The notes beneath the pieces are model-generated. The model made no database searches and was not told the origin of the DNA. It saw nothing but the letters and a program-made list of their open reading frames with translations. A program made the position numbers and the translations under genes. This document shows, piece by piece, positions 1 through 64,000 of a DNA stretch of 64,000 nt; positions within the stretch are counted from its first letter, which is position 1, and each line of letters opens with the position of its first letter. Location of the stretch: positions 1 through 64,000 of the IMG/VR virus record IMGVR_UViG_3300046543_000266; one strand, given 5' to 3'.

Positions 1-17
1 ACAAGGAGTATCACACA

Positions 18-566
18 ATGCCCCGTAAATCCACCGCAATTCCCGCTGCGAAACCGGCTGCAATTCCCGCCAAGCCTGTGACCAAAGTCGCGCGCAAGCT
101 GACGCCGGAGCATTCGGCAGGTTCGCTTACGCGCGATGACATTCTCGCAGTCGTCGGACAGGCGATCGCAACGCATCCGGCACTGCAACGCGCAGACGTG
201 CAAGTCGTCGCAGACGCAAACGGCCCGATCGTTGGCAACTCGCAGAAGTCGCTTCAGCTTCAGGCTGGCCCGGCGACTTCGGGTGTTCCCGCAACGCCGA
301 TCAATCACGCGCTCGACGAACTGCATCTGCAACTGCAACTGCTGAACGCCGACCTCGGCTCGATGCAAGAAGTGCTGCGTCCGCACCTGCAGAACGCAGT
401 CTTCGACGACACGCCCGCCGAGAGCGGCTCGGTCCAACGCGCTGAAACGTATCGCACCTACGGCAGCGACATGTCGCCGACACTCGTCGCCCTCAACTGT
501 TCGCTGAACTTCGTCGAAGGACTGCGCGAGCGTATCTCGTTCCTGACCCGCAACGTCGTGAACTAA
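18..566 (+). CDS. hypothetical protein, Lys/Ala/Pro-rich N-terminus
   Basis: 182 aa ORF; AAGGAG SD at 4-9; followed by terminator. Confidence 0.75.
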   Translation: MPRKSTAIPAAKPAAIPAKPVTKVARKLTPEHSAGSLTRDDILAVVGQAIATHPALQRADVQVVADANGPIVGNSQKSLQLQAGPATSGVPATPINHALDELHLQLQLLNADLGSMQEVLRPHLQNAVFDDTPAESGSVQRAETYRTYGSDMSPTLVALNCSLNFVEGLRERISFLTRNVVN

Positions 567-604
567 TCAGACGGCGCGAGAAGCACTACCTGAAGTAGCA
601 ATGG

Positions 605-640
605 AAGGCCCGACACTGTATGCAAGGTGTCGGGCCTTTT
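605..640 (+). terminator. Rho-independent terminator
   Basis: 12-bp stem AAGGCCCGACAC/GTGTCGGGCCTT followed by T tract. Confidence 0.85.
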
Positions 641-796
641 GCCGTTTGTGGTTCGCCACACATAGAGCAAACCCGTAAACCTCCACATCACGTGGGGAGC
701 CTGACGTGAGGCGTTTTACTCCGGGTAACCGGAAAACAGCCCTGTTGCAAACTGACCACAACCCGGTTTTGGCGTCGTGCAGGGTTTTTATTGGCG

Positions 797-805
797 TGGT
801 ATAAT
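797..805 (+). promoter_or_regulatory. extended -10 sigma70-type promoter
   Basis: TGgTATAAT (TATAAT 800-805) in intergenic DNA, followed by CCGGCA/TGCCGG hairpin. Confidence 0.75.
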
Positions 806-878
806 GTACGTACCGGCAGAGGTATCCGTGCCGGGCCAAACAAACCAGTAACCTGCAAACATGCCAATAGGGGCAAAC

Positions 879-1157
879 ATGCAAACGCAAATGCAGTCGC
901 GCTGTGTCTCGCACCGGTCTGATCGTTCGGTGGTCTTCGTCAAGTCTTACGAAGAACGCCGTCTCGACGGAATCGCTCGCAAGCGCGAAGCGCGTCGCAA
1001 GCTGTTGGCGACACTCGCCGAACTCAACGCCGAGTTCGTGCATCCGGCGCACCATCTGCGCTGGAGCGAAGGCCAGTCCGAGGATCTTCTGATCACTTGG
1101 GCGTACTCGCAAGACTTGCTGTCCAGTCGTGATCAGCGCACCTTGCTGATGATGTAA
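879..1157 (+). CDS. hypothetical protein
   Basis: ORF 861..1157, second ATG preceded by AGGGG; first gene after promoter. Confidence 0.65.
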   Translation: MQTQMQSRCVSHRSDRSVVFVKSYEERRLDGIARKREARRKLLATLAELNAEFVHPAHHLRWSEGQSEDLLITWAYSQDLLSSRDQRTLLMM

Positions 1158-1165
1158 CGCAGGAC

Positions 1166-1238
1166 GGGACCTCCGGGTCCCTGTTCTTGTATCGGCTGTC
1201 TGCAACACCAATGATATCTGTCTCCTTACGATCCGGAG
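1166..1238 (+). repeat. degenerate copy of hairpin + TGATA + CTCC-N9-GGAG leader cassette
   Basis: GGGACC-TCCG-GGTCCC hairpin 1166-1181; CTCC-TTACGATCC-GGAG 1222-1238, 6 nt before ATG 1245. Confidence 0.65.
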
Positions 1239-1244
1239 TGCCGC

Positions 1245-1553
1245 ATGAAATCCCAAGTACAAATTTTCGCAGCAAACGTCCGCAACACTACGCGCACATT
1301 CGCAGAATCGCTGGTCGCTGCTGGCGTGAAAGTCAAAAGTGTCCGCCGTCTGTTTCTGCAAGACGTGCCGTCGGCCGACGCAATCACGGTTCGTGGCAAG
1401 GGTCGCTTCGATGCGCTCCTGCGCCTGAACTACGAGCTCGGCCACTTCGAGGTCTCGGTGTACAGCAAGCGCGGCACCCAGATGAAGGCAGTCGTCGCAT
1501 CGCACCACGAGTTGAGTGCGCTATTCAAGGTCTGGAACATCGCTTCGTACTGA
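1245..1553 (+). CDS. hypothetical protein
   Basis: 102 aa ORF with GGAG SD. Confidence 0.75.
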   Translation: MKSQVQIFAANVRNTTRTFAESLVAAGVKVKSVRRLFLQDVPSADAITVRGKGRFDALLRLNYELGHFEVSVYSKRGTQMKAVVASHHELSALFKVWNIASY

Positions 1554-1563
1554 GGAGACCATC

Positions 1564-1740
1564 ATGATCGAAGCGCTCAACAAGACTGCGGCTCACCGCT
1601 CGTTCGTTTCCACCACGTACCTCCGTTACGTGATCAGCCTGTACAATCGGCAGCGCGTTGACTGCCTGTATCACAGCCATATCGACTACCGCAACATGGT
1701 AGGCTATCTGGCCGGTCGCATCATCGCATCCTCGCTGTAG
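1564..1740 (+). CDS. hypothetical protein
   Basis: GAGGAG SD then ATG 1564, in frame with ORF 1516..1740. Confidence 0.65.
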   Translation: MIEALNKTAAHRSFVSTTYLRYVISLYNRQRVDCLYHSHIDYRNMVGYLAGRIIASSL

Positions 1741-1825
1741 AGTACCCTATCCCTCCGAGAAGTAGAAGCAACCACACGCGAATGCAACTATCACCAACTA
1801 AACCTTCACCAAAAGGAGCTTCACC

Positions 1826-2155
1826 ATGAAATCCCTCAAGTTCGTCATCAACACCAAGTCCCTCCTGAAACTCGTGGATGCCTCGACCATCTGCGCTCAC
1901 TTCGAAGTGCAGCAGACCAACGCCCTCGAAGCGGGCAAGATCAGCCGCCGCATCCCGCATCGCCGTCTGCAAACCTACGCGGAGGAATGCCACGCGTCGC
2001 TGCGCAGCCAAATCCGCCAATGTGTTTCGCCGAAGGACGCCGCTGTGTTGTACAACAATCTCGAGAAGCAGATCGGTCCGCACCGTCTGGGATTTCTCGG
2101 GGCCGCATGGCGCGGCGACCGGCGCTCCACTCTGAAGGCACTCAACGGCGGCTGA
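1826..2155 (+). CDS. hypothetical protein
   Basis: 109 aa ORF, AAGGAG SD. Confidence 0.75.
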   Translation: MKSLKFVINTKSLLKLVDASTICAHFEVQQTNALEAGKISRRIPHRRLQTYAEECHASLRSQIRQCVSPKDAAVLYNNLEKQIGPHRLGFLGAAWRGDRRSTLKALNGG

Positions 2156-2220
2156 CCAGTCTATCAGCCGTCTGTATCAACTACAACGAACAACTCGGGC
2201 ATCGCCCATAGGACCAGACC

Positions 2221-2562
2221 ATGAAATTCCTGAACGGTAAACGTGTCGTCGACTACGCCAACGAACTGCACACGATCAAGAAGCGCCAGCGTGAACTCCG
2301 GGAAGAGTTCCGCACACTGCGAGCACAGGGCGAGGCCATCGAAGAGTTCCTGTACCGCCGTTCGGGTGGCGAGAACTTCCGGTTCAACGGCGACGATGAC
2401 TACGTCAAGGAGCTGGACTTCGTGCCGCGTTCCCGCGAGGACATCGACGACGCTGCAGTCCGCCGCATCTTCGCCCGGCTCAACAAGAAGGTGCCGGTCA
2501 AGAGCAGCGAGTGGATCGAAATCAAAATCCGTTACGTAACCGAAGACGAGGCTGAAGAATGA
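2221..2562 (+). CDS. hypothetical protein
   Basis: 113 aa ORF, AGGA SD, strong codon bias. Confidence 0.75.
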   Translation: MKFLNGKRVVDYANELHTIKKRQRELREEFRTLRAQGEAIEEFLYRRSGGENFRFNGDDDYVKELDFVPRSREDIDDAAVRRIFARLNKKVPVKSSEWIEIKIRYVTEDEAEE

Positions 2563-2714
2563 ACCCGGTACAGGTGCTCCAAGACACTATGATCCGCACG
2601 GCAATCGTGGTGCCACTGGTCTGCGTGTTCTGTGTAGCCATAGCATACGGCGTCCGTTGCTTCTTCAAGCGGATTCTCGACGACATCGATGGTAAGAGTA
2701 AGGATTGGAAATGA
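2559..2714 (+). CDS. small membrane protein (51 aa, below ORF-track cutoff)
   Basis: Read by hand: MNPVQVLQDTMIRTAIVVPLVCVFCVAIAYGVRCFFKR...; ATGA overlaps at both ends. Confidence 0.6.
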   Translation: MNPVQVLQDTMIRTAIVVPLVCVFCVAIAYGVRCFFKRILDDIDGKSKDWK

Positions 2715-2896
2715 CTTGGAAAGCAGTAGTGTTGTGGACGTGCGTTATCACGCTGGCGGTGGCGCTCGTAGCGTTCGGCCTCCACGCGGTTGGGACGCCG
2801 CAGCCTGTCGTATCCATCATGTGTGTTGGCGTAGCTCTGACCCTGAACCGTGCTCACAGCGTCTGGCTCAACCGTCAGCGCGCCAAGGCCCGATAG
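2711..2896 (+). CDS. small membrane protein, 2 TM
   Basis: Hydrophobic ORF; ATGA coupling with upstream gene. Confidence 0.65.
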   Translation: MTWKAVVLWTCVITLAVALVAFGLHAVGTPQPVVSIMCVGVALTLNRAHSVWLNRQRAKAR

Positions 2897-2940
2897 TCTG
2901 AAGTAGATAACACCCACTCAACGACAATAGGATATAAATC

Positions 2941-3267
2941 ATGAAGAAGCAAGAAGGCAAGAAGGCATTTGTCCGCAACCTCAAACGAACGATGTTCGCG
3001 CAACTGGCGTTCATGTGCTACGTGTACGGCACATCCCACACCGAGAGCCAGCTTCTGGTGGCACACGTAGTCTGTGTGTTGACCGCAGTCATGGCCGTCC
3101 TCCTGGCTATGTTGGGTGCAGTCCACACGGAGCAGCGTGCTCAGCAAGAATGGCTGGCCTCGCAACGGGCCTCCGTTCATTACCCGGCGGGCGCTGCCTT
3201 CCAAGCTAAGGTCGACCGTGCGGAGCAGTCGTACCGCACACGTGGCCGCGTCAACGAGTTTGTCTAA
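2941..3267 (+). CDS. membrane protein
   Basis: 108 aa ORF with two hydrophobic segments. Confidence 0.65.
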   Translation: MKKQEGKKAFVRNLKRTMFAQLAFMCYVYGTSHTESQLLVAHVVCVLTAVMAVLLAMLGAVHTEQRAQQEWLASQRASVHYPAGAAFQAKVDRAEQSYRTRGRVNEFV

Positions 3268-3304
3268 CCTCAACAAGTTTGTTTTTAATAAAAGGAGTCT
3301 TACT

Positions 3305-3715
3305 ATGCCGTGCCGTGATTACGATGACGATACCAATAGCAGCCGAGCCTACAACGACATGGAGCAGCGTCTGAAAGCTCGCAACGATGAGTTGGCTCGC
3401 CATGCCTGTATCCTGGGGGCTGTTCTTGAAGACATCGCCCGTGCTCGGCGCATTCCGGCGGACGAACTCCACGAGAAGATCCGCGTCAAGCACGCGGCGT
3501 TCGGCCCGGCCGCGCTCAAGTGGTGGCTCGCACACAAGAAGGCCGACGCCGATCGCTTGAAGGAAGAAGCCAAGCAGGATGCTCTGAAGAAGCAGGGGCG
3601 CAATCTGCTGGACAAGCTCAGTGCCGAGGACCACGAAGCACTCAAGGCTGTAGGCGTTGATCTTGCCAAACTCACTAAGTTCGGCAAGACTGCCAAGACC
3701 AAGAAGGCCGCATGA
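3305..3715 (+). CDS. hypothetical protein (WW..HK..D / L.KL..E..AL family)
   Basis: AAGGAG SD before ATG 3305; similar to 4530..4862. Confidence 0.7.
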   Translation: MPCRDYDDDTNSSRAYNDMEQRLKARNDELARHACILGAVLEDIARARRIPADELHEKIRVKHAAFGPAALKWWLAHKKADADRLKEEAKQDALKKQGRNLLDKLSAEDHEALKAVGVDLAKLTKFGKTAKTKKAA

Positions 3716-3981
3716 TGAGCGGCGCTAACCGAACCTACTTCTCAGCGAAGTCCAACCCGGAGTCCGACGTTGAACCGTGGAAGTTCACTGTCGGCAGCAA
3801 GGTTGTCCCGCTCAAGACGGTTACTGCTATTCATCACGCGGATCGGACGATAGTCCAGCGGATGGTCGACCACGATACGGGAAAGCGTTACTACCGCTTC
3901 GTGTTGGGGCGCATGGGTACTGGTTTGGATAGCGCCTTCATGATGGAACAGGATTTCGAGTTGGCTCCCCAATCAAGATAA
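3712..3981 (+). CDS. hypothetical protein
   Basis: 89 aa ORF, ATGA coupling. Confidence 0.65.
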   Translation: MMSGANRTYFSAKSNPESDVEPWKFTVGSKVVPLKTVTAIHHADRTIVQRMVDHDTGKRYYRFVLGRMGTGLDSAFMMEQDFELAPQSR

Positions 3982-3994
3982 GCTTGAGGTCAGC

Positions 3995-4315
3995 ATGACG
4001 ACGTTAGAAGAAGCGCGGAAACAGTTCAAGGCGTTCGTCGATGCGTGGCGGGAGCCGATGGTTACGAGTGGTATGTTGATCGATTACGATGAAGACGTCG
4101 TGATCTTCATGAAGGACCACTCCGAGCTGATGATAGACATAGTGGCGAACGGTCGTGAGTTCATGCACTTCGAAGGTGAGTTCTCGGTCCACGTCATGTA
4201 CGATGGCAATGACTACCGGCTGACCGAGTCTGTAATCGGCCAGTCCCTGGATTCGGTGTTGAAAGACCTGCTTGAGCTGTACCGTACTTGCATGAGACAG
4301 ATCGCGTCGAAGTAG
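3995..4315 (+). CDS. acidic hypothetical protein
   Basis: 106 aa ORF, GAGG SD. Confidence 0.7.
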   Translation: MTTLEEARKQFKAFVDAWREPMVTSGMLIDYDEDVVIFMKDHSELMIDIVANGREFMHFEGEFSVHVMYDGNDYRLTESVIGQSLDSVLKDLLELYRTCMRQIASK

Positions 4316-4529
4316 TCGTATTCTGGTTGTGCGCTTTGTAACTCTAGCCCAAGGAACTGGATGATCATGTCCACCAAAATAACATCATGCATCAGCATCA
4401 CCAATAGCCACTCCAACACGCGTTGGAACCCGTCTTCGTTTCTGATTCAAACGTTTGCACTTCCGTACGACGAGAAGTTGCACCTGTACAAAGGCTGATC
4501 TCAGCCACAAACCACCCTGGAGCTGTTCC

Positions 4530-4862
4530 ATGCTGAACCGTGACATTCTTAACGCCAATAGCTACGAACGTGATCTGATCGCTCGCGCCCACAAGCTCGC
4601 GCGCATCGCTACCAACGCGCTGAACTTCCTCGAATCCCAAGATTTGTTGGGAGTGATGATCGAGTCCATCCCCGACCCGATTCAGCGCCAAGAACTCGAA
4701 AAATGGTGGGACAACCATAAGAAGGTCGTAGAGCGAGACAGTGAGAAGAAGCAGAAGGCCGAAGAGCGCGCACGCAAGGTGCAGAAAGCGCTGGCAAAGT
4801 TGACTCCGGCTGAACGAAGACTGCTTCGGATCAAGATCAAGAACGAAAGCGGAACGGCGTAG
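4530..4862 (+). CDS. hypothetical protein, paralog of 3305..3715
   Basis: GGAG SD; KWWDNHKK..ALAKLTPAERRLL motif. Confidence 0.7.
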   Translation: MLNRDILNANSYERDLIARAHKLARIATNALNFLESQDLLGVMIESIPDPIQRQELEKWWDNHKKVVERDSEKKQKAEERARKVQKALAKLTPAERRLLRIKIKNESGTA

Positions 4863-5050
4863 TTCAAGTTCAGCATCTGAGTGGTGACCACGCGGTTGCC
4901 CGTTTTCAGCTGTCTGTTCCCACTCAGTTATGAACACCCCAGTCCGACAACCCCACAAATCATGGAGAGTACATGGCATCGACCAGCAAGACCCGCACTT
5001 ACCAGCGACTGGCCTCCGTAGGCCGAGTTTTCGGACACTGGCGGAAAGTG

Positions 5051-5059
5051 TGGTATAAT
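5051..5059 (+). promoter_or_regulatory. extended -10 promoter
   Basis: TGgTATAAT (5054-5059), intergenic, followed by CGGGG/CCCCG hairpin. Confidence 0.75.
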
Positions 5060-5145
5060 AGTGTTACGGGGCCTCCGCCCCGGAGCAAACCCGGCAAATA
5101 CTCAGGTACGCTGGCAAACGCCTACAAAGCTCCCGGCGCACCCTT

Positions 5146-5161
5146 GTTGTAAAAACGCAAC
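5146..5161. promoter_or_regulatory. GTTG-N8-CAAC palindromic operator-like site
   Basis: GTTGTAAAAACGCAAC; same motif at 15493, 31410, 39015, 49962. Confidence 0.65.
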
Positions 5162-5184
5162 ACCCGCGCAACCCGGAGTGCCCT

Positions 5185-5367
5185 ATGGCAAAACGTTCCC
5201 TGAAGTACAAAGTGGTCGTGGCACCAAGCGTCCAGCAGTTGGAAGACGATGTGAACATCGCGCTGAAGTCTGGCTGGCTTCCACTCGGCGCTCCAGTCAT
5301 CGACTCCGGTAGTATCGGTTCCACGCGGTTCTATCAGGCGCTGATCCTCCAGCTGCAACCTGACTAG
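5185..5367 (+). CDS. DUF1737-like small protein
   Basis: YKVV...LEDDVNIALKSGWLPLGAP....FYQALI pattern. Confidence 0.65.
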   Translation: MAKRSLKYKVVVAPSVQQLEDDVNIALKSGWLPLGAPVIDSGSIGSTRFYQALILQLQPD

Positions 5368-5378
5368 TATGAGAAGGG

Positions 5379-5387
5379 TAGTAAATA
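5379..5387 (+). promoter_or_regulatory. TAGTAAATA box, putative phage late promoter
   Basis: Exact 9-mer, one of nine on + strand, all at gene boundaries. Confidence 0.65.
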
Positions 5388-5408
5388 CCCTGTAGCATCT
5401 GATCCTTA

Positions 5409-5425
5409 CTCCCAACGAAACGGAG
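5409..5425 (+). repeat. CTCCCAACGAAACGGAG leader cassette
   Basis: Identical 17-mer at 31938, 32684, 33375; 6 nt before ATG 5432. Confidence 0.85.
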
Positions 5426-5431
5426 CGCTTC

Positions 5432-5923
5432 ATGCAAATCTATCAACACCTGTCCCGCGATGACACCGCATCTGCCACGGTTCGTTTGAACCGCACCGAA
5501 ATGGCAGAACTGCGCAAGTTCATGCACACTCCCGAGTTTCACCAGTTCGTCGGCTTCCCCAACGGAGTCCGTCTGTATTATCGCAGCAAAGGCTGGTATC
5601 GCCTCGAAGCTACCCGCGACTACCGCGCTTGTGACAAGATCCGCGCAGCTCTGGCAATTCTGCGCAAATTCAAACGGGAGTTTCAGGCGTTGCTCGTAAC
5701 CGACATCCGCCGTCTGATCCTCGCGAAACACCCGGAGTTGCAGACCGTCGCCTATGTGGACGAATCCGACAACGCGCTGATCGGCACTTTCCATGTGCGC
5801 AACACGAAGGAGCCGCTGTCCACCGTCGCGCCTATGGAATCGCGGTTGCCTGTTGATTCCTCCAAGCTTGAGGAGTTGGCCGCAACCTTCGCCAAGTCCA
5901 ATCGAACCCGGCACCACGCATGA
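5432..5923 (+). CDS. hypothetical protein
   Basis: 163 aa ORF after leader cassette. Confidence 0.75.
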   Translation: MQIYQHLSRDDTASATVRLNRTEMAELRKFMHTPEFHQFVGFPNGVRLYYRSKGWYRLEATRDYRACDKIRAALAILRKFKREFQALLVTDIRRLILAKHPELQTVAYVDESDNALIGTFHVRNTKEPLSTVAPMESRLPVDSSKLEELAATFAKSNRTRHHA

Positions 5924-6123
5924 ACGACACCGTATTCCACATCTTCCTGATCGTCTGGGGCGTGTATCACTTCTACACGGTATTCTGCTCGGTGTACAAC
6001 CAGGAAGTCCACAAAGATACGTCGCCGGTCGTAACCCGCTGGCGCTTTGTTGGCTACGTTCTTCTGGCAGAATACCTCGTCATCGTTGTGTGGGCGGCGT
6101 CGCTGCTCCACTTACAATTCTAA
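5920..6123 (+). CDS. small membrane protein
   Basis: 67 aa, two hydrophobic segments, ATGA coupling. Confidence 0.65.
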   Translation: MNDTVFHIFLIVWGVYHFYTVFCSVYNQEVHKDTSPVVTRWRFVGYVLLAEYLVIVVWAASLLHLQF

Positions 6124-6145
6124 CTTCATACCAAGGAACCACACC

Positions 6146-6475
6146 ATGTTCGCATTCAACAAGAAGGCCACCGAAATCCAAGCCGCCGTCGAATACTGCG
6201 CACCGCACTGGATCGTGGTGATCCGCAATCCGCGCGAGTCCAAGTGGACGCCGCTGCGATCGCTCACCAAGAAGGTGCGTGTGCAGGACGAGTTCGGCAA
6301 CGAGAAGTCCAGCCGTCCGGCGATCGAGAGCTTCGAATCCAAGCAGAAAGCCGATGTGTGGGTCAAGGAAAACATGCCTGGAGTCGCGCTGACGCAGCGT
6401 AGTTCGGTGGAGCGCAACAAGGATCACGAGTGGTTCGGTTCGTCGGGTCCTTCGATTAGCGGAGAAATGCAGTGA
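6146..6475 (+). CDS. hypothetical protein
   Basis: AAGGA SD before ATG 6146. Confidence 0.7.
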   Translation: MFAFNKKATEIQAAVEYCAPHWIVVIRNPRESKWTPLRSLTKKVRVQDEFGNEKSSRPAIESFESKQKADVWVKENMPGVALTQRSSVERNKDHEWFGSSGPSISGEMQ

Positions 6476-6478
6476 TCG

Positions 6479-6487
6479 TAGTAAATA
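6479..6487 (+). promoter_or_regulatory. TAGTAAATA box
   Basis: Exact motif just after stop 6475. Confidence 0.65.
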
Positions 6488-6555
6488 GACTGGCAAGCAA
6501 CGTTTCCCCCGCCACCAATTACATACCTGCATCAATCCCCTTGGACAGCGCAACC

Positions 6556-6873
6556 ATGAAGAACCTCGTTCCTCCCATTGGTACGATGGTGCCCATCCGC
6601 TCCGGTGACGCGTCGTTGTCGAAAGACGACAAGACGTATATGTGCCGCATCACGTTCGACGAATCCACGAAGACTTGGATCATCGCGTCGCGGTTCAATC
6701 AAGCAACCGGCCGGTGGGCGCCGACTACCAAACACAAACGTCTGGGCTTCATCGTGTTCCTCAACGACAAGCCGGACACCGACGATACCCATGTGCGTAT
6801 CTCGGCAATCCAGCCTTCCGGGCAGGGAGCATACGGTGACAGCATCAAGCAATCCACGGCCAGTGAGTCGTGA
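6556..6873 (+). CDS. hypothetical protein
   Basis: ATG 6556 in frame with ORF 6472..6873. Confidence 0.65.
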   Translation: MKNLVPPIGTMVPIRSGDASLSKDDKTYMCRITFDESTKTWIIASRFNQATGRWAPTTKHKRLGFIVFLNDKPDTDDTHVRISAIQPSGQGAYGDSIKQSTASES

Positions 6874-7546
6874 ACTGTCGGTGTTCCCGGCTCTCGATAT
6901 CGGTCGGCTAGCTCGATATCGGCAGTTACAGCAGCAGGTGACTGTTGCTCGCAATCGGTATTTCAAGTTTCATGCTCAGGTCTTGCAAATCGCCAACGAG
7001 TATTACGATGCGCTACCCGAAGCGGAAGTAGTTATCCGCTTGCGTCGTGAGATCCGTATGGCAAGCAAGGGCACTCCGGAGACGATGGCTGTAGACAGTA
7101 TTACGAGTGCTGGCTACGTATCGTTTGGAACTGAGCAGCTTTACAACGCAGAGGCGCATCTGGTGAAGAAGGCGTATCGTATGCTGGCTCCGATGGTTCA
7201 CCCCGATCGGTGCGGCGGCGATGTAACTCGCTTCCAGCTAGTAAATGCAGCATACCGGCTTCGCGATCTGACGTTTCTGCAGGAACTGTACATCCAGTTG
7301 GTGAAGGACAATCTGTGGTATCGCACCACGGACGAAGCCTTTGCATACCTGGAGCAGGAACTTCAGCGTCCGGCGGTGAGCACGATGTTGCTGCGCAGTC
7401 AGCCTGAGTTCACAATCGCACAGCTTCACCTGTCGGGAAACCTGGACGCAGCGCAAGCCACCGCCCGGCGCCGTATCCTGGAACTGGTCCGCACGCTCAA
7501 CAACGAGCTGGCCTACCTGCTAACGAAAACAACCCATCCCAACTAA
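6863..7546 (+). CDS. J-domain (DnaJ-like) protein
   Basis: VKKAYRMLAPMVHPDRCGGDVTRFQLVNAAY with HPD motif; GTG start inferred. Confidence 0.8.
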   Translation: MSRELSVFPALDIGRLARYRQLQQQVTVARNRYFKFHAQVLQIANEYYDALPEAEVVIRLRREIRMASKGTPETMAVDSITSAGYVSFGTEQLYNAEAHLVKKAYRMLAPMVHPDRCGGDVTRFQLVNAAYRLRDLTFLQELYIQLVKDNLWYRTTDEAFAYLEQELQRPAVSTMLLRSQPEFTIAQLHLSGNLDAAQATARRRILELVRTLNNELAYLLTKTTHPN

Positions 7547-7554
7547 GGACCATC

Positions 7555-8328
7555 ATGGCAATTCAGAAGAAAGTGAAATCGACGGTAGCAGAAAAGCCGC
7601 CGGTCAAGAAGAGCAAGACTGCAGTCGCCGCCCCCGCTCCGGCAGCGAAGAAGGGTGTCCCCGCCAAGAAGGGCTTCCCCGCGAAGAAGGTTGGTGGTCC
7701 GGCACGTAAGCGCCCGGCGACGGCACGCAAGCCGCTCGCAACGTGGCAAGCTCCCGCCGACTTCAAGCCGCACTTCATCGAGATCGGTGTGCGTACCGAC
7801 AAGGACGGGCTGCTCAGCAACGCCATCAAGGCCACGCGCTACCAAGGTCGCTACGATCCGGAAGCCGAGGACAAGAAGAAGTTCGACGTGGGTGGTTACG
7901 ACATGGCGACGCTGGTTGGCATTCAAGCGCGTCTCGCTGGTGTGACGTTCCGCGCCAACGCAGATCGCAAGTACCCGTCGGGCATCAAGGAACGCAACGC
8001 CACGGAAACGCTGAAGAAGGAAGACGGCACCAAGCGTGAAGCCCTCGTGTTCCGCGCCGCACATCGGTTGCCCGCCAACACGACGTTCCGCATCCTGCTG
8101 CGCGTCAACAAGAAGTCGGCCGACGGCACGCTGTCGATCGTGTTCAAGCATGTCGAGCAACTCGTGAAATCGGCGAAGACGGGCAACGTCTCGCCGGTTC
8201 TGCTGGACAAGAAGGATCCGGTGTACCGCGCTTTCCGCAAGGCGAACCGCATCCTCCCGGCAGCGTTCAAGAACGTGCTCATGCCGCCGAAGCGCACTCG
8301 CGGTCGCAACGTGCCTGACGAAGAGTAA
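7555..8328 (+). CDS. hypothetical protein with histone-H1-like K/A/P N-terminal tail
   Basis: 257 aa; first ~60 aa PAAKK-type repeats. Confidence 0.8.
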   Translation: MAIQKKVKSTVAEKPPVKKSKTAVAAPAPAAKKGVPAKKGFPAKKVGGPARKRPATARKPLATWQAPADFKPHFIEIGVRTDKDGLLSNAIKATRYQGRYDPEAEDKKKFDVGGYDMATLVGIQARLAGVTFRANADRKYPSGIKERNATETLKKEDGTKREALVFRAAHRLPANTTFRILLRVNKKSADGTLSIVFKHVEQLVKSAKTGNVSPVLLDKKDPVYRAFRKANRILPAAFKNVLMPPKRTRGRNVPDEE

Positions 8329-8390
8329 CTCCTCGGGCCGCAGTAAAGTAATTCGGTAACAACAAAAACCAACCCCACGAGGTTCCCAGT

Positions 8391-8951
8391 ATGTTCGTCC
8401 AGTCCCCCAAGCAGATCACCGCTCGCATCATCGTCCCTTCGCTTATCGCCGGTGCCGCCGACGAAATCATCACCGTCCAGATGGACCTCCTGCAAGATGC
8501 AAAGAAGCAGGGTGATGTCAAGTCGGCACTCCGCGTGGTAGTCGTCAACGGAACGGTGTTTGCCGCCAAGGGCGATCTCGAACCGGTGTTCGGCATGTTC
8601 GTCAGCAAGTTCGGTATCGGCAGCCGCGACGTCGAAAACGCAACGCTGAAGTTCGGCTCGCAGCTGACTCGCCTCACGGCCGAGGCCTACTATCTGCTTG
8701 GTGGCATGACGACCAAGCAATATCGTGTTTCGAAGCTCCGGCTTGCTGAGGAAATCCGCAAGGAGCGGGAGCGCGACATGAAGGCGCAGGGTGCAGGGAT
8801 GCTGCTCGATCTGATCGACGACGGGTTCATCACGGCGGCCGAAGCCAAGAAGTTGATCGACAAGCGTATCCGGGAAATCAAGCAGCAAGGCGCAGTAGCA
8901 ACAAAGCCTGCCGCCGAATCCACCGATCCGCTGTGGGACAACATCGGCTGA
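8391..8951 (+). CDS. hypothetical protein
   Basis: 186 aa ORF, strong codon bias. Confidence 0.75.
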   Translation: MFVQSPKQITARIIVPSLIAGAADEIITVQMDLLQDAKKQGDVKSALRVVVVNGTVFAAKGDLEPVFGMFVSKFGIGSRDVENATLKFGSQLTRLTAEAYYLLGGMTTKQYRVSKLRLAEEIRKERERDMKAQGAGMLLDLIDDGFITAAEAKKLIDKRIREIKQQGAVATKPAAESTDPLWDNIG

Positions 8952-9009
8952 CCGGTTTTCGAAGTGTGTTACAATACTGCCAGCCGCCGCGCACAGCATT
9001 CCCGGCGGG

Positions 9010-9054
9010 TAGTAAATACAGCACAGTAGCAAACTCCGCAGCACGTAGTAAATA
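9010..9054 (+). promoter_or_regulatory. tandem TAGTAAATA boxes
   Basis: Exact motifs at 9010-9018 and 9046-9054 upstream of 9144. Confidence 0.7.
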
Positions 9055-9143
9055 TCGTATGTACGGGGCAGTCTGTACTCGCAATCACAGACATCACAAC
9101 CAATCCAACGTTTCACCATTCTTTATCGATAAAGGAATACAAA

Positions 9144-10052
9144 ATGGCAATCCGCAACGCAGCGAAGGGCACGAAGGCAGCAGCAGGTAAGGCTAAGGCA
9201 GCTCCGGCACGCAAGACGGCAGCTCCGGCTCGCGGTCGTGGTCGCGCAGCAGCTCCGGCTCCGGCGAAGCAAGGCCCGAAGGCTCGTGCAGCAGCGGCAG
9301 CAGCGAAGGCTGAAGCTCTGGCAGCGCGCAAGGCGAAGGCTCTGGCAGCGAAGAAGAAGGCAGCAGCTCCGAAGAAGCCGGTTCGTGGCGCGAAGGCCGC
9401 TCCGGTTCGTCAAGCTCGTGGCGCGAAGGCAGTGAAGGCAGTTGCTCAGCAAGCAGTCGGCACGCAAGTGTTCATCAAGATGGTCGTGACCACGCAAGCT
9501 GGCGGCAAGCCGACCGAAGCATCGTACTTCGGCGCACAAGGCCAGATCATCCCGCGTTCGACGGTCAAGGCAGTGGTCGGCAGCGTAATCTATCACGAAG
9601 TGCTGGTCCCGATGGGCACGGTCACCGAAGTGAAGGTGCAGAAGGGCATCACGATCTACATCACGGAAAACGGCCCGGTCATCGCGCTGGACCCGGCTTC
9701 GGTGTTCACCTCGTTCGGCGGCGCATCGGCAGTGATCGCCCCGGCTGGTGACGAAGACGAAGACGGCGTCGAAGGTGACGACGAAGAAGATGAAGACGAA
9801 GACGGCGTCGAAGGTGACGACGAGGACGAAGAGTCCGACGAAGAAGAAGACGAAGACGAAGAAGAAGACGAGGACGAAGAGTCAGACGACGGCGACGAAG
9901 AAGACGAAGAGTCGGACGACGGCGACGAAGAAGACGAAGACGAAGAAGAAGACGACGGCGACGAAGAAGACGAAGAAGAAGAAGACGACGGCGACGAAGA
10001 AGACGAAGACGACGGCGACGAAGAAGACGAAGACGAAGACGAACTGTTCTAA
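9144..10052 (+). CDS. basic K/A-rich N-terminus + small beta domain + ~100 aa Asp/Glu tail
   Basis: 302 aa; AAGGA SD; tail GDEDED...EDELF encoded 9747-10049. Confidence 0.85.
   Translation: MAIRNAAKGTKAAAGKAKAAPARKTAAPARGRGRAAAPAPAKQGPKARAAAAAAKAEALAARKAKALAAKKKAAAPKKPVRGAKAAPVRQARGAKAVKAVAQQAVGTQVFIKMVVTTQAGGKPTEASYFGAQGQIIPRSTVKAVVGSVIYHEVLVPMGTVTEVKVQKGITIYITENGPVIALDPASVFTSFGGASAVIAPAGDEDEDGVEGDDEEDEDEDGVEGDDEDEESDEEEDEDEEEDEDEESDDGDEEDEESDDGDEEDEDEEEDDGDEEDEEEEDDGDEEDEDDGDEEDEDEDELF
9747..10046 (+). repeat. low-complexity GAC/GAA coding repeat
   Basis: Imperfect repeats of GACGGCGACGAAGAAGACGAA encoding polyacidic tail. Confidence 0.9.
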
Positions 10053-10079
10053 TCTTCCGGCATCGGCGGTATAGGTCAG

Positions 10080-10111
10080 GGCTGGGAGCACACAAGGGCT
10101 CCCAGCCTTTT
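10080..10111 (+). terminator. Rho-independent terminator
   Basis: GGCTGGGAGC/GCTCCCAGCC stem + TTTT. Confidence 0.85.
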
Positions 10112-10146
10112 CAGCATTTGCTGGCTGCACACAACAGAGACGTCCC

Positions 10147-10449
10147 GTGGCAAAAGAGCATCTAGCACTTTACTCTAATGACTGTAAGCGATGCCGACAT
10201 CTGGACCCGTCCGAGGCCAGAGCCTTTGCGAAGTGTCACTACAGCAAGGGTAACAAGCATTGTCCAGCGCAAGATCTGGTCATTGTAGTCGTAGGCCAAG
10301 CGTACCGTTGGGCGAATCTGGTGATTGCTGCCCGCGAGAAACGTGACGCCGCGTCTGAAGCTCGCATCCTGGCGCAGGTGGCGAAGAAACCTGCATCGTT
10401 CCAAGAACGCTTTTATTCAGCAATCGAAAATCCGGCGGACATCCGATGA
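10147..10449 (+). CDS. Cys-rich hypothetical protein
   Basis: CKRCRH..C..HC pattern, 100 aa. Confidence 0.65.
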   Translation: MAKEHLALYSNDCKRCRHLDPSEARAFAKCHYSKGNKHCPAQDLVIVVVGQAYRWANLVIAAREKRDAASEARILAQVAKKPASFQERFYSAIENPADIR

Positions 10450-11192
10450 ACAAGGCGATACCAGCGGCTACGAAACCCGCATCTAACTCTCCCACCGTAA
10501 TCCGCTTGACGAAGATCAAGCAGTGGTGGCTCCCAGTCGACGCCGAGTCCTACTTGGCTTTGCGCGAGGCCGGTGTGCCACTCGTCCGCTTTCATGTGGA
10601 CTTCCTCCCAGCGCTATCCCTCATTACGAAGAAGCATCGCATCCGTGCGAAGGAAGTATCCTTCAAGGATGAAATCCTGACGCCGTTCCTCAATCTGGTC
10701 GGCACCACCTGGAACAAGAAGCAACACTGCCGGGCAACCATCGCCGCGCGGTCCATGAAGTTCGAGACCCTGAAGCCCGAGGTCTACACGAAAGCGAAAG
10801 AGAGCATCACGAAGCTCACCGACATCCTCGAGAAGTTCTTTGTTCGGTGGGGCTTCAAATACCAGTTCGAGTACAGCGAGTCGCGCGGTAAGTGTAAATT
10901 GAATGTGGAGTACTACTTCGACAGCACCAAGATGCCGGTCATTCCTCTGGAGACCCCGGTCACTGATCTGCCGAAGGTCCAACTGAAGATCGGCTTTACG
11001 CGCATCACGATGACGTTCGGCGACCGCTATGTGGATACGCTGATCGAAGTCAGTCAGGGTGGCAAGTTCACCCCGTTGCACTCAACGCGTTGCACGTACT
11101 CGCAGATATCCTCAGTCAAACCTATGATCGCGGCACTCATGCAGGTGCCCGATCATGACATTCACAACTTCGACAACTCGGCCACCCCATGA
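10446..11192 (+). CDS. hypothetical protein
   Basis: 248 aa ORF coupled (ATGA) to neighbours. Confidence 0.75.
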   Translation: MNKAIPAATKPASNSPTVIRLTKIKQWWLPVDAESYLALREAGVPLVRFHVDFLPALSLITKKHRIRAKEVSFKDEILTPFLNLVGTTWNKKQHCRATIAARSMKFETLKPEVYTKAKESITKLTDILEKFFVRWGFKYQFEYSESRGKCKLNVEYYFDSTKMPVIPLETPVTDLPKVQLKIGFTRITMTFGDRYVDTLIEVSQGGKFTPLHSTRCTYSQISSVKPMIAALMQVPDHDIHNFDNSATP

Positions 11193-13870
11193 TTATGGCT
11201 CTCGCCAAAAAGAAAGTCGCCGCTCCGACAAAGAAGGCGGCTTCGTATTCGAGCAAGGACATCACAACCTTGCGCTTCCCGGACAACGTCCGCTCGAACC
11301 CTTCGATGTATCTTGGGTCGGTGGACGCCGCTGGTGTGTGGCTCACGGCCCGGGAATTGCTGGACAACGCGCTGGATGAGCATCTGGCGCACCGTAACGA
11401 CGCAGTCATGCTGCACGTCGATAAGGACGGCTCCTATTGGGTGCTGGATCGTGGTCACGGCGTGCCGCAGGGTGTGAAGAAGTTCAGCGTGCACGTCAAC
11501 GGCAAGGACATCGAGACGAAGATGCCCACGATGCAAGCCGTCTTCGGTGAACTGCATACGTCGGGCAAGTATCGCTCGGATGCATACGCAACCTCGGTTG
11601 GTACGCACGGCATCGGCGCCAAGGGCACCAACGCAACCTCGGAGTTCTTCGAGGTCTTCACGTTCTACGAAGGCCAGTGGTTCACCATCGGCTTCAAGAA
11701 GGGCAAGCTGGTCAAGCACGTCGCGAAGTGCAGCGCCCCGAAGGGTCCCGACGGCAAGACTGTTACCAAGGGCACGGTCATCCACTTCAAGCCGGATCCC
11801 ACGATCTTCACCGTCAAGTCCTTCCCACCCTCGATGGTGATGGAATGGGCCGACGTGATGTCGCATCTGAATCCCGGCTTCGCAATCGTCGTATCCAGCC
11901 CCAAGGGCAAGAAGCAGTTCCTGTCGAAAATCGGCCCGGCCGGTTACGTCCAGCAGCGCATCGAGAAGTTGAAGACCGAAGCTGAACGCCTGATGTTCGA
12001 GTACAAGTCGGATCTGGCGGACGTCGTGGTGGCCTTCTCGAACTATGACGGCTGCGACGTGCGCGGTTTCACGAACGGCCTGAACAATGCTCAGGGCGGC
12101 AAACATCTGGACGCTGTGACCGGCGCACTGTACGCGGGCCTCAAGCCCTACATCAAAACCAAGCGCGTGGAAGGGAAGCCGGTTCCGGTGTTCCGCGAGG
12201 CTGACTTCAAGGAAGGCTTGGTTGGTCTTGTCAACGCCAAGCTCCACAAGGCCGAGTTCAGTTCGCAGGACAAGGCACGGCTGACTGATGCTCGTATGGG
12301 TGCGGCGTTCGAGAAAGAGCTCACGCTGGCAACCATCAAGTTCTTCAAGGACAACAAGGCACTGGCACTGCGTCTGTGTGCGCGGGCCACAAAGCTCAAC
12401 GAACTGAAGACCAAGTTCACGTTGTCGAAGAAGGCTGCGTCCACGCTCAACGCTATGAAGCGCAACGGTCTGCCCGCCAAGTACGCTGGATTCGACAGCA
12501 AGACGAAGACCGAAGACCGCGAACTGTTCATCGTCGAAGGGGATTCGGCAGGTGGTACGGTCAAGAAGGGTCGCTTCCCGTATCAGGCAGTGCTGCCCCT
12601 CAAGGGCAAGATCATGAACGCGTTGAAGGATGGCAAGGGCAAGACGCTGGAGTCGGAGGAAATCCTGAACATCCTGGCGGCTATCGGCTTCGACGTCAAG
12701 GCAGTCGACCCGTATGCCAAGCTCACGGTCGGCAAGATTGTGTGTCTGGCTGACCCGGATCCGGACGGCCCCTTCATCGGCGACACCCGCATCAACTTCC
12801 GCTACAATACGCACGGCACGACGCAGTCGGCCAGCATCGAGTGCCTCGCCAAGATGGCAGCTGATGGTACGGAGTTCGTGGTTCCGGTGTGGAACGGCCA
12901 AACCGAAGTGTGGGCCAGCGCCAGCGCTCGCCTCGAACGCAACGTCGAGCAACTGGTTGCTCTCGAGATCGGCAAGACGAAGTACAAGGTCAGCGTCGAT
13001 CACAAGTGGCTGTGTGTTAAAACCGATGCGCTGCGCGGCCGCGACGTGGGCGAACATGCAGACAACCTCGTGTTCGTCAGGGCGGCTGATCTGAAGGTAG
13101 GCGACCGGGTGTTCATGCCCGCAGCTAACAACACGCGGGACAAGTCTAGCTGCGACTACGCGACGAAGCTCGGGTTCGCCCCAGTCTCGAAGATGCGCAT
13201 CCAGCAGTTGGACCAGCCGGTTCCGGTGTACTGTCTGAGCGTGCCGAAGTATCACCACTTCATGCTGCCTTCGGGTATCGTGTCGAGCAACTGCCACATC
13301 AACTCGTTGCTGCTCACGCTGTTCTACCGCTATCTGCCTGAGCTGTTCAGCCGGGGCATGGTGTTCGTTGCCAACAGCCCGGAGTTCTACAGCATCCACA
13401 AGAATCAGCTGGTGACCGGCGAGTCGCTGTCGGCAATGGGCAAGAACCTGAAGCGCATCAAGGCACCGGCCAACACGCCGATCCATCACATCAAGGGTTG
13501 GGGAGAAATCGATGCTCCGCTGATGCGCATCTTGGCAATGGACCCGGCCACGCGGAAGCTCATCAAGATTGGCGCAATCGAGCACGACGACAAGGTTGAC
13601 TTCGAGCGGCTCATGAACGACGACGTTGCCTATCGCCGTGACATGTTGGGCTTGCCGTCCAATGCCGTCGGCGGTGACGTGGAGGAGGAAGGCACTCCGA
13701 AGTCCAAGGCCGCACGTAAAGTACCTGTGAACAAAGCGGTCGTCGCAGCCAAGAAAATTGCGACAGCCAACCGGAAGATCGTTCACCGTCGCGATGAAAT
13801 CGAAGCCAAGCGCATCGAGAAGCGACGTGGCCTCCGTCCGGTGGGCAAGACGTTGCGCAAAGCCGCATAA
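11189..13870 (+). CDS. gyrB: type IIA topoisomerase ATPase/Toprim subunit (GyrB/ParE-like), intein-containing
   Basis: ELLDNALDE, DRGHG, GTHGIGAKGTNA (GHKL); IVEGDSAGG, PLKGKIMN, DPDPDG (Toprim). Confidence 0.95.
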   Translation: MIMALAKKKVAAPTKKAASYSSKDITTLRFPDNVRSNPSMYLGSVDAAGVWLTARELLDNALDEHLAHRNDAVMLHVDKDGSYWVLDRGHGVPQGVKKFSVHVNGKDIETKMPTMQAVFGELHTSGKYRSDAYATSVGTHGIGAKGTNATSEFFEVFTFYEGQWFTIGFKKGKLVKHVAKCSAPKGPDGKTVTKGTVIHFKPDPTIFTVKSFPPSMVMEWADVMSHLNPGFAIVVSSPKGKKQFLSKIGPAGYVQQRIEKLKTEAERLMFEYKSDLADVVVAFSNYDGCDVRGFTNGLNNAQGGKHLDAVTGALYAGLKPYIKTKRVEGKPVPVFREADFKEGLVGLVNAKLHKAEFSSQDKARLTDARMGAAFEKELTLATIKFFKDNKALALRLCARATKLNELKTKFTLSKKAASTLNAMKRNGLPAKYAGFDSKTKTEDRELFIVEGDSAGGTVKKGRFPYQAVLPLKGKIMNALKDGKGKTLESEEILNILAAIGFDVKAVDPYAKLTVGKIVCLADPDPDGPFIGDTRINFRYNTHGTTQSASIECLAKMAADGTEFVVPVWNGQTEVWASASARLERNVEQLVALEIGKTKYKVSVDHKWLCVKTDALRGRDVGEHADNLVFVRAADLKVGDRVFMPAANNTRDKSSCDYATKLGFAPVSKMRIQQLDQPVPVYCLSVPKYHHFMLPSGIVSSNCHINSLLLTLFYRYLPELFSRGMVFVANSPEFYSIHKNQLVTGESLSAMGKNLKRIKAPANTPIHHIKGWGEIDAPLMRILAMDPATRKLIKIGAIEHDDKVDFERLMNDDVAYRRDMLGLPSNAVGGDVEEEGTPKSKAARKVPVNKAVVAAKKIATANRKIVHRRDEIEAKRIEKRRGLRPVGKTLRKAA
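12770..13291 (+). mobile_element. 174 aa mini-intein, class-3-like, Pro at position 1
   Basis: Inserted between DPDPDG and CHINSLLL; PFIGDT..SVDHKWL..VYCLSV..HHF..GIVSSN|C; no LAGLIDADG motifs. Confidence 0.85.
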
Positions 13871-13879
13871 GGAATCGAC

Positions 13880-15463
13880 ATGGTAATCAAAAGACGAGTA
13901 GCGAAGCCCGAAGCCGACGATATGGACTTCGACAAACCCGCACCGCGCACACGGGCTCCGGCCCGTCGTGGCAAAGCGCCGGTCAAGCGGGTTCTGAAGG
14001 GTACTGAGGACAAGCACGTCGATAACGAAAGCATCCGTAGCTTCGGCAAGCGCAACATGACCACGTATGCTGTGGCGGTCAACCTCGATCGCAGCGTGCC
14101 TGACATGTACGACGGGTGGAAGCCTGTGCATCGCCGCATCATCTGGGCGGCTTCCACTCAGGCTCGCGACCTAACCAAGACGGCGCGGGTCGTGGGCGAT
14201 ACGCTTGGCAAGTATCACCCCCACGGTGACCGCAGCGTGGCCGACGCCATCGAGACGATGGTCAACATGCCTACTGCTCCGCTTTTGGGCAAGGGCAATT
14301 GGGGATCGATGATCGACAGCGCGGCAGCCATGCGATACACCAACATGAAGCTGTCGGCGTATGGCCTCACGTTCCTGAACCCGCACTACATCCACTCGGA
14401 AGTCACGTCGTTCGTACCCAACTACGACGACAAGGACGTGGAGCCGGTCACGCTTCCGGCGCAGTTGCCGAACGTGCTGATCAACGGCTCCGAGGGTATC
14501 GGCGTTGGCATTACCACTGGCTTGCCGTCGTTCACGCCTGAGTCGATGATCAGTGTGCTGGAGAGCATGCTCAAGGGTGAGAAGCTGAAGGCCGTCGACT
14601 TCGCGAAGCGCCTGAAGTTCGCTCACAAGTGGGGCGGGCAGATCGTCCAGTCGAAGGAGAACCGCTTATCAATGATGGGCATCTTCAACGGCAGCGTCGG
14701 CACTGTACAGTTCGAGTCGGCCATCGAAGTGGATCGTGACCGCAAGAGCATGACCATCGGCGACTGGCCTCCAGGCACTAACCTCGAGAAGTTCGTGGCG
14801 CGTGTCCGGGCCATGCCTGAATGTCAGCGCTGCTATAACAGCGAAGGCGTCACCAACTTCACGATCGAGTGCAAGCCCGCCTACAACTATGTGCAGTTCG
14901 ACAAGTTCGTTGAGAAGGTTCAGGCGGCGACTCGGCAGAAGCGCAACTACAAGATCAACGTAACGCAGCGTGTCGCCAACGATAACGACGGCGTCATTAG
15001 CTTCGAGACCAAGTTCTTGGCGCTGTCGGTGCCTGAGCTGATCTTGCAGTGGTTGCGTATGCGCCTCCAGTTGGAACTGAAAAGTCTGACGTTCCGGATC
15101 AAGAAGCAGGAAGCAGCCATCGCCTACTCCGAGCTCCTGATCTACGCGTGCGACAAACTGGATCTGATCTTCAAGGCGATTCGTAGCAGCGACCCGAAAG
15201 CCGCGATGGTAAAGCTGCTGAAGATCACCGAGGAGCAAGCCAAGCAAATCCTGGAGTTGCGCTTGTCACAACTCACGCGCATGGATCAAAGCGCGATGAA
15301 GGAAAAGCTGGCCGAGCAACGCAGTCATCACAAGCAACTGCTCGTGTGGCAGAAGAAGCCTCGCAGCAAGGTGCTTCTCGATCTCGAAGATGTCCGAGCC
15401 GCAATCGACAAGGACCGGAAGTTCGAAAACACCAAGGAAGAGCAGTCGCTTACGGTGGTGTAA
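13880..15463 (+). CDS. gyrA: type IIA topoisomerase breakage-reunion subunit (GyrA/ParC-like), no CTD pinwheel
   Basis: DGWKPVHRRI, KTARVVGDTLGKYHPHGD, AAMRYT (Tyr 14336-14338); only 527 aa. Confidence 0.95.
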   Translation: MVIKRRVAKPEADDMDFDKPAPRTRAPARRGKAPVKRVLKGTEDKHVDNESIRSFGKRNMTTYAVAVNLDRSVPDMYDGWKPVHRRIIWAASTQARDLTKTARVVGDTLGKYHPHGDRSVADAIETMVNMPTAPLLGKGNWGSMIDSAAAMRYTNMKLSAYGLTFLNPHYIHSEVTSFVPNYDDKDVEPVTLPAQLPNVLINGSEGIGVGITTGLPSFTPESMISVLESMLKGEKLKAVDFAKRLKFAHKWGGQIVQSKENRLSMMGIFNGSVGTVQFESAIEVDRDRKSMTIGDWPPGTNLEKFVARVRAMPECQRCYNSEGVTNFTIECKPAYNYVQFDKFVEKVQAATRQKRNYKINVTQRVANDNDGVISFETKFLALSVPELILQWLRMRLQLELKSLTFRIKKQEAAIAYSELLIYACDKLDLIFKAIRSSDPKAAMVKLLKITEEQAKQILELRLSQLTRMDQSAMKEKLAEQRSHHKQLLVWQKKPRSKVLLDLEDVRAAIDKDRKFENTKEEQSLTVV

Positions 15464-15492
15464 CCGCCTCGCGTCACTGCCGGGTTTTCGGT

Positions 15493-15535
15493 GTTGCAAA
15501 AACGCAACAGAGCGGTTCGCGCGGTGTGGTACAAT
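15493..15535 (+). promoter_or_regulatory. palindrome + extended -10 promoter
   Basis: GTTGCAAAAACGCAAC 15493-15508, 21 nt, then TGgTACAAT (15530-15535); ACGTGC/GCACGT hairpin follows. Confidence 0.75.
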
Positions 15536-15666
15536 ATGGTACGTGCCGCGCGCACGTCGTGCAGGGTTTTGGCCGGTTTTACCCGCACGGTGCAAAAGCA
15601 CAAAATCGGCAAGTAGGTCTACCCGCTCGCGGGTTCGTAGTTCATCCAAACCACAGGAGCAGCACA

Positions 15667-16038
15667 ATGCCAGCACTCGCACACTTCCAGGTAGCGAAAA
15701 CCGTCTACGATCTGGTAGACAAACGTACCAAGGCGGGAGATCCGCCAAACCGTCGGGAGCTCATGGCTGAACTCCGCCCCGTACTCAGTCTTCTGGGCCG
15801 GGCGGAATCTACCGCGCAGCAAATGCTCGATGTTCTCATGCGCATCGGCGCAATCGAGCGCGACGTCAGCCGGTACTATCAGACGGTGCGGGAAATCGAT
15901 CTCGCGAAGTTTGCGACTGCAGTCGATCGCAACAACAAACGGCGCAAGATGCTGATCTCGTATCAGGAACTCCCGGTTCCGGCCGGTGCCGCCGAGTGGG
16001 TCGAAGAATCCGACTTCGCGGAATCGACGGCTCTGTAA
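15667..16038 (+). CDS. hypothetical, possible winged-helix DNA-binding protein
   Basis: AGGAG SD; PPNRRELMAEL..AQQMLDVLMRIGAIER pattern (weak). Confidence 0.6.
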   Translation: MPALAHFQVAKTVYDLVDKRTKAGDPPNRRELMAELRPVLSLLGRAESTAQQMLDVLMRIGAIERDVSRYYQTVREIDLAKFATAVDRNNKRRKMLISYQELPVPAGAAEWVEESDFAESTAL

Positions 16039-16116
16039 CAACCCACGCATCACACGGGCTTCGCCGGGCTCCCGCATCCAACGTCCGGCACATTCCACAA
16101 CAGGAAACGTATCATC

Positions 16117-17397
16117 ATGGCTAAGGCACAAATCGCAGCATCCTCCAAGTCCAACGCAGCAGCAGCCAAGAAGGCGACGGCGAAGAAAGCATTCGCAGCC
16201 AAGAAGGTAGCGCCGAAGGCAAAAGTCGGCGCATCGGCCCGCAGTGGTAACGCAAAGCGTGGTGCCGAGCAGCGCGTCAAGGTAAGCCAGGATGCTGTGA
16301 AGGCATTCGCGTTCCCGACTCGCAAGTCGATGAAAGCGCTCGCCAAGACTCTGACTGTCGGCACTGTGGTTGGTGAAAAGGGTGGTCAGGAGCGCGTCGG
16401 TATGGTCCACGCTGTACCGGGAAGCGGCTCCACGATCCCGACAGGCACGGTCGGCGTCATCTGGGACGAGGGCAAAGGCGTGGAAGTCTACGCGGTCGGA
16501 ATGCTGGAAGTCGTGAAGAACCCGAGCAAGCTCCTGAAGGCGGATATCGGCACCGCCATCGAACAGAACCGCGAGTACGCGAAGCTCGCCAAGAAGTACA
16601 CACTCGGTGCCGAAGTGCAAGAGCTTCAGGAACCCAAGCGTCACGGCATCGTGCAAGCGGTCGCGGCGAAAGGCAGTGGTTACGTGACTGTGCAGTTCGG
16701 TATCGCAGTCGAGGCCAAGCATGTAGGCGACCTCAAGCTGTTGGGCCAGCATCAAGCGCTTCTGGCCCCGACGACTTCGGCTCCGGTTGTCCACACCGCA
16801 TGGGAAGTCGGCACCCGCGTTGAGCATCCGACACACGGATTGGGTGTCGTGGCTATCAGCGCAGAAGGTATGCCCGACGACGTCGCCACCGTCCACTTCG
16901 ATGACGGTGATCAAGTGGCGAAGGAAATCGCAGCCAGCGAACTGAAAGTGATCAACGATACGTTTGCAGTTGGCGAGATCGTCGAGCACGCGGAACACGG
17001 TATGGGTCGCATCGAGACGCTGCATCCCAACGCCACTACCGCAGCGGTTCGTTTCCTGGACGCTGACGTGGTTGTTACGCGCAAGCTCAGCGAATTGCAT
17101 TCGCTCAAGGACGCAGAGATCACCATCGAGCGCGCCGCCGATGCCGCAGTCACGCCGGTCTCGAAGGTCAAGCGCGTCCGCTTCGATGAGCTCGGGCTGT
17201 TCGAAGCGTTCGTCCACGAAGACCGCACGCATGTCAAGGTCGGCAACACTAGCGCGCTCCGCGTTGTCGTCGCCGGAATCACGAGCGAGCCGTTCGCAAT
17301 GCTGGCAACCCAGGAATCGAAACTGGTGAAGGATGCCAAGGTGCGCTTCCGTCTGAAAGACAAGGTCGCCCGTTACGCAGTTCACGCCGCGCAGTAA
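16117..17397 (+). CDS. K/A-rich tail + tandem SH3/Tudor-like repeat protein
   Basis: Repeats VGTRVEHPTHGLGVV..ATVHF and VGEIVEHAEHGMGRI..AVRF, plus two weaker copies. Confidence 0.75.
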   Translation: MAKAQIAASSKSNAAAAKKATAKKAFAAKKVAPKAKVGASARSGNAKRGAEQRVKVSQDAVKAFAFPTRKSMKALAKTLTVGTVVGEKGGQERVGMVHAVPGSGSTIPTGTVGVIWDEGKGVEVYAVGMLEVVKNPSKLLKADIGTAIEQNREYAKLAKKYTLGAEVQELQEPKRHGIVQAVAAKGSGYVTVQFGIAVEAKHVGDLKLLGQHQALLAPTTSAPVVHTAWEVGTRVEHPTHGLGVVAISAEGMPDDVATVHFDDGDQVAKEIAASELKVINDTFAVGEIVEHAEHGMGRIETLHPNATTAAVRFLDADVVVTRKLSELHSLKDAEITIERAADAAVTPVSKVKRVRFDELGLFEAFVHEDRTHVKVGNTSALRVVVAGITSEPFAMLATQESKLVKDAKVRFRLKDKVARYAVHAAQ

Positions 17398-17466
17398 ATA
17401 GCAGGTAAGTCGGGGCGGGTGTGTTCTGCCCGTTCCCGCAATCAGTAATTTGAAGTTCCACTCTCG

Positions 17467-17475
17467 TAGTAAATA
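17467..17475 (+). promoter_or_regulatory. TAGTAAATA box
   Basis: Exact motif upstream of 17549; variant CAGTAAATA at 17392-17400. Confidence 0.65.
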
Positions 17476-17548
17476 AACGGTGTGCCACAAACCACACAGC
17501 ACAACGTCTTCTGTATTATCAACCTTTCCCAATCAAGGAATACAAATC

Positions 17549-18034
17549 ATGGCAACGCAAATCAACGCAGTTCAAGCAGCTCGCTCGGTCGCACAAACGG
17601 TCGCTCAACTCACGCGCAAAGTTGCACAGCAAGAAAAGCTGATCGCTCGTCTGCAAGCGAAGGGCAACGGCGCGGCGAAGCCGGTTCGTGCAGCAAAGGG
17701 TCCGAAGGCTGCTCCGGCTGCGAAGAAGGCTGGCAAGATCGTGCGCGAAGCGCGTGAAGGTCGCGGCGCAGCGAAGAACGTGAAGGTCAACGCGAAGGCG
17801 GCTGGTCGTGCTGGCAAGGCATCGGCAGAAGACGACGAAGACGCTCCGGTTGCGAAGCGCGTGAAGGTCGCTGGCAAGGCTGGTCGCGTGGTGAAGGGTC
17901 CGAAGGCTGTCGCAGGCAAGCAAGGTCCGGTCGCGAAGAAGCAAGCAGCGGGCAAGGGTCCGAAGGCTGCTCCGGCGAAGGCTGGCAAGCCGGTCAAGGC
18001 TGCGAAGAAGGGCGGCGACGACTTCCTGCTGTAA
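17549..18034 (+). CDS. histone-H1-like basic protein with N-terminal coiled coil
   Basis: AAGGA SD; KGPKAAPAKAGKP repeats; ends GGDDFLL. Confidence 0.8.
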   Translation: MATQINAVQAARSVAQTVAQLTRKVAQQEKLIARLQAKGNGAAKPVRAAKGPKAAPAAKKAGKIVREAREGRGAAKNVKVNAKAAGRAGKASAEDDEDAPVAKRVKVAGKAGRVVKGPKAVAGKQGPVAKKQAAGKGPKAAPAKAGKPVKAAKKGGDDFLL

Positions 18035-18084
18035 TCGGCCGGTCGGCAACACGCAACACGATGTAAATCTGCATTAGGCAGATC

Positions 18085-18130
18085 GAAGGGCGAAACGCGA
18101 ATTCCGAATCCCGGTTGCGTTTCGCCCTTC
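18085..18130 (+). terminator. long hairpin (terminator or RNase III-type processing site)
   Basis: 14-bp perfect stem GAAGGGCGAAACGC/GCGTTTCGCCCTTC; weak T tract. Confidence 0.55.
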
Positions 18131-18192
18131 TGCCGTTTCGGCACTGCGCGAATTTAATGGGGTCGCCCAGAATTCACGCCACGGAGATAACT

Positions 18193-19206
18193 GTGAAAAA
18201 CGTACAGCGCGTAGCAGATACAAACTTTGATCGCTTCCAGGCCAAGCAAGGTCTGACTGCGAAGAACCAGTCGCAAATGACGAAACTCCTGCCGATGTTG
18301 CAGGTTGGTAGCAAGGCCGGACCTGACGACGCACAGGTCCTCGCTAAGATGGAAGCACGGCTCACCGCGCTCAAAGAATTGCGGGCATCGTTGCACAAGA
18401 CGACGATCTCCCTAGCCAAGCTCCACATAGTAGACAAGGAGCAACAGCTGAAGAAACTCACGATCGCACGCAAGAAGGTGGTGGCGATCGCCGAATCGAA
18501 ACCGCCGGTCGGCGTGTCCAAAGCATTGCGCGCATGTCTGAACGAACTGACGTCGCTGCGCGAGGGTGTGTACGTCGGCACCGCCACTACCCGCAAGACG
18601 CTGGCAATCGTGGCGTGCAGCGATGCTGTCGAGCATGTCGATGGTCTGATCGCCAAGACGACGAAGCGCCTCGAAGCTGCGAAGTCGCAGACGCAAGCTG
18701 GCTCCGGCGATCCGGTGTTCCAGGACGAAGTGGTGAAGGTCATCCAGCGCACGGCCGAAGACGCACACAAGCTGGAGTCGCTGAAGGGCAAGTCGTTCGT
18801 CGTGTGTCGCGTCCCGGTGGTTGCTGTCGCGAAGACGATGCTCGACGCCAACAAGTTGAAAGCCAAGGGCTTCAAGGCCGAAGACATCGGCGGGTATCCG
18901 GTCCTGCACAATCAGCTGGTGATCGGTATCAACAAGGCGATGCTCAACCTCAAGAAGAACGAGATGGACGAGCAAGGTAACAGCCTCAAGCCACTGAGCA
19001 CCGACCGTTGGGTCAACGCCGCCGATCAAGTGCTGGCGATGATCCGCAAGCAGACGAAGGTCAAGTATCAGCTGGTGGATGCGCGTCCGTACGGACATGC
19101 TGGTGGTGCGTGGTTCTGGGCGATGCCGGAACGTGATCTGAATCTGTTTGCTACGTCGTTCCCGGGCAAGGCAGTTTCCCTGCAATCGTGGGGCTTCGGC
19201 TTCTAA
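18193..19206 (+). CDS. hypothetical protein
   Basis: GGAG SD before GTG 18193; long ORF. Confidence 0.75.
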   Translation: MKNVQRVADTNFDRFQAKQGLTAKNQSQMTKLLPMLQVGSKAGPDDAQVLAKMEARLTALKELRASLHKTTISLAKLHIVDKEQQLKKLTIARKKVVAIAESKPPVGVSKALRACLNELTSLREGVYVGTATTRKTLAIVACSDAVEHVDGLIAKTTKRLEAAKSQTQAGSGDPVFQDEVVKVIQRTAEDAHKLESLKGKSFVVCRVPVVAVAKTMLDANKLKAKGFKAEDIGGYPVLHNQLVIGINKAMLNLKKNEMDEQGNSLKPLSTDRWVNAADQVLAMIRKQTKVKYQLVDARPYGHAGGAWFWAMPERDLNLFATSFPGKAVSLQSWGFGF

Positions 19207-19224
19207 CAGGCGGAGGTGCCAACC

Positions 19225-19737
19225 ATGCTTGTCCATCAACTGGTAGTGCTTCCGACGCCGGAAACTCTCGACTATCTCGGGAAAGTGTTTTCGGCGTGTC
19301 CGTTCAACCTCGATCTGTCGCAAGCGTATGTCGAGATAAACAGCTCGCAGACGTCGATGGTTCCCGACACTGCCCGCATCTACACGGCGCGAGCAGGAAA
19401 TCTGCAGGTGTTCTACGACGCGTCCACTCAGCAGACGTCGTTGCTGTTGCCGTTGCACAGTCCGGCGCTCGAATCGCGCGTTTCCGAACTGCGGGAGTCT
19501 GCGCCGTCTGCGTTCTACGGCGAGCACTACTTCCCGAATCTGGTGCTGGTCCGCGGAATGCCGCCGCTGGCTCGGACGTACCGCTCGTTCATTGCCAGTG
19601 TTGCAACCACGCTGGCGAGCGATCCCAACCAAGTGTTGACGTTCGACGCCGAGCTCGTGATGTCCAAGGATTTCCACACCATCCCGGACGCCGACTACTA
19701 CGAATCGCAGTTGGCAAACAACTTCGCACGTCGTTGA
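19225..19737 (+). CDS. Acb1/T4 gp57B-like 2H phosphoesterase fold, catalytic His absent
   Basis: GGAGG SD; ETLDYL, AGNLQVF, SLLLPLHSPALESR, YFPNLVL align by eye with recalled gp57B. Confidence 0.5.
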   Translation: MLVHQLVVLPTPETLDYLGKVFSACPFNLDLSQAYVEINSSQTSMVPDTARIYTARAGNLQVFYDASTQQTSLLLPLHSPALESRVSELRESAPSAFYGEHYFPNLVLVRGMPPLARTYRSFIASVATTLASDPNQVLTFDAELVMSKDFHTIPDADYYESQLANNFARR

Positions 19738-19754
19738 TCCTGGAATAGCCGTAT

Positions 19755-19796
19755 GCACGCGGAGCAGTTTTACAACTCCGCGTGCCCTAGTAAATA
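19755..19796 (+). promoter_or_regulatory. hairpin followed by TAGTAAATA box
   Basis: GCACGCGGAG/CTCCGCGTGC stem 19755-19785; motif 19788-19796. Confidence 0.65.
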
Positions 19797-19899
19797 GTTT
19801 GCAGTTACCTGATCTTCTCTAACCTATCGAAAGGGTTATCGCGCGTTACCTGTTGTCGGCGTTCAGTCGATACCATTACTCCCCACGCTGAAATAAACT

Positions 19900-20352
19900 A
19901 TGGACTCAATCGTCCTTCCACATTGTTGGGTCTGTGAGAAACGTTTCACAGATGCCAGTCCACCCGGACCCGCCAACAAGGAAATCCACCACATCATCCC
20001 TCGTCAGGCTGGTGGATCCGACGGACCGACAGTTACGATTTGTGACGGTCATCACGCGGCGCTCCACAAGATTGCGCTGCGTATGAAAAGCGGCAAACCC
20101 CACTTCGATCTTCTGGTAGGCGACACACCGCCCCAGAAGCAGAAGGTGCTTTGGCTGGCGTCCCGGGTCCACATCGCGTTCGAGGCCGTCAAGAATGACC
20201 CGAACAAGAAGGTGGTGGTAGTCATGGGTCTCAACGCACAGCAGCAGTTGATGATTGATCGCCTCAAGAAAGTGTATCCCACCCTGAAGTCTCGCGAGGC
20301 CATTTTCAATCTCGCACTTCAGAACCTTTACAACCGTCACTTCCAGGAGTAA
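19900..20352 (+). CDS. HNH endonuclease with C-terminal RHH-like segment
   Basis: CWVC..EIHHIIPRQAGGSDGPTVTICDGHHAALH. Confidence 0.8.
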   Translation: MDSIVLPHCWVCEKRFTDASPPGPANKEIHHIIPRQAGGSDGPTVTICDGHHAALHKIALRMKSGKPHFDLLVGDTPPQKQKVLWLASRVHIAFEAVKNDPNKKVVVVMGLNAQQQLMIDRLKKVYPTLKSREAIFNLALQNLYNRHFQE

Positions 20353-20356
20353 GTTC

Positions 20357-20743
20357 ATGGATGAAATCAAAACCGGTGAAGTTATCATCGTCCACCTGAC
20401 CAACGGTCAGACCATCGTTGGCAGGGGTGCTCCCAACATCGACTCCGTCGAGGACGGCTTGCTGCTCGACTCGCCCCACGAATTGATTGGTGGTCAGCGC
20501 CCGGACGGCACTCTTGGCTTCGGGATGCAACCGTATCTGTCGATGGGTGGTCTGCTTCCGGCGTTTGAGCGCTTCGCCTTCGAGTGGGACAACATCGTCA
20601 CCGCCCGCGAATGTCCGGAGCAGATTCAGCGTGCGTTCCTGGAACTGACGAGTGGACTGCAGATTGCCAAGACGCTGCCGACCGGTGGACAAAACGGGCA
20701 AGGCCGACCCACAAACCCGGCCAGTTTGCTAGTGGTGCCCTAA
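20357..20743 (+). CDS. hypothetical, possible Sm-like fold
   Basis: IIVHLTNGQTIVG start pattern (weak). Confidence 0.6.
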   Translation: MDEIKTGEVIIVHLTNGQTIVGRGAPNIDSVEDGLLLDSPHELIGGQRPDGTLGFGMQPYLSMGGLLPAFERFAFEWDNIVTARECPEQIQRAFLELTSGLQIAKTLPTGGQNGQGRPTNPASLLVVP

Positions 20744-20839
20744 TTAAAAGCCGGTAAAGTCACGCGGTAACATTTACTGGCGGGCATTTCTGCAGGGTCT
20801 ACTTACCGCAAATAGGCAATAACGCCATTGTACATACGG

Positions 20840-20845
20840 TATAAT
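20840..20845 (+). promoter_or_regulatory. -10 promoter element
   Basis: TATAAT in a 330-bp intergenic gap upstream of 21075/21767. Confidence 0.55.
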
Positions 20846-21074
20846 GTTTCCAGTGGTGCTTAATTGGTTTGCGGGTTTATAGCAGGTTGCGTTTTACCAA
20901 ACTCGCAAACCAGTCACGTGCTGGTAATCCACAGCAGGCATCACAGGTCCCGCGTATCGTATATCCACTCAGTCTGGTGGAAGGCTCTAGATCAGATCCG
21001 TGCTACGAGGCTCGGGTTCGTACTCCTCAAACACATATCATAAAAACGGTCGACCCTCAGGGTCACACATCACT

Positions 21075-21749
21075 ATGCTGAAGAAAGACACTCTTGGTAG
21101 TGCCAGTGCCAAATCCCTCGATGAGGCCTTCAAATGTGGTGAGTGCGTACACTTCAAGCAGCACGCGCACTCCAGTCGTCAGCAGGTATGTTCAAAAGAA
21201 GGGATACGTGCCGTCGGCATCGCCCCTAAGTGTTTCACCCCGGACGTTACGGTCATCGCCCAGAACTCCGACCACTTCGTCCAGGTCGCAGCAATGTTTC
21301 AGTCGTTCACACCAAAGCAGCGCCGCATCTTTCTGGCGCTCCTGCGCAGCAACAAGAAGAAGCCGCACGCGATGGGAACCAAGCTGTACTTCAAGGTCGG
21401 CAAGGATTTCATCAGCAACTACCTGTGCGGTTATGTCGCGGGCTACACATCCAGTGGCGAGCTCATGCTCATCGGCAGCCCGGATCGCAAAACTCGTGGT
21501 ACGTCGTTCGTGTCTTACCTTGCTCCTGATAGTGCTGGACTGCTTACTGCCTCTGAATGGAAAGTGAAACGTCAATCCTTGAAGGAACGCAATCTGATTC
21601 ACGATCCCTCAAATCGTGTGATCAAGCGTGCCTCGGTCGTAGACAACTACGAACCGCCGACCATCGACAACGCCCCGTCGTCGTGGTACGACAAAAAGGA
21701 ACCGGTCAAGCGCCGGAAGACGGATTCACTTTCCTTCAACATCAGTTAA
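21075..21749 (+). CDS. hypothetical protein with Cys cluster
   Basis: CGECVHF..C..C; ATG 21075 in frame. Confidence 0.7.
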   Translation: MLKKDTLGSASAKSLDEAFKCGECVHFKQHAHSSRQQVCSKEGIRAVGIAPKCFTPDVTVIAQNSDHFVQVAAMFQSFTPKQRRIFLALLRSNKKKPHAMGTKLYFKVGKDFISNYLCGYVAGYTSSGELMLIGSPDRKTRGTSFVSYLAPDSAGLLTASEWKVKRQSLKERNLIHDPSNRVIKRASVVDNYEPPTIDNAPSSWYDKKEPVKRRKTDSLSFNIS

Positions 21750-21766
21750 TAAAAAGAGGCAGTATT

Positions 21767-22711
21767 TTGTTACGGCAACTTTTGGGTCTCCGGCCTTCGG
21801 AGATGGCGAAAATCGGCGGGGCCGTTTTCGCCTACTTGTTTCATCGGATCACACAGCGCGAGCTCGTGGCGATCATCGATGATAAAGAGAAAGAGGAACG
21901 TATCCTTGAAGTCGTTAGACGCAAGGGCTACGTTCTTCGAGACTGCAAACTGTACGCTTGGGCGGCGTACCGTGCGCGTTTCGGCTATCCCAAGCCAAGC
22001 ATTAAAGAGTTCGGTGTTACTCGAAGGGACGCCGCCTTCTTGTCCCGGCTCAATCTCGGTCACTTGTCCATTGACTTCGAGTCTTACAATTTGGAAGACT
22101 TCAAGGCTCTTGTAGAAGGCACGGTGAAGAGTCCGACCATGGATGCATACATCGGACGCTTCATTAGCAAGAAGATGTTGTTCTTAACTCGCAGTTACGG
22201 GGTGAAGCGCAGTGATCTCGAATCCGACATGCTGTCCGGCGCTCTGCGTGCCGTGTACATGCACTTCCCGAGATTCGAGTCGCTGCTGCATTTCACAAAT
22301 GTGGCAAAGGCGGCAATCCATAACACTGGTATGTCGCTCATCACGTACCACACCAGTCCAGCCCGACAACGGCTGTTTATCAACGAGAGCGGTGGCTTCG
22401 AGGCGACCCACGTCGATGTGGACGTGATGTCCAGCGTCGAGGCACCGCAGCAATACATGGCCCACGCGAAGGAATCCCTGGAGGTCCTCGTAAAGCTGGC
22501 GCACAAAATGCGTCCCGATGTTCAACGGTTCTTGTTGTGTTGTGCAGGTCACTACGACGAGGGATTCTCGGACTACCTGGAAACCGATAACTCCTTGGCC
22601 GTAGATAGCATGGCGTACTCGCGGTATCTGGGTAAGGCCCGGAAGTACTTCGAGTTCAGTGAAACGCAGGTACAGAAACTCTTCGAGAAATTGAAGATGC
22701 ATTTAGAGTAA
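21767..22711 (+). CDS. putative sigma-70-family phage sigma factor
   Basis: Region-2-like RSDLESDMLSGALRAVYMHF..HFTNVAKAAIHN..LI; region-4-like C-terminal FSETQVQKLFEKL; TTG start after GAGG inferred. Confidence 0.55.
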   Translation: MLRQLLGLRPSEMAKIGGAVFAYLFHRITQRELVAIIDDKEKEERILEVVRRKGYVLRDCKLYAWAAYRARFGYPKPSIKEFGVTRRDAAFLSRLNLGHLSIDFESYNLEDFKALVEGTVKSPTMDAYIGRFISKKMLFLTRSYGVKRSDLESDMLSGALRAVYMHFPRFESLLHFTNVAKAAIHNTGMSLITYHTSPARQRLFINESGGFEATHVDVDVMSSVEAPQQYMAHAKESLEVLVKLAHKMRPDVQRFLLCCAGHYDEGFSDYLETDNSLAVDSMAYSRYLGKARKYFEFSETQVQKLFEKLKMHLE

Positions 22712-22727
22712 CCAACGGGGTGCTTTA

Positions 22728-23039
22728 ATGTGTAACGACGCAGCGGTCCTGTCCAGAGAACTAACCGAGTTCCAACGACGTCAGCAGGTGTTTGCCGCTC
22801 AGTTCAATCTGAGCCTTGATGAATACCTTCGCATCATGCGAGCATCCACGACCGAAGAAGCTATCGTGATCCTCGAACTGACAAAAGTAAGGAAGCACCG
22901 CTCGTTACACCGTAGTAAGGCACATGACCAAGTTCGCAGGTGGCTAGATCTGAATCTGTTGGATAAGCCCCTGCACCCTTCCCAGTACATATTCTTCCGG
23001 CCGAAGTGGCCGATCACGTGGCAGTTCCCTAAACCCTAA
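22728..23039 (+). CDS. hypothetical protein
   Basis: 103 aa ORF. Confidence 0.6.
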   Translation: MCNDAAVLSRELTEFQRRQQVFAAQFNLSLDEYLRIMRASTTEEAIVILELTKVRKHRSLHRSKAHDQVRRWLDLNLLDKPLHPSQYIFFRPKWPITWQFPKP

Positions 23040-23173
23040 CCTCCAGTCAGCTATGCAAGGTATCTACGTTCTTATTGGCATCGTCATCGCAGGTACGGCA
23101 TTTCTATCAGCCGTCGGCTACGGCTACTGACTAGCCTAGCCATTCATCAATCAACCCTCTGAGGTTCATTACT

Positions 23174-23617
<444 letters not shown>

Positions 23618-23653
23618 CCTGCTGCATCCAACGCTCATTATTGAGGAGAAGTA

Positions 23654-23809
23654 ATGCACGGAAAACGATATGGGGTTGATCGCTTCGCGGCTCGTGACAA
23701 GAAGCTGAACCACCTCCATTCGCGTCTTGCTCTGATGGAGCGGGCTGGCAACACGGCGGAGATCACCCGCCTTCACAAGTTGATCAAGCAACTGTCGTGC
23801 TCTATCTGA
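23654..23809 (+). CDS. small basic protein (51 aa, below ORF-track cutoff)
   Basis: GAGGAG SD; MHGKRYGVDRFAARDKKLNHLHSRL... Confidence 0.65.
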   Translation: MHGKRYGVDRFAARDKKLNHLHSRLALMERAGNTAEITRLHKLIKQLSCSI

Positions 23810-23934
23810 AGTAGTCGTTCATCTTGTTTCGCTTGTAGCACTTTGCAGTATAGGCCAATCTAAAATCACAAACGGGACACACCGACCCTTCCCAAACAAT
23901 CATCGGTGTGTCCCTTAAAACAAAGGTAATAAAA

Positions 23935-25692
23935 ATGAAAAAGACGACCATCGCAATCGCAATCCTGTCCTCGTTCGCAGCTCCGGCATTCGCAACGCAG
24001 TACGTGGCCTACGACACGGTTCCGGGCAGTCACGGCCAGTCGGAAGTGGACTACGGCAACGTCACGATGCAGGGTACGAACGGCACGAAGATCCACAACG
24101 TCGCGGCGGGTACGTCAGGCACGGATGCAGTCAATGTCAACCAGCTGAACAGCGCAATCGCTACGGTCAAGACCCAGAAGGGCGATACCGGCGCGACGGG
24201 TGCCACAGGTGCTCAAGGGGTCGCGGGTAAGGACGGCAAGAACGGCATCGATGGTAAGAACGGCATCGATGGTAAGAACGGCATCGATGGAGCAGCGGGT
24301 GCGACCGGCGCTCAAGGCGTCGCAGGTAAGGATGGTGCGAAGGGCGACACTGGCGCACAGGGTATCCAGGGTGTGAAAGGCGATAAGGGTGAGAAGGGCA
24401 ACACTGGCGCTTCTGTTGCTGGCGTGTCTATCAACGGCACGACTGTGACGACAACGCTCGACAACGGTTCGCAGGTGAACGGCACTATCACGGGTCTGGC
24501 TACGACGGAGCAGTTGAACCAGACGAACGTCAACGCCAGCGCTCTGGGTTCGAAGGTGGACCAAGCTACCACGACGGCGAATCAAGCCAAGTCCATCGCA
24601 CAAGGGGCAGACGCCAAGTCGAACACGGCAATCGGCATCGCCGCCGGAGCAGCTATCACCGCGACCGGTGCAGCCATCGTCAGCGGCATCGCCTACGAGA
24701 AGGCTGACAATGCTCAGCAAGTCGCTGGTCAGGCCAACGCCACGTCCAACCAAGCGAAGAACATCGCTCAAGGTGCGGCGTACCAAGCCAGTCACGCAGA
24801 CCAAGTCGCGGCTGAAGCCAACACGACGGCAGGTAAGGCAACCGTCACAGCACAGGCAGCAGATGCGAAGTCGGACATCGCACTGGCAACCGGCGTGAAG
24901 AACAGCGGTGACATCAACAAGCTGAACGCGGGCTTGGCGACTACCAACTCGCATGTCGCGCAGAACACGGCAGACATAGCGGCCAATCAGCAAGCCATCC
25001 GCTCGGAAGCTGGCCGTGCTCAAGACGCTGAGTGGAAGCTGGGATCAGCGATCACGTCGGAAACGTCGCGCGCAACGGCTGCCGAGCAGGGCATCCAGTC
25101 GCAAGTGACGGGCAACACGAAGAGCATCAACAATCTCAACGCACGCCAAGCCAACACCGAAGCGTGGATCGGAAATGCGAACGCGGGAGCCATCGGTCAA
25201 GGCTCGCAAGTGAAGGCGAACAACGCAGTTGCACTCGGTGCTGGCTCCGTGGCAGATCGTGACAATACCGTGTCCGTAGGCGCTGCTGGTCAGGAGCGTC
25301 AGGTCACCAACGTCGCAGCCGGTACGCAAGCAACCGACGCGGTGAACGTGTCGCAGCTGAACAGCTACATGCGTCAGACAGCAAAGGCGGTGGACAACTC
25401 GAATGCCTACACGGATCAGCGAGTCAACGCTCTGCAGTCGTCGTTCGATAGCTTCAAGAAGGATACCTACGGCGGCATCGCAACGGCGCTGGCAATTGCA
25501 GGACTGCCGCAGCCGACGGCTCCGGGTCGTTCGATGGTGTCGGTGGCGGGTTCCACGTATCACGGGGCAACCGGTCTGGCCGCTGGCTACTCGCAGGTAA
25601 CGCAAGACGAGCGTTGGGTGATGAAGGCGTCGGTTACCACGAGCAACCGTGGCGACTTCGGTGCTGTGCTCGGCGCTGGTCGTCAATTCTGA
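23935..25692 (+). CDS. trimeric autotransporter adhesin (YadA-like) with collagen-like G-X-Y segment
   Basis: Signal peptide MKKTTIAIAILSSFAAPAFA; VAAG..TDAVNVxQL necks; GXY repeats; AVALGAGSVA head; anchor GIATALA..GAGRQF. Confidence 0.92.
   Translation: MKKTTIAIAILSSFAAPAFATQYVAYDTVPGSHGQSEVDYGNVTMQGTNGTKIHNVAAGTSGTDAVNVNQLNSAIATVKTQKGDTGATGATGAQGVAGKDGKNGIDGKNGIDGKNGIDGAAGATGAQGVAGKDGAKGDTGAQGIQGVKGDKGEKGNTGASVAGVSINGTTVTTTLDNGSQVNGTITGLATTEQLNQTNVNASALGSKVDQATTTANQAKSIAQGADAKSNTAIGIAAGAAITATGAAIVSGIAYEKADNAQQVAGQANATSNQAKNIAQGAAYQASHADQVAAEANTTAGKATVTAQAADAKSDIALATGVKNSGDINKLNAGLATTNSHVAQNTADIAANQQAIRSEAGRAQDAEWKLGSAITSETSRATAAEQGIQSQVTGNTKSINNLNARQANTEAWIGNANAGAIGQGSQVKANNAVALGAGSVADRDNTVSVGAAGQERQVTNVAAGTQATDAVNVSQLNSYMRQTAKAVDNSNAYTDQRVNALQSSFDSFKKDTYGGIATALAIAGLPQPTAPGRSMVSVAGSTYHGATGLAAGYSQVTQDERWVMKASVTTSNRGDFGAVLGAGRQF
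24235..24288 (+). repeat. 3 x 18 bp tandem repeat (GKNGID)
   Basis: GG(C/T)AAGAACGGCATCGAT x3. Confidence 0.9.
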
Positions 25693-25696
25693 CGCG

Positions 25697-25742
25697 TAGT
25701 AAATAGCAGTACAAGAGGGGTTCCTTGTTTGGGACCCCTCTT
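25697..25742 (+). promoter_or_regulatory. TAGTAAATA box plus hairpin
   Basis: Motif 25697-25705; AAGAGGGGTTCC/GGGACCCCTCTT stem 25713-25742. Confidence 0.65.
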
Positions 25743-25795
25743 CGTCATTTCAGTTGTTACGAAATGTATCTTCCATTTCCAATTTGAGCACATTC

Positions 25796-26068
25796 ATGAA
25801 TCTCTTCGAACGAATTCCCCTCTCCGCAGACGAGCAAGCCGCCGCAAACAACGACGTGCAAGACTGGGGCGAGTCGCTGTCCAACATGACGATCTCTCTG
25901 TGCCAGCTCAACGAATCGGTGCCGAACGGCCAGATCGAGCGCACCGCCCACTACTTCGAGTTGCTCGAAGCCAACGCACGCCATCTCCGTAAGTTCCTGG
26001 AAATCCGCGGCGCTCTCGCCAAGGTCGAAGCTCTCGACGTGCGCGCAGCCGAAGAGCCCACGCTCTGA
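25796..26068 (+). CDS. hypothetical protein
   Basis: ATG 25796 in ORF 25754..26068. Confidence 0.65.
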   Translation: MNLFERIPLSADEQAAANNDVQDWGESLSNMTISLCQLNESVPNGQIERTAHYFELLEANARHLRKFLEIRGALAKVEALDVRAAEEPTL

Positions 26069-26149
26069 CAAGTATAACCTCGGGACGTCGCTGACGGAAA
26101 GAGGATACGAACCCACCCACGTTAACCTTCCTTAGGAGTCGTCCCGACC

Positions 26150-26548
26150 ATGGATATCTCAGCAACCACCCCGATTCTCCAACGATCCATCCTGCCTGAC
26201 GTGCGCCCCTTCTCGTGCGTAGTCGGCCAGAAGTCGATCAGCGGCACCGTCACGTACTACACGCCGCTCGTATCGCCCGACACTCACGGTGTCTACACCG
26301 TAGAAGCCCTCGTCGGCTACACGCAGTACAAGTTTGCCATCAACAGGACGGGGTCCGTGTGGTCCACGGGTATCGTCTCCGTGTACGATCACGGCAAGAT
26401 TGAAAGCCTGGACGCGTTCATCCTGTCACACCCCAAGATTGAGGAACTGTTTGAACAGGCGCTGACCACCCTCACAACGTATCGCAATCACGGCGTCGCT
26501 GGCATCGACTCGACTCAGCCGATCGATACGACGCGGCCCCCAAACTAA
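26150..26548 (+). CDS. hypothetical protein
   Basis: 132 aa, AGGAG SD. Confidence 0.7.
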   Translation: MDISATTPILQRSILPDVRPFSCVVGQKSISGTVTYYTPLVSPDTHGVYTVEALVGYTQYKFAINRTGSVWSTGIVSVYDHGKIESLDAFILSHPKIEELFEQALTTLTTYRNHGVAGIDSTQPIDTTRPPN

Positions 26549-26569
26549 ATAACGGAGCACGGTTCAGTC

Positions 26570-27199
26570 ATGGACGACATCAATCTGTATCCGCAGCAGC
26601 GGGACGAGATGAAGCAGGACGATACCAGTATGCAGCAAGCCTTGGACTGGCTCAAGGATCAACCAGCAAACGCGAACATCACTAGCGAGCGTATCGCCGC
26701 CTTGCACGAGGAACTGTCCGGGCTCAACCAGCGGGACGCGTTCCTGGAAGTGGCCGCACGCCACGGTATCATGGTTGTCGATCACTCGGGGTCGATCGAC
26801 AGTGTGGACCGCGTTCTCAAGTGGCAGAACCCTGCACGCATCGTCGATCACGACATCCTCGGCAACCCCATCTACGATCCGACCGAGATCGCAATCCTGA
26901 ACGCGCCGGTTCCGCAGCTGGACATACCGGAAGTTCCCAAGGACCAGCCGGTCCTGGTGGTTGGTGGTGACGGGAGCCGCGCGAGTTCCACGCTCCGCCG
27001 TCTGGCGCTGATAGAATCGTTCGGCTCCGCCATCCTCGGCCCGAACTTCGTGGACGACTTCATTGACCGCAGTATCCCGGCCCGCTTCAAGCCCAAGGAA
27101 CCGCGCAAGCAAACCGATGCTGACCGTCTGGCAATGGCGCGCGCTGAATCCAAGCGTCTGGCGAAGGCAGCGAAGCTGCAGAAGAGGGGTGGGAAATGA
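26570..27199 (+). CDS. hypothetical protein
   Basis: 209 aa ORF. Confidence 0.7.
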   Translation: MDDINLYPQQRDEMKQDDTSMQQALDWLKDQPANANITSERIAALHEELSGLNQRDAFLEVAARHGIMVVDHSGSIDSVDRVLKWQNPARIVDHDILGNPIYDPTEIAILNAPVPQLDIPEVPKDQPVLVVGGDGSRASSTLRRLALIESFGSAILGPNFVDDFIDRSIPARFKPKEPRKQTDADRLAMARAESKRLAKAAKLQKRGGK

Positions 27200-27507
27200 C
27201 AGCCCGCGAACGCACAGTCTCCTGCGTAGTTGGATCCCATCAGATCATGGGAACCGTGTACTTGGACAGCGGTGCGGGCATTCGTGATTACGCAGTCATT
27301 CTCAGTGTTGATGGGAAAGCCTCGTACTCTTTCCGTCTAGTCATGTCCGGCTTCGGGTCGGTTCCCCTGTTCAGCTGTCGCGGCTTCCTTATCAACGAGG
27401 AACGCTTCATAACCATCGACCGGCCGCCGCGTCCCCTGACGGCCCCTCATATGTTCGAGTACGTCGTCCACAAGATCGTGGAGTCCCATGACATCAACCA
27501 CCGGTAG
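27196..27507 (+). CDS. hypothetical protein
   Basis: ATGA-coupled ORF. Confidence 0.6.
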   Translation: MTARERTVSCVVGSHQIMGTVYLDSGAGIRDYAVILSVDGKASYSFRLVMSGFGSVPLFSCRGFLINEERFITIDRPPRPLTAPHMFEYVVHKIVESHDINHR

Positions 27508-27787
27508 ACCGTTAACGGATAACACTGGCGCTTGCGGCGTCATCGAGCACAAGCATAACGCCACTACCGTAACCATGACTGGATCGGGTACGGTCACCGT
27601 GTCGATAGGTGCCAGCAACGTCACAGCAACCGGACCAGTAGCGCGGATCAGCTTCCGTGATGCCGATACCTGCGTATCGCCGTTCGGAACGCTGGACGAG
27701 ATGCGCAAGATCGCTCAGACCGTACACGAAAACAGCTACTATCAACGATTCAACAAGCAACGTGTCCCGAGGAAGATGAAGACATGA
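27488..27787 (+). CDS. hypothetical protein
   Basis: GGAG SD, 99 aa. Confidence 0.6.
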   Translation: MTSTTGRPLTDNTGACGVIEHKHNATTVTMTGSGTVTVSIGASNVTATGPVARISFRDADTCVSPFGTLDEMRKIAQTVHENSYYQRFNKQRVPRKMKT

Positions 27788-28188
27788 ATATCCGTGACCA
27801 GTTCATCAAGTCGTTTCTGCAGCACGCGTGCCCGCCCGGCTTTGGTGAAGGCACTGCAACTCACACGATGTACCGCGACAAGGCAGTGGCTCTGATTGAA
27901 TGCAACGACACCGCGTTCGTCATGTTCAAGCAGGGAGTAGCATCCGCTGTGCGGGACCGGCCGACCGTGTATCTGTCGGAGTTCTCCAATGGAGTAGGCG
28001 GTAAGCCCGCAGTCTCAATCTCGAATCTCAGTATGGACGTCAGCGGCCCGGACCACTCCTGGGATAACAACAGCATGTTCCTCGTGCAACCGGGCCACAA
28101 TGGAAAAGGTGTGATCCGTATGTCGGACACGCTGACAACGCTTCGCAACATCCTGGGTAACGCTGGGATCATAACCGTCACGGAATAA
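27784..28188 (+). CDS. hypothetical protein
   Basis: ATGA-coupled, 134 aa. Confidence 0.65.
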   Translation: MNIRDQFIKSFLQHACPPGFGEGTATHTMYRDKAVALIECNDTAFVMFKQGVASAVRDRPTVYLSEFSNGVGGKPAVSISNLSMDVSGPDHSWDNNSMFLVQPGHNGKGVIRMSDTLTTLRNILGNAGIITVTE

Positions 28189-28190
28189 CA

Positions 28191-28526
28191 ATGAAAACAA
28201 TCTATCGTGCCGACGACGGCAAAGAATTCGACACCGCTCTCGACTGCCATAGATACGAGCGCAGCATGTCCATTGGTTCTGACGCCCGCTTCGTCGACAA
28301 GCTGGCGGTCATTCTGCAGCCGGTTATCGCTTCCGACGATCGAGGCAACGACGTCATCCATGCAAGTACTGATGACACGGATGAGTACAGTCTGACGGAA
28401 ATGGCGATCTACCTTGCGGATCATCTCGACGAGCTGGTTGAACTGCGAGACCAGATAGCGCACGAGCGCATGAAGCCGAAGAATCCCGGGTACAAGGTCA
28501 AGCCCAAGTCGAACCGTAGTAAATAA
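28191..28526 (+). CDS. hypothetical protein
   Basis: IYRADDGKEFDTALDCHRYE start motif typical of small phage proteins. Confidence 0.7.
   Translation: MKTIYRADDGKEFDTALDCHRYERSMSIGSDARFVDKLAVILQPVIASDDRGNDVIHASTDDTDEYSLTEMAIYLADHLDELVELRDQIAHERMKPKNPGYKVKPKSNRSK
28517..28525 (+). promoter_or_regulatory. TAGTAAATA box
   Basis: Exact motif overlapping the stop of 28191..28526. Confidence 0.6.
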
Positions 28527-28572
28527 CTGGTAAGCAGTCCACCAACCAGACAACCAAACACCGGAGCAACCC

Positions 28573-29094
28573 ATGAGCGACATTCAACAGTTCAAGATGG
28601 AAGACGTGCAGAAGCGCGTGGCCGAAACGATCAAGGCGCAGTTCGCAATGCTGATCCCGGAAGAAGCCTTCAACGAGATGGCGAAGACGGCGATCAACGA
28701 CTTCTTCAACACTGAGCAGTCGTACAAGGTAACGCGCAACGAGCGCCGGATCCCCAATCCGTCGGGCTACGGCGATCGCACTGAAACGTGGTATCAGCTG
28801 GCGACACCACTCACGCCGTTCAAGGTCATGCTGTGGGAAGCTATCCGCGAGGAAGTCGAGCAGCGCGTCAAGCGGTGGAGTGGTGAGCAGCAGGCCGCAC
28901 TCAAGGCAGAGATTGACCAGTTCTTCGCAGTGGGAACCGAGTTCCATGGCGAGTTCTCTGGGCAAATCGAAGTGCTCGCCAAGAAGATGGCAGCCGCCAT
29001 GCAGATGTCCATCATCAATCAAGCCACTGGAATCGCGCACAGCAATCTCCAAAGCTTCGCCTCAGCCAACAACCTACGGGTTCCGGGCTACTAA
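28573..29094 (+). CDS. hypothetical protein
   Basis: 173 aa, GGAG SD. Confidence 0.75.
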   Translation: MSDIQQFKMEDVQKRVAETIKAQFAMLIPEEAFNEMAKTAINDFFNTEQSYKVTRNERRIPNPSGYGDRTETWYQLATPLTPFKVMLWEAIREEVEQRVKRWSGEQQAALKAEIDQFFAVGTEFHGEFSGQIEVLAKKMAAAMQMSIINQATGIAHSNLQSFASANNLRVPGY

Positions 29095-29120
29095 CAATCC
29101 GCAACAAGCAATCAACCATG

Positions 29121-29154
29121 AGGGGAACTGTCAGTTATCTGCCGTTCCCCTTTT
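29121..29154 (+). terminator. Rho-independent terminator
   Basis: AGGGGAAC..CAG-TTAT-CTG..GTTCCCCT + TTT. Confidence 0.7.
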
Positions 29155-29173
29155 GCACGACTGGGAGCAGGTA

Positions 29174-29446
29174 ATGACCGCCGACCAAGTTCTTGTGGAC
29201 TTCGAGTTTCTGGCATGGATAGAACGCTGCATGTTCTTCCGCAAAGACATGGCCCTTCACCTGAAACGGATTGGCCTCGACGATCAGGCAGTCTTCGAGT
29301 TCACCCACTCTGACGCCGTCAAGGCCGCCAGTGTGGTCCAGCTCTATCAAGACATAGGCATGTATCGCCCGGAAGAGTTCAAGCTGTTCATCATGGATTG
29401 CTGGAACACCTACCAAACACTCTCTGCCATAGTGCATCCGACATGA
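29174..29446 (+). CDS. hypothetical protein
   Basis: GGAG SD before ATG 29174, in frame with ORF 28880..29446. Confidence 0.6.
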   Translation: MTADQVLVDFEFLAWIERCMFFRKDMALHLKRIGLDDQAVFEFTHSDAVKAASVVQLYQDIGMYRPEEFKLFIMDCWNTYQTLSAIVHPT

Positions 29447-30084
29447 ATCAGCAACTGTTCTTCACAGCAGACCTGCACTTCGGTCATGCTGGCATCCTGA
29501 AGCATACCGCACGCGGCACCCTCTTCGACAGCATCAACCAGCATGACCTCCACGTGGTCGACTCTATCAACAAGGTCGTTGGCGCCAAGGACATCCTGTA
29601 CATTCTCGGTGACGTTTCGTGGTACGGTCAGTGGGTCACCGGCGCATTGATCGACGGCATCCGCTGCCAGAACCGCTATCTGGTGTACGGCAATCACGAC
29701 AACAAGCTGCGCGACTTCTACAAGACGTCCGGTCTATTCAAGGAATGCAGCGACCGCATGTTCTTCAAGCACTACAGCAACAAGCTCTGTCTCGACCACT
29801 TCCCGAGCGCTGAGTGGGCCGAAGCCCATCATGGCAGCTGGATGTTGCATGGTCACACGCATGGTTCTTTCGACTACGAGGCACGAGGCCTCGCCAACTA
29901 TCGCATCTTCGATGTGGGTTGGGACGAGAGCCCCAAGCACGACACGGGTTATGGCTACCATCCCGATGCTCATGGGTACAAACCCTTCAGCCTCGACTTC
30001 CTGAACAAGCAGATCGGCAGCAAGGAGAAACTCCCACATCATGGTTACACGCGCCCGGACGGCTACGAAAGCGAATCCCGATAG
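29443..30084 (+). CDS. calcineurin-like metallophosphoesterase
   Basis: FTADLHFGH, LGD, GNHD, LHGHTH motifs. Confidence 0.9.
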   Translation: MNQQLFFTADLHFGHAGILKHTARGTLFDSINQHDLHVVDSINKVVGAKDILYILGDVSWYGQWVTGALIDGIRCQNRYLVYGNHDNKLRDFYKTSGLFKECSDRMFFKHYSNKLCLDHFPSAEWAEAHHGSWMLHGHTHGSFDYEARGLANYRIFDVGWDESPKHDTGYGYHPDAHGYKPFSLDFLNKQIGSKEKLPHHGYTRPDGYESESR

Positions 30085-30256
30085 GTTCCACGTACGACTG
30101 CGTGACATCGAAGAAACCTTCTGGTGGTCATACAACGTGCCCGCCAAGTCACACGGACATGCAGTGGAACTCGCCAAGCTTCACATGGGTTGGGGCAACT
30201 GCCACTGTGTGGCCTCTGTCAAGAAACTGGCGATTCGAAATCGTTGAGGAGTCAAC

Positions 30257-30679
30257 ATGAAAGTCAGAACTGATGAGTTGAGCGGTGCGGCGCTGGATTG
30301 GATGGTCGCGCAGTGCGAAGGTTACACCTTGACCACGGACGGGATCAACAAACTGGTCGAGAAGGACAATAAGCTCGACATCCTCGGCCCCTGCACTACG
30401 GGACAAGGCATCCCCTGTGGTTACAGCCCGAGTAGCTACTGGAGCATAGGCGGGCCGATCATCGAGCGCGAGCACATCAACATCGAACATCGTGGGGATT
30501 CGGGAGGATGGCGCGCAAGGATTTGGGCCGAGGCTGCGATGGATTTCATCGAGGTCGGGTTCAGCGGGCCATACTGCAAAACTGCGTTGATCGCGGCGAT
30601 GCGCTGCTACGTTGCCTCGAAGCTCGGCGTCGAAGTCGATGTCCCCGCCGGACTGCCTGGAGCTCGCCTCAATGCTTAA
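30257..30679 (+). CDS. NinX/DUF2591-family phage protein
   Basis: ELSGAALDWMVA..YSPSSYWSIGGPIIERE..LIAAMRCYVASKLG. Confidence 0.85.
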   Translation: MKVRTDELSGAALDWMVAQCEGYTLTTDGINKLVEKDNKLDILGPCTTGQGIPCGYSPSSYWSIGGPIIEREHINIEHRGDSGGWRARIWAEAAMDFIEVGFSGPYCKTALIAAMRCYVASKLGVEVDVPAGLPGARLNA

Positions 30680-30869
30680 AGATCTGGGTCTGGACCGTAA
30701 CGACATCTTCATAATCGTGGCCTGTATCGTCGGCGTAATCGTCGCGATAGTCGGCGTGTATTACTTCTATGTAGCCCTCCTATGGGCTACGGCAAAAGCC
30801 ATTGGCTATGTCCTCGGTGCGTTCTTCGGCAACTTCGTCGACGCGTACCGTGCAATCGCACACCACTGA
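30672..30869 (+). CDS. small membrane protein
   Basis: Long hydrophobic stretch. Confidence 0.6.
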   Translation: MLKDLGLDRNDIFIIVACIVGVIVAIVGVYYFYVALLWATAKAIGYVLGAFFGNFVDAYRAIAHH

Positions 30870-30879
30870 GTAAGCATCT

Positions 30880-31197
30880 ATGATCTGTAGCAAGTGTAAA
30901 CAAGCACGCGGCCGTCACATGGCGGTCAGCTACCATTGCCCTACCGAAAACGGCAAGTTCCACAAGACCGAGCGCTTCAGCCTCGACGTCGAGCGCCTCA
31001 CACCAACCGAATTCCAAGGATATCTTGGGCGCGGCCGGGGCCGTACCCCCGAGAACCTAGAGCGCGAAGTCGCCAAGCGAGTGTTGAAACAAGTTGAAGC
31101 GGCACTCGCCGTGTATGACCTGCAGTCCAAATCTAACTACACCCGACAAGAGCTGATCTCCAACCTGGAGCTGATCAAGCGTGGGTATCAACTATAA
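30880..31197 (+). CDS. hypothetical protein with CxxC-H-C motif
   Basis: CSKCKQARGRH....HCP. Confidence 0.65.
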   Translation: MICSKCKQARGRHMAVSYHCPTENGKFHKTERFSLDVERLTPTEFQGYLGRGRGRTPENLEREVAKRVLKQVEAALAVYDLQSKSNYTRQELISNLELIKRGYQL

Positions 31198-31211
31198 GAA
31201 GGCTGACCACC

Positions 31212-31403
31212 ATGTTCCAAATGTTCACGCACGTACCGTCGCTCCACGCACTGTGGATTCTTGTAATGATCGCCGCAGCAGTCTTGGTCGGTATGTTCGT
31301 GGTGTGTGCCTGTCGGACAGCGGCAGCCTATGACCGCAGCCTAGATTCTGTGGAAGTTTCAGCGGCACCGAATGTGGAGCAAATCACCTCCATACAGCCT
31401 TAA
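31212..31403 (+). CDS. small membrane protein
   Basis: 63 aa, one TM. Confidence 0.6.
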   Translation: MFQMFTHVPSLHALWILVMIAAAVLVGMFVVCACRTAAAYDRSLDSVEVSAAPNVEQITSIQP

Positions 31404-31409
31404 AACCGC

Positions 31410-31477
31410 GTTGTTTTTACGCAACACGGGCCTTCGGAGGGCATGGTATAATAAAGTGCGGGCGCGCCTCTTCCGCA
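31410..31477 (+). promoter_or_regulatory. palindrome + extended -10 + 5' stem-loop
   Basis: GTTGTTTTTACGCAAC 31410-31425; 21 nt; TGgTATAAT (31447-31452); GTGCGG/CCGCAC hairpin. Confidence 0.8.
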
Positions 31478-31543
31478 CTGGAGCACTGTGCAATTGTCCC
31501 CGGCAATGCGGCAGCCGGTGTGTCCGTCGCGCGTCCCGCACCC

Positions 31544-31568
31544 TCTGATACCTCCTTCCGATATGGAG
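31544..31568 (+). repeat. TCTGATA..CTCC-N9-GGAG leader cassette
   Basis: CTCC-TTCCGATAT-GGAG 31552-31568, 5 nt before ATG 31574. Confidence 0.7.
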
Positions 31569-31573
31569 CAAGA

Positions 31574-31894
31574 ATGGAACATCGTCAATGGCTGCTGGCC
31601 CCGAAGTACCCGCTGATCACCAAGCTGCTCAACGCATACCTCGTACACATCCAGGTCGAAGGCGTCGACCCGGAGTCAATCCTGGCCGAGATTGACGAAG
31701 ACTTCGGTGACGAGAACGGCTTCGATGCCGCCGAAGCGTATCTTGCCACTCTGGGCGAAGAGCAGTTCGTGAAGCTCGCGTCCTCCGAAGCTGGCAAGGA
31801 ATACGAAGCCTTCTCCAAGTCCATTCCCGACGAGCACCACGGAGCGCGGTCAGCACTGGCGGACTTGTTCGAAACCGCCGACAACTTCAAGTAA
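31574..31894 (+). CDS. acidic early protein, paralog of N-terminus of 32707
   Basis: 106 aa, 22 D/E vs 8 K/R (hand count); GARSALADLF shared. Confidence 0.8.
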   Translation: MEHRQWLLAPKYPLITKLLNAYLVHIQVEGVDPESILAEIDEDFGDENGFDAAEAYLATLGEEQFVKLASSEAGKEYEAFSKSIPDEHHGARSALADLFETADNFK

Positions 31895-31900
31895 CATGAC

Positions 31901-31954
31901 GGGGGCCTTCGGGTCCCCATCCGCACTTCTGATAAACCTCCCAACGAAACGGAG
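31901..31954 (+). repeat. UUCG hairpin + leader cassette
   Basis: GGGGGCC-TTCG-GGTCCCC 31901-31918; TCTGATA; CTCCCAACGAAACGGAG 31938-31954. Confidence 0.85.
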
Positions 31955-31959
31955 AACAC

Positions 31960-32310
31960 ATGAACAACGCACAACACAAGTGGGCAGTCATCACCAATGG
32001 CGATCTGCTGGTCCAAGAATGCGACGACCGCAATCATGCAGAGCGCATCGCAAAGAAGGCCAACGACTGGCACGCCTCGCAAGTGGCCGAGGGTCTTATC
32101 CAAGGACTCGGCACTGTGCGTTACGGTGTCCGCAGCCCCGCTGGTCAACGCATCTTCGCTGGAGTGGTCGAGACCGCCGTCCAGCCGGTCCTGCTCCAAG
32201 CGGCTCTTCGTCGCAACGGCGTCTGGCTTGTTGACACCAACGGCAACGCCACTGACTTCTATCATCGCGGCTGCTTCCAACACAATCTGCAGTCGAAGGC
32301 TGTCCACTGA
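31960..32310 (+). CDS. hypothetical protein
   Basis: 116 aa after cassette. Confidence 0.75.
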   Translation: MNNAQHKWAVITNGDLLVQECDDRNHAERIAKKANDWHASQVAEGLIQGLGTVRYGVRSPAGQRIFAGVVETAVQPVLLQAALRRNGVWLVDTNGNATDFYHRGCFQHNLQSKAVH

Positions 32311-32333
32311 TATCTACTCCCTACGAAACGGAG
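32307..32333 (+). repeat. leader cassette
   Basis: CTGATATCTA-CTCCCTACGAAACGGAG. Confidence 0.8.
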
Positions 32334-32339
32334 ATCGCA

Positions 32340-32645
32340 ATGTCCCAAGCCAAAGCACACCCGCAACAAACGTTCCCGACTCTGCTGTACAAACCGCAGT
32401 TCATTACGACCAACACGTCGACCACCGACCCGCAAGACATGATGTTCTTCGTCGGCTTCGAGATGGTCGGCTTCGTCCACAAGCCCAAGTTCGAGCCCCT
32501 CGGCGAAGACGGTCGTCTGGACTGCCGCACCTTCTGGGACGGCGACGCCGCTCAAGCCGCTCTCGACGAGCTCCTCCACTGGTACGATACCGAGGGCGTC
32601 AAGTGGGGCGATACGAAGCCCGACAATCTCGGTATCATTGCCTAA
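32340..32645 (+). CDS. hypothetical protein
   Basis: 101 aa after cassette. Confidence 0.75.
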   Translation: MSQAKAHPQQTFPTLLYKPQFITTNTSTTDPQDMMFFVGFEMVGFVHKPKFEPLGEDGRLDCRTFWDGDAAQAALDELLHWYDTEGVKWGDTKPDNLGIIA

Positions 32646-32657
32646 CCTTGCAGACCC

Positions 32658-32700
32658 GGCCCTTCGGGGCCTCCTGATATAAACTCCCAACGAAACGGAG
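32658..32700 (+). repeat. UUCG hairpin + leader cassette
   Basis: GGCCC-TTCG-GGGCC; CTGATA; CTCCCAACGAAACGGAG 32684-32700. Confidence 0.85.
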
Positions 32701-32706
32701 CACCAC

Positions 32707-33330
32707 ATGACAAAGATCACCAATCTCAAGACCCTCGCCGATCTGTACCCGACCACCAACAAGCTGATCCGGATGTATCTCGACGAGGTCGACGCCGGTG
32801 ACGTGCATGTTGCTGACGTGTACATCGAGATGGAATCGGGTCCCGGGGAACCCGCTCTGATGGCGGTGGAGTGGTACTGCAAGACGCTTACCGAAGATCA
32901 GCTTGAGCAAATGGTCGAGATGGCTGTCGATAACTTCGACAAGTATGCCAAGACCATCCCGCCTCAGCATTACGGCGCACGCTCGGCACTGGCCGATCTG
33001 TTCACTGCGTGCGACGTCTACGCGGATGGTGGTAGCGAAGCGGCACTGCTCCCAGCAGATGTCCTGCCACTGGCGAAGAAGCCATACTTCTTGGTCCTCA
33101 AGCCCAACGCAGCGCCGCATCTCGACAAAGAAATGAAGTTCTTCACCGGATTCAGCGCGCACATGGAACCCAACTTCGTAGCACTTCCGGACAACAGCCC
33201 GCTGGAAATTGGCCTTCGCGTCGTCACGTACTGGACAAAGAGCGCGGCGGCTGCGGGATTGGCTGAGCTGGTCGCGTGGTATGCGACGAACGGCCAGACA
33301 CCTTCGCGTAACCTGACCATAGCACAGTAA
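32707..33330 (+). CDS. two-domain early protein; N-terminal domain paralogous to 31574
   Basis: YPTTNKLIRMYL..TIPPQHYGARSALADLF. Confidence 0.8.
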   Translation: MTKITNLKTLADLYPTTNKLIRMYLDEVDAGDVHVADVYIEMESGPGEPALMAVEWYCKTLTEDQLEQMVEMAVDNFDKYAKTIPPQHYGARSALADLFTACDVYADGGSEAALLPADVLPLAKKPYFLVLKPNAAPHLDKEMKFFTGFSAHMEPNFVALPDNSPLEIGLRVVTYWTKSAAAAGLAELVAWYATNGQTPSRNLTIAQ

Positions 33331-33334
33331 CAAG

Positions 33335-33391
33335 ATGGGGACCTTCGGGTCCCTATCGGCGCTTCTGATACAAACTCCCAACGAAACGGAG
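33335..33391 (+). repeat. UUCG hairpin + leader cassette
   Basis: GATGGGGACC-TTCG-GGTCCCTATC; TCTGATA; CTCCCAACGAAACGGAG 33375-33391. Confidence 0.85.
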
Positions 33392-33397
33392 CATTCC

Positions 33398-33604
33398 ATG
33401 CCAGCCATCTACGTAACTCTCGTGAACTCTGGGTCCTACGACCGCAGCAAAGACCGTTCCACCATCGTGTACTCCACCACCCCAACGCATGAACTTATCA
33501 TGTGGGTTCACAAGTCGTATCCGGATCTGGGTATGACTCAAGCAGTTGTCCAGCACATCCTCAAGCAGTTGAAGCTCGGCCGTTCCAACTGCACCATCGC
33601 CTGA
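33398..33604 (+). CDS. hypothetical protein
   Basis: ATG 33398 after cassette. Confidence 0.7.
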   Translation: MPAIYVTLVNSGSYDRSKDRSTIVYSTTPTHELIMWVHKSYPDLGMTQAVVQHILKQLKLGRSNCTIA

Positions 33605-33630
33605 TCTCGCAGTCATCTACGGAGAAGACA

Positions 33631-33855
33631 GTGAAGAACTTTCAACAAACGCCCAAGCAGCGTCGGCTTCAGAAGCAGAAGCTGGAGTTGTCCAAACGCG
33701 CCGCCGCTCACTCGAAGCCGCACTTCACGCCGCGCGACTCGTGGACTTCCAAGCGCAAGATCGGGGATGCCCCGCTCTCGGTGCTGGCTCGCAAGCAACC
33801 CAGTCTGGCTGCCGTCTTTGACTGGCCCGGTTGGGGTTGGGGCGAAAGCTGGTAA
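33631..33855 (+). CDS. small basic hypothetical protein
   Basis: GGAG SD before GTG 33631. Confidence 0.6.
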   Translation: MKNFQQTPKQRRLQKQKLELSKRAAAHSKPHFTPRDSWTSKRKIGDAPLSVLARKQPSLAAVFDWPGWGWGESW

Positions 33856-33935
33856 CTTCAATCAATCAACAGCGGTCACCACATGGTGACCGCTTCATCG
33901 CCGTAATCTATCAGACACACAGTGGAGCATCGAAC

Positions 33936-34391
33936 ATGAAAGCGAAGCAGCAAGCATCGACCCCGACCCTCGTTCTACGTTCAGTCCGGCCGTCGAAGCT
34001 CGCCACACCGCAGAGTCTGAATCAGATTCTGTCACACCTGCGCTTGGCTTCCGAGCGCCTCGGTTCCTGCATACCCTTGGCTGAATGTCACGACGACCGC
34101 GTCGCCAAGTGTGGTTACAACGGCCACGAAACACATACCCGCGTCGAGTCTGGAGCCATCGAATTGTGGCTGACTGAGGATCAGGACTCGACGTTCACAC
34201 GCGCCTCCAATCTGGGGTGGGTGCTCGTAGGATGCTGGTCTGCGCCTGTGACCTACGGTCCGGCCAAGATTCTGCTGATCCTTGGCAACCGTGACCAAGT
34301 AGTTGGCCTCATGCCGAGCGGCAAGATGGAGCGAGCTCCTGCTGGTAGCAGGTCATTCGTCATCCCACGTCAGTGGTGGAATGCGCGGTAA
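33936..34391 (+). CDS. hypothetical protein
   Basis: GGAG SD before ATG 33936. Confidence 0.65.
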   Translation: MKAKQQASTPTLVLRSVRPSKLATPQSLNQILSHLRLASERLGSCIPLAECHDDRVAKCGYNGHETHTRVESGAIELWLTEDQDSTFTRASNLGWVLVGCWSAPVTYGPAKILLILGNRDQVVGLMPSGKMERAPAGSRSFVIPRQWWNAR

Positions 34392-34407
34392 TCACAACGA
34401 GGCTCCA

Positions 34408-34917
34408 ATGCAAATCAATCGAGATAGTGAAGTGTTCAACGTGGTAGCCGGAGCCCTGTCGTTGGCTAGTCCGGCGCATCCGATGCCGCGATACGTAACC
34501 CCACGCAGTTCATTGCAAGTCAACGTCCACGGTTCGCGTGGCATCAACTGGCGATTGCTGGTCACAACCATCAACGCTCGAATCCCCGCAATGCCACCCA
34601 TCACCGTTGAAGAGGCGAGCGGTTGCATCACAGTGGCTGACCTGTGTCGTTTGGTTGCGTCGCGACAGTCCGGCGAGTCGTCGGTCACCAACACGCTGAC
34701 TCCGCGCCAGACCTATGCGTGCTCGTTGCTCGTCGGTCAGTTGCGTGATTTCACGCCCGAGGCATTGCGTGGCTTTGGTGAGTATTTGGCAACTCGCGAC
34801 GGTGATCGGGATCTGGTGCTGGATCAGTTGCGCAAGATGGTGAGCTCCATCGTCAGCCATGCCCCCGGTTCCGGCACCTCACAGGTGCTACCCTTTCGAC
34901 ACAAAGTCAACGATTGA
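34408..34917 (+). CDS. degenerate acyl-carrier-protein-like N-terminal domain fusion
   Basis: ITVEEASGCITVADLCRLV mirrors ITDEEAALCCTVQHATRLV of 35939; no DS motif. Confidence 0.5.
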   Translation: MQINRDSEVFNVVAGALSLASPAHPMPRYVTPRSSLQVNVHGSRGINWRLLVTTINARIPAMPPITVEEASGCITVADLCRLVASRQSGESSVTNTLTPRQTYACSLLVGQLRDFTPEALRGFGEYLATRDGDRDLVLDQLRKMVSSIVSHAPGSGTSQVLPFRHKVND

Positions 34918-34942
34918 AATTTCTGAATACGAAGGTGAATCC

Positions 34943-35230
34943 ATGACCGATCCGAACCCGCCGTATGAAAAGGAAGTCTCTCCCTCGGAGCAAAAGAGCC
35001 GTGATCATGTGACCGGCTCGCGCTTTCGCCTAACCACCGACGCCTATCACGAGTGGGCGTCTCATAAGTGGGTGATGTATGCCGCGGTCACCATCCGCGG
35101 TAAGCAGTTGCTCATGGAAGGCAACATGCTCGGTATGTACCGTGTGACCATTGGGTCCCACGTGGATACTCCGCGCTATCACGGCCCCAGTCTTGTGGAT
35201 GCAGTCAACGCGTACAACGAGGAACTGTAA
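34943..35230 (+). CDS. hypothetical protein
   Basis: AAGGTG SD. Confidence 0.65.
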   Translation: MTDPNPPYEKEVSPSEQKSRDHVTGSRFRLTTDAYHEWASHKWVMYAAVTIRGKQLLMEGNMLGMYRVTIGSHVDTPRYHGPSLVDAVNAYNEEL

Positions 35231-35679
35231 TGGCTGAGCCGCGCATCTCGACGACTAATCCGGATTGGTCCTCTCTTGAGGAGGACATCGGCAAGATCAT
35301 GTTCGACAATGTCCGGGCCCATAGAGTGGTTCCGAACCTAGCAGACTTCCTGCTAACACAGGCTGAAGCTTCGGCGTTCGCCAAGTTGGTTCTGTCTAAC
35401 ACGAAGCCCATGGATATGCCGTATCTGTCTGTGGGTATAAACGGTTTGTCCCACGACCGGCTGATCACATGGTCCAGGACCAGTTCCTTCGACGCTCCGC
35501 ACAACAACGATGGCGTAGTCATTCAGGTGCTTGGTAATGGTGGCGTGGAAATCAGTCGCGAGGGTCACTGGCCCTTCGCCGCATTCTTGGTGAGTTATCG
35601 CCTAGATCACACAGGCAACATCAGGCAAGCAAAATGCTTGATATCCGACAACCAATCCGATCCCAACAAGGAGTTATAA
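35230..35679 (+). CDS. hypothetical protein
   Basis: TAATG coupling. Confidence 0.6.
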   Translation: MAEPRISTTNPDWSSLEEDIGKIMFDNVRAHRVVPNLADFLLTQAEASAFAKLVLSNTKPMDMPYLSVGINGLSHDRLITWSRTSSFDAPHNNDGVVIQVLGNGGVEISREGHWPFAAFLVSYRLDHTGNIRQAKCLISDNQSDPNKEL

Positions 35680-35680
35680 C

Positions 35681-35896
35681 ATGCCTTTCGATATCCGCTT
35701 CAAACGTGCTACTGCGGTTGCCGACGCGCTCGACGATTACTTCTTGGCGAAGGATCTCTTCGCGAAGGTTAGTAACGAGTGCCGTGAAAATCACGGTATG
35801 GTCATTCACGACATCGTTCACAACGAGCAGAGTGCGCTGGATGCAACTCGTCAGACGTTCATCCGAGCCTTGGTTGACATTCAGACCGGCATCTGA
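35681..35896 (+). CDS. hypothetical protein
   Basis: AAGGAG SD, 71 aa. Confidence 0.7.
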   Translation: MPFDIRFKRATAVADALDDYFLAKDLFAKVSNECRENHGMVIHDIVHNEQSALDATRQTFIRALVDIQTGI

Positions 35897-35938
35897 ACAT
35901 CTAAACCTCCGCAAGAACTCACATAACTGGAGAGTACC

Positions 35939-36493
35939 ATGACCAAGAAAGCAACTATGAAGCTCAAGCCTCAGTCCACGCTTGAACAAGTCCGGGCGGC
36001 GGTATGTCAAGCGTTGGGTCTCAACAAGAGTGCGCTTCGCGATGACGCCCACTTCGCAAACGATCTGGGTGCCGATAGTATCGACCTCGGCGAGATCTTC
36101 ACCAATCTCGAAGAGGCGTTCGACATTTCGATTACCGATGAAGAAGCCGCGCTGTGCTGCACGGTTCAGCACGCCACTAGACTGGTTGAACTGAAGCTTC
36201 GGCCCGAAGAGGGCACTCGCTGGTACATCGTGTATCTCGACAACGACCCGAGCGTCTTGGGCCTCGTCGAGTTGAAGATCAACAGTGTGCCGCTGGACCA
36301 CAAGCCCTACGGTAACCGAGGTGACGAGATAGACCATCTGCACACGGTGCCGAACAAGTCGCACCTGAAGCGGGCGTCCTATCAAGCCTTCCCCAAGATG
36401 GAAGACGCTGCCGAGTACGGGGCTCAGCTGGCTCGTACACATAGCAAGTCGTTCTACCTGTTTGACACACAGTTCCGCATTCTCGACAACTAA
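35939..36493 (+). CDS. acyl carrier protein domain fused to unknown C-terminal domain
   Basis: FANDLGADSIDLGEIFTNLEEAFDISITDEEA; Ser codon 36077-36079. Confidence 0.85.
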   Translation: MTKKATMKLKPQSTLEQVRAAVCQALGLNKSALRDDAHFANDLGADSIDLGEIFTNLEEAFDISITDEEAALCCTVQHATRLVELKLRPEEGTRWYIVYLDNDPSVLGLVELKINSVPLDHKPYGNRGDEIDHLHTVPNKSHLKRASYQAFPKMEDAAEYGAQLARTHSKSFYLFDTQFRILDN

Positions 36494-36504
36494 CAGAGGC
36501 CATA

Positions 36505-36750
36505 ATGAAAACACGCCAACTGTGGGCGCACGTACGAGCCAATGTGTTCTGTCTGGGAAGACTGTGTCTTTTGGTCAAAACCGGCAAAGCATGGTCGGTG
36601 GAAACCCAGAGTGTCGAATTAGACGGTGGGTCCACCACCGTGGCGTATATTGGAGCAGTCCATGTACCCAAGGGTCAGTCGTGGCCCAATGGTGAAGGCA
36701 TAGAGCGTGTCGCGTTCTATGGACGCCGCCTCACACTGAAGGAACTTTAG
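36505..36750 (+). CDS. hypothetical protein
   Basis: GAGG SD. Confidence 0.6.
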   Translation: MKTRQLWAHVRANVFCLGRLCLLVKTGKAWSVETQSVELDGGSTTVAYIGAVHVPKGQSWPNGEGIERVAFYGRRLTLKEL

Positions 36751-36796
36751 AACGGCTCCTACCTAGGAGCTGCCAAACAATCACGGAGATACGCGC

Positions 36797-37132
36797 ATGA
36801 ATGCACATACTATCACGGCGACGAACCCGATCACGGCTGTGCGCAAGGTCCACCTGATGGATCTGCTGTGTAAGTACCGTATGGAAGTAACGATAGACCA
36901 GGACGCCGAGTGGGAATGGGAACCCAACAATCAGCTGTCCATACATGACGTCGTGTACGACCTATCGGTCAAGGCCGAGTGGGGAGGCAAGCGTTCAGAC
37001 AACTTCAGCTTCCGGCCACAGGCAGGTCGGGCCGGTGGTGATGCCTACTTCCGAGCCTTGGAACAGGCTATCCATTCCTGGGTCAAGAAGAATGGTAAGC
37101 ACGAAGCCGCGTTCAGTGCGGAGCCCCTCTAA
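36797..37132 (+). CDS. hypothetical protein
   Basis: GGAG SD. Confidence 0.65.
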   Translation: MNAHTITATNPITAVRKVHLMDLLCKYRMEVTIDQDAEWEWEPNNQLSIHDVVYDLSVKAEWGGKRSDNFSFRPQAGRAGGDAYFRALEQAIHSWVKKNGKHEAAFSAEPL

Positions 37133-37335
37133 TGTTCCGAGTCATCATCAAGGGGCCGAACAACACGCAAGCAGTCCTCAATCCCGAACAGTTCCAGGCA
37201 GTGCGTCATATCATCGTGAAGATGATGAACAACGGTATGACGCGTGCCCGCGCCCATATCACGATAGCCGAGCGTCTGGCCGAAGTTGGCCTTCCCCTAC
37301 AATTCGTTGAACGGAGTAATAAACATGCCGACTAA
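37132..37335 (+). CDS. hypothetical protein
   Basis: TAATG coupling. Confidence 0.6.
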   Translation: MFRVIIKGPNNTQAVLNPEQFQAVRHIIVKMMNNGMTRARAHITIAERLAEVGLPLQFVERSNKHAD

Positions 37336-37825
37336 ATCTGGTGTAGCAACCCTTGCGGATCTGAAGCAAGGTGTGTCCCTGTTCTATGTGTTCAGTGTGT
37401 CCGACGCCAGCGGTACGCGTCGTGTTGCTCATGAAGTAGAACGCTTTGAAGTCATCCGAGTAACTCGCGATTTTATCGGGAATCGGTATTCGACTCGCGT
37501 CCACTTCAAGAGCCCCGACCGCTGGTCTATCGATCACCCGCAGGGCCGTCCGGCACCGATGGACGTTGACCAGATGTTTGCTGAGGACATGGGTATCCAT
37601 CCCAAGGGCCGAGTCTGGATCCGAGACGTTGGTCACAAGTGTTTCCTGTCGTATGCCCGCGCCGAGTCGTATCGCAAACGTCTGATCGCAACACCGCAGT
37701 CCGCGAAGGAAACAAAGCACGCCATCTACGTACACCAGCTCCTTCTGAAGTCGATGTCTACTGCACAAAGGTTCGGTGCCCCTAAGGAACAGTTGTTCAA
37801 GATGGTCGAACAGATGGAGGGTTAA
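37325..37825 (+). CDS. hypothetical protein
   Basis: GGAG SD before ATG 37325. Confidence 0.65.
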   Translation: MPTKSGVATLADLKQGVSLFYVFSVSDASGTRRVAHEVERFEVIRVTRDFIGNRYSTRVHFKSPDRWSIDHPQGRPAPMDVDQMFAEDMGIHPKGRVWIRDVGHKCFLSYARAESYRKRLIATPQSAKETKHAIYVHQLLLKSMSTAQRFGAPKEQLFKMVEQMEG

Positions 37826-37852
37826 TACCACATCAACCAACGGAGGGCTACC

Positions 37853-38107
37853 GTGCCGAAGATAAAGAAGATGTTCGAACCGCCCCCAGTCTCTGGACGG
37901 TTCACGTATCGGGGAACGAAGAACAGTCGGCCGCCTCCCAACAAGCCCGCGCTGTTCATTTGTCAGCAGCAAGTAGGTATCTTCGACCTGAACGATCCGT
38001 TCGTGGTCGCTGCCTACAACAATGCCGTTCTACTGTATCCGCACAGTGATATGCTGACGGATCTTCAGTTGTTCAATGATCTATGCAATACCTTTCTAGC
38101 GAGGTAA
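37853..38107 (+). CDS. hypothetical protein
   Basis: GGAGG SD before GTG. Confidence 0.6.
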   Translation: MPKIKKMFEPPPVSGRFTYRGTKNSRPPPNKPALFICQQQVGIFDLNDPFVVAAYNNAVLLYPHSDMLTDLQLFNDLCNTFLAR

Positions 38108-38109
38108 CA

Positions 38110-38631
38110 ATGCCAGCCAAGAAGACAAGCAAGTCCAAGGTGGTCGACGCCGTTGAAGAACGCACGCCCAAGCCAACCAAGCCAGCCAAATCAAGCAAGA
38201 CGACGAAGGTGGGTGCTCCTGAATGCTCGCGATTCGTCAACCTGTTGACTGAGGCGCTGCGCACCAACGCGCTCCTGGAACGCCATCGTATTGAAGTCGA
38301 ACTCATGCTAGGTGTCGAGGACGCGTATGCCACGGCCGGAACTCTCGGAGCGCAGTTCTCTTACCCCGAAACGGACGATCACTGCCCGGCCGACGCGCAG
38401 TTCTTGAACGGTAAGAAGCATGTGGTTATCGTCAACCTCGAGTCCAATGACTACCTATTCGAAGACACGGCCGCCGGGATGCGGGCTCTTATCGGTGTAG
38501 AAGCTCATGAAGCCATCGTGCGCAAACGCAAGGACGCTGCCCTTCGCAAGCTCACTCAGGAAGAGCGGGAAGCGCTGAACATGGGGCATTGGGTTGACCC
38601 GTTCAGGCAAGCGGCCAAGCCGAATCAATAA
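38110..38631 (+). CDS. hypothetical protein, K-rich N-tail, C-terminal ALRKLTQEEREAL motif
   Basis: GAGGT SD before ATG 38110. Confidence 0.7.
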   Translation: MPAKKTSKSKVVDAVEERTPKPTKPAKSSKTTKVGAPECSRFVNLLTEALRTNALLERHRIEVELMLGVEDAYATAGTLGAQFSYPETDDHCPADAQFLNGKKHVVIVNLESNDYLFEDTAAGMRALIGVEAHEAIVRKRKDAALRKLTQEEREALNMGHWVDPFRQAAKPNQ

Positions 38632-38658
38632 CTACCGTCTATACAGGAACGCCCATTC

Positions 38659-39000
38659 ATGCCACATCACCAGTCTCATCTGGATGCCTTTCATAAGAAC
38701 GCTTCCCTACACTGCCGGATTGGCGATCTCCCAGTTGGATCCAAGGCCATCATCCTCAGTATGCACTTCAAGCGCGCCTTGATAGTCCGCTTGAATGGGC
38801 GTGCTACCGACGGAATGCACATCTACGGCACGGTGCTGTTCCCGAAAGGAATCAGCCCCAAGGGTGCAGAGCAGAAGTTCGACCGTGTGGCGAGCGCACT
38901 GGCTCTGCCATTGACGGACGCGCAAGCCAACGAGTACATCGCAGCAGCCGAAGCGGCGGTCGCCCATCGGTCCGAAGCACAGAAGGCCAGCCACTCCTAG
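38659..39000 (+). CDS. hypothetical protein
   Basis: 113 aa, AGGA SD. Confidence 0.65.
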   Translation: MPHHQSHLDAFHKNASLHCRIGDLPVGSKAIILSMHFKRALIVRLNGRATDGMHIYGTVLFPKGISPKGAEQKFDRVASALALPLTDAQANEYIAAAEAAVAHRSEAQKASHS

Positions 39001-39014
39001 GCTCGCAACTCGGT

Positions 39015-39067
39015 GTTGTTTTGACGCAACACGCCCGCTAGGAGGCTATGTTAGGGCGTGGTATAAT
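39015..39067 (+). promoter_or_regulatory. palindrome + extended -10 promoter
   Basis: GTTGTTTTGACGCAAC 39015-39030; 31 nt; TGgTATAAT (39062-39067) then AAGGTGCG. Confidence 0.8.
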
Positions 39068-39169
39068 AAGGTGCGGGCGCAGCGCGCATCACTCACAGCG
39101 CGTGGCACGTCTACTCCAGGCGGCGCTCCTGCCCCGCATCTGATAACGTCTAACGAAAGGACAACCAAT

Positions 39170-39931
39170 ATGAAACGCGTTTACTGGTCGCAAGCTGAGA
39201 AGAAAGAAGTCGCCGAAGTATCCTTCACCTTCCGCAACGACCACGCATTCACCGGCTCGGATTTGGATTGCGTGCGCGAGGCAATGCGCAAGTGCCTACG
39301 ACCGGATCGTCATCGCAACCTCATTTCCATGGCTGAAGTCCCGTGGTTGCGCGGCTGCTGGATCGAACTCAGCCACGCAGTCAAAGAACATAAGCGTCCG
39401 CTCATTCAAGGTGCTGTGCATCCGCACGTCGAGCGAGAACATGCTCCGCAGTTCAGCCTGACCGACGTTTCCATAGCCGACCTCTTCAAGGAACTGTCGA
39501 AGCGCATCGACGATCTTGCCAATCCGAACAAGCTCCGCGCGCTGATCCGCGCTGAGGTTAATGCAACCATCGACCGTCGGTTGCCCGGCGTCATCCCACC
39601 GGATACGCTGGATGTTGCCGACAAGCCGAAGCCTCGCGCTGTAGTTCCGAAGGTCGCGGTCATAGGTTTGCTTGGTCAGCAGCAACACATGCTGAAGCAG
39701 CATTACAATGGACAGGTGGACTTCCACTGGTTGGAAGGTAACGAAGGTAGCCAGCGAGTCAAGAACACGGCCCGTACTATGGACCTGACGATCAAGTCCA
39801 AGTGGTCCAAGGGGGAGTTGGGTTCCACCAAGGACTTCGAGAAGTTCCACGCAGTCAACGGCGGACTAGGCCAGATCCGGGCCCTCATCAACCGCACGTT
39901 CATGCTCGACGGTACACCTGCCGCCAAGTAA
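39170..39931 (+). CDS. hypothetical early protein, possible DUF2325-like C-terminal domain
   Basis: ATG 39170 after partial cassette TCTGATAACGTCTAACGAAAGGA; KVAVIGL..VNGGLGQIRALI. Confidence 0.7.
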   Translation: MKRVYWSQAEKKEVAEVSFTFRNDHAFTGSDLDCVREAMRKCLRPDRHRNLISMAEVPWLRGCWIELSHAVKEHKRPLIQGAVHPHVEREHAPQFSLTDVSIADLFKELSKRIDDLANPNKLRALIRAEVNATIDRRLPGVIPPDTLDVADKPKPRAVVPKVAVIGLLGQQQHMLKQHYNGQVDFHWLEGNEGSQRVKNTARTMDLTIKSKWSKGELGSTKDFEKFHAVNGGLGQIRALINRTFMLDGTPAAK

Positions 39932-39993
39932 AACCCAACACAGCCCCGAAAGGGGCTATTCCCGTTTCTGATCCACGCACCCATCGCACAGGC

Positions 39994-40173
39994 ATGAACA
40001 TGAAAGGCCGACTCTTGCTTCTCGCAGCAACCATCGCAGCTCTGATCCTGTACTACCTCAGCCCGTCTCACGTGGAAGTCGGGTTCGAGGATGAAGTCTG
40101 GGCGGATTGCCGGGTGGACGATCATAACGTGTGCGTTCCTACCCAACGACCGAAGTACCAATCAAACATCTGA
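39994..40173 (+). CDS. small membrane-anchored protein
   Basis: N-terminal hydrophobic segment. Confidence 0.55.
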   Translation: MNMKGRLLLLAATIAALILYYLSPSHVEVGFEDEVWADCRVDDHNVCVPTQRPKYQSNI

Positions 40174-40175
40174 TC

Positions 40176-40838
40176 ATGAAGATCCAAAGCCGATACAAGG
40201 ATTACTACGATTACGTCGCCCATCAGTTCGGCGGCGGCGATCCAAAGGTGGTGTACGAGCGGGAGCGTGTGGTTGCCCCGACGTATCACGACGGGCAGAT
40301 TGCGTACGAGAACACGATGGACGTTCCTACCAACATGTCGCTGTACATTCCGAACTCCAGTCTCAGGTGGGGACGGAACATCACGGGCTCATCGTGGTAC
40401 TTCAAAGGACTGGTCGTAGCCGGTCGCTGGTACATGCTTCGACAGGAGTCGCGTGCGCCAGCAGTCCGAGGCACGAGCAAGGAGTTCCCGAAGCGCGAGC
40501 TCGGCCCCTGGACGATCCATATAACCCGCGAAGCATCTGGTCAGTTCCAACCTCGAATGGTGGAGCTCTCGCGTCTGGTTAAGGCTCCAGTGTTCACGGT
40601 GGTTGGTGACGGATACAACTACCACAAGGTGGAGGGCAAAGTGCCCCATCTTGGTGACTTGGGGTTCGCCAAGATCATGAGTCCGGAGCAGTGCTATCAG
40701 GAGATCGCCATGTTTCTCGGGAACACCATCTTGGTGAACCCTGACGAGACTCCCGAGTCCAAGCCGCCGCTCACAAACGAAGAGCGTGCTGTTGCACACG
40801 GATTCGACAAGAAGGTGTCGTTCCGTCACCGCAAGTAG
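40176..40838 (+). CDS. conserved-type phage hypothetical protein
   Basis: MKIQSRYKDYYD..HGFDKKVSFRHRK. Confidence 0.75.
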   Translation: MKIQSRYKDYYDYVAHQFGGGDPKVVYERERVVAPTYHDGQIAYENTMDVPTNMSLYIPNSSLRWGRNITGSSWYFKGLVVAGRWYMLRQESRAPAVRGTSKEFPKRELGPWTIHITREASGQFQPRMVELSRLVKAPVFTVVGDGYNYHKVEGKVPHLGDLGFAKIMSPEQCYQEIAMFLGNTILVNPDETPESKPPLTNEERAVAHGFDKKVSFRHRK

Positions 40839-40846
40839 GCAACATC

Positions 40847-41053
40847 ATGGGCAAGCAGCTTTACGATAAGCCTATGACCAACATCGCGTGCCGCCTGAGT
40901 GACGAGGACATCGAGTTGTTCCGCGAGCTTGGTGGCGGCAGCTACTCGTTGGGCATCCGTCGAGCAGCACGCATGATCCGTGAGAACCGCCTGTCTATGA
41001 GCGCCGCCGTTCCCAGGCGCGATCTAGATTGGGTTGAAGTAAATAAGTCATAA
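40847..41053 (+). CDS. small RHH/CopG-like DNA-binding protein
   Basis: NIACRLSDEDIELFRELGGGSYSLGIRRAA. Confidence 0.55.
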   Translation: MGKQLYDKPMTNIACRLSDEDIELFRELGGGSYSLGIRRAARMIRENRLSMSAAVPRRDLDWVEVNKS

Positions 41054-41074
41054 CAATAATTCTGGAGTACCTAC

Positions 41075-41314
41075 ATGATAACGCTGACTGTGTTGGAAGC
41101 TGAGAAACTACGGTTGTACAAGAAGCGCATCGGTGCGATGACCGCGGCTGAAGCGTTAGAGCTTGCTATGGAGTCAGAGCAGTTCATGCGAGACTGTGGC
41201 CCGTTCGACGCGGCGTTCGAGCACTTTGCGCGTTCCTGCCGGGAAATGACCAACTACGCGGAACTCCTGGAGAAGGAAGAGCAGTCAGCGGCGTTGGCAG
41301 TAGCAAACACATAA
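41075..41314 (+). CDS. hypothetical protein
   Basis: GGAG SD; AAGTAAATA variant at 41037-41045. Confidence 0.65.
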   Translation: MITLTVLEAEKLRLYKKRIGAMTAAEALELAMESEQFMRDCGPFDAAFEHFARSCREMTNYAELLEKEEQSAALAVANT

Positions 41315-41331
41315 CCAATACAACTCAAATC

Positions 41332-43263
41332 ATGAATACCAATCAAGATCTCGTATCGTTGAAGCGACAGTACAAACGGGCGGTGGTCGCGTACTACAAC
41401 GCAGACAAGCCCATCATGACAGACGCCGCCTTCGACAAGCTGGAGGACCAGATCCGCAAGGCTGATCCGTCGTGGAAGGAACTGGCTAACACTGGCGTCA
41501 AGGTTGCGGACAAGAAGACCGAGGCACCGTTGGTCGAGTTCATGCCTAGTCTCAACAAGATGTACCCGGAAGCGGTCAGCAAGTTCTACGCTCGCCCCGC
41601 GTCGGCCAAGGTCGGCGCATGGCTATGGATGGACAAGCTGGATGGGACCAGCCTCCAGCTAGTGTACAAGAACGGTCGCCCCTTCAAGCTTATCACGCGT
41701 GGCGACGGCACTCTTGGTGGTGACATCAGCTTCTTCCTGCCTACCTTGGTGAAGCTCAAGCGTATCCCGGCCCAGATCCCCACCAACGGACAGGTGGTGT
41801 TCCGCATCGAGGGTCTGATGTCAGTCAAGACGTTCGCGAAGAAGTGGTCGCGAGGCGTCCGGGGTAAGCTCGGGTTCGACAACATCCGCAACATGGTGAA
41901 CGGCCTCTTCAACAAGAAGGACATGCATCCGGCGCTGGTTGATGTGGACTTGGTGGTGTTGGGAGTGTACGACATGACCATGTACAAAGGTCTGCAGACG
42001 GCAGCCCAATGGGGATTCAACGTCGTGCATTATCAAGTAGTGAAGGGTCACAAGGATTCAGAGAAGGGTCACAAGGACGCAGAAGCGCACGGCAAAGCGT
42101 TGGAGGATCGTCGTGCCGCCAGCATTTACGAGATGGATGGTCTGGTGATTGCTCCGATGATGTTCGAGTTGTCCTATCCCAACGCGGACAAGCCCAAGGC
42201 ACTGATCGCCTTCAAGTTCAACGACGAGGAAAATGCGCAGCAGGTCGTGGTAGAGGACATCATCTGGCAAAAGACGCGGCTCAAGCGCTGGATACCGAAG
42301 ATCAACATCAAGCCCACCAAGATGGACGGCGTCATGGTTTCGAATGCGGCCGCCCACAACGCTGAGTGGATGAAGGAGAAGGGTATCGGGCCGGGAGCTA
42401 TCGTCAAGGTTCTGCGCAGTGGTGGCGTCATCCCGAAGATTGTGGGCGTCGTCAAGAAGGCTGCATTCAAGGAACCGCCTGGACCGTATGAAGTTCAGGG
42501 CGTCCACTTCGTCATGGCCGAGCACGACAAGGCAACCGAAGTACGTGGCATCCACTTCTTCATGACCACGCTTGGCGTCGAGCTCCTGGCCTCGAAGACC
42601 ATCAGCTTGCTGTATGACCACGGCTTCACGACGCCTGAATCCTATATCAAGCTGGCCCACGCATCGGACAAGATCATCAAGCATACGCTGGCTCCCGCAG
42701 AGTTGGGTCCAAAGCAAAGCGCCAAGATCATCGCTGAGCTGAAGCGCGTGCTGTGCAACACGGTGTCGCTGCGTCTGCTGATGGTGGCGTCGGGTGCCTT
42801 CGAGAAGGGTGGCATGGGTAAGCGCAAGCTGGAGCAGCTGGAGGACGCTGGTATCGCAATGGCCCGCTTGTGCAACATGAAGAGCCCTGAGCTTATCAGC
42901 ACGGTGGAAAACATCAAGGGCTTCAGCAGCAAGACTGCCACGATTCTGAATGACGGCGTGAAGGTGTTCCGTGAATGGTATCGTCCGCTGAAGGGCGTGC
43001 TCACCGTGGACGGCGCGTTACCTAAGAAGGCGAAGCCAGTCGCTGGTGGCAAGCTGTCTGGTATCAACGTGGCCTGGACTTCGTACCGGGACAAGGATCA
43101 GGAAGCGAAGGTTGTGGCCCTCGGCGGTGCCGTGGTTCCGTACGGTGCCAAGATGACGGTCCTGCTGTACAAGGAAGGAGCCAAGTTCGCAGCCAAGATC
43201 GAGAAGGCTGGCGACAAGGCCATGACGTGGGAAACGTTCACCAACAATTATGGAGTCAAGTAA
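41332..43263 (+). CDS. ligA: NAD-dependent DNA ligase (BRCT present, no obvious C4 Zn finger)
   Basis: YYN..PIMTDAAFDKL, MPSLNK, KLDG, TRGDG..G.DI, EMDGLV, AFKF, RSGGVIPKI. Confidence 0.93.
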   Translation: MNTNQDLVSLKRQYKRAVVAYYNADKPIMTDAAFDKLEDQIRKADPSWKELANTGVKVADKKTEAPLVEFMPSLNKMYPEAVSKFYARPASAKVGAWLWMDKLDGTSLQLVYKNGRPFKLITRGDGTLGGDISFFLPTLVKLKRIPAQIPTNGQVVFRIEGLMSVKTFAKKWSRGVRGKLGFDNIRNMVNGLFNKKDMHPALVDVDLVVLGVYDMTMYKGLQTAAQWGFNVVHYQVVKGHKDSEKGHKDAEAHGKALEDRRAASIYEMDGLVIAPMMFELSYPNADKPKALIAFKFNDEENAQQVVVEDIIWQKTRLKRWIPKINIKPTKMDGVMVSNAAAHNAEWMKEKGIGPGAIVKVLRSGGVIPKIVGVVKKAAFKEPPGPYEVQGVHFVMAEHDKATEVRGIHFFMTTLGVELLASKTISLLYDHGFTTPESYIKLAHASDKIIKHTLAPAELGPKQSAKIIAELKRVLCNTVSLRLLMVASGAFEKGGMGKRKLEQLEDAGIAMARLCNMKSPELISTVENIKGFSSKTATILNDGVKVFREWYRPLKGVLTVDGALPKKAKPVAGGKLSGINVAWTSYRDKDQEAKVVALGGAVVPYGAKMTVLLYKEGAKFAAKIEKAGDKAMTWETFTNNYGVK

Positions 43264-43607
43264 TGCTGATGCCTATGCTGGAAGTACGTGCCGGAAGCGC
43301 CTATTGGTTCAGCCTCTGCAACGCTCGTGGGAACACAGTGTGGGTTCCCGCGTTGGTTGTCGAGGTGAACGGTGCGCTGATGGCGATCAATCATGCAACG
43401 GCCCTTCCGTTGGATATCTCGGACAAGCGCTGGCAAGCCGCCAAGCTGATGTCGGAGTACACCTTCCACCGCTTCCTGTCGAAGACCTATGCCAAGATGG
43501 GTAATCATGAGAAGTCCATGGAACTGTACTGGAAAGCGATGGGGTCGTTAACTCCGGATCAGCATCGCAGCATTATCGAGTCCAAATCCACGCACGCGGT
43601 TTCCTGA
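43263..43607 (+). CDS. hypothetical protein
   Basis: TAATG coupling to ligA. Confidence 0.6.
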   Translation: MLMPMLEVRAGSAYWFSLCNARGNTVWVPALVVEVNGALMAINHATALPLDISDKRWQAAKLMSEYTFHRFLSKTYAKMGNHEKSMELYWKAMGSLTPDQHRSIIESKSTHAVS

Positions 43608-43616
43608 GGAGCTACC

Positions 43617-43832
43617 ATGTCGCCATACGCTGGACTGGCGCTGTCGGTGGTTGTCACCAGTTCCTTCTTCCTGTATTTGCTTCCCGCGATCATCGCCAGC
43701 CGCCGTAGACATCGTCACGAGAACACCATCTTGGCACTCACCGTCGTATTCGGGTGGACTGTCATCATATGGCTGGCTCTGTTCGCATGGGCGCTGTACG
43801 GTGAAGTGCTTCCCAATCGCATCAACCGCTGA
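43617..43832 (+). CDS. imm: superinfection immunity protein (T4 Imm-like)
   Basis: LYLLPAIIASRRRHRHENTILALTVVFGWTVIIWLALFAWAL. Confidence 0.85.
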   Translation: MSPYAGLALSVVVTSSFFLYLLPAIIASRRRHRHENTILALTVVFGWTVIIWLALFAWALYGEVLPNRINR

Positions 43833-43843
43833 TCGAGTCAACT

Positions 43844-44056
43844 ATGAAATATCCGTATCCTCACCACAGCTCCACGTATCACCGCTCTTCATCGGGTGGT
43901 GGCAATGCTGAAGACAACCTCAAATACTTTCAAGACAAAGCCCTTAACGCGAATGACGAGATGCTTGCCACCGCTATCGGCATCGCTGTCGGTGCCGTAG
44001 CAACTATCGCAGCGGCATGGGTCTGTCATCACTTGTTCACCAGGAAGACGAAATGA
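43844..44056 (+). CDS. small membrane protein
   Basis: C-terminal TM. Confidence 0.55.
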   Translation: MKYPYPHHSSTYHRSSSGGGNAEDNLKYFQDKALNANDEMLATAIGIAVGAVATIAAAWVCHHLFTRKTK

Positions 44057-44382
44057 TTCAACGTTTACTTTCGCTGTTCCGTAACGCGAAGCCTACGTTC
44101 GGCCAGCGCCTTGAATGTGGACCCGGTCGGCAAATCGGTGTTCATGGCCGGATCATCAAGGGATTAGGTGGTCTGAACGATTCCATGTTGTGTACGCGTT
44201 GTGGATACGAGCGCTATGAAGAACGCTGGTCCCAGGAAGAATACGACCGGGCAGTTCCGGCGGAGGCCACCGAAGCCATGTTCGCCGAAGTCATGAAGGC
44301 CCGCAGTCTGCCCGGCGGCATCTACGAAGAGGCCGACCTGGAAGCTATCCACTACCGACCGTATAAGAAGGAGAATACGTGA
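44053..44382 (+). CDS. hypothetical protein
   Basis: ATGA-coupled; CxxC. Confidence 0.6.
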   Translation: MIQRLLSLFRNAKPTFGQRLECGPGRQIGVHGRIIKGLGGLNDSMLCTRCGYERYEERWSQEEYDRAVPAEATEAMFAEVMKARSLPGGIYEEADLEAIHYRPYKKENT

Positions 44383-44574
44383 ATGAGCAATCACCAAGTG
44401 CGTCGCGGCGGTCCGAACGGTGTGACCTGTCTGGGAAACAACGAGCCGGACCGCAAGCCTTACTTGGCTAACTGGAACGGCGTGTCTATAGGCTGCTACA
44501 CCAAGGAAGAGGCTGCGGCAAAAGTTATTCAGCTTCGTGAAGCGGCCCGCAATGAATACCTCGATAACGACTAG
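44383..44574 (+). CDS. hypothetical protein
   Basis: 63 aa, AGGAG upstream. Confidence 0.6.
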   Translation: MSNHQVRRGGPNGVTCLGNNEPDRKPYLANWNGVSIGCYTKEEAAAKVIQLREAARNEYLDND

Positions 44575-44591
44575 AAGGAGCGCCACTGAAA

Positions 44592-44939
44592 ATGGCAAGG
44601 CAACGACAACCATCACCCCTGAAGTGTGCGGTGTGCAAGAAGGCACACGGGGATCACAAGGAAGGAACTCTGAACTGTCCTATGGGAATGCGTCACCGAG
44701 CTGGAACCTATTCGTACTTCAGCAAGGATCAGTACTTCACGCTTCCGTTGCCAGACGTCAGCATTCGTACTCGTAGGCTACTCGAACGGTTCGATGTGCG
44801 TGCCCGTGAGTGGGGACGTATGCACGAGTTCGGCACTGGCCCGACTGTGGAGTTGGCCGAACGTGAATTCCGTCAAGCTCGTACCGCCTTGTACAAGCGT
44901 ATAGCCGAGCTCGAAGACGCCTTGTCCAAGGAAAGCTAA
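44592..44939 (+). CDS. hypothetical protein with CxxC-H-C motif
   Basis: CAVCKKAHGDH....NCP; AAGGAG SD. Confidence 0.65.
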   Translation: MARQRQPSPLKCAVCKKAHGDHKEGTLNCPMGMRHRAGTYSYFSKDQYFTLPLPDVSIRTRRLLERFDVRAREWGRMHEFGTGPTVELAEREFRQARTALYKRIAELEDALSKES

Positions 44940-45256
44940 TGCTCAAAGCTGTCGAGTATAAAGTCCGATTGTTCAATCGGGAAATTCGCAAGCTACCATT
45001 CGTCCTGTCGTTAACCACTGACTATTGCATCAACGGCGACCTGCTGCCGATCGTGGAGATTACTGCGGTGATCGAAACCAAAGAGCCGGTGCAAACATCG
45101 CAGTACCTGAAAATCATCGAACTGTTCATCAACCACTTTGGTGATCAGGCGATACCCACAATCGAGACTGGCCCGACCACTGTCGTCATCAGCAAGGGCC
45201 GGTTCACCAACGAAACTGAAGTCATACATAAAAGCTTCTATGCCCAACTCTATTAA
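44939..45256 (+). CDS. hypothetical protein
   Basis: TAATG coupling. Confidence 0.6.
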   Translation: MLKAVEYKVRLFNREIRKLPFVLSLTTDYCINGDLLPIVEITAVIETKEPVQTSQYLKIIELFINHFGDQAIPTIETGPTTVVISKGRFTNETEVIHKSFYAQLY

Positions 45257-45647
45257 AGACCCAACCGCCACCGCCGTCGGGTATGATACCGACGATATCA
45301 TAGACATCGCCGAAGACTTCGGCACCGTAGTCGAGCCGGATCCGCGTGAAGGCATCCAAGGATTCGTGAGCTTCAGCTTCGAAGGGTTCATCAACTTCGC
45401 CAAGGCGCTGATCGTAGATGTGCGCAATGACGACTATTCTTCGCGCCTCAGCATGGACCACAAGCTTGACGTGGTGATGGCCCACGCTATCACCACGGCG
45501 CTCGGTCACGGCCTGTACGATCAATATGGTCCGTACATCCGCAACTGGCCCAAGGACGACAAGTACGTGCTGATGCATAGCGCACTCACCAAGCTTCTTG
45601 AAGAGCATCGTCAACGGCAAGCAGACAAGAGTCTACAAGAAGTGTAG
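45240..45647 (+). CDS. acidic hypothetical protein
   Basis: ATG 45240 in ORF 45138..45647. Confidence 0.6.
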   Translation: MPNSIKDPTATAVGYDTDDIIDIAEDFGTVVEPDPREGIQGFVSFSFEGFINFAKALIVDVRNDDYSSRLSMDHKLDVVMAHAITTALGHGLYDQYGPYIRNWPKDDKYVLMHSALTKLLEEHRQRQADKSLQEV

Positions 45648-45705
45648 ATTTACACAAACTCGATTGTTCACAACATCATAAACAGAAATCACAAAGGGGT
45701 GTTTT

Positions 45706-46101
45706 ATGAAACGATTCTTGCTTCTGGCTGCGCTCGCGTCGACGGGTGTTGCTCATGCAGAGACTAACATGATCTTCACCGGGAACTTCGGCACGGGTCG
45801 AGCATCGTATGACCAATACGTCGACGGGTACAGTGTTCGTTCCGAAGGTAGCGAGGTCTACATCGCGGTAGCGGTTAAGCAGTACAAGATGGCGCAGACG
45901 TGGCCGGGTGCGGAGCGCAAGATGTACACTCACATGTTCATGCGCACGCGTGTGAACTGCGGTACGGGAACCGTAGGGTTTGAGCGTGTGATAGTTTCGG
46001 CCAACGGTCAAGAAGTCGACGATTTCACGACAGACGGCGAAATGATGTCTGCTGGCTTCAACACCAACAAGTCGGCGATCCGCGATCTTATCTGCAAGTA
46101 A
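45706..46101 (+). CDS. secreted/periplasmic protein
   Basis: Sec signal MKRFLLLAALASTGVAHA. Confidence 0.75.
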   Translation: MKRFLLLAALASTGVAHAETNMIFTGNFGTGRASYDQYVDGYSVRSEGSEVYIAVAVKQYKMAQTWPGAERKMYTHMFMRTRVNCGTGTVGFERVIVSANGQEVDDFTTDGEMMSAGFNTNKSAIRDLICK

Positions 46102-46180
46102 CACTCGATTGCGTACGAAGAACACCTGTCATTTGCATCCGCCGGAAGTACTAACCTTCTCCACACAAAGATAATAAATC

Positions 46181-46519
46181 ATGAAAAAGATCATTGCTAT
46201 CGTCCTTGCATCCTTCGCACTCAACGCACACGCGGTCACCCCTGAACAGCAGATGGAGCGCGACGCCAATTGCGATATGATGGCGGGCTTCGGTGAGGTG
46301 GCAGCCCAGATGAAGGCCAAAGGTGGTAAGTACACCGACTACGCAGAAGTGGTCGACGCGACGCTTCGTCAAGAGCCGGCGGGCAAGCGGTACTCGATGG
46401 GGATTCATCGCATTGGCTCGTGGGTCTTCAGCCGGAACCAGCCTATGACCGACGTAGAAGTCAAGCGCAACACTCGCATCTCGTGCCAGCTCATGCCTGA
46501 GTGGTACGGTGTGAAGTAA
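46181..46519 (+). CDS. secreted/periplasmic protein
   Basis: Sec signal MKKIIAIVLASFALNAHA. Confidence 0.75.
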   Translation: MKKIIAIVLASFALNAHAVTPEQQMERDANCDMMAGFGEVAAQMKAKGGKYTDYAEVVDATLRQEPAGKRYSMGIHRIGSWVFSRNQPMTDVEVKRNTRISCQLMPEWYGVK

Positions 46520-46543
46520 CCCCTTTCCAACAAAGATAACATC

Positions 46544-46813
46544 ATGAATAACCGAATCGCAAAGGTTCCGATGATCCGAGAGGTCACGCAGTACTCCGCA
46601 CCTGACGGCAAGGTATTCCCCTCAGAGCAACAGGCTCAGCGTCACGCTGATGACCTGCTGTGCAACAAGCTCGAAGCGTTGATCAATCTTGCATTCCCAA
46701 CCGGTCACCGCCCTTCCACAATCAAAGCGGTAGAGCTTCTAGCCGAAGATCGCACTATCGCCGTTTCCATGTTGCGTGGGCTGCTCGACGTCCTTACCTA
46801 CGGCGACGAGTAA
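46544..46813 (+). CDS. hypothetical protein
   Basis: YSAPDGKVFPSEQQAQRH motif. Confidence 0.7.
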   Translation: MNNRIAKVPMIREVTQYSAPDGKVFPSEQQAQRHADDLLCNKLEALINLAFPTGHRPSTIKAVELLAEDRTIAVSMLRGLLDVLTYGDE

Positions 46814-46863
46814 CCAACTCGACTAACAAACCCGGTTCTATAACAATCTATGGAGAAGTAGCA

Positions 46864-47394
46864 ATGGACAACCAACACAAACACATCCGTGGCTATCGCG
46901 ATCTGACTGCTGCCGACATCGCGCTGATGAACACGTTGAAGCGGCAGGAGGCGAGCCTCAACCGCATTCTGACGGAAACCACGCAGACGTTCATGCGCAT
47001 CCTGGAAAGCGAGGCGACCAACGGTCTGCTGGCGCAACCCATCTACAGCGACAAGGTCCACACGCACAGCGAGCTGATGTCGAAGGCTAGGGACCAGCTG
47101 ATGGTGGGCTTCATGCTGGCGATCCGGTCCGTGGCACAGCCGCAACCTCTGCAGGAAGAGCAGACGCCGTTCGTGCCGTGGCGACGTGTCAACATTGACT
47201 CGATGTCCGACGAGAAGCTGAAGGCCAGCCCAGATCAGTTGGTACTCGCGATCAACGAGGACGGTCAGATCGAGCAGACCACGTATGCCACGATCCGATC
47301 AACGTTTGCCCGCACTGTCCCGTCCAGCCGTGGCATTCCCAGTTACTATCGCGCGTTCTGCCCGCTGTCGGATCTGCCGCTGCCCAAGGAGTGA
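46864..47394 (+). CDS. acb2: Acb2-like anti-CBASS cyclic-nucleotide sponge with ~83 aa C-terminal extension
   Basis: GGAG SD; MDNQHKHIRGYRDLTAADIALMNTLK...GFMLAIRSVAQP matches recalled Acb2 termini. Confidence 0.8.
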   Translation: MDNQHKHIRGYRDLTAADIALMNTLKRQEASLNRILTETTQTFMRILESEATNGLLAQPIYSDKVHTHSELMSKARDQLMVGFMLAIRSVAQPQPLQEEQTPFVPWRRVNIDSMSDEKLKASPDQLVLAINEDGQIEQTTYATIRSTFARTVPSSRGIPSYYRAFCPLSDLPLPKE

Positions 47395-47969
47395 TGATGC
47401 AACTTGATTTGCGTCGACGTGCAGTCATGGGCACGTTCTTGTTCAATCCTGCGTGGGTTGCGCAAGTGCCCACTCCAGGCTTTCAATCGAGAAGCATCTG
47501 GGCCAGCGCTCCCACGGTGTTCCAGGACATCTGGCCGGAAGCGAAGTCAAGTTCACCCGTCGCTGCACTGTGCGGTTCGCTTACCTTGCAAGGTCTACTG
47601 TACGTAGCTGCTCGGGTCGAAAGCGTGTGGCGTCCGTCCACGGATCAACGCGCAGTTATGCCTTCCATTCCTTTGGACGGTGTTCGTTACGAGTCCCCAC
47701 TGTTCGCACCTACTGAAGCCGGTATGCAATATCTGCTGACTAGCGACGATTTCGACCACCGGTCACTAGTCGAGCTCGGCATCCCGCGCGGCTGGCGCAA
47801 GATTGCCTACGACGCGCAGAACACCAAAGTCAGTCGGATGTTCGAGCACTTCGTCCATTACACGGTGGATGAACGCGATCATCTGATCGGCCGTGCCCTA
47901 GCGCGGCGACGACAACCGCGATCTGGAAACTCGCGTGGGAAGCAACCAGCAATTCTGAAGGGTGATTGA
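47391..47969 (+). CDS. hypothetical protein
   Basis: GTGA-coupled to acb2. Confidence 0.6.
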   Translation: MMMQLDLRRRAVMGTFLFNPAWVAQVPTPGFQSRSIWASAPTVFQDIWPEAKSSSPVAALCGSLTLQGLLYVAARVESVWRPSTDQRAVMPSIPLDGVRYESPLFAPTEAGMQYLLTSDDFDHRSLVELGIPRGWRKIAYDAQNTKVSRMFEHFVHYTVDERDHLIGRALARRRQPRSGNSRGKQPAILKGD

Positions 47970-48223
47970 CGGAGGCGGTCATGATTGGCATTAGCTCTAA
48001 ACCGAAGTACGCTCGTGGTGAGGAAGTCAGGCTAAGTCACACGGTAGACGCGGTGACTGGATTGGTAATCGATGTATTGCCGGGCGAGATCAACACAAAG
48101 CGATTGCTGTACGTGGTTGCCCTCAAGAATCCTCTGATCGACACTGCTGACGTGCACAATCGATACACCATTCAGTTCCTCGAAGCTGAAGAGCTTCGAC
48201 CATACGTAGCGGAGAGTTCATAA
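47966..48223 (+). CDS. small SH3-like hypothetical protein
   Basis: KYARGEEVRL..TGLVIDV..LYVV. Confidence 0.55.
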   Translation: MTEAVMIGISSKPKYARGEEVRLSHTVDAVTGLVIDVLPGEINTKRLLYVVALKNPLIDTADVHNRYTIQFLEAEELRPYVAESS

Positions 48224-48570
48224 TGGGTATCGGCCCTGGATACAAGTATCGAGGTTGTTCATCCTCGCCGTATAGCGTGCCGGACAGCAATCCGATACCG
48301 ACACGCTTCACGGTGCTGGATTGGCAGTACTTCCGCAACCGAAAGGGGAAACTGTATTTGCTTGTGAAGGTGAAGTACCCAGACGCCACGAACTTCGACG
48401 GCATCAAGGTTATGCTGTACCAAGGCTTTGCTCACGTGGATGATCTGCTGAATGCCACGAACAACGAGCTCGATCCGCACTTCTCTGAGCATGGCATCAG
48501 CCCAATCGCGCGGTTCCCACCCACTGACGCCGGATGGCGCCGAGCCCTCCGCTTCGCAGGTTCACTATGA
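48223..48570 (+). CDS. hypothetical protein
   Basis: TAATG coupling; LDPHF..SPIARFPPT motif. Confidence 0.7.
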   Translation: MGIGPGYKYRGCSSSPYSVPDSNPIPTRFTVLDWQYFRNRKGKLYLLVKVKYPDATNFDGIKVMLYQGFAHVDDLLNATNNELDPHFSEHGISPIARFPPTDAGWRRALRFAGSL

Positions 48571-49079
48571 ACAACAAGCACACTATGAACAACAAGCATG
48601 AAGTGACCGTTACCTCCGCCCCGGCCGCGTATCGGGTGTGGCCTTCCGGTGGAAACGCCTGGATTCTCACCCATGACGCGGCGTTTGTGGACTTCGCACG
48701 GCTCCACAAGTGGGAAGTCGTTGAACTGTTCGACAAAAGACAACTGCTACTGGTCGACGGCCTACCTGAGCCACGCATCGCCGAGTTAGCAGAGGCGACT
48801 CTGTGGCTCGCTTCGCGTTCGTTAGATGGTAGAATCGAAGATTACCTTGTGGACGCGATCACCACTGCGGTTCACGAGGCGGTCAGCGTATCTCAGGAAC
48901 ATGATCGCCTAGACGCCGACCGATGGCGAGCCTTCATGGCCGCCGGTATCCGTGGTGACTTGTGGGTCACGGCGTATCGACCACTAGGTCGAGCGAAGAA
49001 ACCTTCGGCTGTGCCTGTTATGGACCTGAATAGTTTCGCAGACGGACTTATCAACCCATCAACAAAGAGGGAATCGTGA
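48567..49079 (+). CDS. hypothetical protein
   Basis: ATGA-coupled; start lies in 18-bp tandem duplication 48563-48598. Confidence 0.65.
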   Translation: MNNKHTMNNKHEVTVTSAPAAYRVWPSGGNAWILTHDAAFVDFARLHKWEVVELFDKRQLLLVDGLPEPRIAELAEATLWLASRSLDGRIEDYLVDAITTAVHEAVSVSQEHDRLDADRWRAFMAAGIRGDLWVTAYRPLGRAKKPSAVPVMDLNSFADGLINPSTKRES

Positions 49080-49600
49080 CTACGTATGCATCGCTCATCG
49101 GAATGAACCCCAATCTTTCAGGGCAAGAAATCTTCGACGCTGGGATTGCCGAAGGCACTCGTCGCCTACGTGATTCGGATTATCCGAAGACGCATTTCAC
49201 GTTGGCGCAAGTCGAGGAACACGACAAGCACCTTCTCGATGCAGTAGTCGGCATCCTGCGCAACACACTGCAAGCGGCGGCGTTCATCGACTACCCGGTC
49301 TACACTCTAAACGTGGCGATCAAGCAGATAAACGGTCTGCGCGATGGCATGGCACCGAAGCAGGTTTTGCGTTGGAAAGTCACTCACATGCTGCCGGTCT
49401 GTAGCACGGAACCACGCAGTGAGGGTGTTCCAGTCGTGGTCTGGTCCACAGCGATGCCCGCGTTACCACTCGCGATGGACGCCTTCTACGGTATGCGACT
49501 GGCTGTGTCCCCTGAGCAGCCGCCGTGTTTCTACCATGCCGGAGGCTTGATCCCGGGCGTCACCAACTGGCGATACCGCGACGAAACACCCAACACGTAA
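49076..49600 (+). CDS. hypothetical protein
   Basis: GTGA-coupled. Confidence 0.6.
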   Translation: MTTYASLIGMNPNLSGQEIFDAGIAEGTRRLRDSDYPKTHFTLAQVEEHDKHLLDAVVGILRNTLQAAAFIDYPVYTLNVAIKQINGLRDGMAPKQVLRWKVTHMLPVCSTEPRSEGVPVVVWSTAMPALPLAMDAFYGMRLAVSPEQPPCFYHAGGLIPGVTNWRYRDETPNT

Positions 49601-49630
49601 AACCCAAACACTAAAGAGGTCACTAATAAA

Positions 49631-49930
49631 ATGAATCATCCTGTAACTGCCGAAGAAAAGCTCGTTGATGCCTTGCTGGAAATCCACCGTCTGAAAGAAC
49701 AGCTCGCGGCTGTGAACGGGCAGAAGAAGGCTGTGCTTCCATGGCAAGATCCGGATACGGTCAAAGGCCAGCGTCTGATGAAATACAACTTGGCAATCAA
49801 GCCTGAGCTGTACTTGAAAGTCAAGTGGCTCTTAGAACACAAGGGTGGACTCAAGTCAATGCAGGTGTTCTTCGAGAGGGCGGCTAACAAGCTGGCTGAT
49901 GAATACGTGGCGGAGCTCAGCGCCAAGTGA
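49631..49930 (+). CDS. possible RHH DNA-binding protein
   Basis: KYNLAIKPELYLKVKWLL..SMQVFFERAANKL. Confidence 0.6.
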   Translation: MNHPVTAEEKLVDALLEIHRLKEQLAAVNGQKKAVLPWQDPDTVKGQRLMKYNLAIKPELYLKVKWLLEHKGGLKSMQVFFERAANKLADEYVAELSAK

Positions 49931-49931
49931 G

Positions 49932-49957
49932 AAAAGGGAGCCTCTGTGGCTCCTTTT
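49932..49957 (+). terminator. Rho-independent terminator
   Basis: AAAAGGGAGCC..GGCTCCTTTT. Confidence 0.7.
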
Positions 49958-49961
49958 ACGC

Positions 49962-50023
49962 GTTGTTTTTACGCAACACTGCCGGTTGCCCCGTATGTTA
50001 TAATAAGGTGCGCCCACGCGCAC
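49962..50023 (+). promoter_or_regulatory. palindrome + extended -10 + 5' stem-loop
   Basis: GTTGTTTTTACGCAAC 49962-49977; 21 nt; TGtTATAAT (49999-50004); GTGCG/CGCAC hairpin. Confidence 0.8.
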
Positions 50024-50102
50024 TCCATCAAGGCGCGCGTGGCTCACGGCGCACAGCAAACAAACATAAGTAAGCGCGGCCTCCGTCGCGCACTGTTATC
50101 TA

Positions 50103-50119
50103 CTCCTTCCGAAACGGAG
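50103..50119 (+). repeat. leader cassette
   Basis: CTCC-TTCCGAAAC-GGAG, 6 nt before ATG 50126. Confidence 0.75.
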
Positions 50120-50125
50120 CACTGC

Positions 50126-50230
50126 ATGAAATCCCAAGTTATCGCATTCCTGAATTCCAAGAACCTCGGTCTGGTCGGCGCTTGCCTCACTGGCGCAGTC
50201 CTCGCAGCAACGGTCTTCTTCAGCTTCTGA
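50126..50230 (+). CDS. 34 aa membrane peptide
   Basis: MKSQVIAFLNSKNLGLVGACLTGAVLAATVFFSF after cassette. Confidence 0.6.
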   Translation: MKSQVIAFLNSKNLGLVGACLTGAVLAATVFFSF

Positions 50231-50241
50231 TCGAGGTCGTC

Positions 50242-50508
50242 ATGAACAAGACGCAACTGCAAGCGGCACGATTCGTGACCAACCGCGTAGAGCACGCCAA
50301 TCGTATGCGCTCTGGCGATCCGATGAACGGCGTCATCACTTGGCGTCAACTCGATTGGGGCGACAACGTTGTCGTGCTCGACGGGTCGAATGTCAACGAC
50401 GAGAAGAAGTGGTTCGAGACGCACATCCACGTTATCGCCGAGATCGGCCCGCGTGGTGGTGTCAAGCTTCGCCATTGCGAAGGCATTCGCATAACCGTTT
50501 TGAAGTGA
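50242..50508 (+). CDS. hypothetical protein
   Basis: GAGGT SD. Confidence 0.7.
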   Translation: MNKTQLQAARFVTNRVEHANRMRSGDPMNGVITWRQLDWGDNVVVLDGSNVNDEKKWFETHIHVIAEIGPRGGVKLRHCEGIRITVLK

Positions 50509-50523
50509 TCGGAGCGCGCAATC

Positions 50524-50847
50524 ATGTGGATGATCAAGGCTGGCACCACGATTCTCATCGACGCACCGTTCGGCAAGATCGGTGGTCCTCGTTCGGTCCC
50601 GTCGTCGGACGGGTTGAGTTCGGTAACCGATACCGCTCCCTGGAAGGCGTATGTCACGCCAGAAGATCGCTTCTATGAGAAGGAGCAGGTTTGGGATACG
50701 GTTCGGGTTCACAACAATCAGCATACGGAGGACATTCCGTACTGGATCAGCCACAACATCGAGCTGCTGCGTGGTGCTGAAGTCATCGTGCAGTGCAAAG
50801 GCAAGTGGGCGCGAGTCAAGCGCTCGGATATCGAATACCTGGACTAA
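50524..50847 (+). CDS. hypothetical protein
   Basis: GGAG SD. Confidence 0.7.
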   Translation: MWMIKAGTTILIDAPFGKIGGPRSVPSSDGLSSVTDTAPWKAYVTPEDRFYEKEQVWDTVRVHNNQHTEDIPYWISHNIELLRGAEVIVQCKGKWARVKRSDIEYLD

Positions 50848-50851
50848 TCGC

Positions 50852-51007
50852 ATGAGCTATATCGCCCAACGAGTTCTCGAGCTCGCACATCTCGACAAGC
50901 AGAACCGCGTATTCATCCACCGCCTCGGCGGTAGTGTGCAACGCGATGGCTACAATGCAACGATGCTACGCGTCCTCGCGCTGCGCATCATCGCCAACGA
51001 TTACTAA
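50852..51007 (+). CDS. small hypothetical protein
   Basis: ATG 50852 in ORF 50651..51007. Confidence 0.55.
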   Translation: MSYIAQRVLELAHLDKQNRVFIHRLGGSVQRDGYNATMLRVLALRIIANDY

Positions 51008-51030
51008 CCCCATCGCAGTACCAATTCAAC

Positions 51031-51651
51031 ATGACACAAGATCTCGCAATGAAAAACGAAAACCAACAAATCGCGAACGCTGCTCCCATCATGTTGGTGA
51101 CGCCGATCGCCAGCAACAAGAAGCCGGGAACGGTTATCGCACGCGTCGGTAAGCAACTGTGCTTCTTCGAGTCGGACGAGCCGATGCCGGCTCCGAACGT
51201 CCCCGTATCAGTGATGATCACGCGGTGTCTGTACCGCAAGCATCCCGACGGGCACTACGACTTCACGCAGGTGATGGCGCTAGTCTTGCGCGTTGTCACC
51301 GACGAGTACATGCTCGTTGGTCACCACGGCTTCGAGAACGAGGGTTCCATGTGCCGCACTACGGCGCAGACGACTCTGCGGTTTAAGAACGACCAGCCGG
51401 ATAGTGCGGGACTGCATCGCACGCTAACTCCTGGTCGTACCGGAGTGTACGTGTGCGACAACCACGGCGTTGATTGGGACAACGCAGTCAATCGCACCTA
51501 TGGTGACGGGCAGAAGCAAACCAGCCGGAATCCCAGCAAGCCAGGACATGTGTACGTCAAGCGGGCCGACATGCTCCGCAGCGGGGTGGTTCGCGCGGAG
51601 GGGTTGGTATCAGTGCTTGACGGGGAGTTCTCCGAGCACTTACAAAAATAA
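51031..51651 (+). CDS. hypothetical protein
   Basis: 206 aa ORF. Confidence 0.7.
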   Translation: MTQDLAMKNENQQIANAAPIMLVTPIASNKKPGTVIARVGKQLCFFESDEPMPAPNVPVSVMITRCLYRKHPDGHYDFTQVMALVLRVVTDEYMLVGHHGFENEGSMCRTTAQTTLRFKNDQPDSAGLHRTLTPGRTGVYVCDNHGVDWDNAVNRTYGDGQKQTSRNPSKPGHVYVKRADMLRSGVVRAEGLVSVLDGEFSEHLQK

Positions 51652-51780
51652 GAGCGCCCTACCCCGAAAGGGGTTTGGTCGTCTGTGGCTACCTAACAAG
51701 GAACTGGAGCTCGCGTTGGCCTCGTCGCGAAGTTCCAGCCAGTCACCATCAACTATCCATATGAATTACCGGAGGTAGTA

Positions 51781-52191
51781 ATGAAGGACAAGGAAGACAA
51801 CCTGGACGCTGTTCGCTTGTGCCTAATGGCTCGTTACTGCCAGACGCACACGCGAAATCTGAAGTGCGTCCAGCCCCGTCAGGTCTCGGTGTTAACTCAT
51901 GCCGACGATGACTGGCTCCTCAAACGTCAGCTTGAGGATAAGCGCAATCTCTTCCTTCTGCTAACTGACTCGCGGGCTTACACGAAACTGGAATGGCCTG
52001 ATCTCGTGATATACGAAGGGCGGCTGTTTCGTAGCGTGATGTCAGTTCCCCTACCGAAAGAGCTTTGCACCAAATCTTACTTCGGACTGCGGCTGTACGA
52101 GCAAGTGCTCACGTTCGACCGCTCCGAACCGTACTCCCTTATCGACCTTAGCAAGCCAGCAGATACATCTATCCAGGAGGCTCACCAATGA
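51781..52191 (+). CDS. hypothetical protein
   Basis: GGAGGT SD. Confidence 0.65.
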   Translation: MKDKEDNLDAVRLCLMARYCQTHTRNLKCVQPRQVSVLTHADDDWLLKRQLEDKRNLFLLLTDSRAYTKLEWPDLVIYEGRLFRSVMSVPLPKELCTKSYFGLRLYEQVLTFDRSEPYSLIDLSKPADTSIQEAHQ

Positions 52192-52520
52192 AGAAGACAA
52201 TCATGCGCATCATTGTTACCACCCTGTTAGGCGCAATCGCTTTCGGGCTGTTCATTTGCTACGACCCGTGGACCATTCATACCGACCCGTGGCTTCGCAG
52301 CGCCGTGTTTGCTAGTCTAGTGGCGCTGTCCTTCTTCGTGGGTCTGCTGCTTGCCAGTGATCCACAGGTTGCGGAAACGCGTCGCACGTTGGATCGGCTG
52401 CATCGCGATCGTCAGGAGTTTCTGGCGCGGAAGGTTCCGAATCGGCCCCGTCGTGTGCATCCGCAGCGTGCTCACATGGAAGCCAAGTTCGCAGTTACTG
52501 ACTGGAATCACAAGAGCTGA
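52188..52520 (+). CDS. membrane protein, 2 TM
   Basis: AGGAGG SD; hydrophobic N-half. Confidence 0.7.
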   Translation: MKKTIMRIIVTTLLGAIAFGLFICYDPWTIHTDPWLRSAVFASLVALSFFVGLLLASDPQVAETRRTLDRLHRDRQEFLARKVPNRPRRVHPQRAHMEAKFAVTDWNHKS

Positions 52521-52554
52521 AGTCGTTAATAATCAACCCTTCCAACGGAGCTTC

Positions 52555-52887
52555 ATGATGGCAACCAAACAGAACAAGGTAGTAACGCTCGACTCCGACG
52601 TTTCCCAAAAGAGCCTGTTCCCGTATCGGGGCGTTATCAAACCTGCGCACGTCCTGTCGTATGGTCCGACGAACAGTCCGATGATCATGCTCTTGCTGGT
52701 CGACTCCCACATGACCAACTCGTACTGGCCGAAGTATGTGCGAGTCGGCGGTCTGGTGTATGTTCGAGGCGCACTCCAGCCGGTTCCAGATCATCTGACG
52801 CGGGAAGTGTACATGGCCCGTGAGTACCAGACGTTGGCAAGTCACGCAGCAGTGGTCAAGGACACGTTCGATCTGCTGGAGCTCTGA
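52555..52887 (+). CDS. hypothetical protein, resembles 51781
   Basis: GGAG SD; LLLVDS..WPKYV..GG.VY. Confidence 0.65.
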   Translation: MMATKQNKVVTLDSDVSQKSLFPYRGVIKPAHVLSYGPTNSPMIMLLLVDSHMTNSYWPKYVRVGGLVYVRGALQPVPDHLTREVYMAREYQTLASHAAVVKDTFDLLEL

Positions 52888-52888
52888 C

Positions 52889-53236
52889 ATGCGGACCGGA
52901 CCTTTCCCGACGACCCCTGTGAATGCGTTCATGCTGCATCGTGGCATGGGCGTCATGGTGTGGCAGGACAACGCGTGGCGTCCAGCCACCGTCCTGAAGG
53001 TGAATCGGTTCACGATCCGAGTTCTTGAATACCCAAGAGTCCTGTTTGGATTCGAACACGTTAACACGAAACTGGTGAACGTTGATGAAAGCATCCAAGT
53101 TAAAGGCAGCGAAGTTGCGCCTCAAGGTCAAGGAAGCGAAAGCGACGGAGGTCCGCAAGTTGGAGGCGAAAGCCGCGAGCCTAAAGTCCCAGACGTTGGG
53201 ATTAGCCCGCACTCCGCGCAAGAAGGCAGTGACTGA
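52889..53236 (+). CDS. hypothetical KOW/SH3-like protein
   Basis: GMGVMVWQDNAWRPATVLKVNR; 3' part overlaps next gene. Confidence 0.45.
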   Translation: MRTGPFPTTPVNAFMLHRGMGVMVWQDNAWRPATVLKVNRFTIRVLEYPRVLFGFEHVNTKLVNVDESIQVKGSEVAPQGQGSESDGGPQVGGESREPKVPDVGISPHSAQEGSD

Positions 53237-53507
53237 CGCCTTCGAGGCCAGCAAGATGCCGCAGTATGCGAAGCAACGAGCGATCCAGCACACTCGTCCA
53301 GTAGAGGATCGCTTCACAATGGCCGAGCCCAAGCCTTCTCGTCAGCTCACCGGCGAGATGTTGGCTCGGGAGTTGGCCGCCAAGGAGATCTACGAGACGA
53401 AGATGAAACCCCGCATCGGTCCGGCGTTCAACAAGTCTGGGGACATGTATCTGTCTGAGTCCGAGCTAGATGCTGAAAAGAAGGGAGAACTGCGGAGACG
53501 CTCGTGA
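53082..53507 (+). CDS. basic hypothetical protein
   Basis: GPAFNKSGDMY motif. Confidence 0.7.
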   Translation: MMKASKLKAAKLRLKVKEAKATEVRKLEAKAASLKSQTLGLARTPRKKAVTDAFEASKMPQYAKQRAIQHTRPVEDRFTMAEPKPSRQLTGEMLARELAAKEIYETKMKPRIGPAFNKSGDMYLSESELDAEKKGELRRRS

Positions 53508-53860
53508 CTCCCACCGGATGGTCGCACTCAGTGACCCATCGCCCTCCGGCAACCTTCCCGCCGCCGAACACGTTCAACCGGAAGGCCAAGGAGGTGTACC
53601 TGATTATGCGTCGCCCGAAAGTCAGTCCAAATGGTTTGGCGTCGGCCATTCAGATGACGCAGTTCTTCATCAATCGTGCGGGCAAGGCCATGCCCGAGAA
53701 GCAGAAGCATGAGCTTCGCAAGGCGATCGAGATGTTGCGCATCGAACTGCGTTTCCTCAAGCAATCAGAAGCGTGTGGGTTGAAGGGAAAGGCCAAGCCC
53801 GTTCACCCACCACCGGCGAAACGCATCGGTGGTCGCTTCGGTTATAACTGGAAAGGATGA
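53504..53860 (+). CDS. DUF3175-like protein
   Basis: LASAIQMTQFFINRAGKAM..ELRKAIEML. Confidence 0.7.
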   Translation: MTPTGWSHSVTHRPPATFPPPNTFNRKAKEVYLIMRRPKVSPNGLASAIQMTQFFINRAGKAMPEKQKHELRKAIEMLRIELRFLKQSEACGLKGKAKPVHPPPAKRIGGRFGYNWKG

Positions 53861-53863
53861 ATC

Positions 53864-54055
53864 ATGAGAACAGAGCGGTTGGTAGAACTGTTGCAGCACG
53901 ACGTGCACGAAGCTGTAGAGTTACTGCGATCCGTAGACGACTACGGCATCCGCCTCACTATGGGTGGCGAATGGTGTCATCGGGTGGATCGGTTGCTTGC
54001 CAAGTATCCACAGCATAACGGTGCTGCTCACGCCGCCGACGGAGATTCAGAATGA
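53864..54055 (+). CDS. hypothetical protein
   Basis: 63 aa ORF. Confidence 0.6.
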   Translation: MRTERLVELLQHDVHEAVELLRSVDDYGIRLTMGGEWCHRVDRLLAKYPQHNGAAHAADGDSE

Positions 54056-54366
54056 ACATGGACGATGACGTTGTGACTCAACTCGTGTTGCTCGTACTCG
54101 TCGTCATTCTTTTCGTCGGGTGGCTCTGGTCGGAGCGATGGGCACGTAGAAAGCTGCGGGCCTACGGGGACTCTCCTACTAACGATCCCTACATCGAGTC
54201 GGTGCGGGCCATGCGGGAAGCCAATCCCAGCATTCCCCCGTGCGCCGTGTCGATTCAAGATCGTGAGACTGGTGAGTTCTACTACTATCCGGCCGGTTCG
54301 GAACTCCGTATGAAACGTAACAAGAACGGTCGGCTGTACGCAGACCCGGCCGTTCAGCAGAAGTAG
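54052..54366 (+). CDS. membrane-anchored protein
   Basis: N-terminal TM, ATGA coupling. Confidence 0.65.
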   Translation: MNMDDDVVTQLVLLVLVVILFVGWLWSERWARRKLRAYGDSPTNDPYIESVRAMREANPSIPPCAVSIQDRETGEFYYYPAGSELRMKRNKNGRLYADPAVQQK

Positions 54367-54372
54367 TAAGAC

Positions 54373-54972
54373 TTGATGAATATCTTTTGGCTTGACCTTG
54401 ACGTAGAGCGTTCTGCCAAGTTCGCAATGGATCAGCACATAGTCAAGATGCAGACCGAGCACACGCAGCAGATGGCGACCATCCTGACAGAGTTCGGGTT
54501 ATCCGCCTACATGCGACCCACTCACAGTGGACATCCGTGCGTCCGTTGGCTGGCCGAAGACTTCGCCAACTTCGTGTACCTGTATCAGCTGAACGGCGCG
54601 TACTTCAAGCAGTATGCGCTCCGATACACCAAGCGTGAGGGTCACGGAGGCTACATCAAGGGTGTTACCGCAGTCATGCAGAATGGGTGGTCGACAATCC
54701 GTCGAGCCTACCGAGCACACGGTGCTGACCGGACCGGTGCTAAGTTGAAGGACATGCTGGCTCTTCCACACGAGTACATAACGGTTCCGCCACAAGCGAT
54801 ACCGGTAGATGTTCGAGTGGCACTGACCGGCGATCGAGTCCAGGACCTGCGAGGCGTAGTAAAAGCATACCGACGTTGCTATCAGATTCACAAGAGTTGG
54901 TTTGCCCGGTATCATCATTCCGATGTACCGGCGTTCATGGCAGACTACGTATTCTTCTTCAACCGTAGGTAG
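54373..54972 (+). CDS. pyrimidine dimer DNA glycosylase / endonuclease V-like
   Basis: MNIFWLD..A..DQHIVKM.TE..Q..T..Y.PTH.GHPC..W. Confidence 0.75.
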   Translation: MMNIFWLDLDVERSAKFAMDQHIVKMQTEHTQQMATILTEFGLSAYMRPTHSGHPCVRWLAEDFANFVYLYQLNGAYFKQYALRYTKREGHGGYIKGVTAVMQNGWSTIRRAYRAHGADRTGAKLKDMLALPHEYITVPPQAIPVDVRVALTGDRVQDLRGVVKAYRRCYQIHKSWFARYHHSDVPAFMADYVFFFNRR

Positions 54973-55175
54973 ACTCAACACTCGTTCTTCAACCCCGCAT
55001 GTGGAGGTTAACGATGGGCGCTGTCACTTATACGCTGTGGTTACTAGCCAGACTTCTAATCATACTCCTCGTAGTCGCGGCCGTCGTGGCGTGCGGGGCA
55101 ACGGCATTTGTAATCGAGAGGATGGCTAAACATAGAGGTGCTTCGCCCTACGAGTCGACTCTAAAGGACTGAGCC

Positions 55176-55382
55176 ATGCACTACGTCACTAACATGGGCC
55201 AACTATACTCTTTGTCTACCCGGCGATACCGGGAGTTCTTGCGTATGGTTAGTATGGGGATCAGTATCCACGAAGCCCTTGATGGTGCGAACGCGCGCTT
55301 TATTGGTATCAACATCAACGTTACAGGGTGGGGAACAGCCGAAGCTCGGATTGCCCACTCTACCCTTTCGCCACGCAGTTAA
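55176..55382 (+). CDS. hypothetical protein
   Basis: 68 aa ORF. Confidence 0.55.
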   Translation: MHYVTNMGQLYSLSTRRYREFLRMVSMGISIHEALDGANARFIGININVTGWGTAEARIAHSTLSPRS

Positions 55383-55394
55383 AGGAGCCCTGAC

Positions 55395-55607
55395 ATGACG
55401 TCCCAACAAATCCAGCATCTTGCAATCCTTCTGCCCCTCGCAATCTTGTGGGTTGCCAGTGCTATCCACGTCCACGCGAACACTGGCATGTCGTATCCGT
55501 ATGCGATTGCTCAGGGGATGGGATTCGCCGCGCTGATGTTCGTGTGCGGTTACGCGATGTTCCTGTTCGTTGGGCGGCCGCTCGTTCGACGCATCGCGCG
55601 TCGGTAA
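55395..55607 (+). CDS. membrane protein, 2 TM
   Basis: AAGGAG SD. Confidence 0.7.
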   Translation: MTSQQIQHLAILLPLAILWVASAIHVHANTGMSYPYAIAQGMGFAALMFVCGYAMFLFVGRPLVRRIARR

Positions 55608-55655
55608 CACGTAAATAGACAGTACCAAACAACGTTGTTCTCGGAAAACCAATCT

Positions 55656-56054
55656 ATGTCCAATCTCGTAACACCAAACTATCACAACAATGATCGGGTA
55701 GAGCGCCTTCAGCGCGTGGTCAATGCCCTGCTTCAAAGCTCGCCGGTCAACCTGCATTCCACGATCGTGGTGATCGCCCCGCGCGGCACTCAACGCCTGT
55801 GGATGCACGCCGAGTCGGTCCTTCACACTGGCCGTCACTTCGTCTATGTCGAACCGCGCAAGGTAGGAATGGTGGTCCAAGCCACTGATCATCAGGTAGT
55901 GTTTGTCACCGACGACATTGCTGAGGCCGACCGTCCGGCGGTACTCACAGAACTGAAGAAGCTGAACATGGACCTCGGCCATCGCATGTTCCTGACTTTC
56001 TCGGTTGACGATCTAGAACAGAGCAACTCACCGCTGTCGTTGATCAAGCAGTAA
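55656..56054 (+). CDS. hypothetical protein
   Basis: GTAAATA variant at 55611-55617 upstream. Confidence 0.65.
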   Translation: MSNLVTPNYHNNDRVERLQRVVNALLQSSPVNLHSTIVVIAPRGTQRLWMHAESVLHTGRHFVYVEPRKVGMVVQATDHQVVFVTDDIAEADRPAVLTELKKLNMDLGHRMFLTFSVDDLEQSNSPLSLIKQ

Positions 56055-56058
56055 ACTT

Positions 56059-56379
56059 GTGGACGGAGTCTGGTATCGCTGTTCGTTGCGTCAGCCACTC
56101 ATGCAGCTACCTCGGGGCCAAGTGGTAGCGGTTATAAAATCCAAGCTGGCGCACGCTTCTATCGGATCCACGTTCTGGATCCTTTCCACGGATTACGACG
56201 TCATCTATCAAGTGGCCGAGTCGGCCTACGGTCGTAATCTCAACCAACTTATAATAAAGGAGCGCCCGGTCAAAAGCCAGGAGCTCTGCAAGATTAACGC
56301 TAATCGTCTACTGTCCACCGGGCAGTACGGCCTGGAGCATCGTCATGAAATCCGCAAACTTATCAAGCGTCGCCGTTAA
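56059..56379 (+). CDS. hypothetical protein
   Basis: ORF, start uncertain. Confidence 0.5.
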   Translation: MDGVWYRCSLRQPLMQLPRGQVVAVIKSKLAHASIGSTFWILSTDYDVIYQVAESAYGRNLNQLIIKERPVKSQELCKINANRLLSTGQYGLEHRHEIRKLIKRRR

Positions 56380-56773
56380 TTCCGTAAGTAGCACCCGCAT
56401 CTCACGCATGGAGCGTGCTCGACGCCGCACACCGGCGATCCTAGTCAAGCACGCTATGCTACTAGACGCGAACGGCAACGCCGCATTGGTTCGTCTTGCT
56501 GACCTTCCGCACGGGATCATCAAGTCTTCATACGGTATGAAGGTGTGGGAGACTGACGAAGTTATCAAGCCGCCGTCGAAGACCTTCCAGTTCCCACTCG
56601 TCGCGCCACTCGCGCACGTTGTTCGCGCCCAAACCCGTTACGGTCGTGAACAGTTCGGCGACAAGGCAGTCATCTGGGAAATGGGGTTGCAGAACGACTC
56701 CGGATTCAGCATTCCGGCAGCCGACATCATCAACTCGCTGTACGTGGTTGTACCCAACAAGGAGAGTCATTGA
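56345..56773 (+). CDS. hypothetical protein
   Basis: GGAG SD. Confidence 0.6.
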   Translation: MKSANLSSVAVNSVSSTRISRMERARRRTPAILVKHAMLLDANGNAALVRLADLPHGIIKSSYGMKVWETDEVIKPPSKTFQFPLVAPLAHVVRAQTRYGREQFGDKAVIWEMGLQNDSGFSIPAADIINSLYVVVPNKESH

Positions 56774-57096
56774 TGAACACCAATTCAACGAACGCAGTTC
56801 CGTCGTGCCCTTACTGTGGAAACCTTCACCAGACGGTGTGTCCGATGGTCAAAGCTATCGAATATCATCCCGACGGTGTGAGCGTCAAGCGTGTCGAGTT
56901 CAAGACGGCAATGGACTACCCACAGTCCCACGTGTTCGTGCCTGGAGCTACGCCGGACCTGCGGTTCAATCCAGGTCAGGGTTTACCCTTCCATCCTGGA
57001 CAGTCCTACGGTCCAATCGGAATGGGCTCCGTAGCAACCACACGCACTCAGCAGTTCCAGGACGAGGCCGCAGTCACTCCGCAGGTACAAGGGTGA
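56770..57096 (+). CDS. hypothetical protein with CPYC..H..C motif
   Basis: AAGGAG SD. Confidence 0.7.
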   Translation: MMNTNSTNAVPSCPYCGNLHQTVCPMVKAIEYHPDGVSVKRVEFKTAMDYPQSHVFVPGATPDLRFNPGQGLPFHPGQSYGPIGMGSVATTRTQQFQDEAAVTPQVQG

Positions 57097-57214
57097 CTAC
57101 ACCCGGCAAGCTGCGAGCGTATCTGGATAAGATCCGCGTGAAGGCCGCTCTGAAACGGAAGCAGCGCCAGAAGTTCAACAAGGCAAAGAAGCAACGTCGT
57201 GCTCGCACTGGAAG

Positions 57215-57583
57215 GTGACTATGAATCAAATCAACAGCTTGTCTGATAGCTACGTGGATGCGTGGCTCGCCTATTGTCTGGACTACTCCAACATCGGGGT
57301 GGTCAACGGTCGTTTGTACGCATGTGATCCGATTCAAGGGTCGTGGCAACCGGTTGACTTTCACACCGAGAATGTTGGAACCGAGCTGATCGATACACAA
57401 CCTGTATCGATCGAGCCGCACTGGAAAGAAGGGGTTCACATTGGCTGGCGCGCACACTGTCGCAACGGAATGTTCAGCGGAGCTGGTGTGTCTCATCGTC
57501 AGGCTGCGCTACGCTGCATACTTGCCACGCTGATGAACAGTCGCGACGTACCGTCCGACCTTCCGCCAGCCAAACGCAAGTAA
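57215..57583 (+). CDS. divergent NinX/DUF2591-like protein
   Basis: VDAWLA..ELIDTQPVSIEP..GWRA..HRQAALRCILA parallels 30257. Confidence 0.55.
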   Translation: MTMNQINSLSDSYVDAWLAYCLDYSNIGVVNGRLYACDPIQGSWQPVDFHTENVGTELIDTQPVSIEPHWKEGVHIGWRAHCRNGMFSGAGVSHRQAALRCILATLMNSRDVPSDLPPAKRK

Positions 57584-57654
57584 TCACGCCGCCCTGAGCC
57601 TCGCGTTTCAACCACGTCCAATCATTAACAAACTTAAACGGATAGAGTACCAAA

Positions 57655-57906
57655 ATGGCTAAGCTCGTGAAAGTATCACCGACCAAAGCGTATCGTATCG
57701 AAGCGATCCAGATCGATGACAATCAGATGATCTCCATCCGCCAGATGTACGCCACCAAGAAGGACCCGAAGTTGAAGCCGGGGCGTCAGGGCCTCACCAT
57801 TCCGCTTGAACAAGCCGAGCGGGTTGCCAAGTGGATCAAGCAATTGGCGACCGACCCGAACACTGAATTCACCGTGCTCGAAGCACGTGGAGGTAGCGAC
57901 GAATGA
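57655..57906 (+). CDS. PC4/YdbC-like ssDNA-binding protein
   Basis: ISIRQMY..KPGRQGLTIPLEQAERV. Confidence 0.75.
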   Translation: MAKLVKVSPTKAYRIEAIQIDDNQMISIRQMYATKKDPKLKPGRQGLTIPLEQAERVAKWIKQLATDPNTEFTVLEARGGSDE

Positions 57907-58082
57907 AAGTCCAACGCGTAGTTTGGGATCAAGGAATGCCGCAAGAGTCGGTGCAGTACATTGACACTGCGACTGGTAAGACCGTGCAACCGCCGCAGCG
58001 GCCGCGGATCGAAGGCTTCAACGGCCAGACGTGGGACCGCGGTATGCCCCAAGAAACGTTTGAACGGTGGGACGACAAATGA
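57903..58082 (+). CDS. 59 aa protein with duplicated WDxGMPQE motif (below ORF-track cutoff)
   Basis: GGAGG SD; read by hand; ATGA overlaps at both ends. Confidence 0.65.
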   Translation: MKVQRVVWDQGMPQESVQYIDTATGKTVQPPQRPRIEGFNGQTWDRGMPQETFERWDDK

Positions 58083-58378
58083 GTGAAGCCCAAGTGCCCA
58101 CGCCAACACCCCACCAATCCGAGTCAGTCTTCGGCTGTCTTGGTACAGTGTATCGCAGCACCTACACTGGATGCGAAGGCTGGAACAGCACCAAGATTGG
58201 CACCGTATCCGTGTACGGTGCGTTGCCTCAGCTTGCGAAGTTGAAGGCCGACAAAGAGGCTGCGTATCCGCCCGGTCCCGCGTTCATGCGTACCACGATC
58301 AAGTGGGGTGACCCGGTTGCGCTGCATGACTTGTCGGACATTTGGAAGTTCCTTCACGGTGACGTTGTTACTCACTAG
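58079..58378 (+). CDS. hypothetical protein
   Basis: ATGA-coupled. Confidence 0.6.
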   Translation: MSEAQVPTPTPHQSESVFGCLGTVYRSTYTGCEGWNSTKIGTVSVYGALPQLAKLKADKEAAYPPGPAFMRTTIKWGDPVALHDLSDIWKFLHGDVVTH

Positions 58379-58387
58379 GAGTTGGTC

Positions 58388-58672
58388 ATGTCGCGGGAAC
58401 AAGAACACCGAATTCAGATTACCGTCAGTCCCAGCAAGTCGCCGAAGGATTATCCAGTGGTTCGCACCTTCCGCATCCCGAACGTTGGGGTCAGGACTGA
58501 CGTTTCAGCATACGTAGTGTTAGACGGCAATCAGTATCGCTTGGTAGTGGGTCGCGGCAATGGGCGACTGGGGTTCGCCGAACCTGAAGAGATCTACCAG
58601 TTGCTCCGTGAGCTAGTCTCCTACATCGATGAATTGACCTACACTCTTCTCCTCCTACACAAAACGCCATGA
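58388..58672 (+). CDS. hypothetical protein
   Basis: AGGAG SD. Confidence 0.6.
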   Translation: MSREQEHRIQITVSPSKSPKDYPVVRTFRIPNVGVRTDVSAYVVLDGNQYRLVVGRGNGRLGFAEPEEIYQLLRELVSYIDELTYTLLLLHKTP

Positions 58673-58986
58673 ACTACAACGACTACGACGACATTCCCGA
58701 TTTCCCACCGTCCCCGTACATTGACCGGATGGCTCAAGCTAAGGGTCGAACCTCCGTTCAACCGGCGTCCGCTCCGGTGCCGGTGACCTTCGACGAAGTT
58801 CGTATGGAAGTCCGTATCGCCCGCTACCTGTCGTCACAGTCGGTTCAGCTGGAAGTCGCCCATCACTTCTACTATCAGGGGGTACGGGTGGTGAAGGGCC
58901 GGTGGACGTTTCTAGTAGTGAGCGATCAAACCGCCAACCACTTAATCATGCACGGAATCTCAGGCAGCGTCCAGTGCAGGGAATAG
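58669..58986 (+). CDS. hypothetical protein
   Basis: ATGA-coupled. Confidence 0.6.
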   Translation: MNYNDYDDIPDFPPSPYIDRMAQAKGRTSVQPASAPVPVTFDEVRMEVRIARYLSSQSVQLEVAHHFYYQGVRVVKGRWTFLVVSDQTANHLIMHGISGSVQCRE

Positions 58987-58998
58987 AGGAATATTCTT

Positions 58999-59238
58999 AT
59001 GGAACTTCTGGTTCTCTACTCGCAGATCAATTCTTCAACTGGCGAACCTGTCCAGCGCCGGAGGCTCGTCAATACGTTGAGCAGGTTCATGTCGGACATG
59101 GATGCGAAGGGTCGTGACTACGAACTCATCGATGCGTACCCGGTGACCGACACGGCGGCTGAGGGACTTCGATGGGACATCGACGCTGAGAACGAGGCGC
59201 AGCGAACAAAAGCAAAGTCTGGGAAGGCTAGTAAATAA
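58999..59238 (+). CDS. hypothetical protein
   Basis: GAGGA SD. Confidence 0.65.
   Translation: MELLVLYSQINSSTGEPVQRRRLVNTLSRFMSDMDAKGRDYELIDAYPVTDTAAEGLRWDIDAENEAQRTKAKSGKASK
59229..59237 (+). promoter_or_regulatory. TAGTAAATA box
   Basis: Exact motif overlapping stop 59238, upstream of 59291. Confidence 0.65.
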
Positions 59239-59290
59239 ACGGTGTAGCAACCAAACAAAACTACCCTTCCCAACACACAGGATCCGTATC

Positions 59291-60139
59291 ATGAACATCG
59301 AAGAATACCAACACGTAGTCGGCTCGACCTCCGCAGAATTCGCATCGACCGGTTTGCATATCGGCCAGCTCTTCATGTGGCAGATCATCAAGCAGAATCA
59401 GATGTACAGCCTCCCGGTCAACAAGTACCCGACGCTCGACGGCTTGAACGAAAGCCCGCTGAAGCGCATGACTGGCTTCATGGAAACGCTCAAGCAGGAA
59501 ATGGAAGAGGGTTACGAAATCCACGCAGTCATGCAACTCCGCGAGATGTTCGGCGCGTCGCTCGACACCTCGGCTTACTCCGAGTCGGGCATCCTCACGC
59601 ATCTCGTGGCGAACGGCGTCGACGGCAAGCGTGCAGCAAAGCTGGCACCGGAAGTGTTCCAGTGGATTCAGAACTCGGCTGAACCCTACGAAGACGGCAC
59701 CACGGAACTGGATCGCCAGATCCTCGTGATGCTCGCCGACTGGCTTGGCGACATGAACGTGTACAACCGCTCGGAAGCGCTGAAGTACGGCATTCCGCTG
59801 GAAGGCGTACTGGCCTGTATCATGGGTTCGAACTTCACGAAGCTCGGAGCGGACGGCCAGCCTATCATCAACCCGGACAACGGCAAGGTGCTGAAGGGCC
59901 CGAACTTCACGCCGCCGGAAGACCACATCTACGCAACCATGTTCGGCACCAACGAACTGTACGACGACCTCGAAGCCAAGAAGAACGAAGTCGCCGACAT
60001 TCAAGCCATCGCTGGCGAAGTTATCGTCGATCCGATGACGGAAGTGTTTGCAGCGTTCGACGCGGTTGACGAAGAGGAGTTTGGCTTCGACGACGCTTCG
60101 GAAGAAGAGGCAGAAGACGACGAAGAAGAACTCGGTTAA
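59291..60139 (+). CDS. MazG-like / PRA-PH nucleotide pyrophosphohydrolase with acidic tail
   Basis: LKQEMEEG..MLADWLGD..IMGSNFTKLGADGQPI..GKVLKGPNFTPP. Confidence 0.85.
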   Translation: MNIEEYQHVVGSTSAEFASTGLHIGQLFMWQIIKQNQMYSLPVNKYPTLDGLNESPLKRMTGFMETLKQEMEEGYEIHAVMQLREMFGASLDTSAYSESGILTHLVANGVDGKRAAKLAPEVFQWIQNSAEPYEDGTTELDRQILVMLADWLGDMNVYNRSEALKYGIPLEGVLACIMGSNFTKLGADGQPIINPDNGKVLKGPNFTPPEDHIYATMFGTNELYDDLEAKKNEVADIQAIAGEVIVDPMTEVFAAFDAVDEEEFGFDDASEEEAEDDEEELG

Positions 60140-60158
60140 TTGTAATCTATCGAGTATG

Positions 60159-60193
60159 AGGCCGGTCATTCCAACAGGAGTGCCCGGCCTTTT
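60159..60193 (+). terminator. Rho-independent terminator
   Basis: AGGCCGG..CATTCC/GGAGTG..CCGGCCT + TTT. Confidence 0.75.
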
Positions 60194-60241
60194 GTTCGTT
60201 GGTGGCAATTTTACGCCTGATACTACCGTCAGGATACCGCC

Positions 60242-61945
60242 GTGGACCAAACTAAAATCACCGCTTCACAGCTAGTCAATCTTCTCGAGATACTATACGT
60301 TCTCGTCATCGATTACGTTGAGAACGGACCCGAGCGCAAGCCGGACGCAGAAACCGCTGAAGAGCTCAAGCATCTGGGCAAACCTGCTGTCGCTCAGTGG
60401 GGCAAGGATCTGCCGGCTCTGCGAGACAGCATCAACGCGGCATTGGCTGGTCGCAGCAAAGCCGAGCAACTCGCGCTTCTCGGTGAAGAAGTGAAGGGTG
60501 CCTTCCAGAACTTCCGCGCCAACGAACGGTTCACCAGTCAGGAAATCGAACTGCTCAAGGCACTCGGCGCCTATCTGCGCACTGACTCCGAGATCGCGCT
60601 GCAGAAGATCAAGAAGTTCGCGGGCGTGATGAACAATCCGTACATCAGCAAGCGCATGGCTCCGGAAGTCGGCACACAGAAGAAGTCGTCGAATGCGTTG
60701 CGCCAACTCATCAAGAAGATGGTTGGTCGCGACGATACAGCTCTTACCTTGGACGAAGCGAAGATCGCCAAGGAGATGCATCCGGATCTGTATAAGCAAT
60801 ACATGGCGTATCGCAAACAGCACCGGGAAGTGTGGCAGAACGCGATGATCTCGTACATCCGTAACAGCGGACACAGCACGGTTCCGTACGAAGAGCTCCT
60901 GCAATATCTGCTGGCGAACGGCATCGACCACATGCTCCCGCTGGGATTCACTGGTCAGGTGGACGATCAAGGCAAGCTGTACACCAACGACGGTCATCTG
61001 ATCGACGGCGTGCCGCAAGCAACCAACTTCCCGAGCGTGGAAATGAACGCGCATTACGGTCAGCCGGGTGCCGAGCATTACGTGTTCCAAGCCATCCGCT
61101 CGAATGGCGGCCCCGGTCCGTACTTCTACACGTCTGACTTCAAGAAGGCCGCTAGTCGCGCCAAGTTTGAGAAGGTCGCCGATCTGGCACCGAAGCTCAA
61201 CTCAATGCAGAAGAAGTGGTTCGCCAACGTCAAGAAGTTCGATCCCGAGAACGTGCGCTGCGTCTGCGCTACCGTGCTGGAAATCCTGTACGAGTTCAGC
61301 GCCCGCGTCGGTTCCAAGGGTAACGCTGCGGCTGGACAATCCACGTTCGGTGTGTCCACGCTTCTGGTCCGTCACGTCAGCGTCGATCAAGGAGGCAATG
61401 TGATCCTGCGCTATCGCGGTAAGGACGCAGTGCCTACGATGCACAAGCTGATGAAGAACGATCCGCAGCAACGATTCGTGATCGCCAATCTGATGCAGCT
61501 GATGAACGGCAAGCAACCGAAGGATCGGCTGTTCACGGTGTCCAGTCCAACAGGACGACTCAAACCAGTTGGCGGTGCCGCGGTCAACGCGTACTTCCGT
61601 AGTCTGGGTGCGCCCGAAGGTGTGACCGTCCACAAGCTGCGTACCTTCCGTGGCACTGCGCTGTTCCGTGAGCTGATGGACAAGCTCTTCGAGAGTGGTA
61701 AGCTTCCGAAGGACGAACGCGCTGCAACCCTCATGTTCAACAAGATGGCGATGGCCGTCGGCAAAGCGCTCAATCACGTGCGCCGTGGTGCGAACGGGAC
61801 GTCAGTCACCGGGACAACTGCGCTTGCCAACTACATCGACCCCTCCATCCAAATCACCTTCTGGCGTCAGTTGGGCTTCCGACCGCCGAAGTCCCTCGAA
61901 CGCTTCGATGTCGGTGGTGGCGCTGGTTCCACTGACGAAGAATAA
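60242..61945 (+). CDS. DNA topoisomerase IB with long N-terminal extension
   Basis: Pentad: SARVGSKGN (R), FGVSTL..HV, YRGKD (K), HKLRTF (R), LNH (H), NYIDP (Tyr 61832-61834). Confidence 0.85.
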   Translation: MDQTKITASQLVNLLEILYVLVIDYVENGPERKPDAETAEELKHLGKPAVAQWGKDLPALRDSINAALAGRSKAEQLALLGEEVKGAFQNFRANERFTSQEIELLKALGAYLRTDSEIALQKIKKFAGVMNNPYISKRMAPEVGTQKKSSNALRQLIKKMVGRDDTALTLDEAKIAKEMHPDLYKQYMAYRKQHREVWQNAMISYIRNSGHSTVPYEELLQYLLANGIDHMLPLGFTGQVDDQGKLYTNDGHLIDGVPQATNFPSVEMNAHYGQPGAEHYVFQAIRSNGGPGPYFYTSDFKKAASRAKFEKVADLAPKLNSMQKKWFANVKKFDPENVRCVCATVLEILYEFSARVGSKGNAAAGQSTFGVSTLLVRHVSVDQGGNVILRYRGKDAVPTMHKLMKNDPQQRFVIANLMQLMNGKQPKDRLFTVSSPTGRLKPVGGAAVNAYFRSLGAPEGVTVHKLRTFRGTALFRELMDKLFESGKLPKDERAATLMFNKMAMAVGKALNHVRRGANGTSVTGTTALANYIDPSIQITFWRQLGFRPPKSLERFDVGGGAGSTDEE

Positions 61946-61953
61946 GGACACCT

Positions 61954-62511
61954 ATGACAGTCAAGCTAACTGCACTCACTCGCCTTCTGCTCACCGAGGG
62001 TGAGATCGCGGATGCTACCGAGCAGGGGCTGTTCAAGCAGCCTCTGCAAGACACCGACTACTGGAAGTCTATGGCTGCCGGTGGTCTGGTGCTGGCGCGT
62101 GATACCAAACGGTTGCTCCTCAACAAGCGAAGTTCCAAGGTATCTGATCCGGGCCTGTGGGGTGTGTTCGGTGGGACTGTCGATTGTGGTGAAACTCCCA
62201 AGAAGACGGTGCTACGGGAATTGAACGAAGAAGCCGGTCTGCCTGGAGGCAAGCCTTTCGGTGGCGGCAATACCAACGGAGCGCATCGAGTTTTCCCGAT
62301 GCTCACGTACCGTAACATGGATGCAGGATTCGTCTACTACAACTTCTTGGTCGTGGTCGAGAAGGAGTTCAAGCCGGTCCTGAACTGGGAATCCGAAGCT
62401 GCCGAGTGGTTCACCTACGGCAATTGGCCCAGTCCGCTGCATCCGGGCGTGACCGCGCTGTTCAACGACAAGGTATCCGTAGATACCATTCGTCATCATC
62501 TTCGCAGATAG
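61954..62511 (+). CDS. Nudix hydrolase
   Basis: Nudix box GGTVDCGETPKKTVLRELNEEAG. Confidence 0.9.
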   Translation: MTVKLTALTRLLLTEGEIADATEQGLFKQPLQDTDYWKSMAAGGLVLARDTKRLLLNKRSSKVSDPGLWGVFGGTVDCGETPKKTVLRELNEEAGLPGGKPFGGGNTNGAHRVFPMLTYRNMDAGFVYYNFLVVVEKEFKPVLNWESEAAEWFTYGNWPSPLHPGVTALFNDKVSVDTIRHHLRR

Positions 62512-62518
62512 GCATAGA

Positions 62519-63787
62519 ATGACAATCGCACTCAATGCGGCCGCACGTTTAACCGCGGCGATGGCCGACGAGAAGCAATCGTTGGTGTTCCTGCAGTCGC
62601 TCGGGTTCAATGGCCTTCGCTACAAGAACGCGGAAGAGGATCGCATCCGCTTCCACTACACGACGTATAACGAGCAGTTCCTCATCAAGCACTTTGGCAA
62701 GCCCGAAAGCATCAAGATCGGCAAAGTGTGGAAGTTCGGTACGGAAGGCGCTATCCTCGTGCGCACCACTATGAGTCTGGTGGTGCTCCGCAATGCCAAA
62801 GGCAACGCCAAGCGTCGGGCACCTGCTCCAGTCGCACCCGTTGCACCTATCGAGACGCATGTTCCGGCACCGGCACCGGCTCCCGCGCCAGAGCCGAAGC
62901 TTCCTCCGGCACAGGATCCGAATGTTCCAGGGGCTAAGGACAACGACGACGCGAATGTCCCGGTCACGCATTTGCCTGACAATCTGGTCAAGTTCTACAG
63001 CCGAGCCAAGGCACTGAAGGACGACCGGATATACCGTAAGCGCTTCATGGCTCTGCTGTGGCATTACCTGAACACCAACAAGTTCGGCGGTCAGTTGAAG
63101 GAACCACGCTTCAACTTGCTCAAGGATCAAGATGCGTATCGGATGCGACTGCGTGGTCGTTGGTGGCCGGGTAAGCGCGTGCTGGATATCGCGCCTCGTC
63201 TGTACAACGCACAGCAGAACTTCTTCGTCGAGATCTTCCTCCACGAGATGTGCCATCAGGCAGTGTCCGAAATCGACCACGCGGACTTCGACCCATCCGA
63301 GCGTTACCATAAGGGACACGGTCCGTACTGGCAAGACTGGATGCGCAAGGTCGGCTTGAACCCATTGCGGTTCGATCCGAATGACAACTCGACCTACATG
63401 ACCGAGGACGAGAAAGAAGAACATAAAGAACGCGTTGAACAGCGTAAAGAAGCATCGGAAGAACTGCGTGATCGGGGCATCACCCGTCTGATGTATTACG
63501 AGGGTATCACACCGGCAACCGCAGTGTGGCAGGGGAAGATCTTGGTTGGTCTGGCAGTATGCCCGACCGCCAAGAACGGTAAGGCTATCGCATTCCTCGA
63601 CATCAACGAGTTGCCCGGCAATTCGTTCAAGCTCGTAGCAGGAACCGCACTGTACAAGTTTTCGGGTACAGAAGAGCAGAAGGCCACGTTGTTGAGTGCC
63701 CCGTATCTGAGTAAGGCGAAGCGCATTGCTGATTACTACGGCGATAAGGCTCTTCTTCGTCAGCTCAAGCGGACGCGTCGTATCTAA
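62519..63787 (+). CDS. SprT-like zinc metalloprotease domain protein
   Basis: IFLHEMCHQ..HKGHGPYWQDWMRKVG; Pro-rich linker. Confidence 0.85.
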   Translation: MTIALNAAARLTAAMADEKQSLVFLQSLGFNGLRYKNAEEDRIRFHYTTYNEQFLIKHFGKPESIKIGKVWKFGTEGAILVRTTMSLVVLRNAKGNAKRRAPAPVAPVAPIETHVPAPAPAPAPEPKLPPAQDPNVPGAKDNDDANVPVTHLPDNLVKFYSRAKALKDDRIYRKRFMALLWHYLNTNKFGGQLKEPRFNLLKDQDAYRMRLRGRWWPGKRVLDIAPRLYNAQQNFFVEIFLHEMCHQAVSEIDHADFDPSERYHKGHGPYWQDWMRKVGLNPLRFDPNDNSTYMTEDEKEEHKERVEQRKEASEELRDRGITRLMYYEGITPATAVWQGKILVGLAVCPTAKNGKAIAFLDINELPGNSFKLVAGTALYKFSGTEEQKATLLSAPYLSKAKRIADYYGDKALLRQLKRTRRI

Positions 63788-63849
63788 TCAAAACACAATC
63801 ACCCACCTTCCCACACTCGTACCCCCCATAATCCATTGGAGTGCAGTGT

Positions 63850-64000
63850 ATGATATCTATCAGTAGCCCGGTTGCAGGCAGTGTCGTAAGCGGTACGGTG
63901 AACATCACCGGATCGTCCAGTCAATCAGTAAGCGCTCAGGTCGGAGCATCGGCACCCGGTACGCCGGTGGTCCTGCCTAGCGCAAGCTTCTCTGTGTCAG
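63850..64000 (+). CDS. partial gene, Ig-like (Big) domain start
   Basis: GGAG upstream; MISISSPVAGSVVSGTVNITG..; runs off window end. Confidence 0.55.
   Translation, partial: MISISSPVAGSVVSGTVNITGSSSQSVSAQVGASAPGTPVVLPSASFSVS

What the first reader, a model, noticed from the sequence alone, without database searches (positions are those of the whole stretch)
21767..22711. Unannotated sigma-70-like factor, candidate reader of TAGTAAATA
The protein has a sigma region-2-like segment (RSDLESDMLSGALRAVYMHF..HFTNVAKAAIHN..LI) and a C-terminal region-4-like helix (ARKYFEFSETQVQKLFEKLK), preceded by a novel ~120 aa N-terminus. It lies downstream of a host-type TATAAT at 20840, as expected for a cascade in which a host-sigma promoter expresses the phage sigma. 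The pairing with the 9-mer box is inference.
Basis: inference. Interest (0 to 1): 0.65.

Follow-up and report, generated by a model that had tools for sequence, protein, structure and literature searches.

The report
Divergent second sigma-like factor, jumbo phage
The gene is real and its predicted fold resembles a bacterial sigma factor, so this soil jumbo phage probably carries two proteins that redirect the host's RNA polymerase; which one reads the phage's TAGTAAATA promoter box cannot yet be told.

Summary
The ORF at 21767-22711 (+) is a real gene of 314 aa, with a TTG start and an AAGAGG Shine-Dalgarno. The genome is a complete 217.6-kb phiRSL1-like jumbo phage from rhizosphere metagenomes. 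No sequence or profile method calls the protein a sigma factor. Its AlphaFold model does resemble one. Residues 108-200 match sigma domain 2, and more than half of the 50 best PDB matches are sigma factors, T4 gp55 among them. The C-terminal domain resembles sigma domain 4 only weakly. The family is large (619 clusters at 50% identity). It includes PaBG gp112, which a 2020 paper tentatively called a second sigma factor from an HHpred match.

Both families co-occur in every relative I checked.

The box is real. Its core is (A)GTAAATA, and 30 of 30 8-mers and 46 of 47 7-mers point the same way as the genes. It precedes replication genes, so it behaves as a middle promoter, and it is conserved in phiRSL1.

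Which of the two proteins reads the box cannot be decided here. Verdict: sigma-like factor partly supported; pairing with the box unproven.

The parts
21767..22711 (+). Gene for the 314-aa sigma-like protein (P0001), TTG start, stop at 22709-22711
   Evidence: conserved family
21754..21759 (+). Shine-Dalgarno AAGAGG, 7 nt before the TTG start
   Evidence: read directly
21767..22087 (+). N-terminal helical domain (residues 1-107). It is strongly conserved (FAYLF, GY.LKNCKLYAWA), has no assigned fold and was not folded alone
22088..22366 (+). Sigma-domain-2-like four-helix core (residues 108-200) and the best conserved part of the family (F139, P168 invariant; H175, K181 nearly so)
22367..22459 (+). 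Low-confidence linker (residues 201-231, pLDDT below 50)
22460..22708 (+). C-terminal helical domain (residues 232-314), weakly sigma-domain-4-like, ending in LFEKLK (family consensus LFxKLR)
21075..21749 (+). Upstream partner gene P0078 (224 aa, phrog_17701, whose 'DNA topoisomerase' label is unverified). A gene carrying that label, or of that size and position, sits next to the P0001 homologue in every relative checked
22728..23039 (+). Downstream small gene P0077 (103 aa), conserved in phiRSL1 (ORF012), function unknown
20838..20846 (+). GGTATAATG, a host-type -10-like element 229 nt before the start of P0078; no good -35
20863..20915 (+). Long hairpin in the untranslated leader (the leader folds with z = -3.15); no Rfam match
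19788..19796 (+). Nearest upstream TAGTAAATA box, before the HNH gene at 19900; no terminator was detected between it and the cassette
5379..5387 (+). TAGTAAATA box
6479..6487 (+). TAGTAAATA box
9010..9054 (+). Two TAGTAAATA boxes (9010 and 9046) ahead of the block that holds the topoisomerase II genes
17467..17475 (+). TAGTAAATA box
25697..25705 (+). TAGTAAATA box
28517..28525 (+). TAGTAAATA box
59229..59237 (+). TAGTAAATA box

Best explanation
P0001 is a very divergent sigma-70-family-like transcription factor of a phiRSL1-like jumbo phage that has no RNA polymerase of its own. It consists of a conserved N-terminal domain of unknown fold, a sigma-domain-2-like core, a flexible linker and a small C-terminal helical domain that may be sigma-domain-4-like. 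It belongs to the family of PaBG gp112. It is made from a conserved three-gene cassette (P0078-P0001-P0077) that sits behind a host-type -10 element in the early region. Inferred, not shown: it binds host core RNA polymerase through the domain-2-like core and directs it to one class of phage promoters, working beside, or in sequence with, the phage's second and more canonical sigma (P0076). Which of the two reads the (A)GTAAATA box is open. I give P0001 about 0.3, P0076 about 0.45, and another arrangement the rest.
Confidence: 0.6

Rival explanations
1. P0001 is sigma-like, but the (A)GTAAATA box is read by the canonical phage sigma P0076. P0001 serves another promoter class, or acts as a co-factor, appropriator or decoy on RNA polymerase.
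For: P0076 (genome 170468-171439, minus strand) matches phrog_17569 'RNA polymerase sigma factor' at E 1.3e-76 and weakly matches Sigma70_r2. Relatives annotate it as a sigma. Its region 2.3/2.4 keeps the F...WF...R signature that suits an AT-rich -10-like box with the same TAAATA core as the T4 late promoter (own knowledge). A sigma-70-like TTGCAT-N18-TATAAA lies about 6 kb upstream in the same transcription direction, so P0076 could also be made early.
Against: P0076 sits among genes that themselves follow GTAAATA boxes, with a CGTAAATA about 3 kb upstream at 174653. This fits a product of that promoter class at least as well as its reader. No experiment or phyletic pattern separates the two, because both families are present in every relative checked.
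Confidence: 0.3
2. P0001 is not a transcription factor. The sigma-like fold is a generic helical arrangement, and the conserved P0078-P0001 pair works in DNA replication, topology or another early function.
Against: Sigma factors are enriched far beyond their share of the libraries in three independent structure searches and in the language-model search. An independent published HHpred run gave 97% for a family member. Domain order and lengths (domain 2, linker, small C-terminal domain) fit ECF-like sigmas.
Confidence: 0.1

Closest known systems
PaBG gp112 (Pseudomonas phage PaBG, Baikalvirus), 'possible putative sigma factor' in Evseev et al. 2020 (PMC7412058)
   Same: Same protein family: the family profile matches it over its full length at E 9.6e-39. 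It has the same upstream neighbour carrying the phrog_17701 'DNA topoisomerase' label, and the genome also has a canonical sigma (gp118, the P0076 family).
   Different: It is only distantly related in sequence and is 377 aa against 314. PaBG shows no enrichment of GTAAATA (3 sites against 6 for the control). Its function is untested there too.
ECF-type (group 4) sigma factors such as E. coli sigma-E, and sigma-28 (FliA)
   Same: Predicted architecture of domain 2, linker and a small C-terminal helical domain. These are the best structural matches. The pattern of region 2.2 and the C-terminal LFxKLR resemble them.
   Different: There is no profile-level similarity. P0001 has an extra conserved 107-aa N-terminal domain. 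Sigma domain 4 is not demonstrated.
T4 gp55 with gp33 and the gp45 clamp (late transcription from TATAAATA)
   Different: gp55 is essentially domain 2 only and needs gp33 and the sliding clamp. There is no sequence similarity. The box here precedes replication (middle) genes, not late genes. A gp33-like role for P0077 or P0078 is pure speculation.
P0076 family (phiRSL1, BcepSauron, Motura 'RNA polymerase sigma factor'; PaBG gp118)
   Same: It is in the same genomes, is of similar size (323 aa), and has an N-terminal extension followed by domain 2 and a short C-terminal part.
   Different: No detectable sequence or profile similarity to P0001. P0076 is recognised by PHROG and RefSeq as a sigma, P0001 is not.

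Membership tests
Sigma-70 family (Pfam Sigma70_r2 / r4; NCBIfam TIGR02937) | Sequence-profile match to region 2 | tested here: not met
   No Pfam hit for P0001 at E up to 10. None among 115 family members. NCBIfam found none. PDB profile searches found none. hhalign against RpoE orthologues and against the phage's own sigma family gave probability of 1% or less. One published HHpred result on family member PaBG gp112 gave 97%; it was not reproduced here.
Sigma-70 family | Domain 2 fold (four-helix core that binds the beta' clamp helices and the -10 element) | tested here: met
Sigma-70 family | Domain 4 helix-turn-helix (binds the beta flap and the -35 element) | tested here: inconclusive
Sigma-70 family | Binding to core RNA polymerase | not testable with these tools
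   The one complex prediction gave no verdict and is no evidence either way. This needs pull-down or in vitro reconstitution.
Sigma-70 family | Promoter-specific initiation | not testable with these tools
   No RNA runs hold this phage.
T4 gp55 family | Sequence homology to gp55; domain-2-only protein with a clamp-binding C-terminus | tested here: not met
   No sequence match to any PDB chain, gp55 included. P0001 has extra N- and C-terminal domains. The only link is fold resemblance.
PaBG gp112 / PHROG 19229 family | Full-length profile match and a conserved upstream neighbour | tested here: met
   Profile matches: E 9.6e-39 to PaBG gp112, 4e-59 to Aura gp211 and 7e-84 to GR11A gp38. PHROG 19229 matches at E 4.6e-10. 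The neighbour is conserved.

The most novel reading that the evidence does not exclude
phiRSL1-like and related jumbo phages (Ralstonia, Burkholderia, Achromobacter, Xanthomonas, Pseudomonas and Vibrio hosts) run a two-sigma programme on host RNA polymerase. The P0001/gp112 family would be a previously uncharacterised sigma class with its own conserved N-terminal domain and an obligate partner (P0078 family). It would be made early from host promoters and would read the T4-late-like (A)GTAAATA box that switches on replication genes and the second sigma.
Probability: 0.25. Interest if true: 0.7.

Novelty: new member of a known kind. Interest (0 to 1): 0.5.

Why it matters
A comparative survey describes its 'group 3' jumbo phages, those without their own RNA polymerase, as lacking sigma factors (PMC7824862). 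I assume, but did not confirm, that phiRSL1-like phages fall in that group. This lineage in fact carries one recognised sigma and, probably, a second very divergent one. Both are conserved together across phages of at least six host genera. The lineage also has a sharply defined -10-only promoter box. If P0001 binds host polymerase, the pair gives a tractable system for studying how a giant phage times its genes without its own polymerase. It would also give orthogonal sigma and promoter parts. The family has hundreds of members that are all labelled 'hypothetical', so one experiment would annotate many genomes.

Tried and rejected
- Near-identity DNA search against phage records found nothing.
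- Sequence and profile searches for sigma similarity were all negative: Pfam, NCBIfam, PDB sequence and profiles, BLASTP of P0001 against P0076, and hhalign of family profiles against the P0076 family and RpoE orthologues.
- The RpoE word search returned only orthologues of 87% identity or more, so that profile was too shallow (Neff 1.3) to be a fair HHpred substitute.
- Complex prediction of P0001 residues 100-205 with E. coli beta' 240-330 gave no verdict (score 0.00, controls not run). It is not evidence either way. It used E. coli rather than the unknown host and no alignments.
- A phyletic test to separate the two sigma candidates failed, because every phage with one family has the other. 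PhiXhv-12 looked like a P0001-only phage by tblastn but also has a P0076 homologue.
- Temporal logic does not separate them either. Both genes have sigma-70-like elements and GTAAATA-type boxes upstream in the same direction.
- AATTTTA was considered as a late promoter (12 of 12 co-oriented). Its count is what chance gives (my own estimate from base composition), and it is nearly absent from phiRSL1, so I did not adopt it.
- Expression data: no RNA run holds this phage.
- Rfam found nothing in 19700-23950.
- The language-model search on partner P0078 gave only sub-threshold rows.

Full report
**What is at the coordinates.** The frame 21767-22711 (+) is open and encodes 314 residues. It begins with TTG at 21767, seven bases after AAGAGG (21754-21759). 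Homologues align from the first residues (consensus MLxxxLGL). The window is bases 1-64000 of a complete 217,605-bp virus record with direct terminal repeats. Near-identical DNA occurs in many rhizosphere metagenome runs and in no RNA run.

**Relatives.** tblastn finds full-length homologues at 34-48% identity in Burkholderia phages BcepSaruman, BcepSauron and BCSR5, Ralstonia phage phiRSL1 (ORF011) and Achromobacter phage Motura. Weaker homologues occur in Vibrio, Pseudomonas putida, Xanthomonas and Erwinia jumbo phages. All are 'hypothetical protein'. The word search gives 74 clusters. The exhaustive profile search gives 619 clusters at E up to 0.001, nearly all 300-390 aa long. PHROG 19229, of unknown function, is the only family hit.

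**Is it a sigma factor? Sequence tests.** All were negative:
- Pfam found nothing for the protein at E up to 10 and nothing sigma-like in 115 diverse members.
- NCBIfam found nothing.
- phmmer and two family profiles against all PDB chains found no sigma.
- hhalign against the phage's own recognised sigma family and against RpoE orthologues gave probabilities of 1% or less. Both target profiles are shallow, so these are weak substitutes for HHpred.

**Structure tests.**
- AlphaFold2 with 53 homologues gives mean pLDDT 83.5. The model has a confident N-terminal domain (1-107), a four-helix domain (108-200), a disordered linker (about 201-231) and a C-terminal helical domain (232-314).
- Foldseek's top rows are also nearly all sigma factors, at non-significant E values of 0.1-1.
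- The ESM Atlas shape search has a viral 'RNA polymerase sigma factor family' cluster as its first row (query residues 104-311), and five of its ten rows are sigma-related.
- Language-model neighbours include viral Sigma70_r2 clusters at 0.96.
- A complex prediction with the E. coli beta' clamp helices returned no verdict and counts for nothing.

**Literature.** Evseev et al. 2020 reported that PaBG gene 118 is a sigma-70 factor (HHpred 99.9%). They also reported that gene 112 is 'possibly' a second sigma (HHpred 97.2%, E 0.2; SigmaE 96.9%) (PMC7412058). The family profile built here matches PaBG gp112 over its full length at E 9.6e-39, so P0001 belongs to that family. This gives independent HHpred-level support. 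It also means the idea is not new for the family, although it remains untested and the proteins remain annotated as hypothetical.

A scan of the whole genome with Sigma70_r2 finds a weak hit at 170729-170848 on the minus strand. It lies in a 323-aa gene (P0076, genome 170468-171439) that matches phrog_17569 'RNA polymerase sigma factor' at E 1.3e-76. RefSeq annotates its relatives as sigma. Its region 2.3/2.4 (TTFIQNWFKSARSEV) keeps the aromatic signature of -10 readers (the comparison rests on my own knowledge).

P0001 and P0076 show no detectable similarity to each other. Both families are present in every relative examined: phiRSL1, BcepSauron/Saruman, BCSR5, Motura, the vB_PpuM phages, GR11A/GR7B, HRDY3, PaBG and PhiXhv-12. 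For eight long metagenomic contigs besides this genome's own, both hit lists give the same longest-contig length. The genome has no multisubunit RNA polymerase hit. It has no single-subunit hit either, but that search's control did not ring.

**The box.**
- TAGTAAATA occurs 9 times in the window (0.04 expected) and 16 times in the genome.
- The real core is shorter. AGTAAATA occurs 30 times, all co-oriented with the local genes. GTAAATA occurs 47 times, 46 of them co-oriented.
- 14 of the 16 9-mers are intergenic under my rough gene calls.
- By eye, many sites have GGT a few bases downstream, consistent with a start site.
- The genes that follow encode topoisomerase II, DnaB-like helicase, SbcC, UvsX, SSB, DNA polymerase, a large helicase and a phosphohydrolase. 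This is a replication or middle class, not a late structural one.
- The motif is conserved in phiRSL1, with the same strand layout (17 sites against 2 for the reversed control).
- GTAAATA is enriched in PhiXhv-12 (22 against 4), vB_PpuM-Aura (22 against 7) and GR11A (59 against 14), but not in PaBG (3 against 6).
- Its last six bases equal those of the T4 late promoter TATAAATA (own knowledge).

**Who reads it.** Nothing here decides this. For P0001: its cassette lies in the early region behind GGTATAATG (20838-20846). That context is shared with other intergenic TATAAT sites, which mostly have the extended -10 form TGnTATAAT. In phiRSL1 the homologous cassette follows TTTACT-N17-TATACT. For P0076: it has canonical -10-reading residues, and a sigma-70-like TTGCAT-N18-TATAAA lies about 6 kb upstream in the same direction. 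Against a clean cascade: a TAGTAAATA box at 19788 lies upstream of the P0001 cassette with no detected terminator between them. A CGTAAATA at 174653 lies upstream of P0076.

**Conserved cassette.** P0078 (21075-21749, 224 aa, with Cys-x2-Cys near the N-terminus) matches phrog_17701 at E 3.8e-51. That PHROG carries a 'DNA topoisomerase' label that I could not verify. P0078, P0001 and P0077 are syntenic with phiRSL1 ORF010-012. A gene of about 210-310 aa, annotated 'DNA topoisomerase' in three of four records, immediately precedes the P0001 homologue in vB_PpuM-Aura, GR11A, PaBG and PhiXhv-12. Direct sequence similarity of P0078 to those distant neighbours is not significant, so the link rests on the shared label and position. 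Such a constant neighbour suggests a physical or functional partner, such as a co-factor or a regulator of the sigma-like protein. This is inference only.

**Verdict.** The interpretation 'sigma-like factor' is supported at the fold level and by one published HHpred result, but by no sequence test run here. The pairing with TAGTAAATA is unproven and has a strong rival in the same genome. The case is a new, unannotated member of a tentatively recognised divergent sigma-like family. It is of moderate interest, and of higher interest if the two-sigma programme is shown experimentally.

Noticed in passing
outside the window: G000:C1:170468-171439 (-), locus L002:1240-2211: A second, canonical phage sigma factor (P0076, 323 aa; phrog_17569 at E 1.3e-76, weak Sigma70_r2 hit). 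It lies next to the SSB and UvsX genes, the same order as PaBG gp118-gp117-gp116.
   Followed up: yes
window 31415-31453, 49954-50005; genome 74068-74100: A repeated early-promoter-like module: GCGTTGTTTTTACGCAACAC, with the TTTTACGC unit doubled at 49954 and 49967. About 25 nt downstream comes TATAATA in two copies (31415, 49967) and TATGAT in the third (74068). All are intergenic on the + strand. It could be an activator, repressor or UP-type site in front of host-type promoters.
   Followed up: partly
window 20850-21080: The 229-nt untranslated leader between GGTATAATG and the P0078 start folds unusually well (MFE -72.2 kcal/mol, z = -3.15), with a long hairpin at 20863-20915. It has no Rfam match and no obvious sequence similarity to the phiRSL1 leader by eye.
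   Followed up: partly
window 23908-25692 (+): A 594-aa protein with collagen triple-helix repeats, YadA stalk and a YadA-like membrane-anchor domain (Pfam E 1e-18 to 7e-14). This is a trimeric-autotransporter-adhesin-like gene in a phage genome, followed by a TAGTAAATA box and a hairpin.
   Followed up: no
window 19900-20352 (+): A small HNH-endonuclease-like ORF (weak Pfam and PHROG hits), directly downstream of the TAGTAAATA box at 19788.
   Followed up: no
genome-wide, e.g. window 59267-59276 and 17530-17540: A C-rich element CCCTTCCCA (or ACCCTTCCC) recurs in 5' untranslated regions shortly before start codons. It occurs 12 times in the genome, 9 of them intergenic.
   Followed up: no
genome 60207, 65495, 66451, 74204, 102077, 108537, 116489, 131839, 133857, 138547, 140576, 148534: AATTTTA occurs 12 times, all co-oriented with the genes and 9 of them intergenic, several before structural-region genes. 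The count is what chance predicts, and phiRSL1 has only one copy, so a late-promoter role is doubtful.
   Followed up: partly
window 11189-15463 (+): Two adjacent genes for topoisomerase II large and small subunits (PHROG E 4e-123 and 2e-91), in the block downstream of the double TAGTAAATA box at 9010 and 9046.
   Followed up: no

What the first reader, a model, noticed from the sequence alone, without database searches (positions are those of the whole stretch)
34408..36493. Two acyl-carrier-protein-domain fusions, one intact and one degenerate
35939 has a canonical ACP (LGADSIDL, Ser 36077) followed by ~95 aa of unrelated sequence. 34408 has a similar helix pattern (ITVEEASGCITVADLCRLV) but no DS motif, with a different C-terminal domain. 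No fatty-acid or PKS genes are in the window. Established: host ACP is a partner of SpoT, MukB and lipid A enzymes. Inference: ACP mimics or decoys that target cargo domains to ACP-binding host proteins, or drain AcpS/CoA.
Basis: partly seen in the sequence, partly recalled or inferred. Interest (0 to 1): 0.6.

Follow-up and report, generated by a model that had tools for sequence, protein, structure and literature searches.

The report
Phage carrier protein fusion plus serine-less copy
A soil jumbo phage carries one genuine acyl carrier protein fused to a conserved domain with no known relatives. One kilobase upstream lies a second protein that keeps part of the carrier-protein shape but has lost the attachment serine. 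This is an unusual variant of the orphan carrier proteins already seen in many large phages, whose function is still unknown.

Summary
The window is the first 64 kb of a 217.6-kb phage genome with direct terminal repeats, related to Ralstonia phiRSL1, Burkholderia BCSR5 and Achromobacter Motura.

**ORF 35939-36493 (184 aa).** It has a true AcpP-type carrier domain (Pfam PP-binding E 5.6e-10; fold Z 12.9 to E. coli ACP). The DS motif (Ser47 at 36077) and the acidic helix II are intact. Residues 88-184 have no relative among 1.84 billion representative proteins except in one sister phage contig. Between the two phages this part is better conserved than the ACP part (85% against 46% identity).

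**ORF 34408-34917 (169 aa).** It has no family hit. Residues 63-86 match phage-lineage ACP helices III-IV far above shuffles. The ESM Atlas model of residues 5-90 has only PP-binding proteins as nearest structures. Gly45 sits where the serine should be, and the domain is basic (pI 8.9).

**Context.** Neither this phage nor its three named relatives encodes a phosphopantetheinyl transferase or any fatty-acid, polyketide or acyltransferase enzyme that I searched for. Each relative has one ACP.

**Reading.** The phage ACP was probably duplicated. One copy is still modifiable by host AcpS and gained a new domain. The other copy is a non-carrier scaffold. The mechanism is inferred, not shown. The "decoy" idea remains possible for 35939 and is unlikely for 34408.

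The parts
34408..34917 (+). Gene for a 169-aa protein: serine-less ACP-like N-terminal domain plus a helical C-terminal domain
   Evidence: ORF with GAGG 7 nt upstream. A 68%-identical syntenic orthologue, P0005, lies in sister contig L002. dN/dS is 0.19. No Pfam, PHROG, NCBIfam or PADLOC hit.
34408..34677 (+). N-terminal domain (residues 1-90), ACP-like, basic (pI 8.9)
   Evidence: ESM Atlas model: the nearest structures all carry PF00550; residues 5-90, 82 aligned, TM 0.64 normalised by the hit. The AF2 helix pattern H8-20, H48-58, H67-71, H76-88 mirrors the true ACP of 35939. hhalign probability is 84-89% over 70 columns. pI.
34540..34542 (+). Gly45 codon (GGC) at the position of the phosphopantetheine-attachment serine
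   Evidence: Profile alignment puts Ser47 of the ACP opposite Gly45, and Asp46 opposite Arg44. The sister phage has Lys-Gly there. The nearby Ser43 is Thr in the sister phage.
34594..34665 (+). Residues 63-86 (PITVEEASGCITVADLCRLVASR): the stretch that carries the significant sequence similarity to ACP helices III-IV
   Evidence: hhalign of this stretch alone scores 36.0 (E 9.5e-8); 60 shuffles gave mean 8.1, sd 2.0, max 17.1. It sits at the same residue numbers (64-87) as in 35939. The Cys of the 'C-I/C-T' motif is shared with the ACPs of 35939, P0002 and BCSR5.
34678..34914 (+). C-terminal domain (residues 91-169): three predicted helices, unassigned
   Evidence: AF2 helices 99-111, 117-127 and 131-151, at low confidence. 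The only lead is sigma-70 region 4 (PDB 1tty) at E 0.35-0.84. PF04545 found nothing in the genome at E<=10.
35939..36493 (+). Gene for a 184-aa protein: AcpP-type carrier domain fused to a lineage-specific C-terminal domain
   Evidence: ORF with GGAGAG upstream. A 66%-identical syntenic orthologue, P0002, is also one ORF. dN/dS is 0.24.
35984..36166 (+). PP-binding (ACP) domain core, residues 16-76
   Evidence: PF00550 at E 5.6e-10 and 2.5e-11. VIA Z 12.9, rmsd 1.9, 76 residues, 37% identity to E. coli ACP 4ihf_G. PDB phmmer best hits are AcpPs at E 1.8e-12.
36077..36079 (+). Ser47 codon (AGT), predicted 4'-phosphopantetheine attachment site in the LGADSIDL motif
   Evidence: Read from the sequence. 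D46 and S47 are invariant in all 11 ACPs of alignment A4.
36200..36490 (+). C-terminal domain (residues 88-184): alpha/beta, no detectable relatives, the best-conserved part of the protein
   Evidence: 84-85% identity to P0002 with dN/dS 0.14, against 46% and 0.29 for the ACP part. An exhaustive profile search of 1.84e9 representatives found only P0002 and a repeat-inflated chance hit. No Pfam, PHROG, PADLOC, PDB or phage-tblastn hit. AF2 pLDDT is 43-69. The ESM Atlas model shows only weak SPOR/RNP-like likeness, TM 0.45-0.53.

Best explanation
The two genes are diverged copies of the orphan AcpP-type carrier-protein gene that every phiRSL1-like jumbo phage carries.

35939 is still a working carrier protein. 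Host AcpS would put 4'-phosphopantetheine on Ser47, because the phage has no transferase of its own. Host fatty-acid enzymes could then load it. In this sub-lineage it has been fused to a new, strongly constrained 95-residue alpha/beta domain. That domain most likely fixes the holo- or acyl-carrier to one particular target, or acts on what the carrier holds.

34408 has lost the serine (Gly45) and the acidic partner-recognition helix. It has become basic and carries a small helical domain. It can no longer be a carrier. It is best read as an ACP-fold scaffold re-used for another interaction, possibly regulatory.

Both genes sit in a block of small, same-strand genes without known families, which suggests a role in handling the host rather than in building the virion.

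Shown: domain identities, loss of the serine, absence of partner enzymes, purifying selection, lineage distribution. Inferred: modification by host AcpS, the duplication origin, and every statement about what the proteins do.
For: 35939 is an ACP:
- PF00550 matches at E 5.6e-10 and PHROG 5934 at E 9.5e-15.
- The fold matches E. coli ACP at Z 12.9, and PDB sequence hits are AcpPs.
- The DS motif and helix II acidic residues are invariant in alignment A4.

No phage-encoded partner was found:
- PF01648 and PF00501 are absent from this genome.
- PF00109, PF01553, PF00132, PF13561 and PF00698 are absent from this phage and from BCSR5, phiRSL1 and Motura.
- PF01648 is also absent from those three relatives.

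The ACP is a lineage feature:
- BCSR5, phiRSL1 and Motura each have exactly one PF00550 gene.
- Their lengths differ: Motura 81 aa and phiRSL1 87 aa, BCSR5 162 aa.

The C-domain is constrained and unique:
- 85% identity and dN/dS 0.14, against 46% and 0.29 for the ACP part.
- No relative in 1.84e9 representatives.

34408 is derived from an ACP:
- hhalign scores 36.4 against shuffles with a maximum of 18.2. Against the BCSR5 ACP alone it aligns 71 columns at score 29.7.
- The matching stretch has the same residue numbering as in 35939.
- It shares a Cys motif with the phage-lineage ACPs.
- The ESM Atlas structural neighbours all carry PF00550.

34408 has lost carrier features: Gly45, pI 8.9.

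Both genes are real and selected:
- They are syntenic orthologues in L002, with dN/dS 0.19-0.24.
- Near-identical copies occur in several rhizosphere metagenomes.
Against: - No experiment shows modification, loading or any partner.
- The docking test of the ACP domain on E. coli AcpS gave no verdict.
- The ACP domain scores below NCBI's AcpP equivalog cut-offs (61.6 against 70.45 bits). It evolves faster than its C-domain, which is unexpected if it must serve many host enzymes.
- For 34408, residues 1-62 give no sequence signal of their own (11.3 against shuffles of 8.8+-2.0).
- My AlphaFold2 model of 34408 is poor (pLDDT 43) and found no ACP. The fold assignment therefore rests on one language-model structure and a 24-residue motif.
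- Neither C-terminal domain has an assigned fold.
- Time of expression was not measured; no RNA run holds the stretch.
Confidence: 0.5

Rival explanations
1. 35939, with or without its prosthetic group, competes with host ACP for AcpS, CoA or ACP-binding proteins (SpoT, MukB, lipid A and phospholipid enzymes). Its C-domain is delivered as cargo, and host lipid synthesis or stress signalling is shut down or redirected.
For: The helix II recognition residues and the DS motif are kept. The closest structures are housekeeping ACPs in complex with LpxD and AcpS. No phage enzyme needs the carrier. That host ACP binds SpoT, MukB and lipid A enzymes is established knowledge from E. coli; I did not test it here.
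Against: The ACP domain is only 46% identical between two close phages, which is loose for a mimic of a highly conserved host protein. Stand-alone ACPs in the relatives carry no cargo, so the lineage's basic ACP function does not need one. No binding was shown (one search gave no verdict). The model does not explain 34408, which has lost the ACP surface.
Confidence: 0.2
2. 35939 is an auxiliary metabolic gene in the plain sense. It is an extra carrier protein that raises the host's capacity for fatty-acid, lipid or lipoate/biotin-related synthesis during infection, and its C-domain is only a stabilising or oligomerising appendage. 34408 is an unrelated small protein whose likeness to ACP has no functional meaning.
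For: Phage ACPs are common and are usually annotated this way. The literature says their function remains unclear (PMC5463345), and duplicated ACP modules are reported in jumbophages (PMC13573597). Relatives carry plain ACPs of 81-87 aa.
Against: The C-domain is the most constrained part of the protein (dN/dS 0.14, 85% identity), which does not fit a mere appendage. 34408 keeps a highly significant ACP motif at the same position, under purifying selection.
Confidence: 0.15
3. 34408 is not an ACP homologue at all. The 24-residue match is convergence on an amphipathic helix-turn-helix pattern, and the protein is an all-helical regulator (for example sigma region 4-like) of independent origin.
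For: Residues 1-62 carry no sequence signal. Pfam, NCBIfam and PHROG profiles do not see it. The AF2 model gives no ACP match. There is a weak sigma region 4 likeness in residues 92-145.
Against: The match stands about 14 sd above shuffles. It lies at the same distance from the N-terminus as in the neighbouring true ACP. It is closest to ACPs of the same phage lineage and shares a Cys with them. The ESM Atlas model of residues 5-90 has only PP-binding neighbours. PF04545 finds nothing.
Confidence: 0.15

Closest known systems
Bacterial type II fatty-acid-synthase acyl carrier protein (AcpP; Pfam PF00550, TIGR00517)
   Same: 35939 residues 11-88 have the same four-helix fold (Z 12.9, 37% identity to E. 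coli ACP). The DSL-type serine sits at the start of helix II, helix II is acidic, and the domain pI is 4.9.
   Different: It scores below the AcpP equivalog cut-offs. It is fused to a 97-residue domain. It is encoded by a phage without any FAS enzyme or transferase. It has a Cys-Cys pair in the helix III-IV loop.
Orphan ACPs of phiRSL1-like and other large phages (PHROG 5934; phiRSL1 ORF083, Motura QDH83467, BCSR5 QRE00220; also P-HM1, phiCbK, ViI, PhiW-14)
   Same: Each has a single PP-binding gene with an intact serine and no partner enzymes in the phage. Function is unknown in all of them (PMC5463345).
   Different: phiRSL1 and Motura have plain ACPs of 81-87 aa. BCSR5 has an N-terminal extension instead. 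The C-terminal domain here, and the serine-less second copy, were found only in this phage and in contig L002.
Phage ACP fusions and duplicated ACP modules (PHROG 27464, a 157-position profile with the ACP at positions 21-95; carrier-domain proteins of 134-617 aa in BFVD; duplicated ACPs in Flavobacterium jumbophages)
   Same: An ACP domain joined to extra sequence, or two ACP-like genes close together, in large phages (PMC13573597).
   Different: The extra domain here matches none of them. The second copy here has lost the serine, which the cited report does not mention for its phages.
Non-modifiable carrier-protein-like domains (carrier folds without the serine, known in some synthases). Named from general knowledge; not tested here.
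   Same: 34408 keeps part of the ACP sequence and probably the fold, but has Gly at the attachment site.
   Different: It is a free-standing phage protein, basic rather than acidic, with its own C-terminal domain. No synthase context exists.

Membership tests
Acyl carrier protein / PP-binding (PF00550): ORF 35939 | Profile match above Pfam's gathering score | tested here: met
   39.8 bits against 20.8, E 5.6e-10, residues 16-76; 41.8 bits in the genome scan.
Acyl carrier protein / PP-binding (PF00550): ORF 35939 | Conserved serine in a (D)S(L/I) motif at the N-terminus of helix II | tested here: met
   The motif is LGADSIDL with Ser47 at 36077-36079. D46 and S47 are invariant in A4. Helix 50-61 follows in the model.
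Acyl carrier protein / PP-binding (PF00550): ORF 35939 | Four-helix carrier-protein fold | tested here: met
   VIA Z 12.9, rmsd 1.9, 76 of 76 residues of 4ihf_G. All 50 rows shown, and the 58 chains with Z>=8, are carrier proteins or carrier domains. pLDDT is 76-86 over most of the domain.
Acyl carrier protein / PP-binding (PF00550): ORF 35939 | Covalent 4'-phosphopantetheine on the serine | not testable with these tools
   This needs mass spectrometry. The docking test with E. coli AcpS gave no verdict.
Housekeeping AcpP (NCBIfam TIGR00517 / NF002148 equivalogs): ORF 35939 | Score above the curated equivalog cut-off, as a stand-alone protein of about 78 aa | tested here: not met
   TIGR00517 scores 61.6 against 70.45, and NF002148 scores 63.4 against 71. 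The protein is 184 aa with a second domain.
Acyl carrier protein / PP-binding: ORF 34408 N-domain | Profile match to PF00550 or NCBIfam ACP models | tested here: not met
   No hit at E<=10 (Pfam) or at E<=0.1 (NCBIfam).
Acyl carrier protein / PP-binding: ORF 34408 N-domain | Attachment serine | tested here: not met
   Gly45 aligns with the serine in both phages. Ser43 is Thr in the sister phage.
Acyl carrier protein / PP-binding: ORF 34408 N-domain | Detectable homology to ACPs by profile-profile comparison | tested here: met
   hhalign probability is 82-89%, E 2e-6 to 1e-5. The score of 36.4 compares with a shuffle maximum of 18.2. The signal is confined to residues 63-86.
Acyl carrier protein / PP-binding: ORF 34408 N-domain | Four-helix carrier-protein fold | tested here: inconclusive
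   The ESM Atlas model's nearest structures all carry PF00550 (residues 5-90, TM 0.64 by the hit). The AF2 helix pattern agrees. But the AF2 model has pLDDT 43 and found no ACP (best Z 4.9; BFVD nothing).
Acyl carrier protein / PP-binding: ORF 34408 N-domain | Acidic helix II / acidic protein | tested here: not met
   pI is 8.9 and net charge +1.7. The helix II equivalent, GINWRLLVTTINARI, has no acidic residue.
Sigma-70 region 4 / HTH: ORF 34408 C-domain | Match to PF04545 or a significant match to a solved region 4 | tested here: not met
   PF04545 gave no match in the genome at E<=10. The 1tty match has E 0.35-0.84 only. This is a lead, not membership.
SPOR / RNP-like domain: ORF 35939 C-domain | Match to PF05036, or a confident structural match | tested here: not met
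   No Pfam hit at E<=10. ESM Atlas TM is 0.45-0.53 on a model of pLDDT 0.59. AF2 pLDDT is 43-69.

The most novel reading that the evidence does not exclude
A jumbo-phage sub-lineage has turned its carrier protein into a two-part host-directed device. The first part is a holo-ACP covalently joined to a new effector or anchoring domain with no relatives in public sequence space, so that a host-loaded acyl or phosphopantetheine arm is held at one specific target. The second part is a serine-less, charge-reversed ACP paralogue joined to an HTH-like domain, which acts as its regulator or as a sensor of the same target. That would be the first assigned role for phage ACPs and a new use of the ACP fold.
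Probability: 0.1. Interest if true: 0.65.

Novelty: new variant of a known kind. Interest (0 to 1): 0.35.

Why it matters
Orphan acyl carrier proteins turn up in many large phages and are routinely labelled 'auxiliary metabolic genes', but nobody knows what they do. This locus offers two natural handles on the question. One is a carrier fused to a strongly conserved unknown domain, which should point to the place where the carrier acts. The other is a neighbouring copy that has lost exactly the features needed for carrier function, which gives a built-in negative control. If the fused domain's partner were found, it could explain the phage ACP class as a whole. The pair occurs in only two related rhizosphere phages, so by itself it is a lineage curiosity.

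Tried and rejected
- **AcpS docking.** I docked the 35939 ACP domain on an E. coli AcpS trimer (complex prediction). The score was 0.16 against a mark of 0.34: no verdict, so I do not use it either way.
- **Exhaustive search with the C-domain.** The second hit, P0017 (E 7.6e-4), is a 2359-aa RTX-type repeat protein. Eight identical repeats each give a weak 41-residue match. I rejected it as repeat-inflated chance.
- **PDB search with the 34408 C-part.** The designed 'Pizza' propellers on top are repeat inflation of a 17-residue match. Rejected.
- **BcsO (PF17037).** The hit on 34408 is 16-18 bits against a cut-off of 27, and it is absent in the orthologue. Rejected.
- **Fusion-of-neighbours idea.** I tested whether the 35939 C-domain is the gene that follows the ACP in Motura or phiRSL1, or the BCSR5 N-extension, now fused. 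I found no similarity.
- **RtcB link.** phiRSL1 ORF082, just upstream of its ACP, looks like an RtcB RNA ligase from its motifs (my reading, no family search run). This genome has no blastp hit to it at E<=1e-3, so no conserved pairing was found.
- **Searches that found nothing.**
  - DNA searches of the phage collection, near and distant.
  - tblastn of 34408 and of the C-domain.
  - An IMG/VR locus scan.
  - A 34408 profile against BCSR5, phiRSL1 and Motura.
  - PADLOC.
  - BFVD and ESM Atlas shape searches beyond the ACP part.
- **Paralogues inside the genome.** None beyond the weak 34408/35939 match.
Full report
**Where the window lies.** The window is bases 1-64000 of a 217,605-bp virus record with direct terminal repeats, judged complete. 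It carries the following genes:
- topoisomerase II subunits at 11189-15463;
- a collagen-like tail fibre at 23908-25692;
- an NAD-dependent ligase at 41332-43263 (all);
- a topoisomerase IB-like gene at 60242-61945, which is 61% identical to that of Ralstonia phage phiRSL1, 52% to Burkholderia phage BCSR5 and 48% to Achromobacter phage Motura.

It is therefore a phiRSL1-like jumbo phage. DNA of the studied stretch occurs almost unchanged in many rhizosphere metagenomes. No listed run that holds it is on record as RNA, so expression is untested.

**The observation.** Both ORFs exist as described, on the + strand, each behind a Shine-Dalgarno-like sequence.

**ORF 35939-36493 (184 aa), the ACP part.**
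- It matches Pfam PP-binding over residues 16-76 (E 5.6e-10, above the cut-off) and PHROG 5934 'acyl carrier protein'.
- Its AlphaFold2 model is confident in this part (pLDDT 76-86 over most of it).
- The model superposes on E. coli ACP from the LpxD complex with Z 12.9, rmsd 1.9 A, 76 residues and 37% identity. Every row shown in that search is a carrier protein or carrier domain.
- By sequence, the nearest solved proteins are housekeeping AcpPs (E 1.8e-12).
- Ser47 (36077-36079) lies in LGADSIDL. D46, S47 and the acidic helix II residues E52 and E58 are invariant across the phage-lineage ACPs and the bacterial ACPs I aligned.
- The domain falls short of NCBI's AcpP equivalog cut-offs (61.6 against 70.45 bits). 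It is a diverged ACP, not a copy of a host acpP.

**ORF 35939, the C-terminal part.** Residues 88-184 hit nothing in Pfam, PHROGs, PADLOC, the PDB or the phage collection.
- An exhaustive HMMER profile search of 1.84 billion representative proteins returned only the orthologue P0002 and a repeat-inflated chance match.
- The model is poor here (pLDDT 43-69; a beta-alpha-beta-alpha-beta-beta order).
- The ESM Atlas model gives only weak SPOR/RNP-like likeness (TM 0.45-0.53). I do not treat that as an assignment.

The one relative is on a 9-kb Logan contig (L002). That contig is colinear with window 29.4-39.9 kb, at 42-81% protein identity. Between the two phages the ACP part is 46% identical (dN/dS 0.29) and the C-domain is 85% identical (dN/dS 0.14). 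The fused domain is thus the most constrained part, and the fusion is one ORF in both phages.

**ORF 34408-34917 (169 aa).** No family library recognises it. Its only relatives are P0005 on the same sister contig (68% identity) and a 108-aa, 100%-identical fragment, P0006. dN/dS against P0005 is 0.19, so it is a real, selected gene.

1. **Profile-profile comparison.** Against an 11-sequence ACP alignment, hhalign gives probability 82-89% and E 2e-6 to 1e-5. The score of 36.4 stands far above 200 column shuffles (mean 9.6, sd 1.9, max 18.2).
   - The match falls at the same residue numbers (64-87) as in 35939.
   - It is strongest to the ACPs of this phage lineage: against the BCSR5 ACP alone it aligns 71 columns with score 29.7. 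A Cys in the helix III-IV loop is shared with them.
2. **Predicted helices.** The helices 8-20, 48-58, 67-71 and 76-88 mirror those of the true ACP, 14-26, 50-61, 67-71 and 76-87.
3. **ESM Atlas structure.** The Atlas's own model of this protein (pLDDT 0.63) has only PP-binding proteins among its nearest structures. It aligns residues 5-90, 82 of them, with TM 0.64 normalised by the 92-aa hit.

Two cautions apply.
- The sequence signal sits almost entirely in residues 63-86 (score 36.0). Residues 1-62 alone score 11.3, against shuffles of 8.8+-2.0.
- My AlphaFold2 model is poor (pLDDT 43) and found no ACP in the PDB or BFVD.

I put the ACP-fold reading at about three in four.

**What 34408 has lost.** In the alignment the attachment serine is replaced by Gly45 and the preceding Asp by Arg44. 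The sister phage has Lys-Gly at those positions. The nearby Ser43 is Thr in the sister phage. The helix II equivalent, GINWRLLVTTINARI, has no acidic residue. The domain has pI 8.9, against 4.9 for the real ACP domain. It can hardly be phosphopantetheinylated, and it does not present the acidic surface by which ACPs meet their partners.

Its C-terminal 80 residues are predicted as three helices. The only lead is sigma-70 region 4 (PDB 1tty) at E 0.35-0.84. The Pfam region 4 profile finds nothing. I keep this as a lead only.

**Context.** All neighbours from 33.4 to 38.6 kb are small, same-strand genes. Eight of the ten tested have no PHROG family, and two have only weak hits to families of unknown function. 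The window has two genes that the sister contig lacks, 35230-35679 and 36797-37132.

The phage encodes none of the following:
- a phosphopantetheinyl transferase or an adenylating enzyme;
- a ketosynthase, a malonyl transferase, a short-chain reductase, a hexapeptide (LpxA/LpxD-type) acyltransferase or a PlsC-type acyltransferase.

BCSR5, phiRSL1 and Motura also lack the families tested in them. Yet each of those three has exactly one PP-binding gene:
- a plain 87-aa ACP in phiRSL1;
- a plain 81-aa ACP in Motura;
- a 162-aa protein with an N-terminal extension in BCSR5.

An orphan ACP is therefore a conserved trait of the lineage. The C-terminal fusion and the serine-less copy are specific to this phage and its sister: I found no 34408 relative in the three named phages. 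More widely, phage ACPs of 74-617 aa, some with extra sequence, are common. PHROG 27464 is an ACP with a C-terminal extension. Duplicated ACP modules have been noted in freshwater jumbophages (PMC13573597). The literature states that the function of phage ACPs is unclear (PMC5463345).

**How it most likely works.**
- *Shown:* the domain identities, the intact and the lost serine, the missing partner enzymes, purifying selection and the lineage distribution.
- *Inferred:*
  - 35939 is modified by the host's AcpS and can be loaded by host enzymes.
  - Its constrained C-domain fixes the holo- or acyl-carrier at one target, or acts on what it carries.
  - 34408 arose by duplication of the phage ACP and now serves as a non-carrier scaffold, perhaps regulatory.
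A plain metabolic booster with an inert appendage is contradicted by the C-domain's strong constraint. A non-homologous origin of 34408 is contradicted by the position-matched motif and the Atlas model.
- The docking of the ACP domain on E. coli AcpS gave no verdict and is not used.

**Verdict.** The finding is real and correctly described. It is a new variant (a fusion plus a pseudo-carrier paralogue) of a known but functionally unexplained kind, the orphan phage ACP. It is confined to two related rhizosphere phages, and both added domains remain without fold or function. Interest is moderate. Its main value is as an experimental entry point to the phage ACP question.

Noticed in passing
window 5399-5425, 32307-32333, 32674-32700, 33365-33391 (+): A 27-nt element, CTGATAYAAACTCCCAACGAAACGGAG, lies a few bases before start codons. 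It occurs 4 times with up to 3 mismatches, against 0 expected from shuffles. It is probably a shared promoter/leader with a built-in ribosome-binding site.
   Followed up: partly
window 31890-31934 and 33326-33370 (+): A G+C-rich hairpin, GGGG(G/A)CCTTCGGGTCCC, sits just after stop codons and just upstream of the element above. It has no T-run. It may be a phage-specific terminator or RNA-processing site.
   Followed up: no
window 31438-31465 and 39053-39080 (+): Two 28-nt copies (93% alike) contain TGGTATAAT, an extended -10-like box. They may bracket the transcription unit that holds both ACP-like genes. The simple sigma-70 scan found no full promoter in 33000-38000.
   Followed up: no
window 31520-31894 and 32707-33330 (+): Two small genes of unknown function are paralogues: 36% identity over 98 aa (E 1e-15), sharing the motif HGARSALADLF.
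   Followed up: partly
window 35230-35679 and 36797-37132 (+): Two ORFan genes (149 and 111 aa) are present here but absent from the otherwise colinear sister contig L002. These are recent gains or losses inside the block, on either side of the ACP fusion gene.
   Followed up: partly
L009 3369-4888 (phiRSL1 ORF082-ORF083): In phiRSL1 the ACP gene directly follows a 417-aa gene whose sequence looks like an RtcB RNA ligase (my reading of its motifs, no family search run). This genome has no blastp match to it at E<=1e-3, so no conserved pairing was seen.
   Followed up: partly
L003 5788-6276 (BCSR5 QRE00220): The BCSR5 'acyl carrier protein' is 162 aa. It has an ~80-residue helical, lysine-rich N-terminal extension before the ACP. 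This is an independent fusion in the same phage lineage, with no similarity to either added domain here.
   Followed up: partly
window 29398-30084 (+): This ORF has motifs of a calcineurin-like metallophosphoesterase (DLHFGH, GNHD, GHTH), read by eye from the translation. It is 79% identical in the sister contig. I ran no family search on it.
   Followed up: no
window 35621-36514 (-): A 297-aa antisense open frame overlaps the whole ACP fusion gene. The Pfam match on the + strand and the low dN/dS of the + frame indicate that the antisense frame is a by-product of composition, not a gene.
   Followed up: partly

What the first reader, a model, noticed from the sequence alone, without database searches (positions are those of the whole stretch)
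46864..47394. Acb2 anti-CBASS sponge fused to an unknown ~83 aa domain
The first 93 aa (46864-47142) match the recalled Pseudomonas phage Acb2 at both ends (MDNQHK.I.GYRDL...I..MN..K; M..IR..AQP). Established: Acb2 is a ~90 aa hexamer that sequesters cyclic di- and trinucleotides. The extension (VPWRRVNIDSMSDEKL..LVLAINEDGQIEQ..YYRAFCPLSDLP) is extra and the gene is translationally coupled to 47391. This could be a bifunctional anti-defence protein.
Basis: partly seen in the sequence, partly recalled or inferred. Interest (0 to 1): 0.68.

Follow-up and report, generated by a model that had tools for sequence, protein, structure and literature searches.

The report
Acb2 sponge with an orphan tail domain
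A jumbo phage from plant-root soil carries a real gene in which a known anti-CBASS cyclic-nucleotide sponge (Acb2) is joined to a small, conserved, folded domain with no detectable relatives. It is a rare variant of a known counter-defence protein, and what the extra domain does is still unknown.

Summary
Window 46864-47394 (+) is one 176-aa gene with a GGAG ribosome site.

**Acb2 half (residues 1-93).**
- It matches Pfam Acb2_Tad1_hairpin above the curated cut-off, and the solved PaMx33 Acb2 at E 3e-6.
- A predicted model matches Acb2 and T4 Vs.4 best.
- The dinucleotide-binding Y11 and K26 are kept.
- The trinucleotide-binding R67 and T74 align to acidic residues.

**Extra domain (residues ~104-176).**
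- It follows a disordered Pro/Gln/Glu linker and is a confidently predicted small alpha/beta domain.
- It is under purifying selection.
- Three other metagenomic phages carry it, always fused to Acb2, and nothing else among 1.84 billion representative proteins matches it.
- It has no Pfam, PHROG or PDB match. A weak resemblance in shape to DUF551 failed the sequence and profile tests.

**Context.**
- The fusion is not an assembly error: contigs from independent runs cover it without a difference.
- The phage is a 217.6-kb relative of Ralstonia phage phiRSL1.
- The coupled downstream gene is a backbone gene of that lineage, not a private partner.

**Verdict.** This is a new variant of a known kind. 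It most likely works as a cyclic-dinucleotide sponge. The role of the added domain is open; a second counter-defence module is plausible by precedent but untested.

The parts
46852..46855 (+). Ribosome-binding site GGAG, 8 nt before the start codon
   Evidence: Read directly from the sequence.
46864..47394 (+). Whole coding sequence of the Acb2-fusion protein (176 aa plus stop), P0001
   Evidence: Full-length fused relatives are P0002 (77% identity), P0003 (70%) and P0004 (51%). Independent contigs carry it with 0 differences.
46864..47142 (+). Acb2 domain (aa 1-93): short N-terminal segment plus a hairpin of two long helices (16-52, 58-91). Y11 is the codon at 46894-46896 and K26 at 46939-46941.
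   Evidence: Pfam PF24729 at 29-31 bits, cut-off 27. PDB 8h2j at E 3e-6. Foldseek best matches are 8h2x/8h2j (TM by target 0.74, prob 1.0) and T4 Vs.4 7uq2. Y11 and K26 are invariant in alignment A1; their role is taken from PMC10312549.
47143..47172 (+). Linker (aa 94-103), rich in Pro, Gln and Glu, predicted disordered
   Evidence: pLDDT is below 50 for residues 93-101 in the full-length model. The QPLQEE stretch is invariant in the four fused proteins, and the closest stand-alone relative P0005 has a similar stretch in its tail.
47173..47391 (+). Orphan C-terminal domain (aa 104-176): a small alpha/beta fold (two short helices, three main strands, one helix) with a conserved proline-rich tail (F-C-P ... 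L-P-x-P)
   Evidence: The model of the domain alone has pLDDT 82.6 and pTM 0.69. dN/dS is 0.13-0.22 among the three closer relatives. There is no Pfam/PHROG/PADLOC/PDB match. An exhaustive profile search finds it only in fused relatives.
47386..47391 (+). AAGGAG ribosome site of the downstream gene, inside the last codons of the fusion gene
   Evidence: Read directly from the sequence. Packing is equally tight in L094 and L095, while L002 has a 105-nt gap.
47397..47969 (+). Downstream gene B (190 aa, P0007), function unknown. It follows the fusion gene in all four phages but is a backbone gene of phiRSL1-like phages.
   Evidence: Alignment A3. It is a homologue of phiRSL1 ORF105 (26% identity, E 2e-10) and BCSR5 has one too. 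It has no Pfam, PHROG or PDB match.

Best explanation
The gene encodes a cyclic-dinucleotide sponge of the Acb2 family that carries an extra, independently folded C-terminal domain.

Shown here:
- The N half is an Acb2 domain by sequence and predicted fold. It keeps the Tyr (Y11) and Lys (K26) that stack on and salt-bridge cyclic dinucleotides in PaMx33 Acb2. It also keeps the conserved C-terminal helix motif (G-F-M ... R ... A-Q-P) that lines the same pocket.
- The positions that hold cA3 phosphates in PaMx33 Acb2 (R67, T74) are acidic in all four fused proteins.
- The extra domain is conserved, under purifying selection, and found only in this fusion.

Inferred:
- Early in infection the protein assembles through its hairpins into a hexamer, like Acb2, and soaks up CBASS dinucleotide signals (3',3'-cGAMP and relatives) but probably not cA3. 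This keeps CBASS effectors off.
- The linker leaves the hairpin at the end of the last helix, next to the dinucleotide pocket, so six copies of the extra domain would sit on flexible tethers around the hexamer.
- Its most likely job is a second counter-defence activity riding on the same oligomer. It may bind another immune signal or a host defence protein, or tune what reaches the Acb2 pocket. The precedent is other phage sponge fusions (Tad2-Acb4, Tad2-Sequestin). This last step is the weakest.
For: Acb2 identity: (one search shows it is the only PF24729 match in the 217.6-kb genome).

Ligand residues: Y11 and K26 are invariant in A1. Y11A and K26A abolish dinucleotide binding, and R67A/T74A affect only cA3. 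T4 Acb2, with D in place of R67, does not bind cA3 (PMC10312549). R67 and T74 align to E70 and D77.

Pocket geometry: the cGAMP pocket is formed by the N- and C-terminal helices and loops of two head-to-head protomers (PMC10419184).

The extra domain is real:
- Confident fold.
- dN/dS 0.13-0.22 at dS near 1.
- Four independent assemblies and two independent runs.

Precedent: sponge domains are often fused, and fusion partners have proved to be new sponges (bioRxiv 10.1101/2025.07.12.664507).

Setting: a long same-strand block of small genes of unknown function in a phiRSL1-like jumbo phage.
Against: - No binding, oligomer or defence assay exists for this protein.
- The Pfam score is only 2-4 bits over the cut-off, and identity to PaMx33 Acb2 is about 26% outside the two ends.
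- The central alignment that places E70/D77 is of low confidence.
- The extra domain has no conserved basic patch obvious in the sequence, so it does not look like a typical positively charged nucleotide pocket.
- It is not a member of any known sponge family.
- Only four sequences exist, so conservation analysis is shallow.
- An appended domain next to the pocket could equally hinder hexamer formation or ligand binding.
Confidence: 0.6

Rival explanations
1. The extra domain is a DUF551-like 'portable' phage module. It would be a generic accessory domain (scaffold, solubility, localisation or partner docking) that phages attach to many proteins, with no immune-signal binding of its own. The protein would then be an ordinary Acb2 with an add-on.
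For: - Foldseek against viral models lists a DUF551 protein of Yersinia phage phiR1-RT (E 0.047, prob 0.82).
- ESM Atlas shape searches list DUF551-bearing clusters at TM 0.52 and MazG fusion proteins.
- The language-model feature search puts two DUF551 clusters first, at 0.85.
- DUF551 is described as a portable domain joined to varied proteins (PMC10834534).
- By eye both share an N-terminal Trp, a Pro before the first core strand, and an aromatic-x-x-P-L-x-x-P tail.
Against: - There is no PF04448 match for any of the four domains even at E 10, nor in the genome.
- hhalign of A2 against six DUF551 domains (P22, 933W, YfdS, phiR1-RT) gives probability 0.4%.
- The A2 profile finds nothing in three DUF551-bearing phages.
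- All structural scores are in the range the tools call leads only.
- DUF551 itself has no known function, so membership would not settle the mechanism.
Confidence: 0.2
2. The extra domain acts on the Acb2 pocket itself. It would be a tethered lid or selectivity filter that changes which dinucleotides are captured, for example to avoid soaking up decoy nucleotides of guard systems such as Panoptes that fire when a sponge removes them.
For: - The linker starts right after the A-Q-P motif that lines the dinucleotide pocket.
- Panoptes turns Acb2 binding against the phage, and its authors name tuning of Acb2 specificity as a way out (PMC12657218).
- The cA3 site is already remodelled in this clade.
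Against: - This is purely positional reasoning.
- The full-length model gives no confident inter-domain packing (pTM 0.41, disordered linker).
- No Panoptes or host information is available for this uncultured phage.
Confidence: 0.1
3. The fusion is an evolutionary accident: a stop codon was lost between acb2 and a small neighbouring gene. The two halves would work independently, and the second half would have a non-defence role, or none.
For: - Phage early regions are packed with short genes separated by a few bases, so stop loss easily fuses neighbours.
- The closest stand-alone relative, P0005, ends shortly after a similar QPQP ... EE tail.
Against: - No stand-alone copy of the domain exists among 1.84 billion representatives, in IMG/VR, or in the 5.8-billion word index, apart from an 87-aa fragment 100% identical to this phage on a 1-kb contig.
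- The fused state has been kept across relatives down to 51% identity, with dS near or above 1 and dN/dS as low as in the Acb2 half.
Confidence: 0.07
4. Not a real fusion: a sequencing or assembly frameshift, or a wrongly called ORF.
For: None was found. It was considered only because the genome is a metagenome assembly.
Against: - Independent run contigs cover the ORF and the domain junction with 0 differences.
- A second IMG/VR contig is identical.
- Three diverged relatives keep the frame.
- Substitutions in the extension follow a codon pattern.
Confidence: 0.01

Closest known systems
Acb2 of Pseudomonas phage PaMx33 (PDB 8H2J, 8H2X, 8IXZ-8IY2) and T4 Vs.4 (PDB 7UQ2)
   Same: The N-terminal M-D-N-Q-H-K ... 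G-Y-R-D-L motif is the same, as are Y11, K26, the two-helix hairpin and the C-terminal R-x-x-A-Q-P motif. Like T4 Acb2, it lacks the Arg at the cA3 site.
   Different: It is twice as long, with a linker and a folded ~73-aa domain after the A-Q-P end. Both cA3-site positions are acidic. It sits in a 217.6-kb phiRSL1-like jumbo phage from rhizosphere metagenomes.
Tad1 (Thoeris anti-defence 1), the other family sharing the Pfam Acb2_Tad1_hairpin domain
   Same: It is a hairpin domain joined to a second, non-helical domain in one hexameric sponge (general knowledge; Pfam family name).
   Different: To my knowledge Tad1's extra beta-sheet part precedes the hairpin; here the extra domain follows it. 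No Tad1 chain appears in the PDB sequence search at E 10 or among the fold matches of the extra domain.
Sponge-sponge fusions (Acb4-Tad2 of Pasteurella phage Pm86; Tad2-Sequestin; Sequestin-Acb4)
   Same: A known signal sponge is joined to a second small domain on one polypeptide. In those cases the partner proved to be a sponge too (bioRxiv 10.1101/2025.07.12.664507).
   Different: That paper's fusion search started from Tad2 and Acb4, and none of the fusions it names involves Acb2. The partner here belongs to no known sponge family and has no stand-alone relatives.
DUF551 (PF04448), a portable phage domain (P22, 933W Ea22-like proteins, E. coli YfdS)
   Same: It is of similar size and is appended at the C terminus of varied phage proteins. 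There is a weak resemblance in shape and language-model features, and a similar Pro-rich tail.
   Different: There is no HMM or profile-profile similarity. The stretch between the Trp and the first core strand is about 9 residues longer.
Stand-alone Acb2 homologue of Burkholderia phage BCSR5 (QRE00057.1, 106 aa)
   Same: It is the Acb2 domain in the nearest cultured phage lineage that has one.
   Different: It has no extra domain and lies elsewhere in the genome, inside a 7-deazaguanine gene cluster. phiRSL1 and Motura have no Acb2 at all.

Membership tests
Acb2 (anti-CBASS 2 sponge) | Sequence match to the family model (Pfam PF24729) above the curated cut-off, and to solved Acb2 | tested here: met
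   29.4 and 31.3 bits against a cut-off of 27. 30.2 bits in the genome scan. PDB 8h2j at E 3e-6 over residues 1-94. phrog_717 at E 1e-15.
Acb2 (anti-CBASS 2 sponge) | Fold: short N-terminal segment plus two long antiparallel helices | tested here: met
   The AlphaFold2 model has helices 16-52 and 58-91. The top Foldseek PDB matches are 8h2x, 8h2j and 7uq2, with prob 1.0 and TM by target 0.60-0.74.
Acb2 (anti-CBASS 2 sponge) | Cyclic-dinucleotide pocket residues Tyr11 and Lys26 (PaMx33 numbering) | tested here: met
   Both are invariant in the four fused proteins and in P0005. Their role comes from PMC10312549.
Acb2 (anti-CBASS 2 sponge) | Cyclic-trinucleotide pocket residues Arg67 and Thr74 (present in only some members) | tested here: not met
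   They align to E70 and D77, which are acidic in all four fusions. This feature is not required for membership, since T4 Acb2 and CHI14 Acb2 each lack one of the two residues and do not bind cA3. The alignment is of low confidence in this stretch.
Acb2 (anti-CBASS 2 sponge) | Single-domain protein of about 70-100 aa | tested here: not met
   It is 176 aa, against 72-103 aa for nearly all of the best 80 IMG/VR relatives. All 82 phage-record matches stop near residue 100.
Acb2 (anti-CBASS 2 sponge) | Homo-hexamer that binds cyclic nucleotides and inhibits CBASS | not testable with these tools
   This needs protein work (SEC-MALS, ITC, plaque assays).
Tad1 | Tad1-type beta-sheet domain and sequence similarity to solved Tad1 | tested here: not met
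   No Tad1 chain appears in phmmer/hmmsearch of the PDB at E 10. The fold searches of the extra domain give no Tad1 match.
DUF551 (PF04448) | Match to the family HMM or profile | tested here: not met
   There is no hit at E 10 for any of the four domains and none in the genome. hhalign probability is 0.4%. The reverse search is empty.
DUF551 (PF04448) | Shared fold | tested here: inconclusive
   Foldseek BFVD gives E 0.047. Atlas TM is 0.52 to DUF551-bearing clusters. The feature score is 0.85. All are below the tools' own trust levels, and no solved DUF551 structure was found to compare.
Known second sponge families (Tad2 PF11195, Acb4 PF13876, Sequestin PF21825) | C-terminal half matches one of these family models | tested here: not met
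   The Pfam scan of the four C-terminal domains at E 10 is empty. There is no PF11195 or PF21825 match anywhere in the genome. The PF21825 search rang in no control genome either, so that one is weak.

The most novel reading that the evidence does not exclude
The orphan C-terminal domain would be a new kind of counter-defence module, such as a binder of a different immune signal (a Thoeris, Pycsar or type III CRISPR messenger) or of a host defence protein. Displayed six-fold on the Acb2 hexamer, it would let one small protein disarm two signalling systems. If its faint likeness to DUF551 is real, it would also give the first functional handle on that widespread phage domain of unknown function.
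Probability: 0.2. Interest if true: 0.8.

Novelty: new variant of a known kind. Interest (0 to 1): 0.55.

Why it matters
Acb2 is one of the most widespread phage counter-defence proteins and has been described as a minimal single-domain sponge. A conserved version with an added folded domain shows that the scaffold can carry cargo.

Fusion partners of other sponges have already led to a new sponge family (Sequestin), so this partner is a concrete, cheap-to-test candidate for an unknown counter-defence activity. It would also test whether the Acb2 hexamer tolerates bulky C-terminal additions next to its ligand pocket. That matters for how phages might retune sponges against guard systems such as Panoptes.

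The limits are that the domain is confined to four uncultured rhizosphere phages, and that its function is not predictable from sequence or fold.

Tried and rejected
1. **Partner test.** Complex prediction of the C-terminal domain (A2) with the downstream gene product (A3) scored 0.01 against a mark of 0.32. The tool's verdict is 'no answer', so it is evidence neither way (the first try did not complete). Separately, the partner idea lost weight because gene B also occurs in phiRSL1 and BCSR5 without the fusion.
2. **DUF551 membership.** HMM, profile-profile and reverse searches were all negative. It is kept only as a weak fold lead.
3. **Solved-structure matches for the extra domain.** Foldseek PDB gave nothing better than E 0.55. 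The Foldseek-independent scan of 48,161 chains gave a best Z of 3.9, below the tool's noise level. The PDB profile search was empty.
4. **Beta-clamp motif.** The stretch P-D-Q-L-V-L-A-I resembles a clamp-binding motif, and Pol IV little-finger chains were the top (insignificant) Foldseek rows. However, it is a predicted buried strand, and the Gln is Glu in P0004. I take it as chance.
5. **Tat signal in gene B.** Its N terminus has an R-R-R-A-V-L-G stretch, but the cleavage-site pattern is not conserved among the four homologues. Rejected.
6. **Near-identical DNA in cultured phages.** None was found.
7. **Promoter and terminator scan.** Nothing above shuffled expectation near the gene.
8. **PADLOC scan.** The scan of the gene and four neighbours was empty.
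9. **Literature.** A first search with loose terms was uninformative.

Full report
**What is there.** The window is the first 64 kb of a 217,605-bp virus record with direct terminal repeats, rated complete. It is about 56% G+C, with no tRNA genes in the window. At 46864-47394 on the + strand lies a 176-codon gene. GGAG stands 8 nt before the ATG, and the stop is TGA at 47392-47394. A longer frame from a GTG at 46660 overlaps the upstream gene. All relatives begin at the same M-x-x-Q-H-K, so it is not the start.

**The N half is Acb2.**
- Residues 1-93 match Pfam PF24729 (Acb2/Tad1 hairpin) at 29.4 bits for the whole protein and 31.3 bits for the half alone, against a curated cut-off of 27.
- They match phrog_717 at E 1e-15.
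- They match the solved PaMx33 Acb2 (8h2j, 8ixz) at E 3e-6 over the full length of that protein.
- An AlphaFold2 model gives two long helices (16-52, 58-91). Its best PDB matches are Acb2 (8h2x/8h2j, TM by target up to 0.74, probability 1.0) and T4 Vs.4 (7uq2).
- It is the only such domain in the genome.
- Tyr11 and Lys26 are invariant here. Their mutation abolishes cyclic-dinucleotide binding in PaMx33 Acb2 (PMC10312549).
- Arg67 and Thr74 hold cA3 in PaMx33 Acb2. They align to Glu70 and Asp77, which are acidic in all four fused proteins, whereas the stand-alone relative P0005 keeps Arg and Thr.
- T4 Acb2, with Asp at the Arg67 position, does not bind cA3. I therefore predict a dinucleotide-only sponge. 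The caveat is that the alignment is least certain in this middle stretch.

**The C half is real, folded and without relatives.**
- After the A-Q-P end of the Acb2 domain comes a ~10-residue Pro/Gln/Glu linker that the model leaves disordered (pLDDT under 50 for residues 93-101).
- It is followed by a compact alpha/beta domain. Modelled alone from only four sequences, this domain reaches pLDDT 82.6 and pTM 0.69.
- Three other proteins carry the same architecture: P0002 (77% identity), P0003 (70%) and P0004 (51%, on a 223-kb contig). All come from separate public assemblies.
- Among the three closer pairs, dS is about 1 or more and dN/dS of the extra domain is 0.13-0.22, the same as for the Acb2 half (0.13-0.25). 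Against the distant P0004 it is higher (0.4-0.9), with saturation as a caveat.
- The word-index search with the domain alone found only an 87-aa fragment identical to this phage on a 1-kb contig.
- A profile search that read all 1.84 billion representatives found only P0002 and P0004.
- IMG/VR holds it only on a second contig of this same phage, and the genome has no second copy.
- Pfam at E 10, PHROGs, PADLOC and PDB sequences give nothing.

**How unusual the architecture is.** All 82 phage records with a match cover only about residues 1-100. Of the best 80 of more than 475 IMG/VR relatives, nearly all are 72-103 aa. One is 111 aa and two are 137 aa (an internal insertion plus a low-complexity tail). 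Two are cut short (17 and 54 aa). Only this phage's own copy reaches 176 aa. This is a sample, not a census, so other Acb2 fusions with different partners are not excluded.

**Not an artefact.** The phage DNA occurs in many rhizosphere metagenome runs. In runs not flagged as the possible source, one 7,336-bp contig spans 46500-47531 and another spans 47008-47734, both without a single difference or indel.

**What the extra domain might be.**
- Fold searches against solved structures are blank: Foldseek gives nothing better than E 0.55, and the best Z in the wide scan is 3.9.
- Three weak leads point the same way. A DUF551 protein appears among viral models (E 0.047). DUF551-bearing and MazG-fusion clusters appear in the ESM Atlas at TM about 0.5. 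DUF551 clusters come first in the feature search, at 0.85.
- I fetched six genuine DUF551 domains from P22, 933W, E. coli YfdS and phiR1-RT and compared profiles. hhalign gives 0.4% probability, and neither HMM finds the other's sequences.
- So this is at most a distant similarity of shape. DUF551 has no known function, although it is described as a portable domain attached to varied phage proteins (PMC10834534).

**Neighbourhood.**
- The gene sits in a long same-strand run of small genes with no family matches.
- The next gene (47397-47969, 190 aa) has its AAGGAG inside the last codons of the fusion gene. It follows the fusion gene in all four phages, with a gap of 1-2 nt in L094 and L095 and 105 nt in L002.
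- That gene is a distant homologue of phiRSL1 ORF105 (26% identity, E 2e-10), and BCSR5 has one too. phiRSL1 has no Acb2, and BCSR5 has a stand-alone 106-aa one elsewhere.
- The downstream gene therefore belongs to the lineage's backbone, and the coupling is not evidence of a shared function.
- A complex prediction of the two gave no verdict.

**The phage.** Its topoisomerase IB is 61% identical to that of Ralstonia phage phiRSL1, 52% to Burkholderia phage BCSR5 and 48% to Achromobacter phage Motura, all jumbo phages of about 220-230 kb. With the rhizosphere origin, a soil betaproteobacterial host is the reasonable guess. That is inference.

**Mechanism.**
- Shown: an Acb2 domain with an intact dinucleotide pocket signature, plus a conserved and selected extra domain.
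- Established elsewhere: Acb2 forms hexamers whose dinucleotide pockets are built from the N- and C-terminal helices and loops of two head-to-head protomers (PMC10419184). Sequestration of the signal blocks CBASS effectors.
- Inferred: this protein does the same for dinucleotide signals, and six extra domains hang on flexible tethers that emerge beside those pockets.
- By analogy with Tad2-Acb4 and Sequestin fusions, where the unknown fusion partner turned out to be a sponge, the most likely role is a second counter-defence activity.
- Alternatives are a generic DUF551-like accessory module, a lid that retunes the Acb2 pocket (relevant to Panoptes-type guards), or a neutral stop-loss fusion.
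- I put about 0.9 on the Acb2 sponge part and about 0.35 on an independent second counter-defence function. The overall confidence in the combined statement is 0.6.

**Verdict.** This is a new variant of a known kind. It is of moderate interest as a specific, testable lead, not as an established bifunctional protein.

Noticed in passing
window 47397-47969; L104 3131-3589 (phiRSL1 53630-54088): The downstream gene B is a distant homologue of phiRSL1 ORF105. There it lies between a cytidyltransferase/Nudix gene (ORF104) and a nicotinamide phosphoribosyltransferase gene (ORF106), a pair that looks like an NAD-salvage module. This phage's own genome has no NAPRTase-family match.
   Followed up: partly
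L105 1578-1898 (Burkholderia phage BCSR5 9077-9397, minus strand): BCSR5 carries a stand-alone 106-aa Acb2 homologue inside a 7-deazaguanine gene cluster (GTP cyclohydrolase I, 7-carboxy-7-deazaguanine synthase). phiRSL1 and Motura have none.
   Followed up: partly
window 45706-46101 and 46181-46519 (+): Just upstream are two small ORFs (131 and 112 aa) whose N termini look like Sec signal peptides ending A-H-A. They and the 89-aa gene at 46544-46813 are missing at this position in the distant relative L002, where the fusion gene directly follows a homologue of the gene at 45138-45647.
   Followed up: no
window 11189-15463, 23908-25692, 41332-43263, 60242-61945 (+): The window holds topoisomerase II large and small subunit genes, a collagen-like tail-fibre gene, an NAD-dependent DNA ligase and a topoisomerase IB. 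The last places the phage with phiRSL1, BCSR5 and Motura.
   Followed up: partly
window 48223-48570 (+): A 115-aa gene three genes downstream matches phrog_13501 (unknown function) at E 2e-22. It is the only firm family match among ten neighbours.
   Followed up: no
window 48534-49079 (+): The N terminus of this ORF holds a short direct repeat in the protein (M-N-N-K-H twice), so its true start is unclear.
   Followed up: no
L002 6514-6618: In the distant relative, a 105-nt spacer (with a doubtful 65-codon ORF rich in Cys and Pro) separates the fusion gene from gene B, so the tight coupling seen in the window is not universal.
   Followed up: no
L057 794 onward and L069 23 onward (IMG/VR contigs): Two IMG/VR Acb2 relatives of 137 aa have an Ala/Lys-rich insertion in the hairpin and a ~27-aa low-complexity tail. 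This is another, smaller departure from the usual Acb2 size.
   Followed up: no
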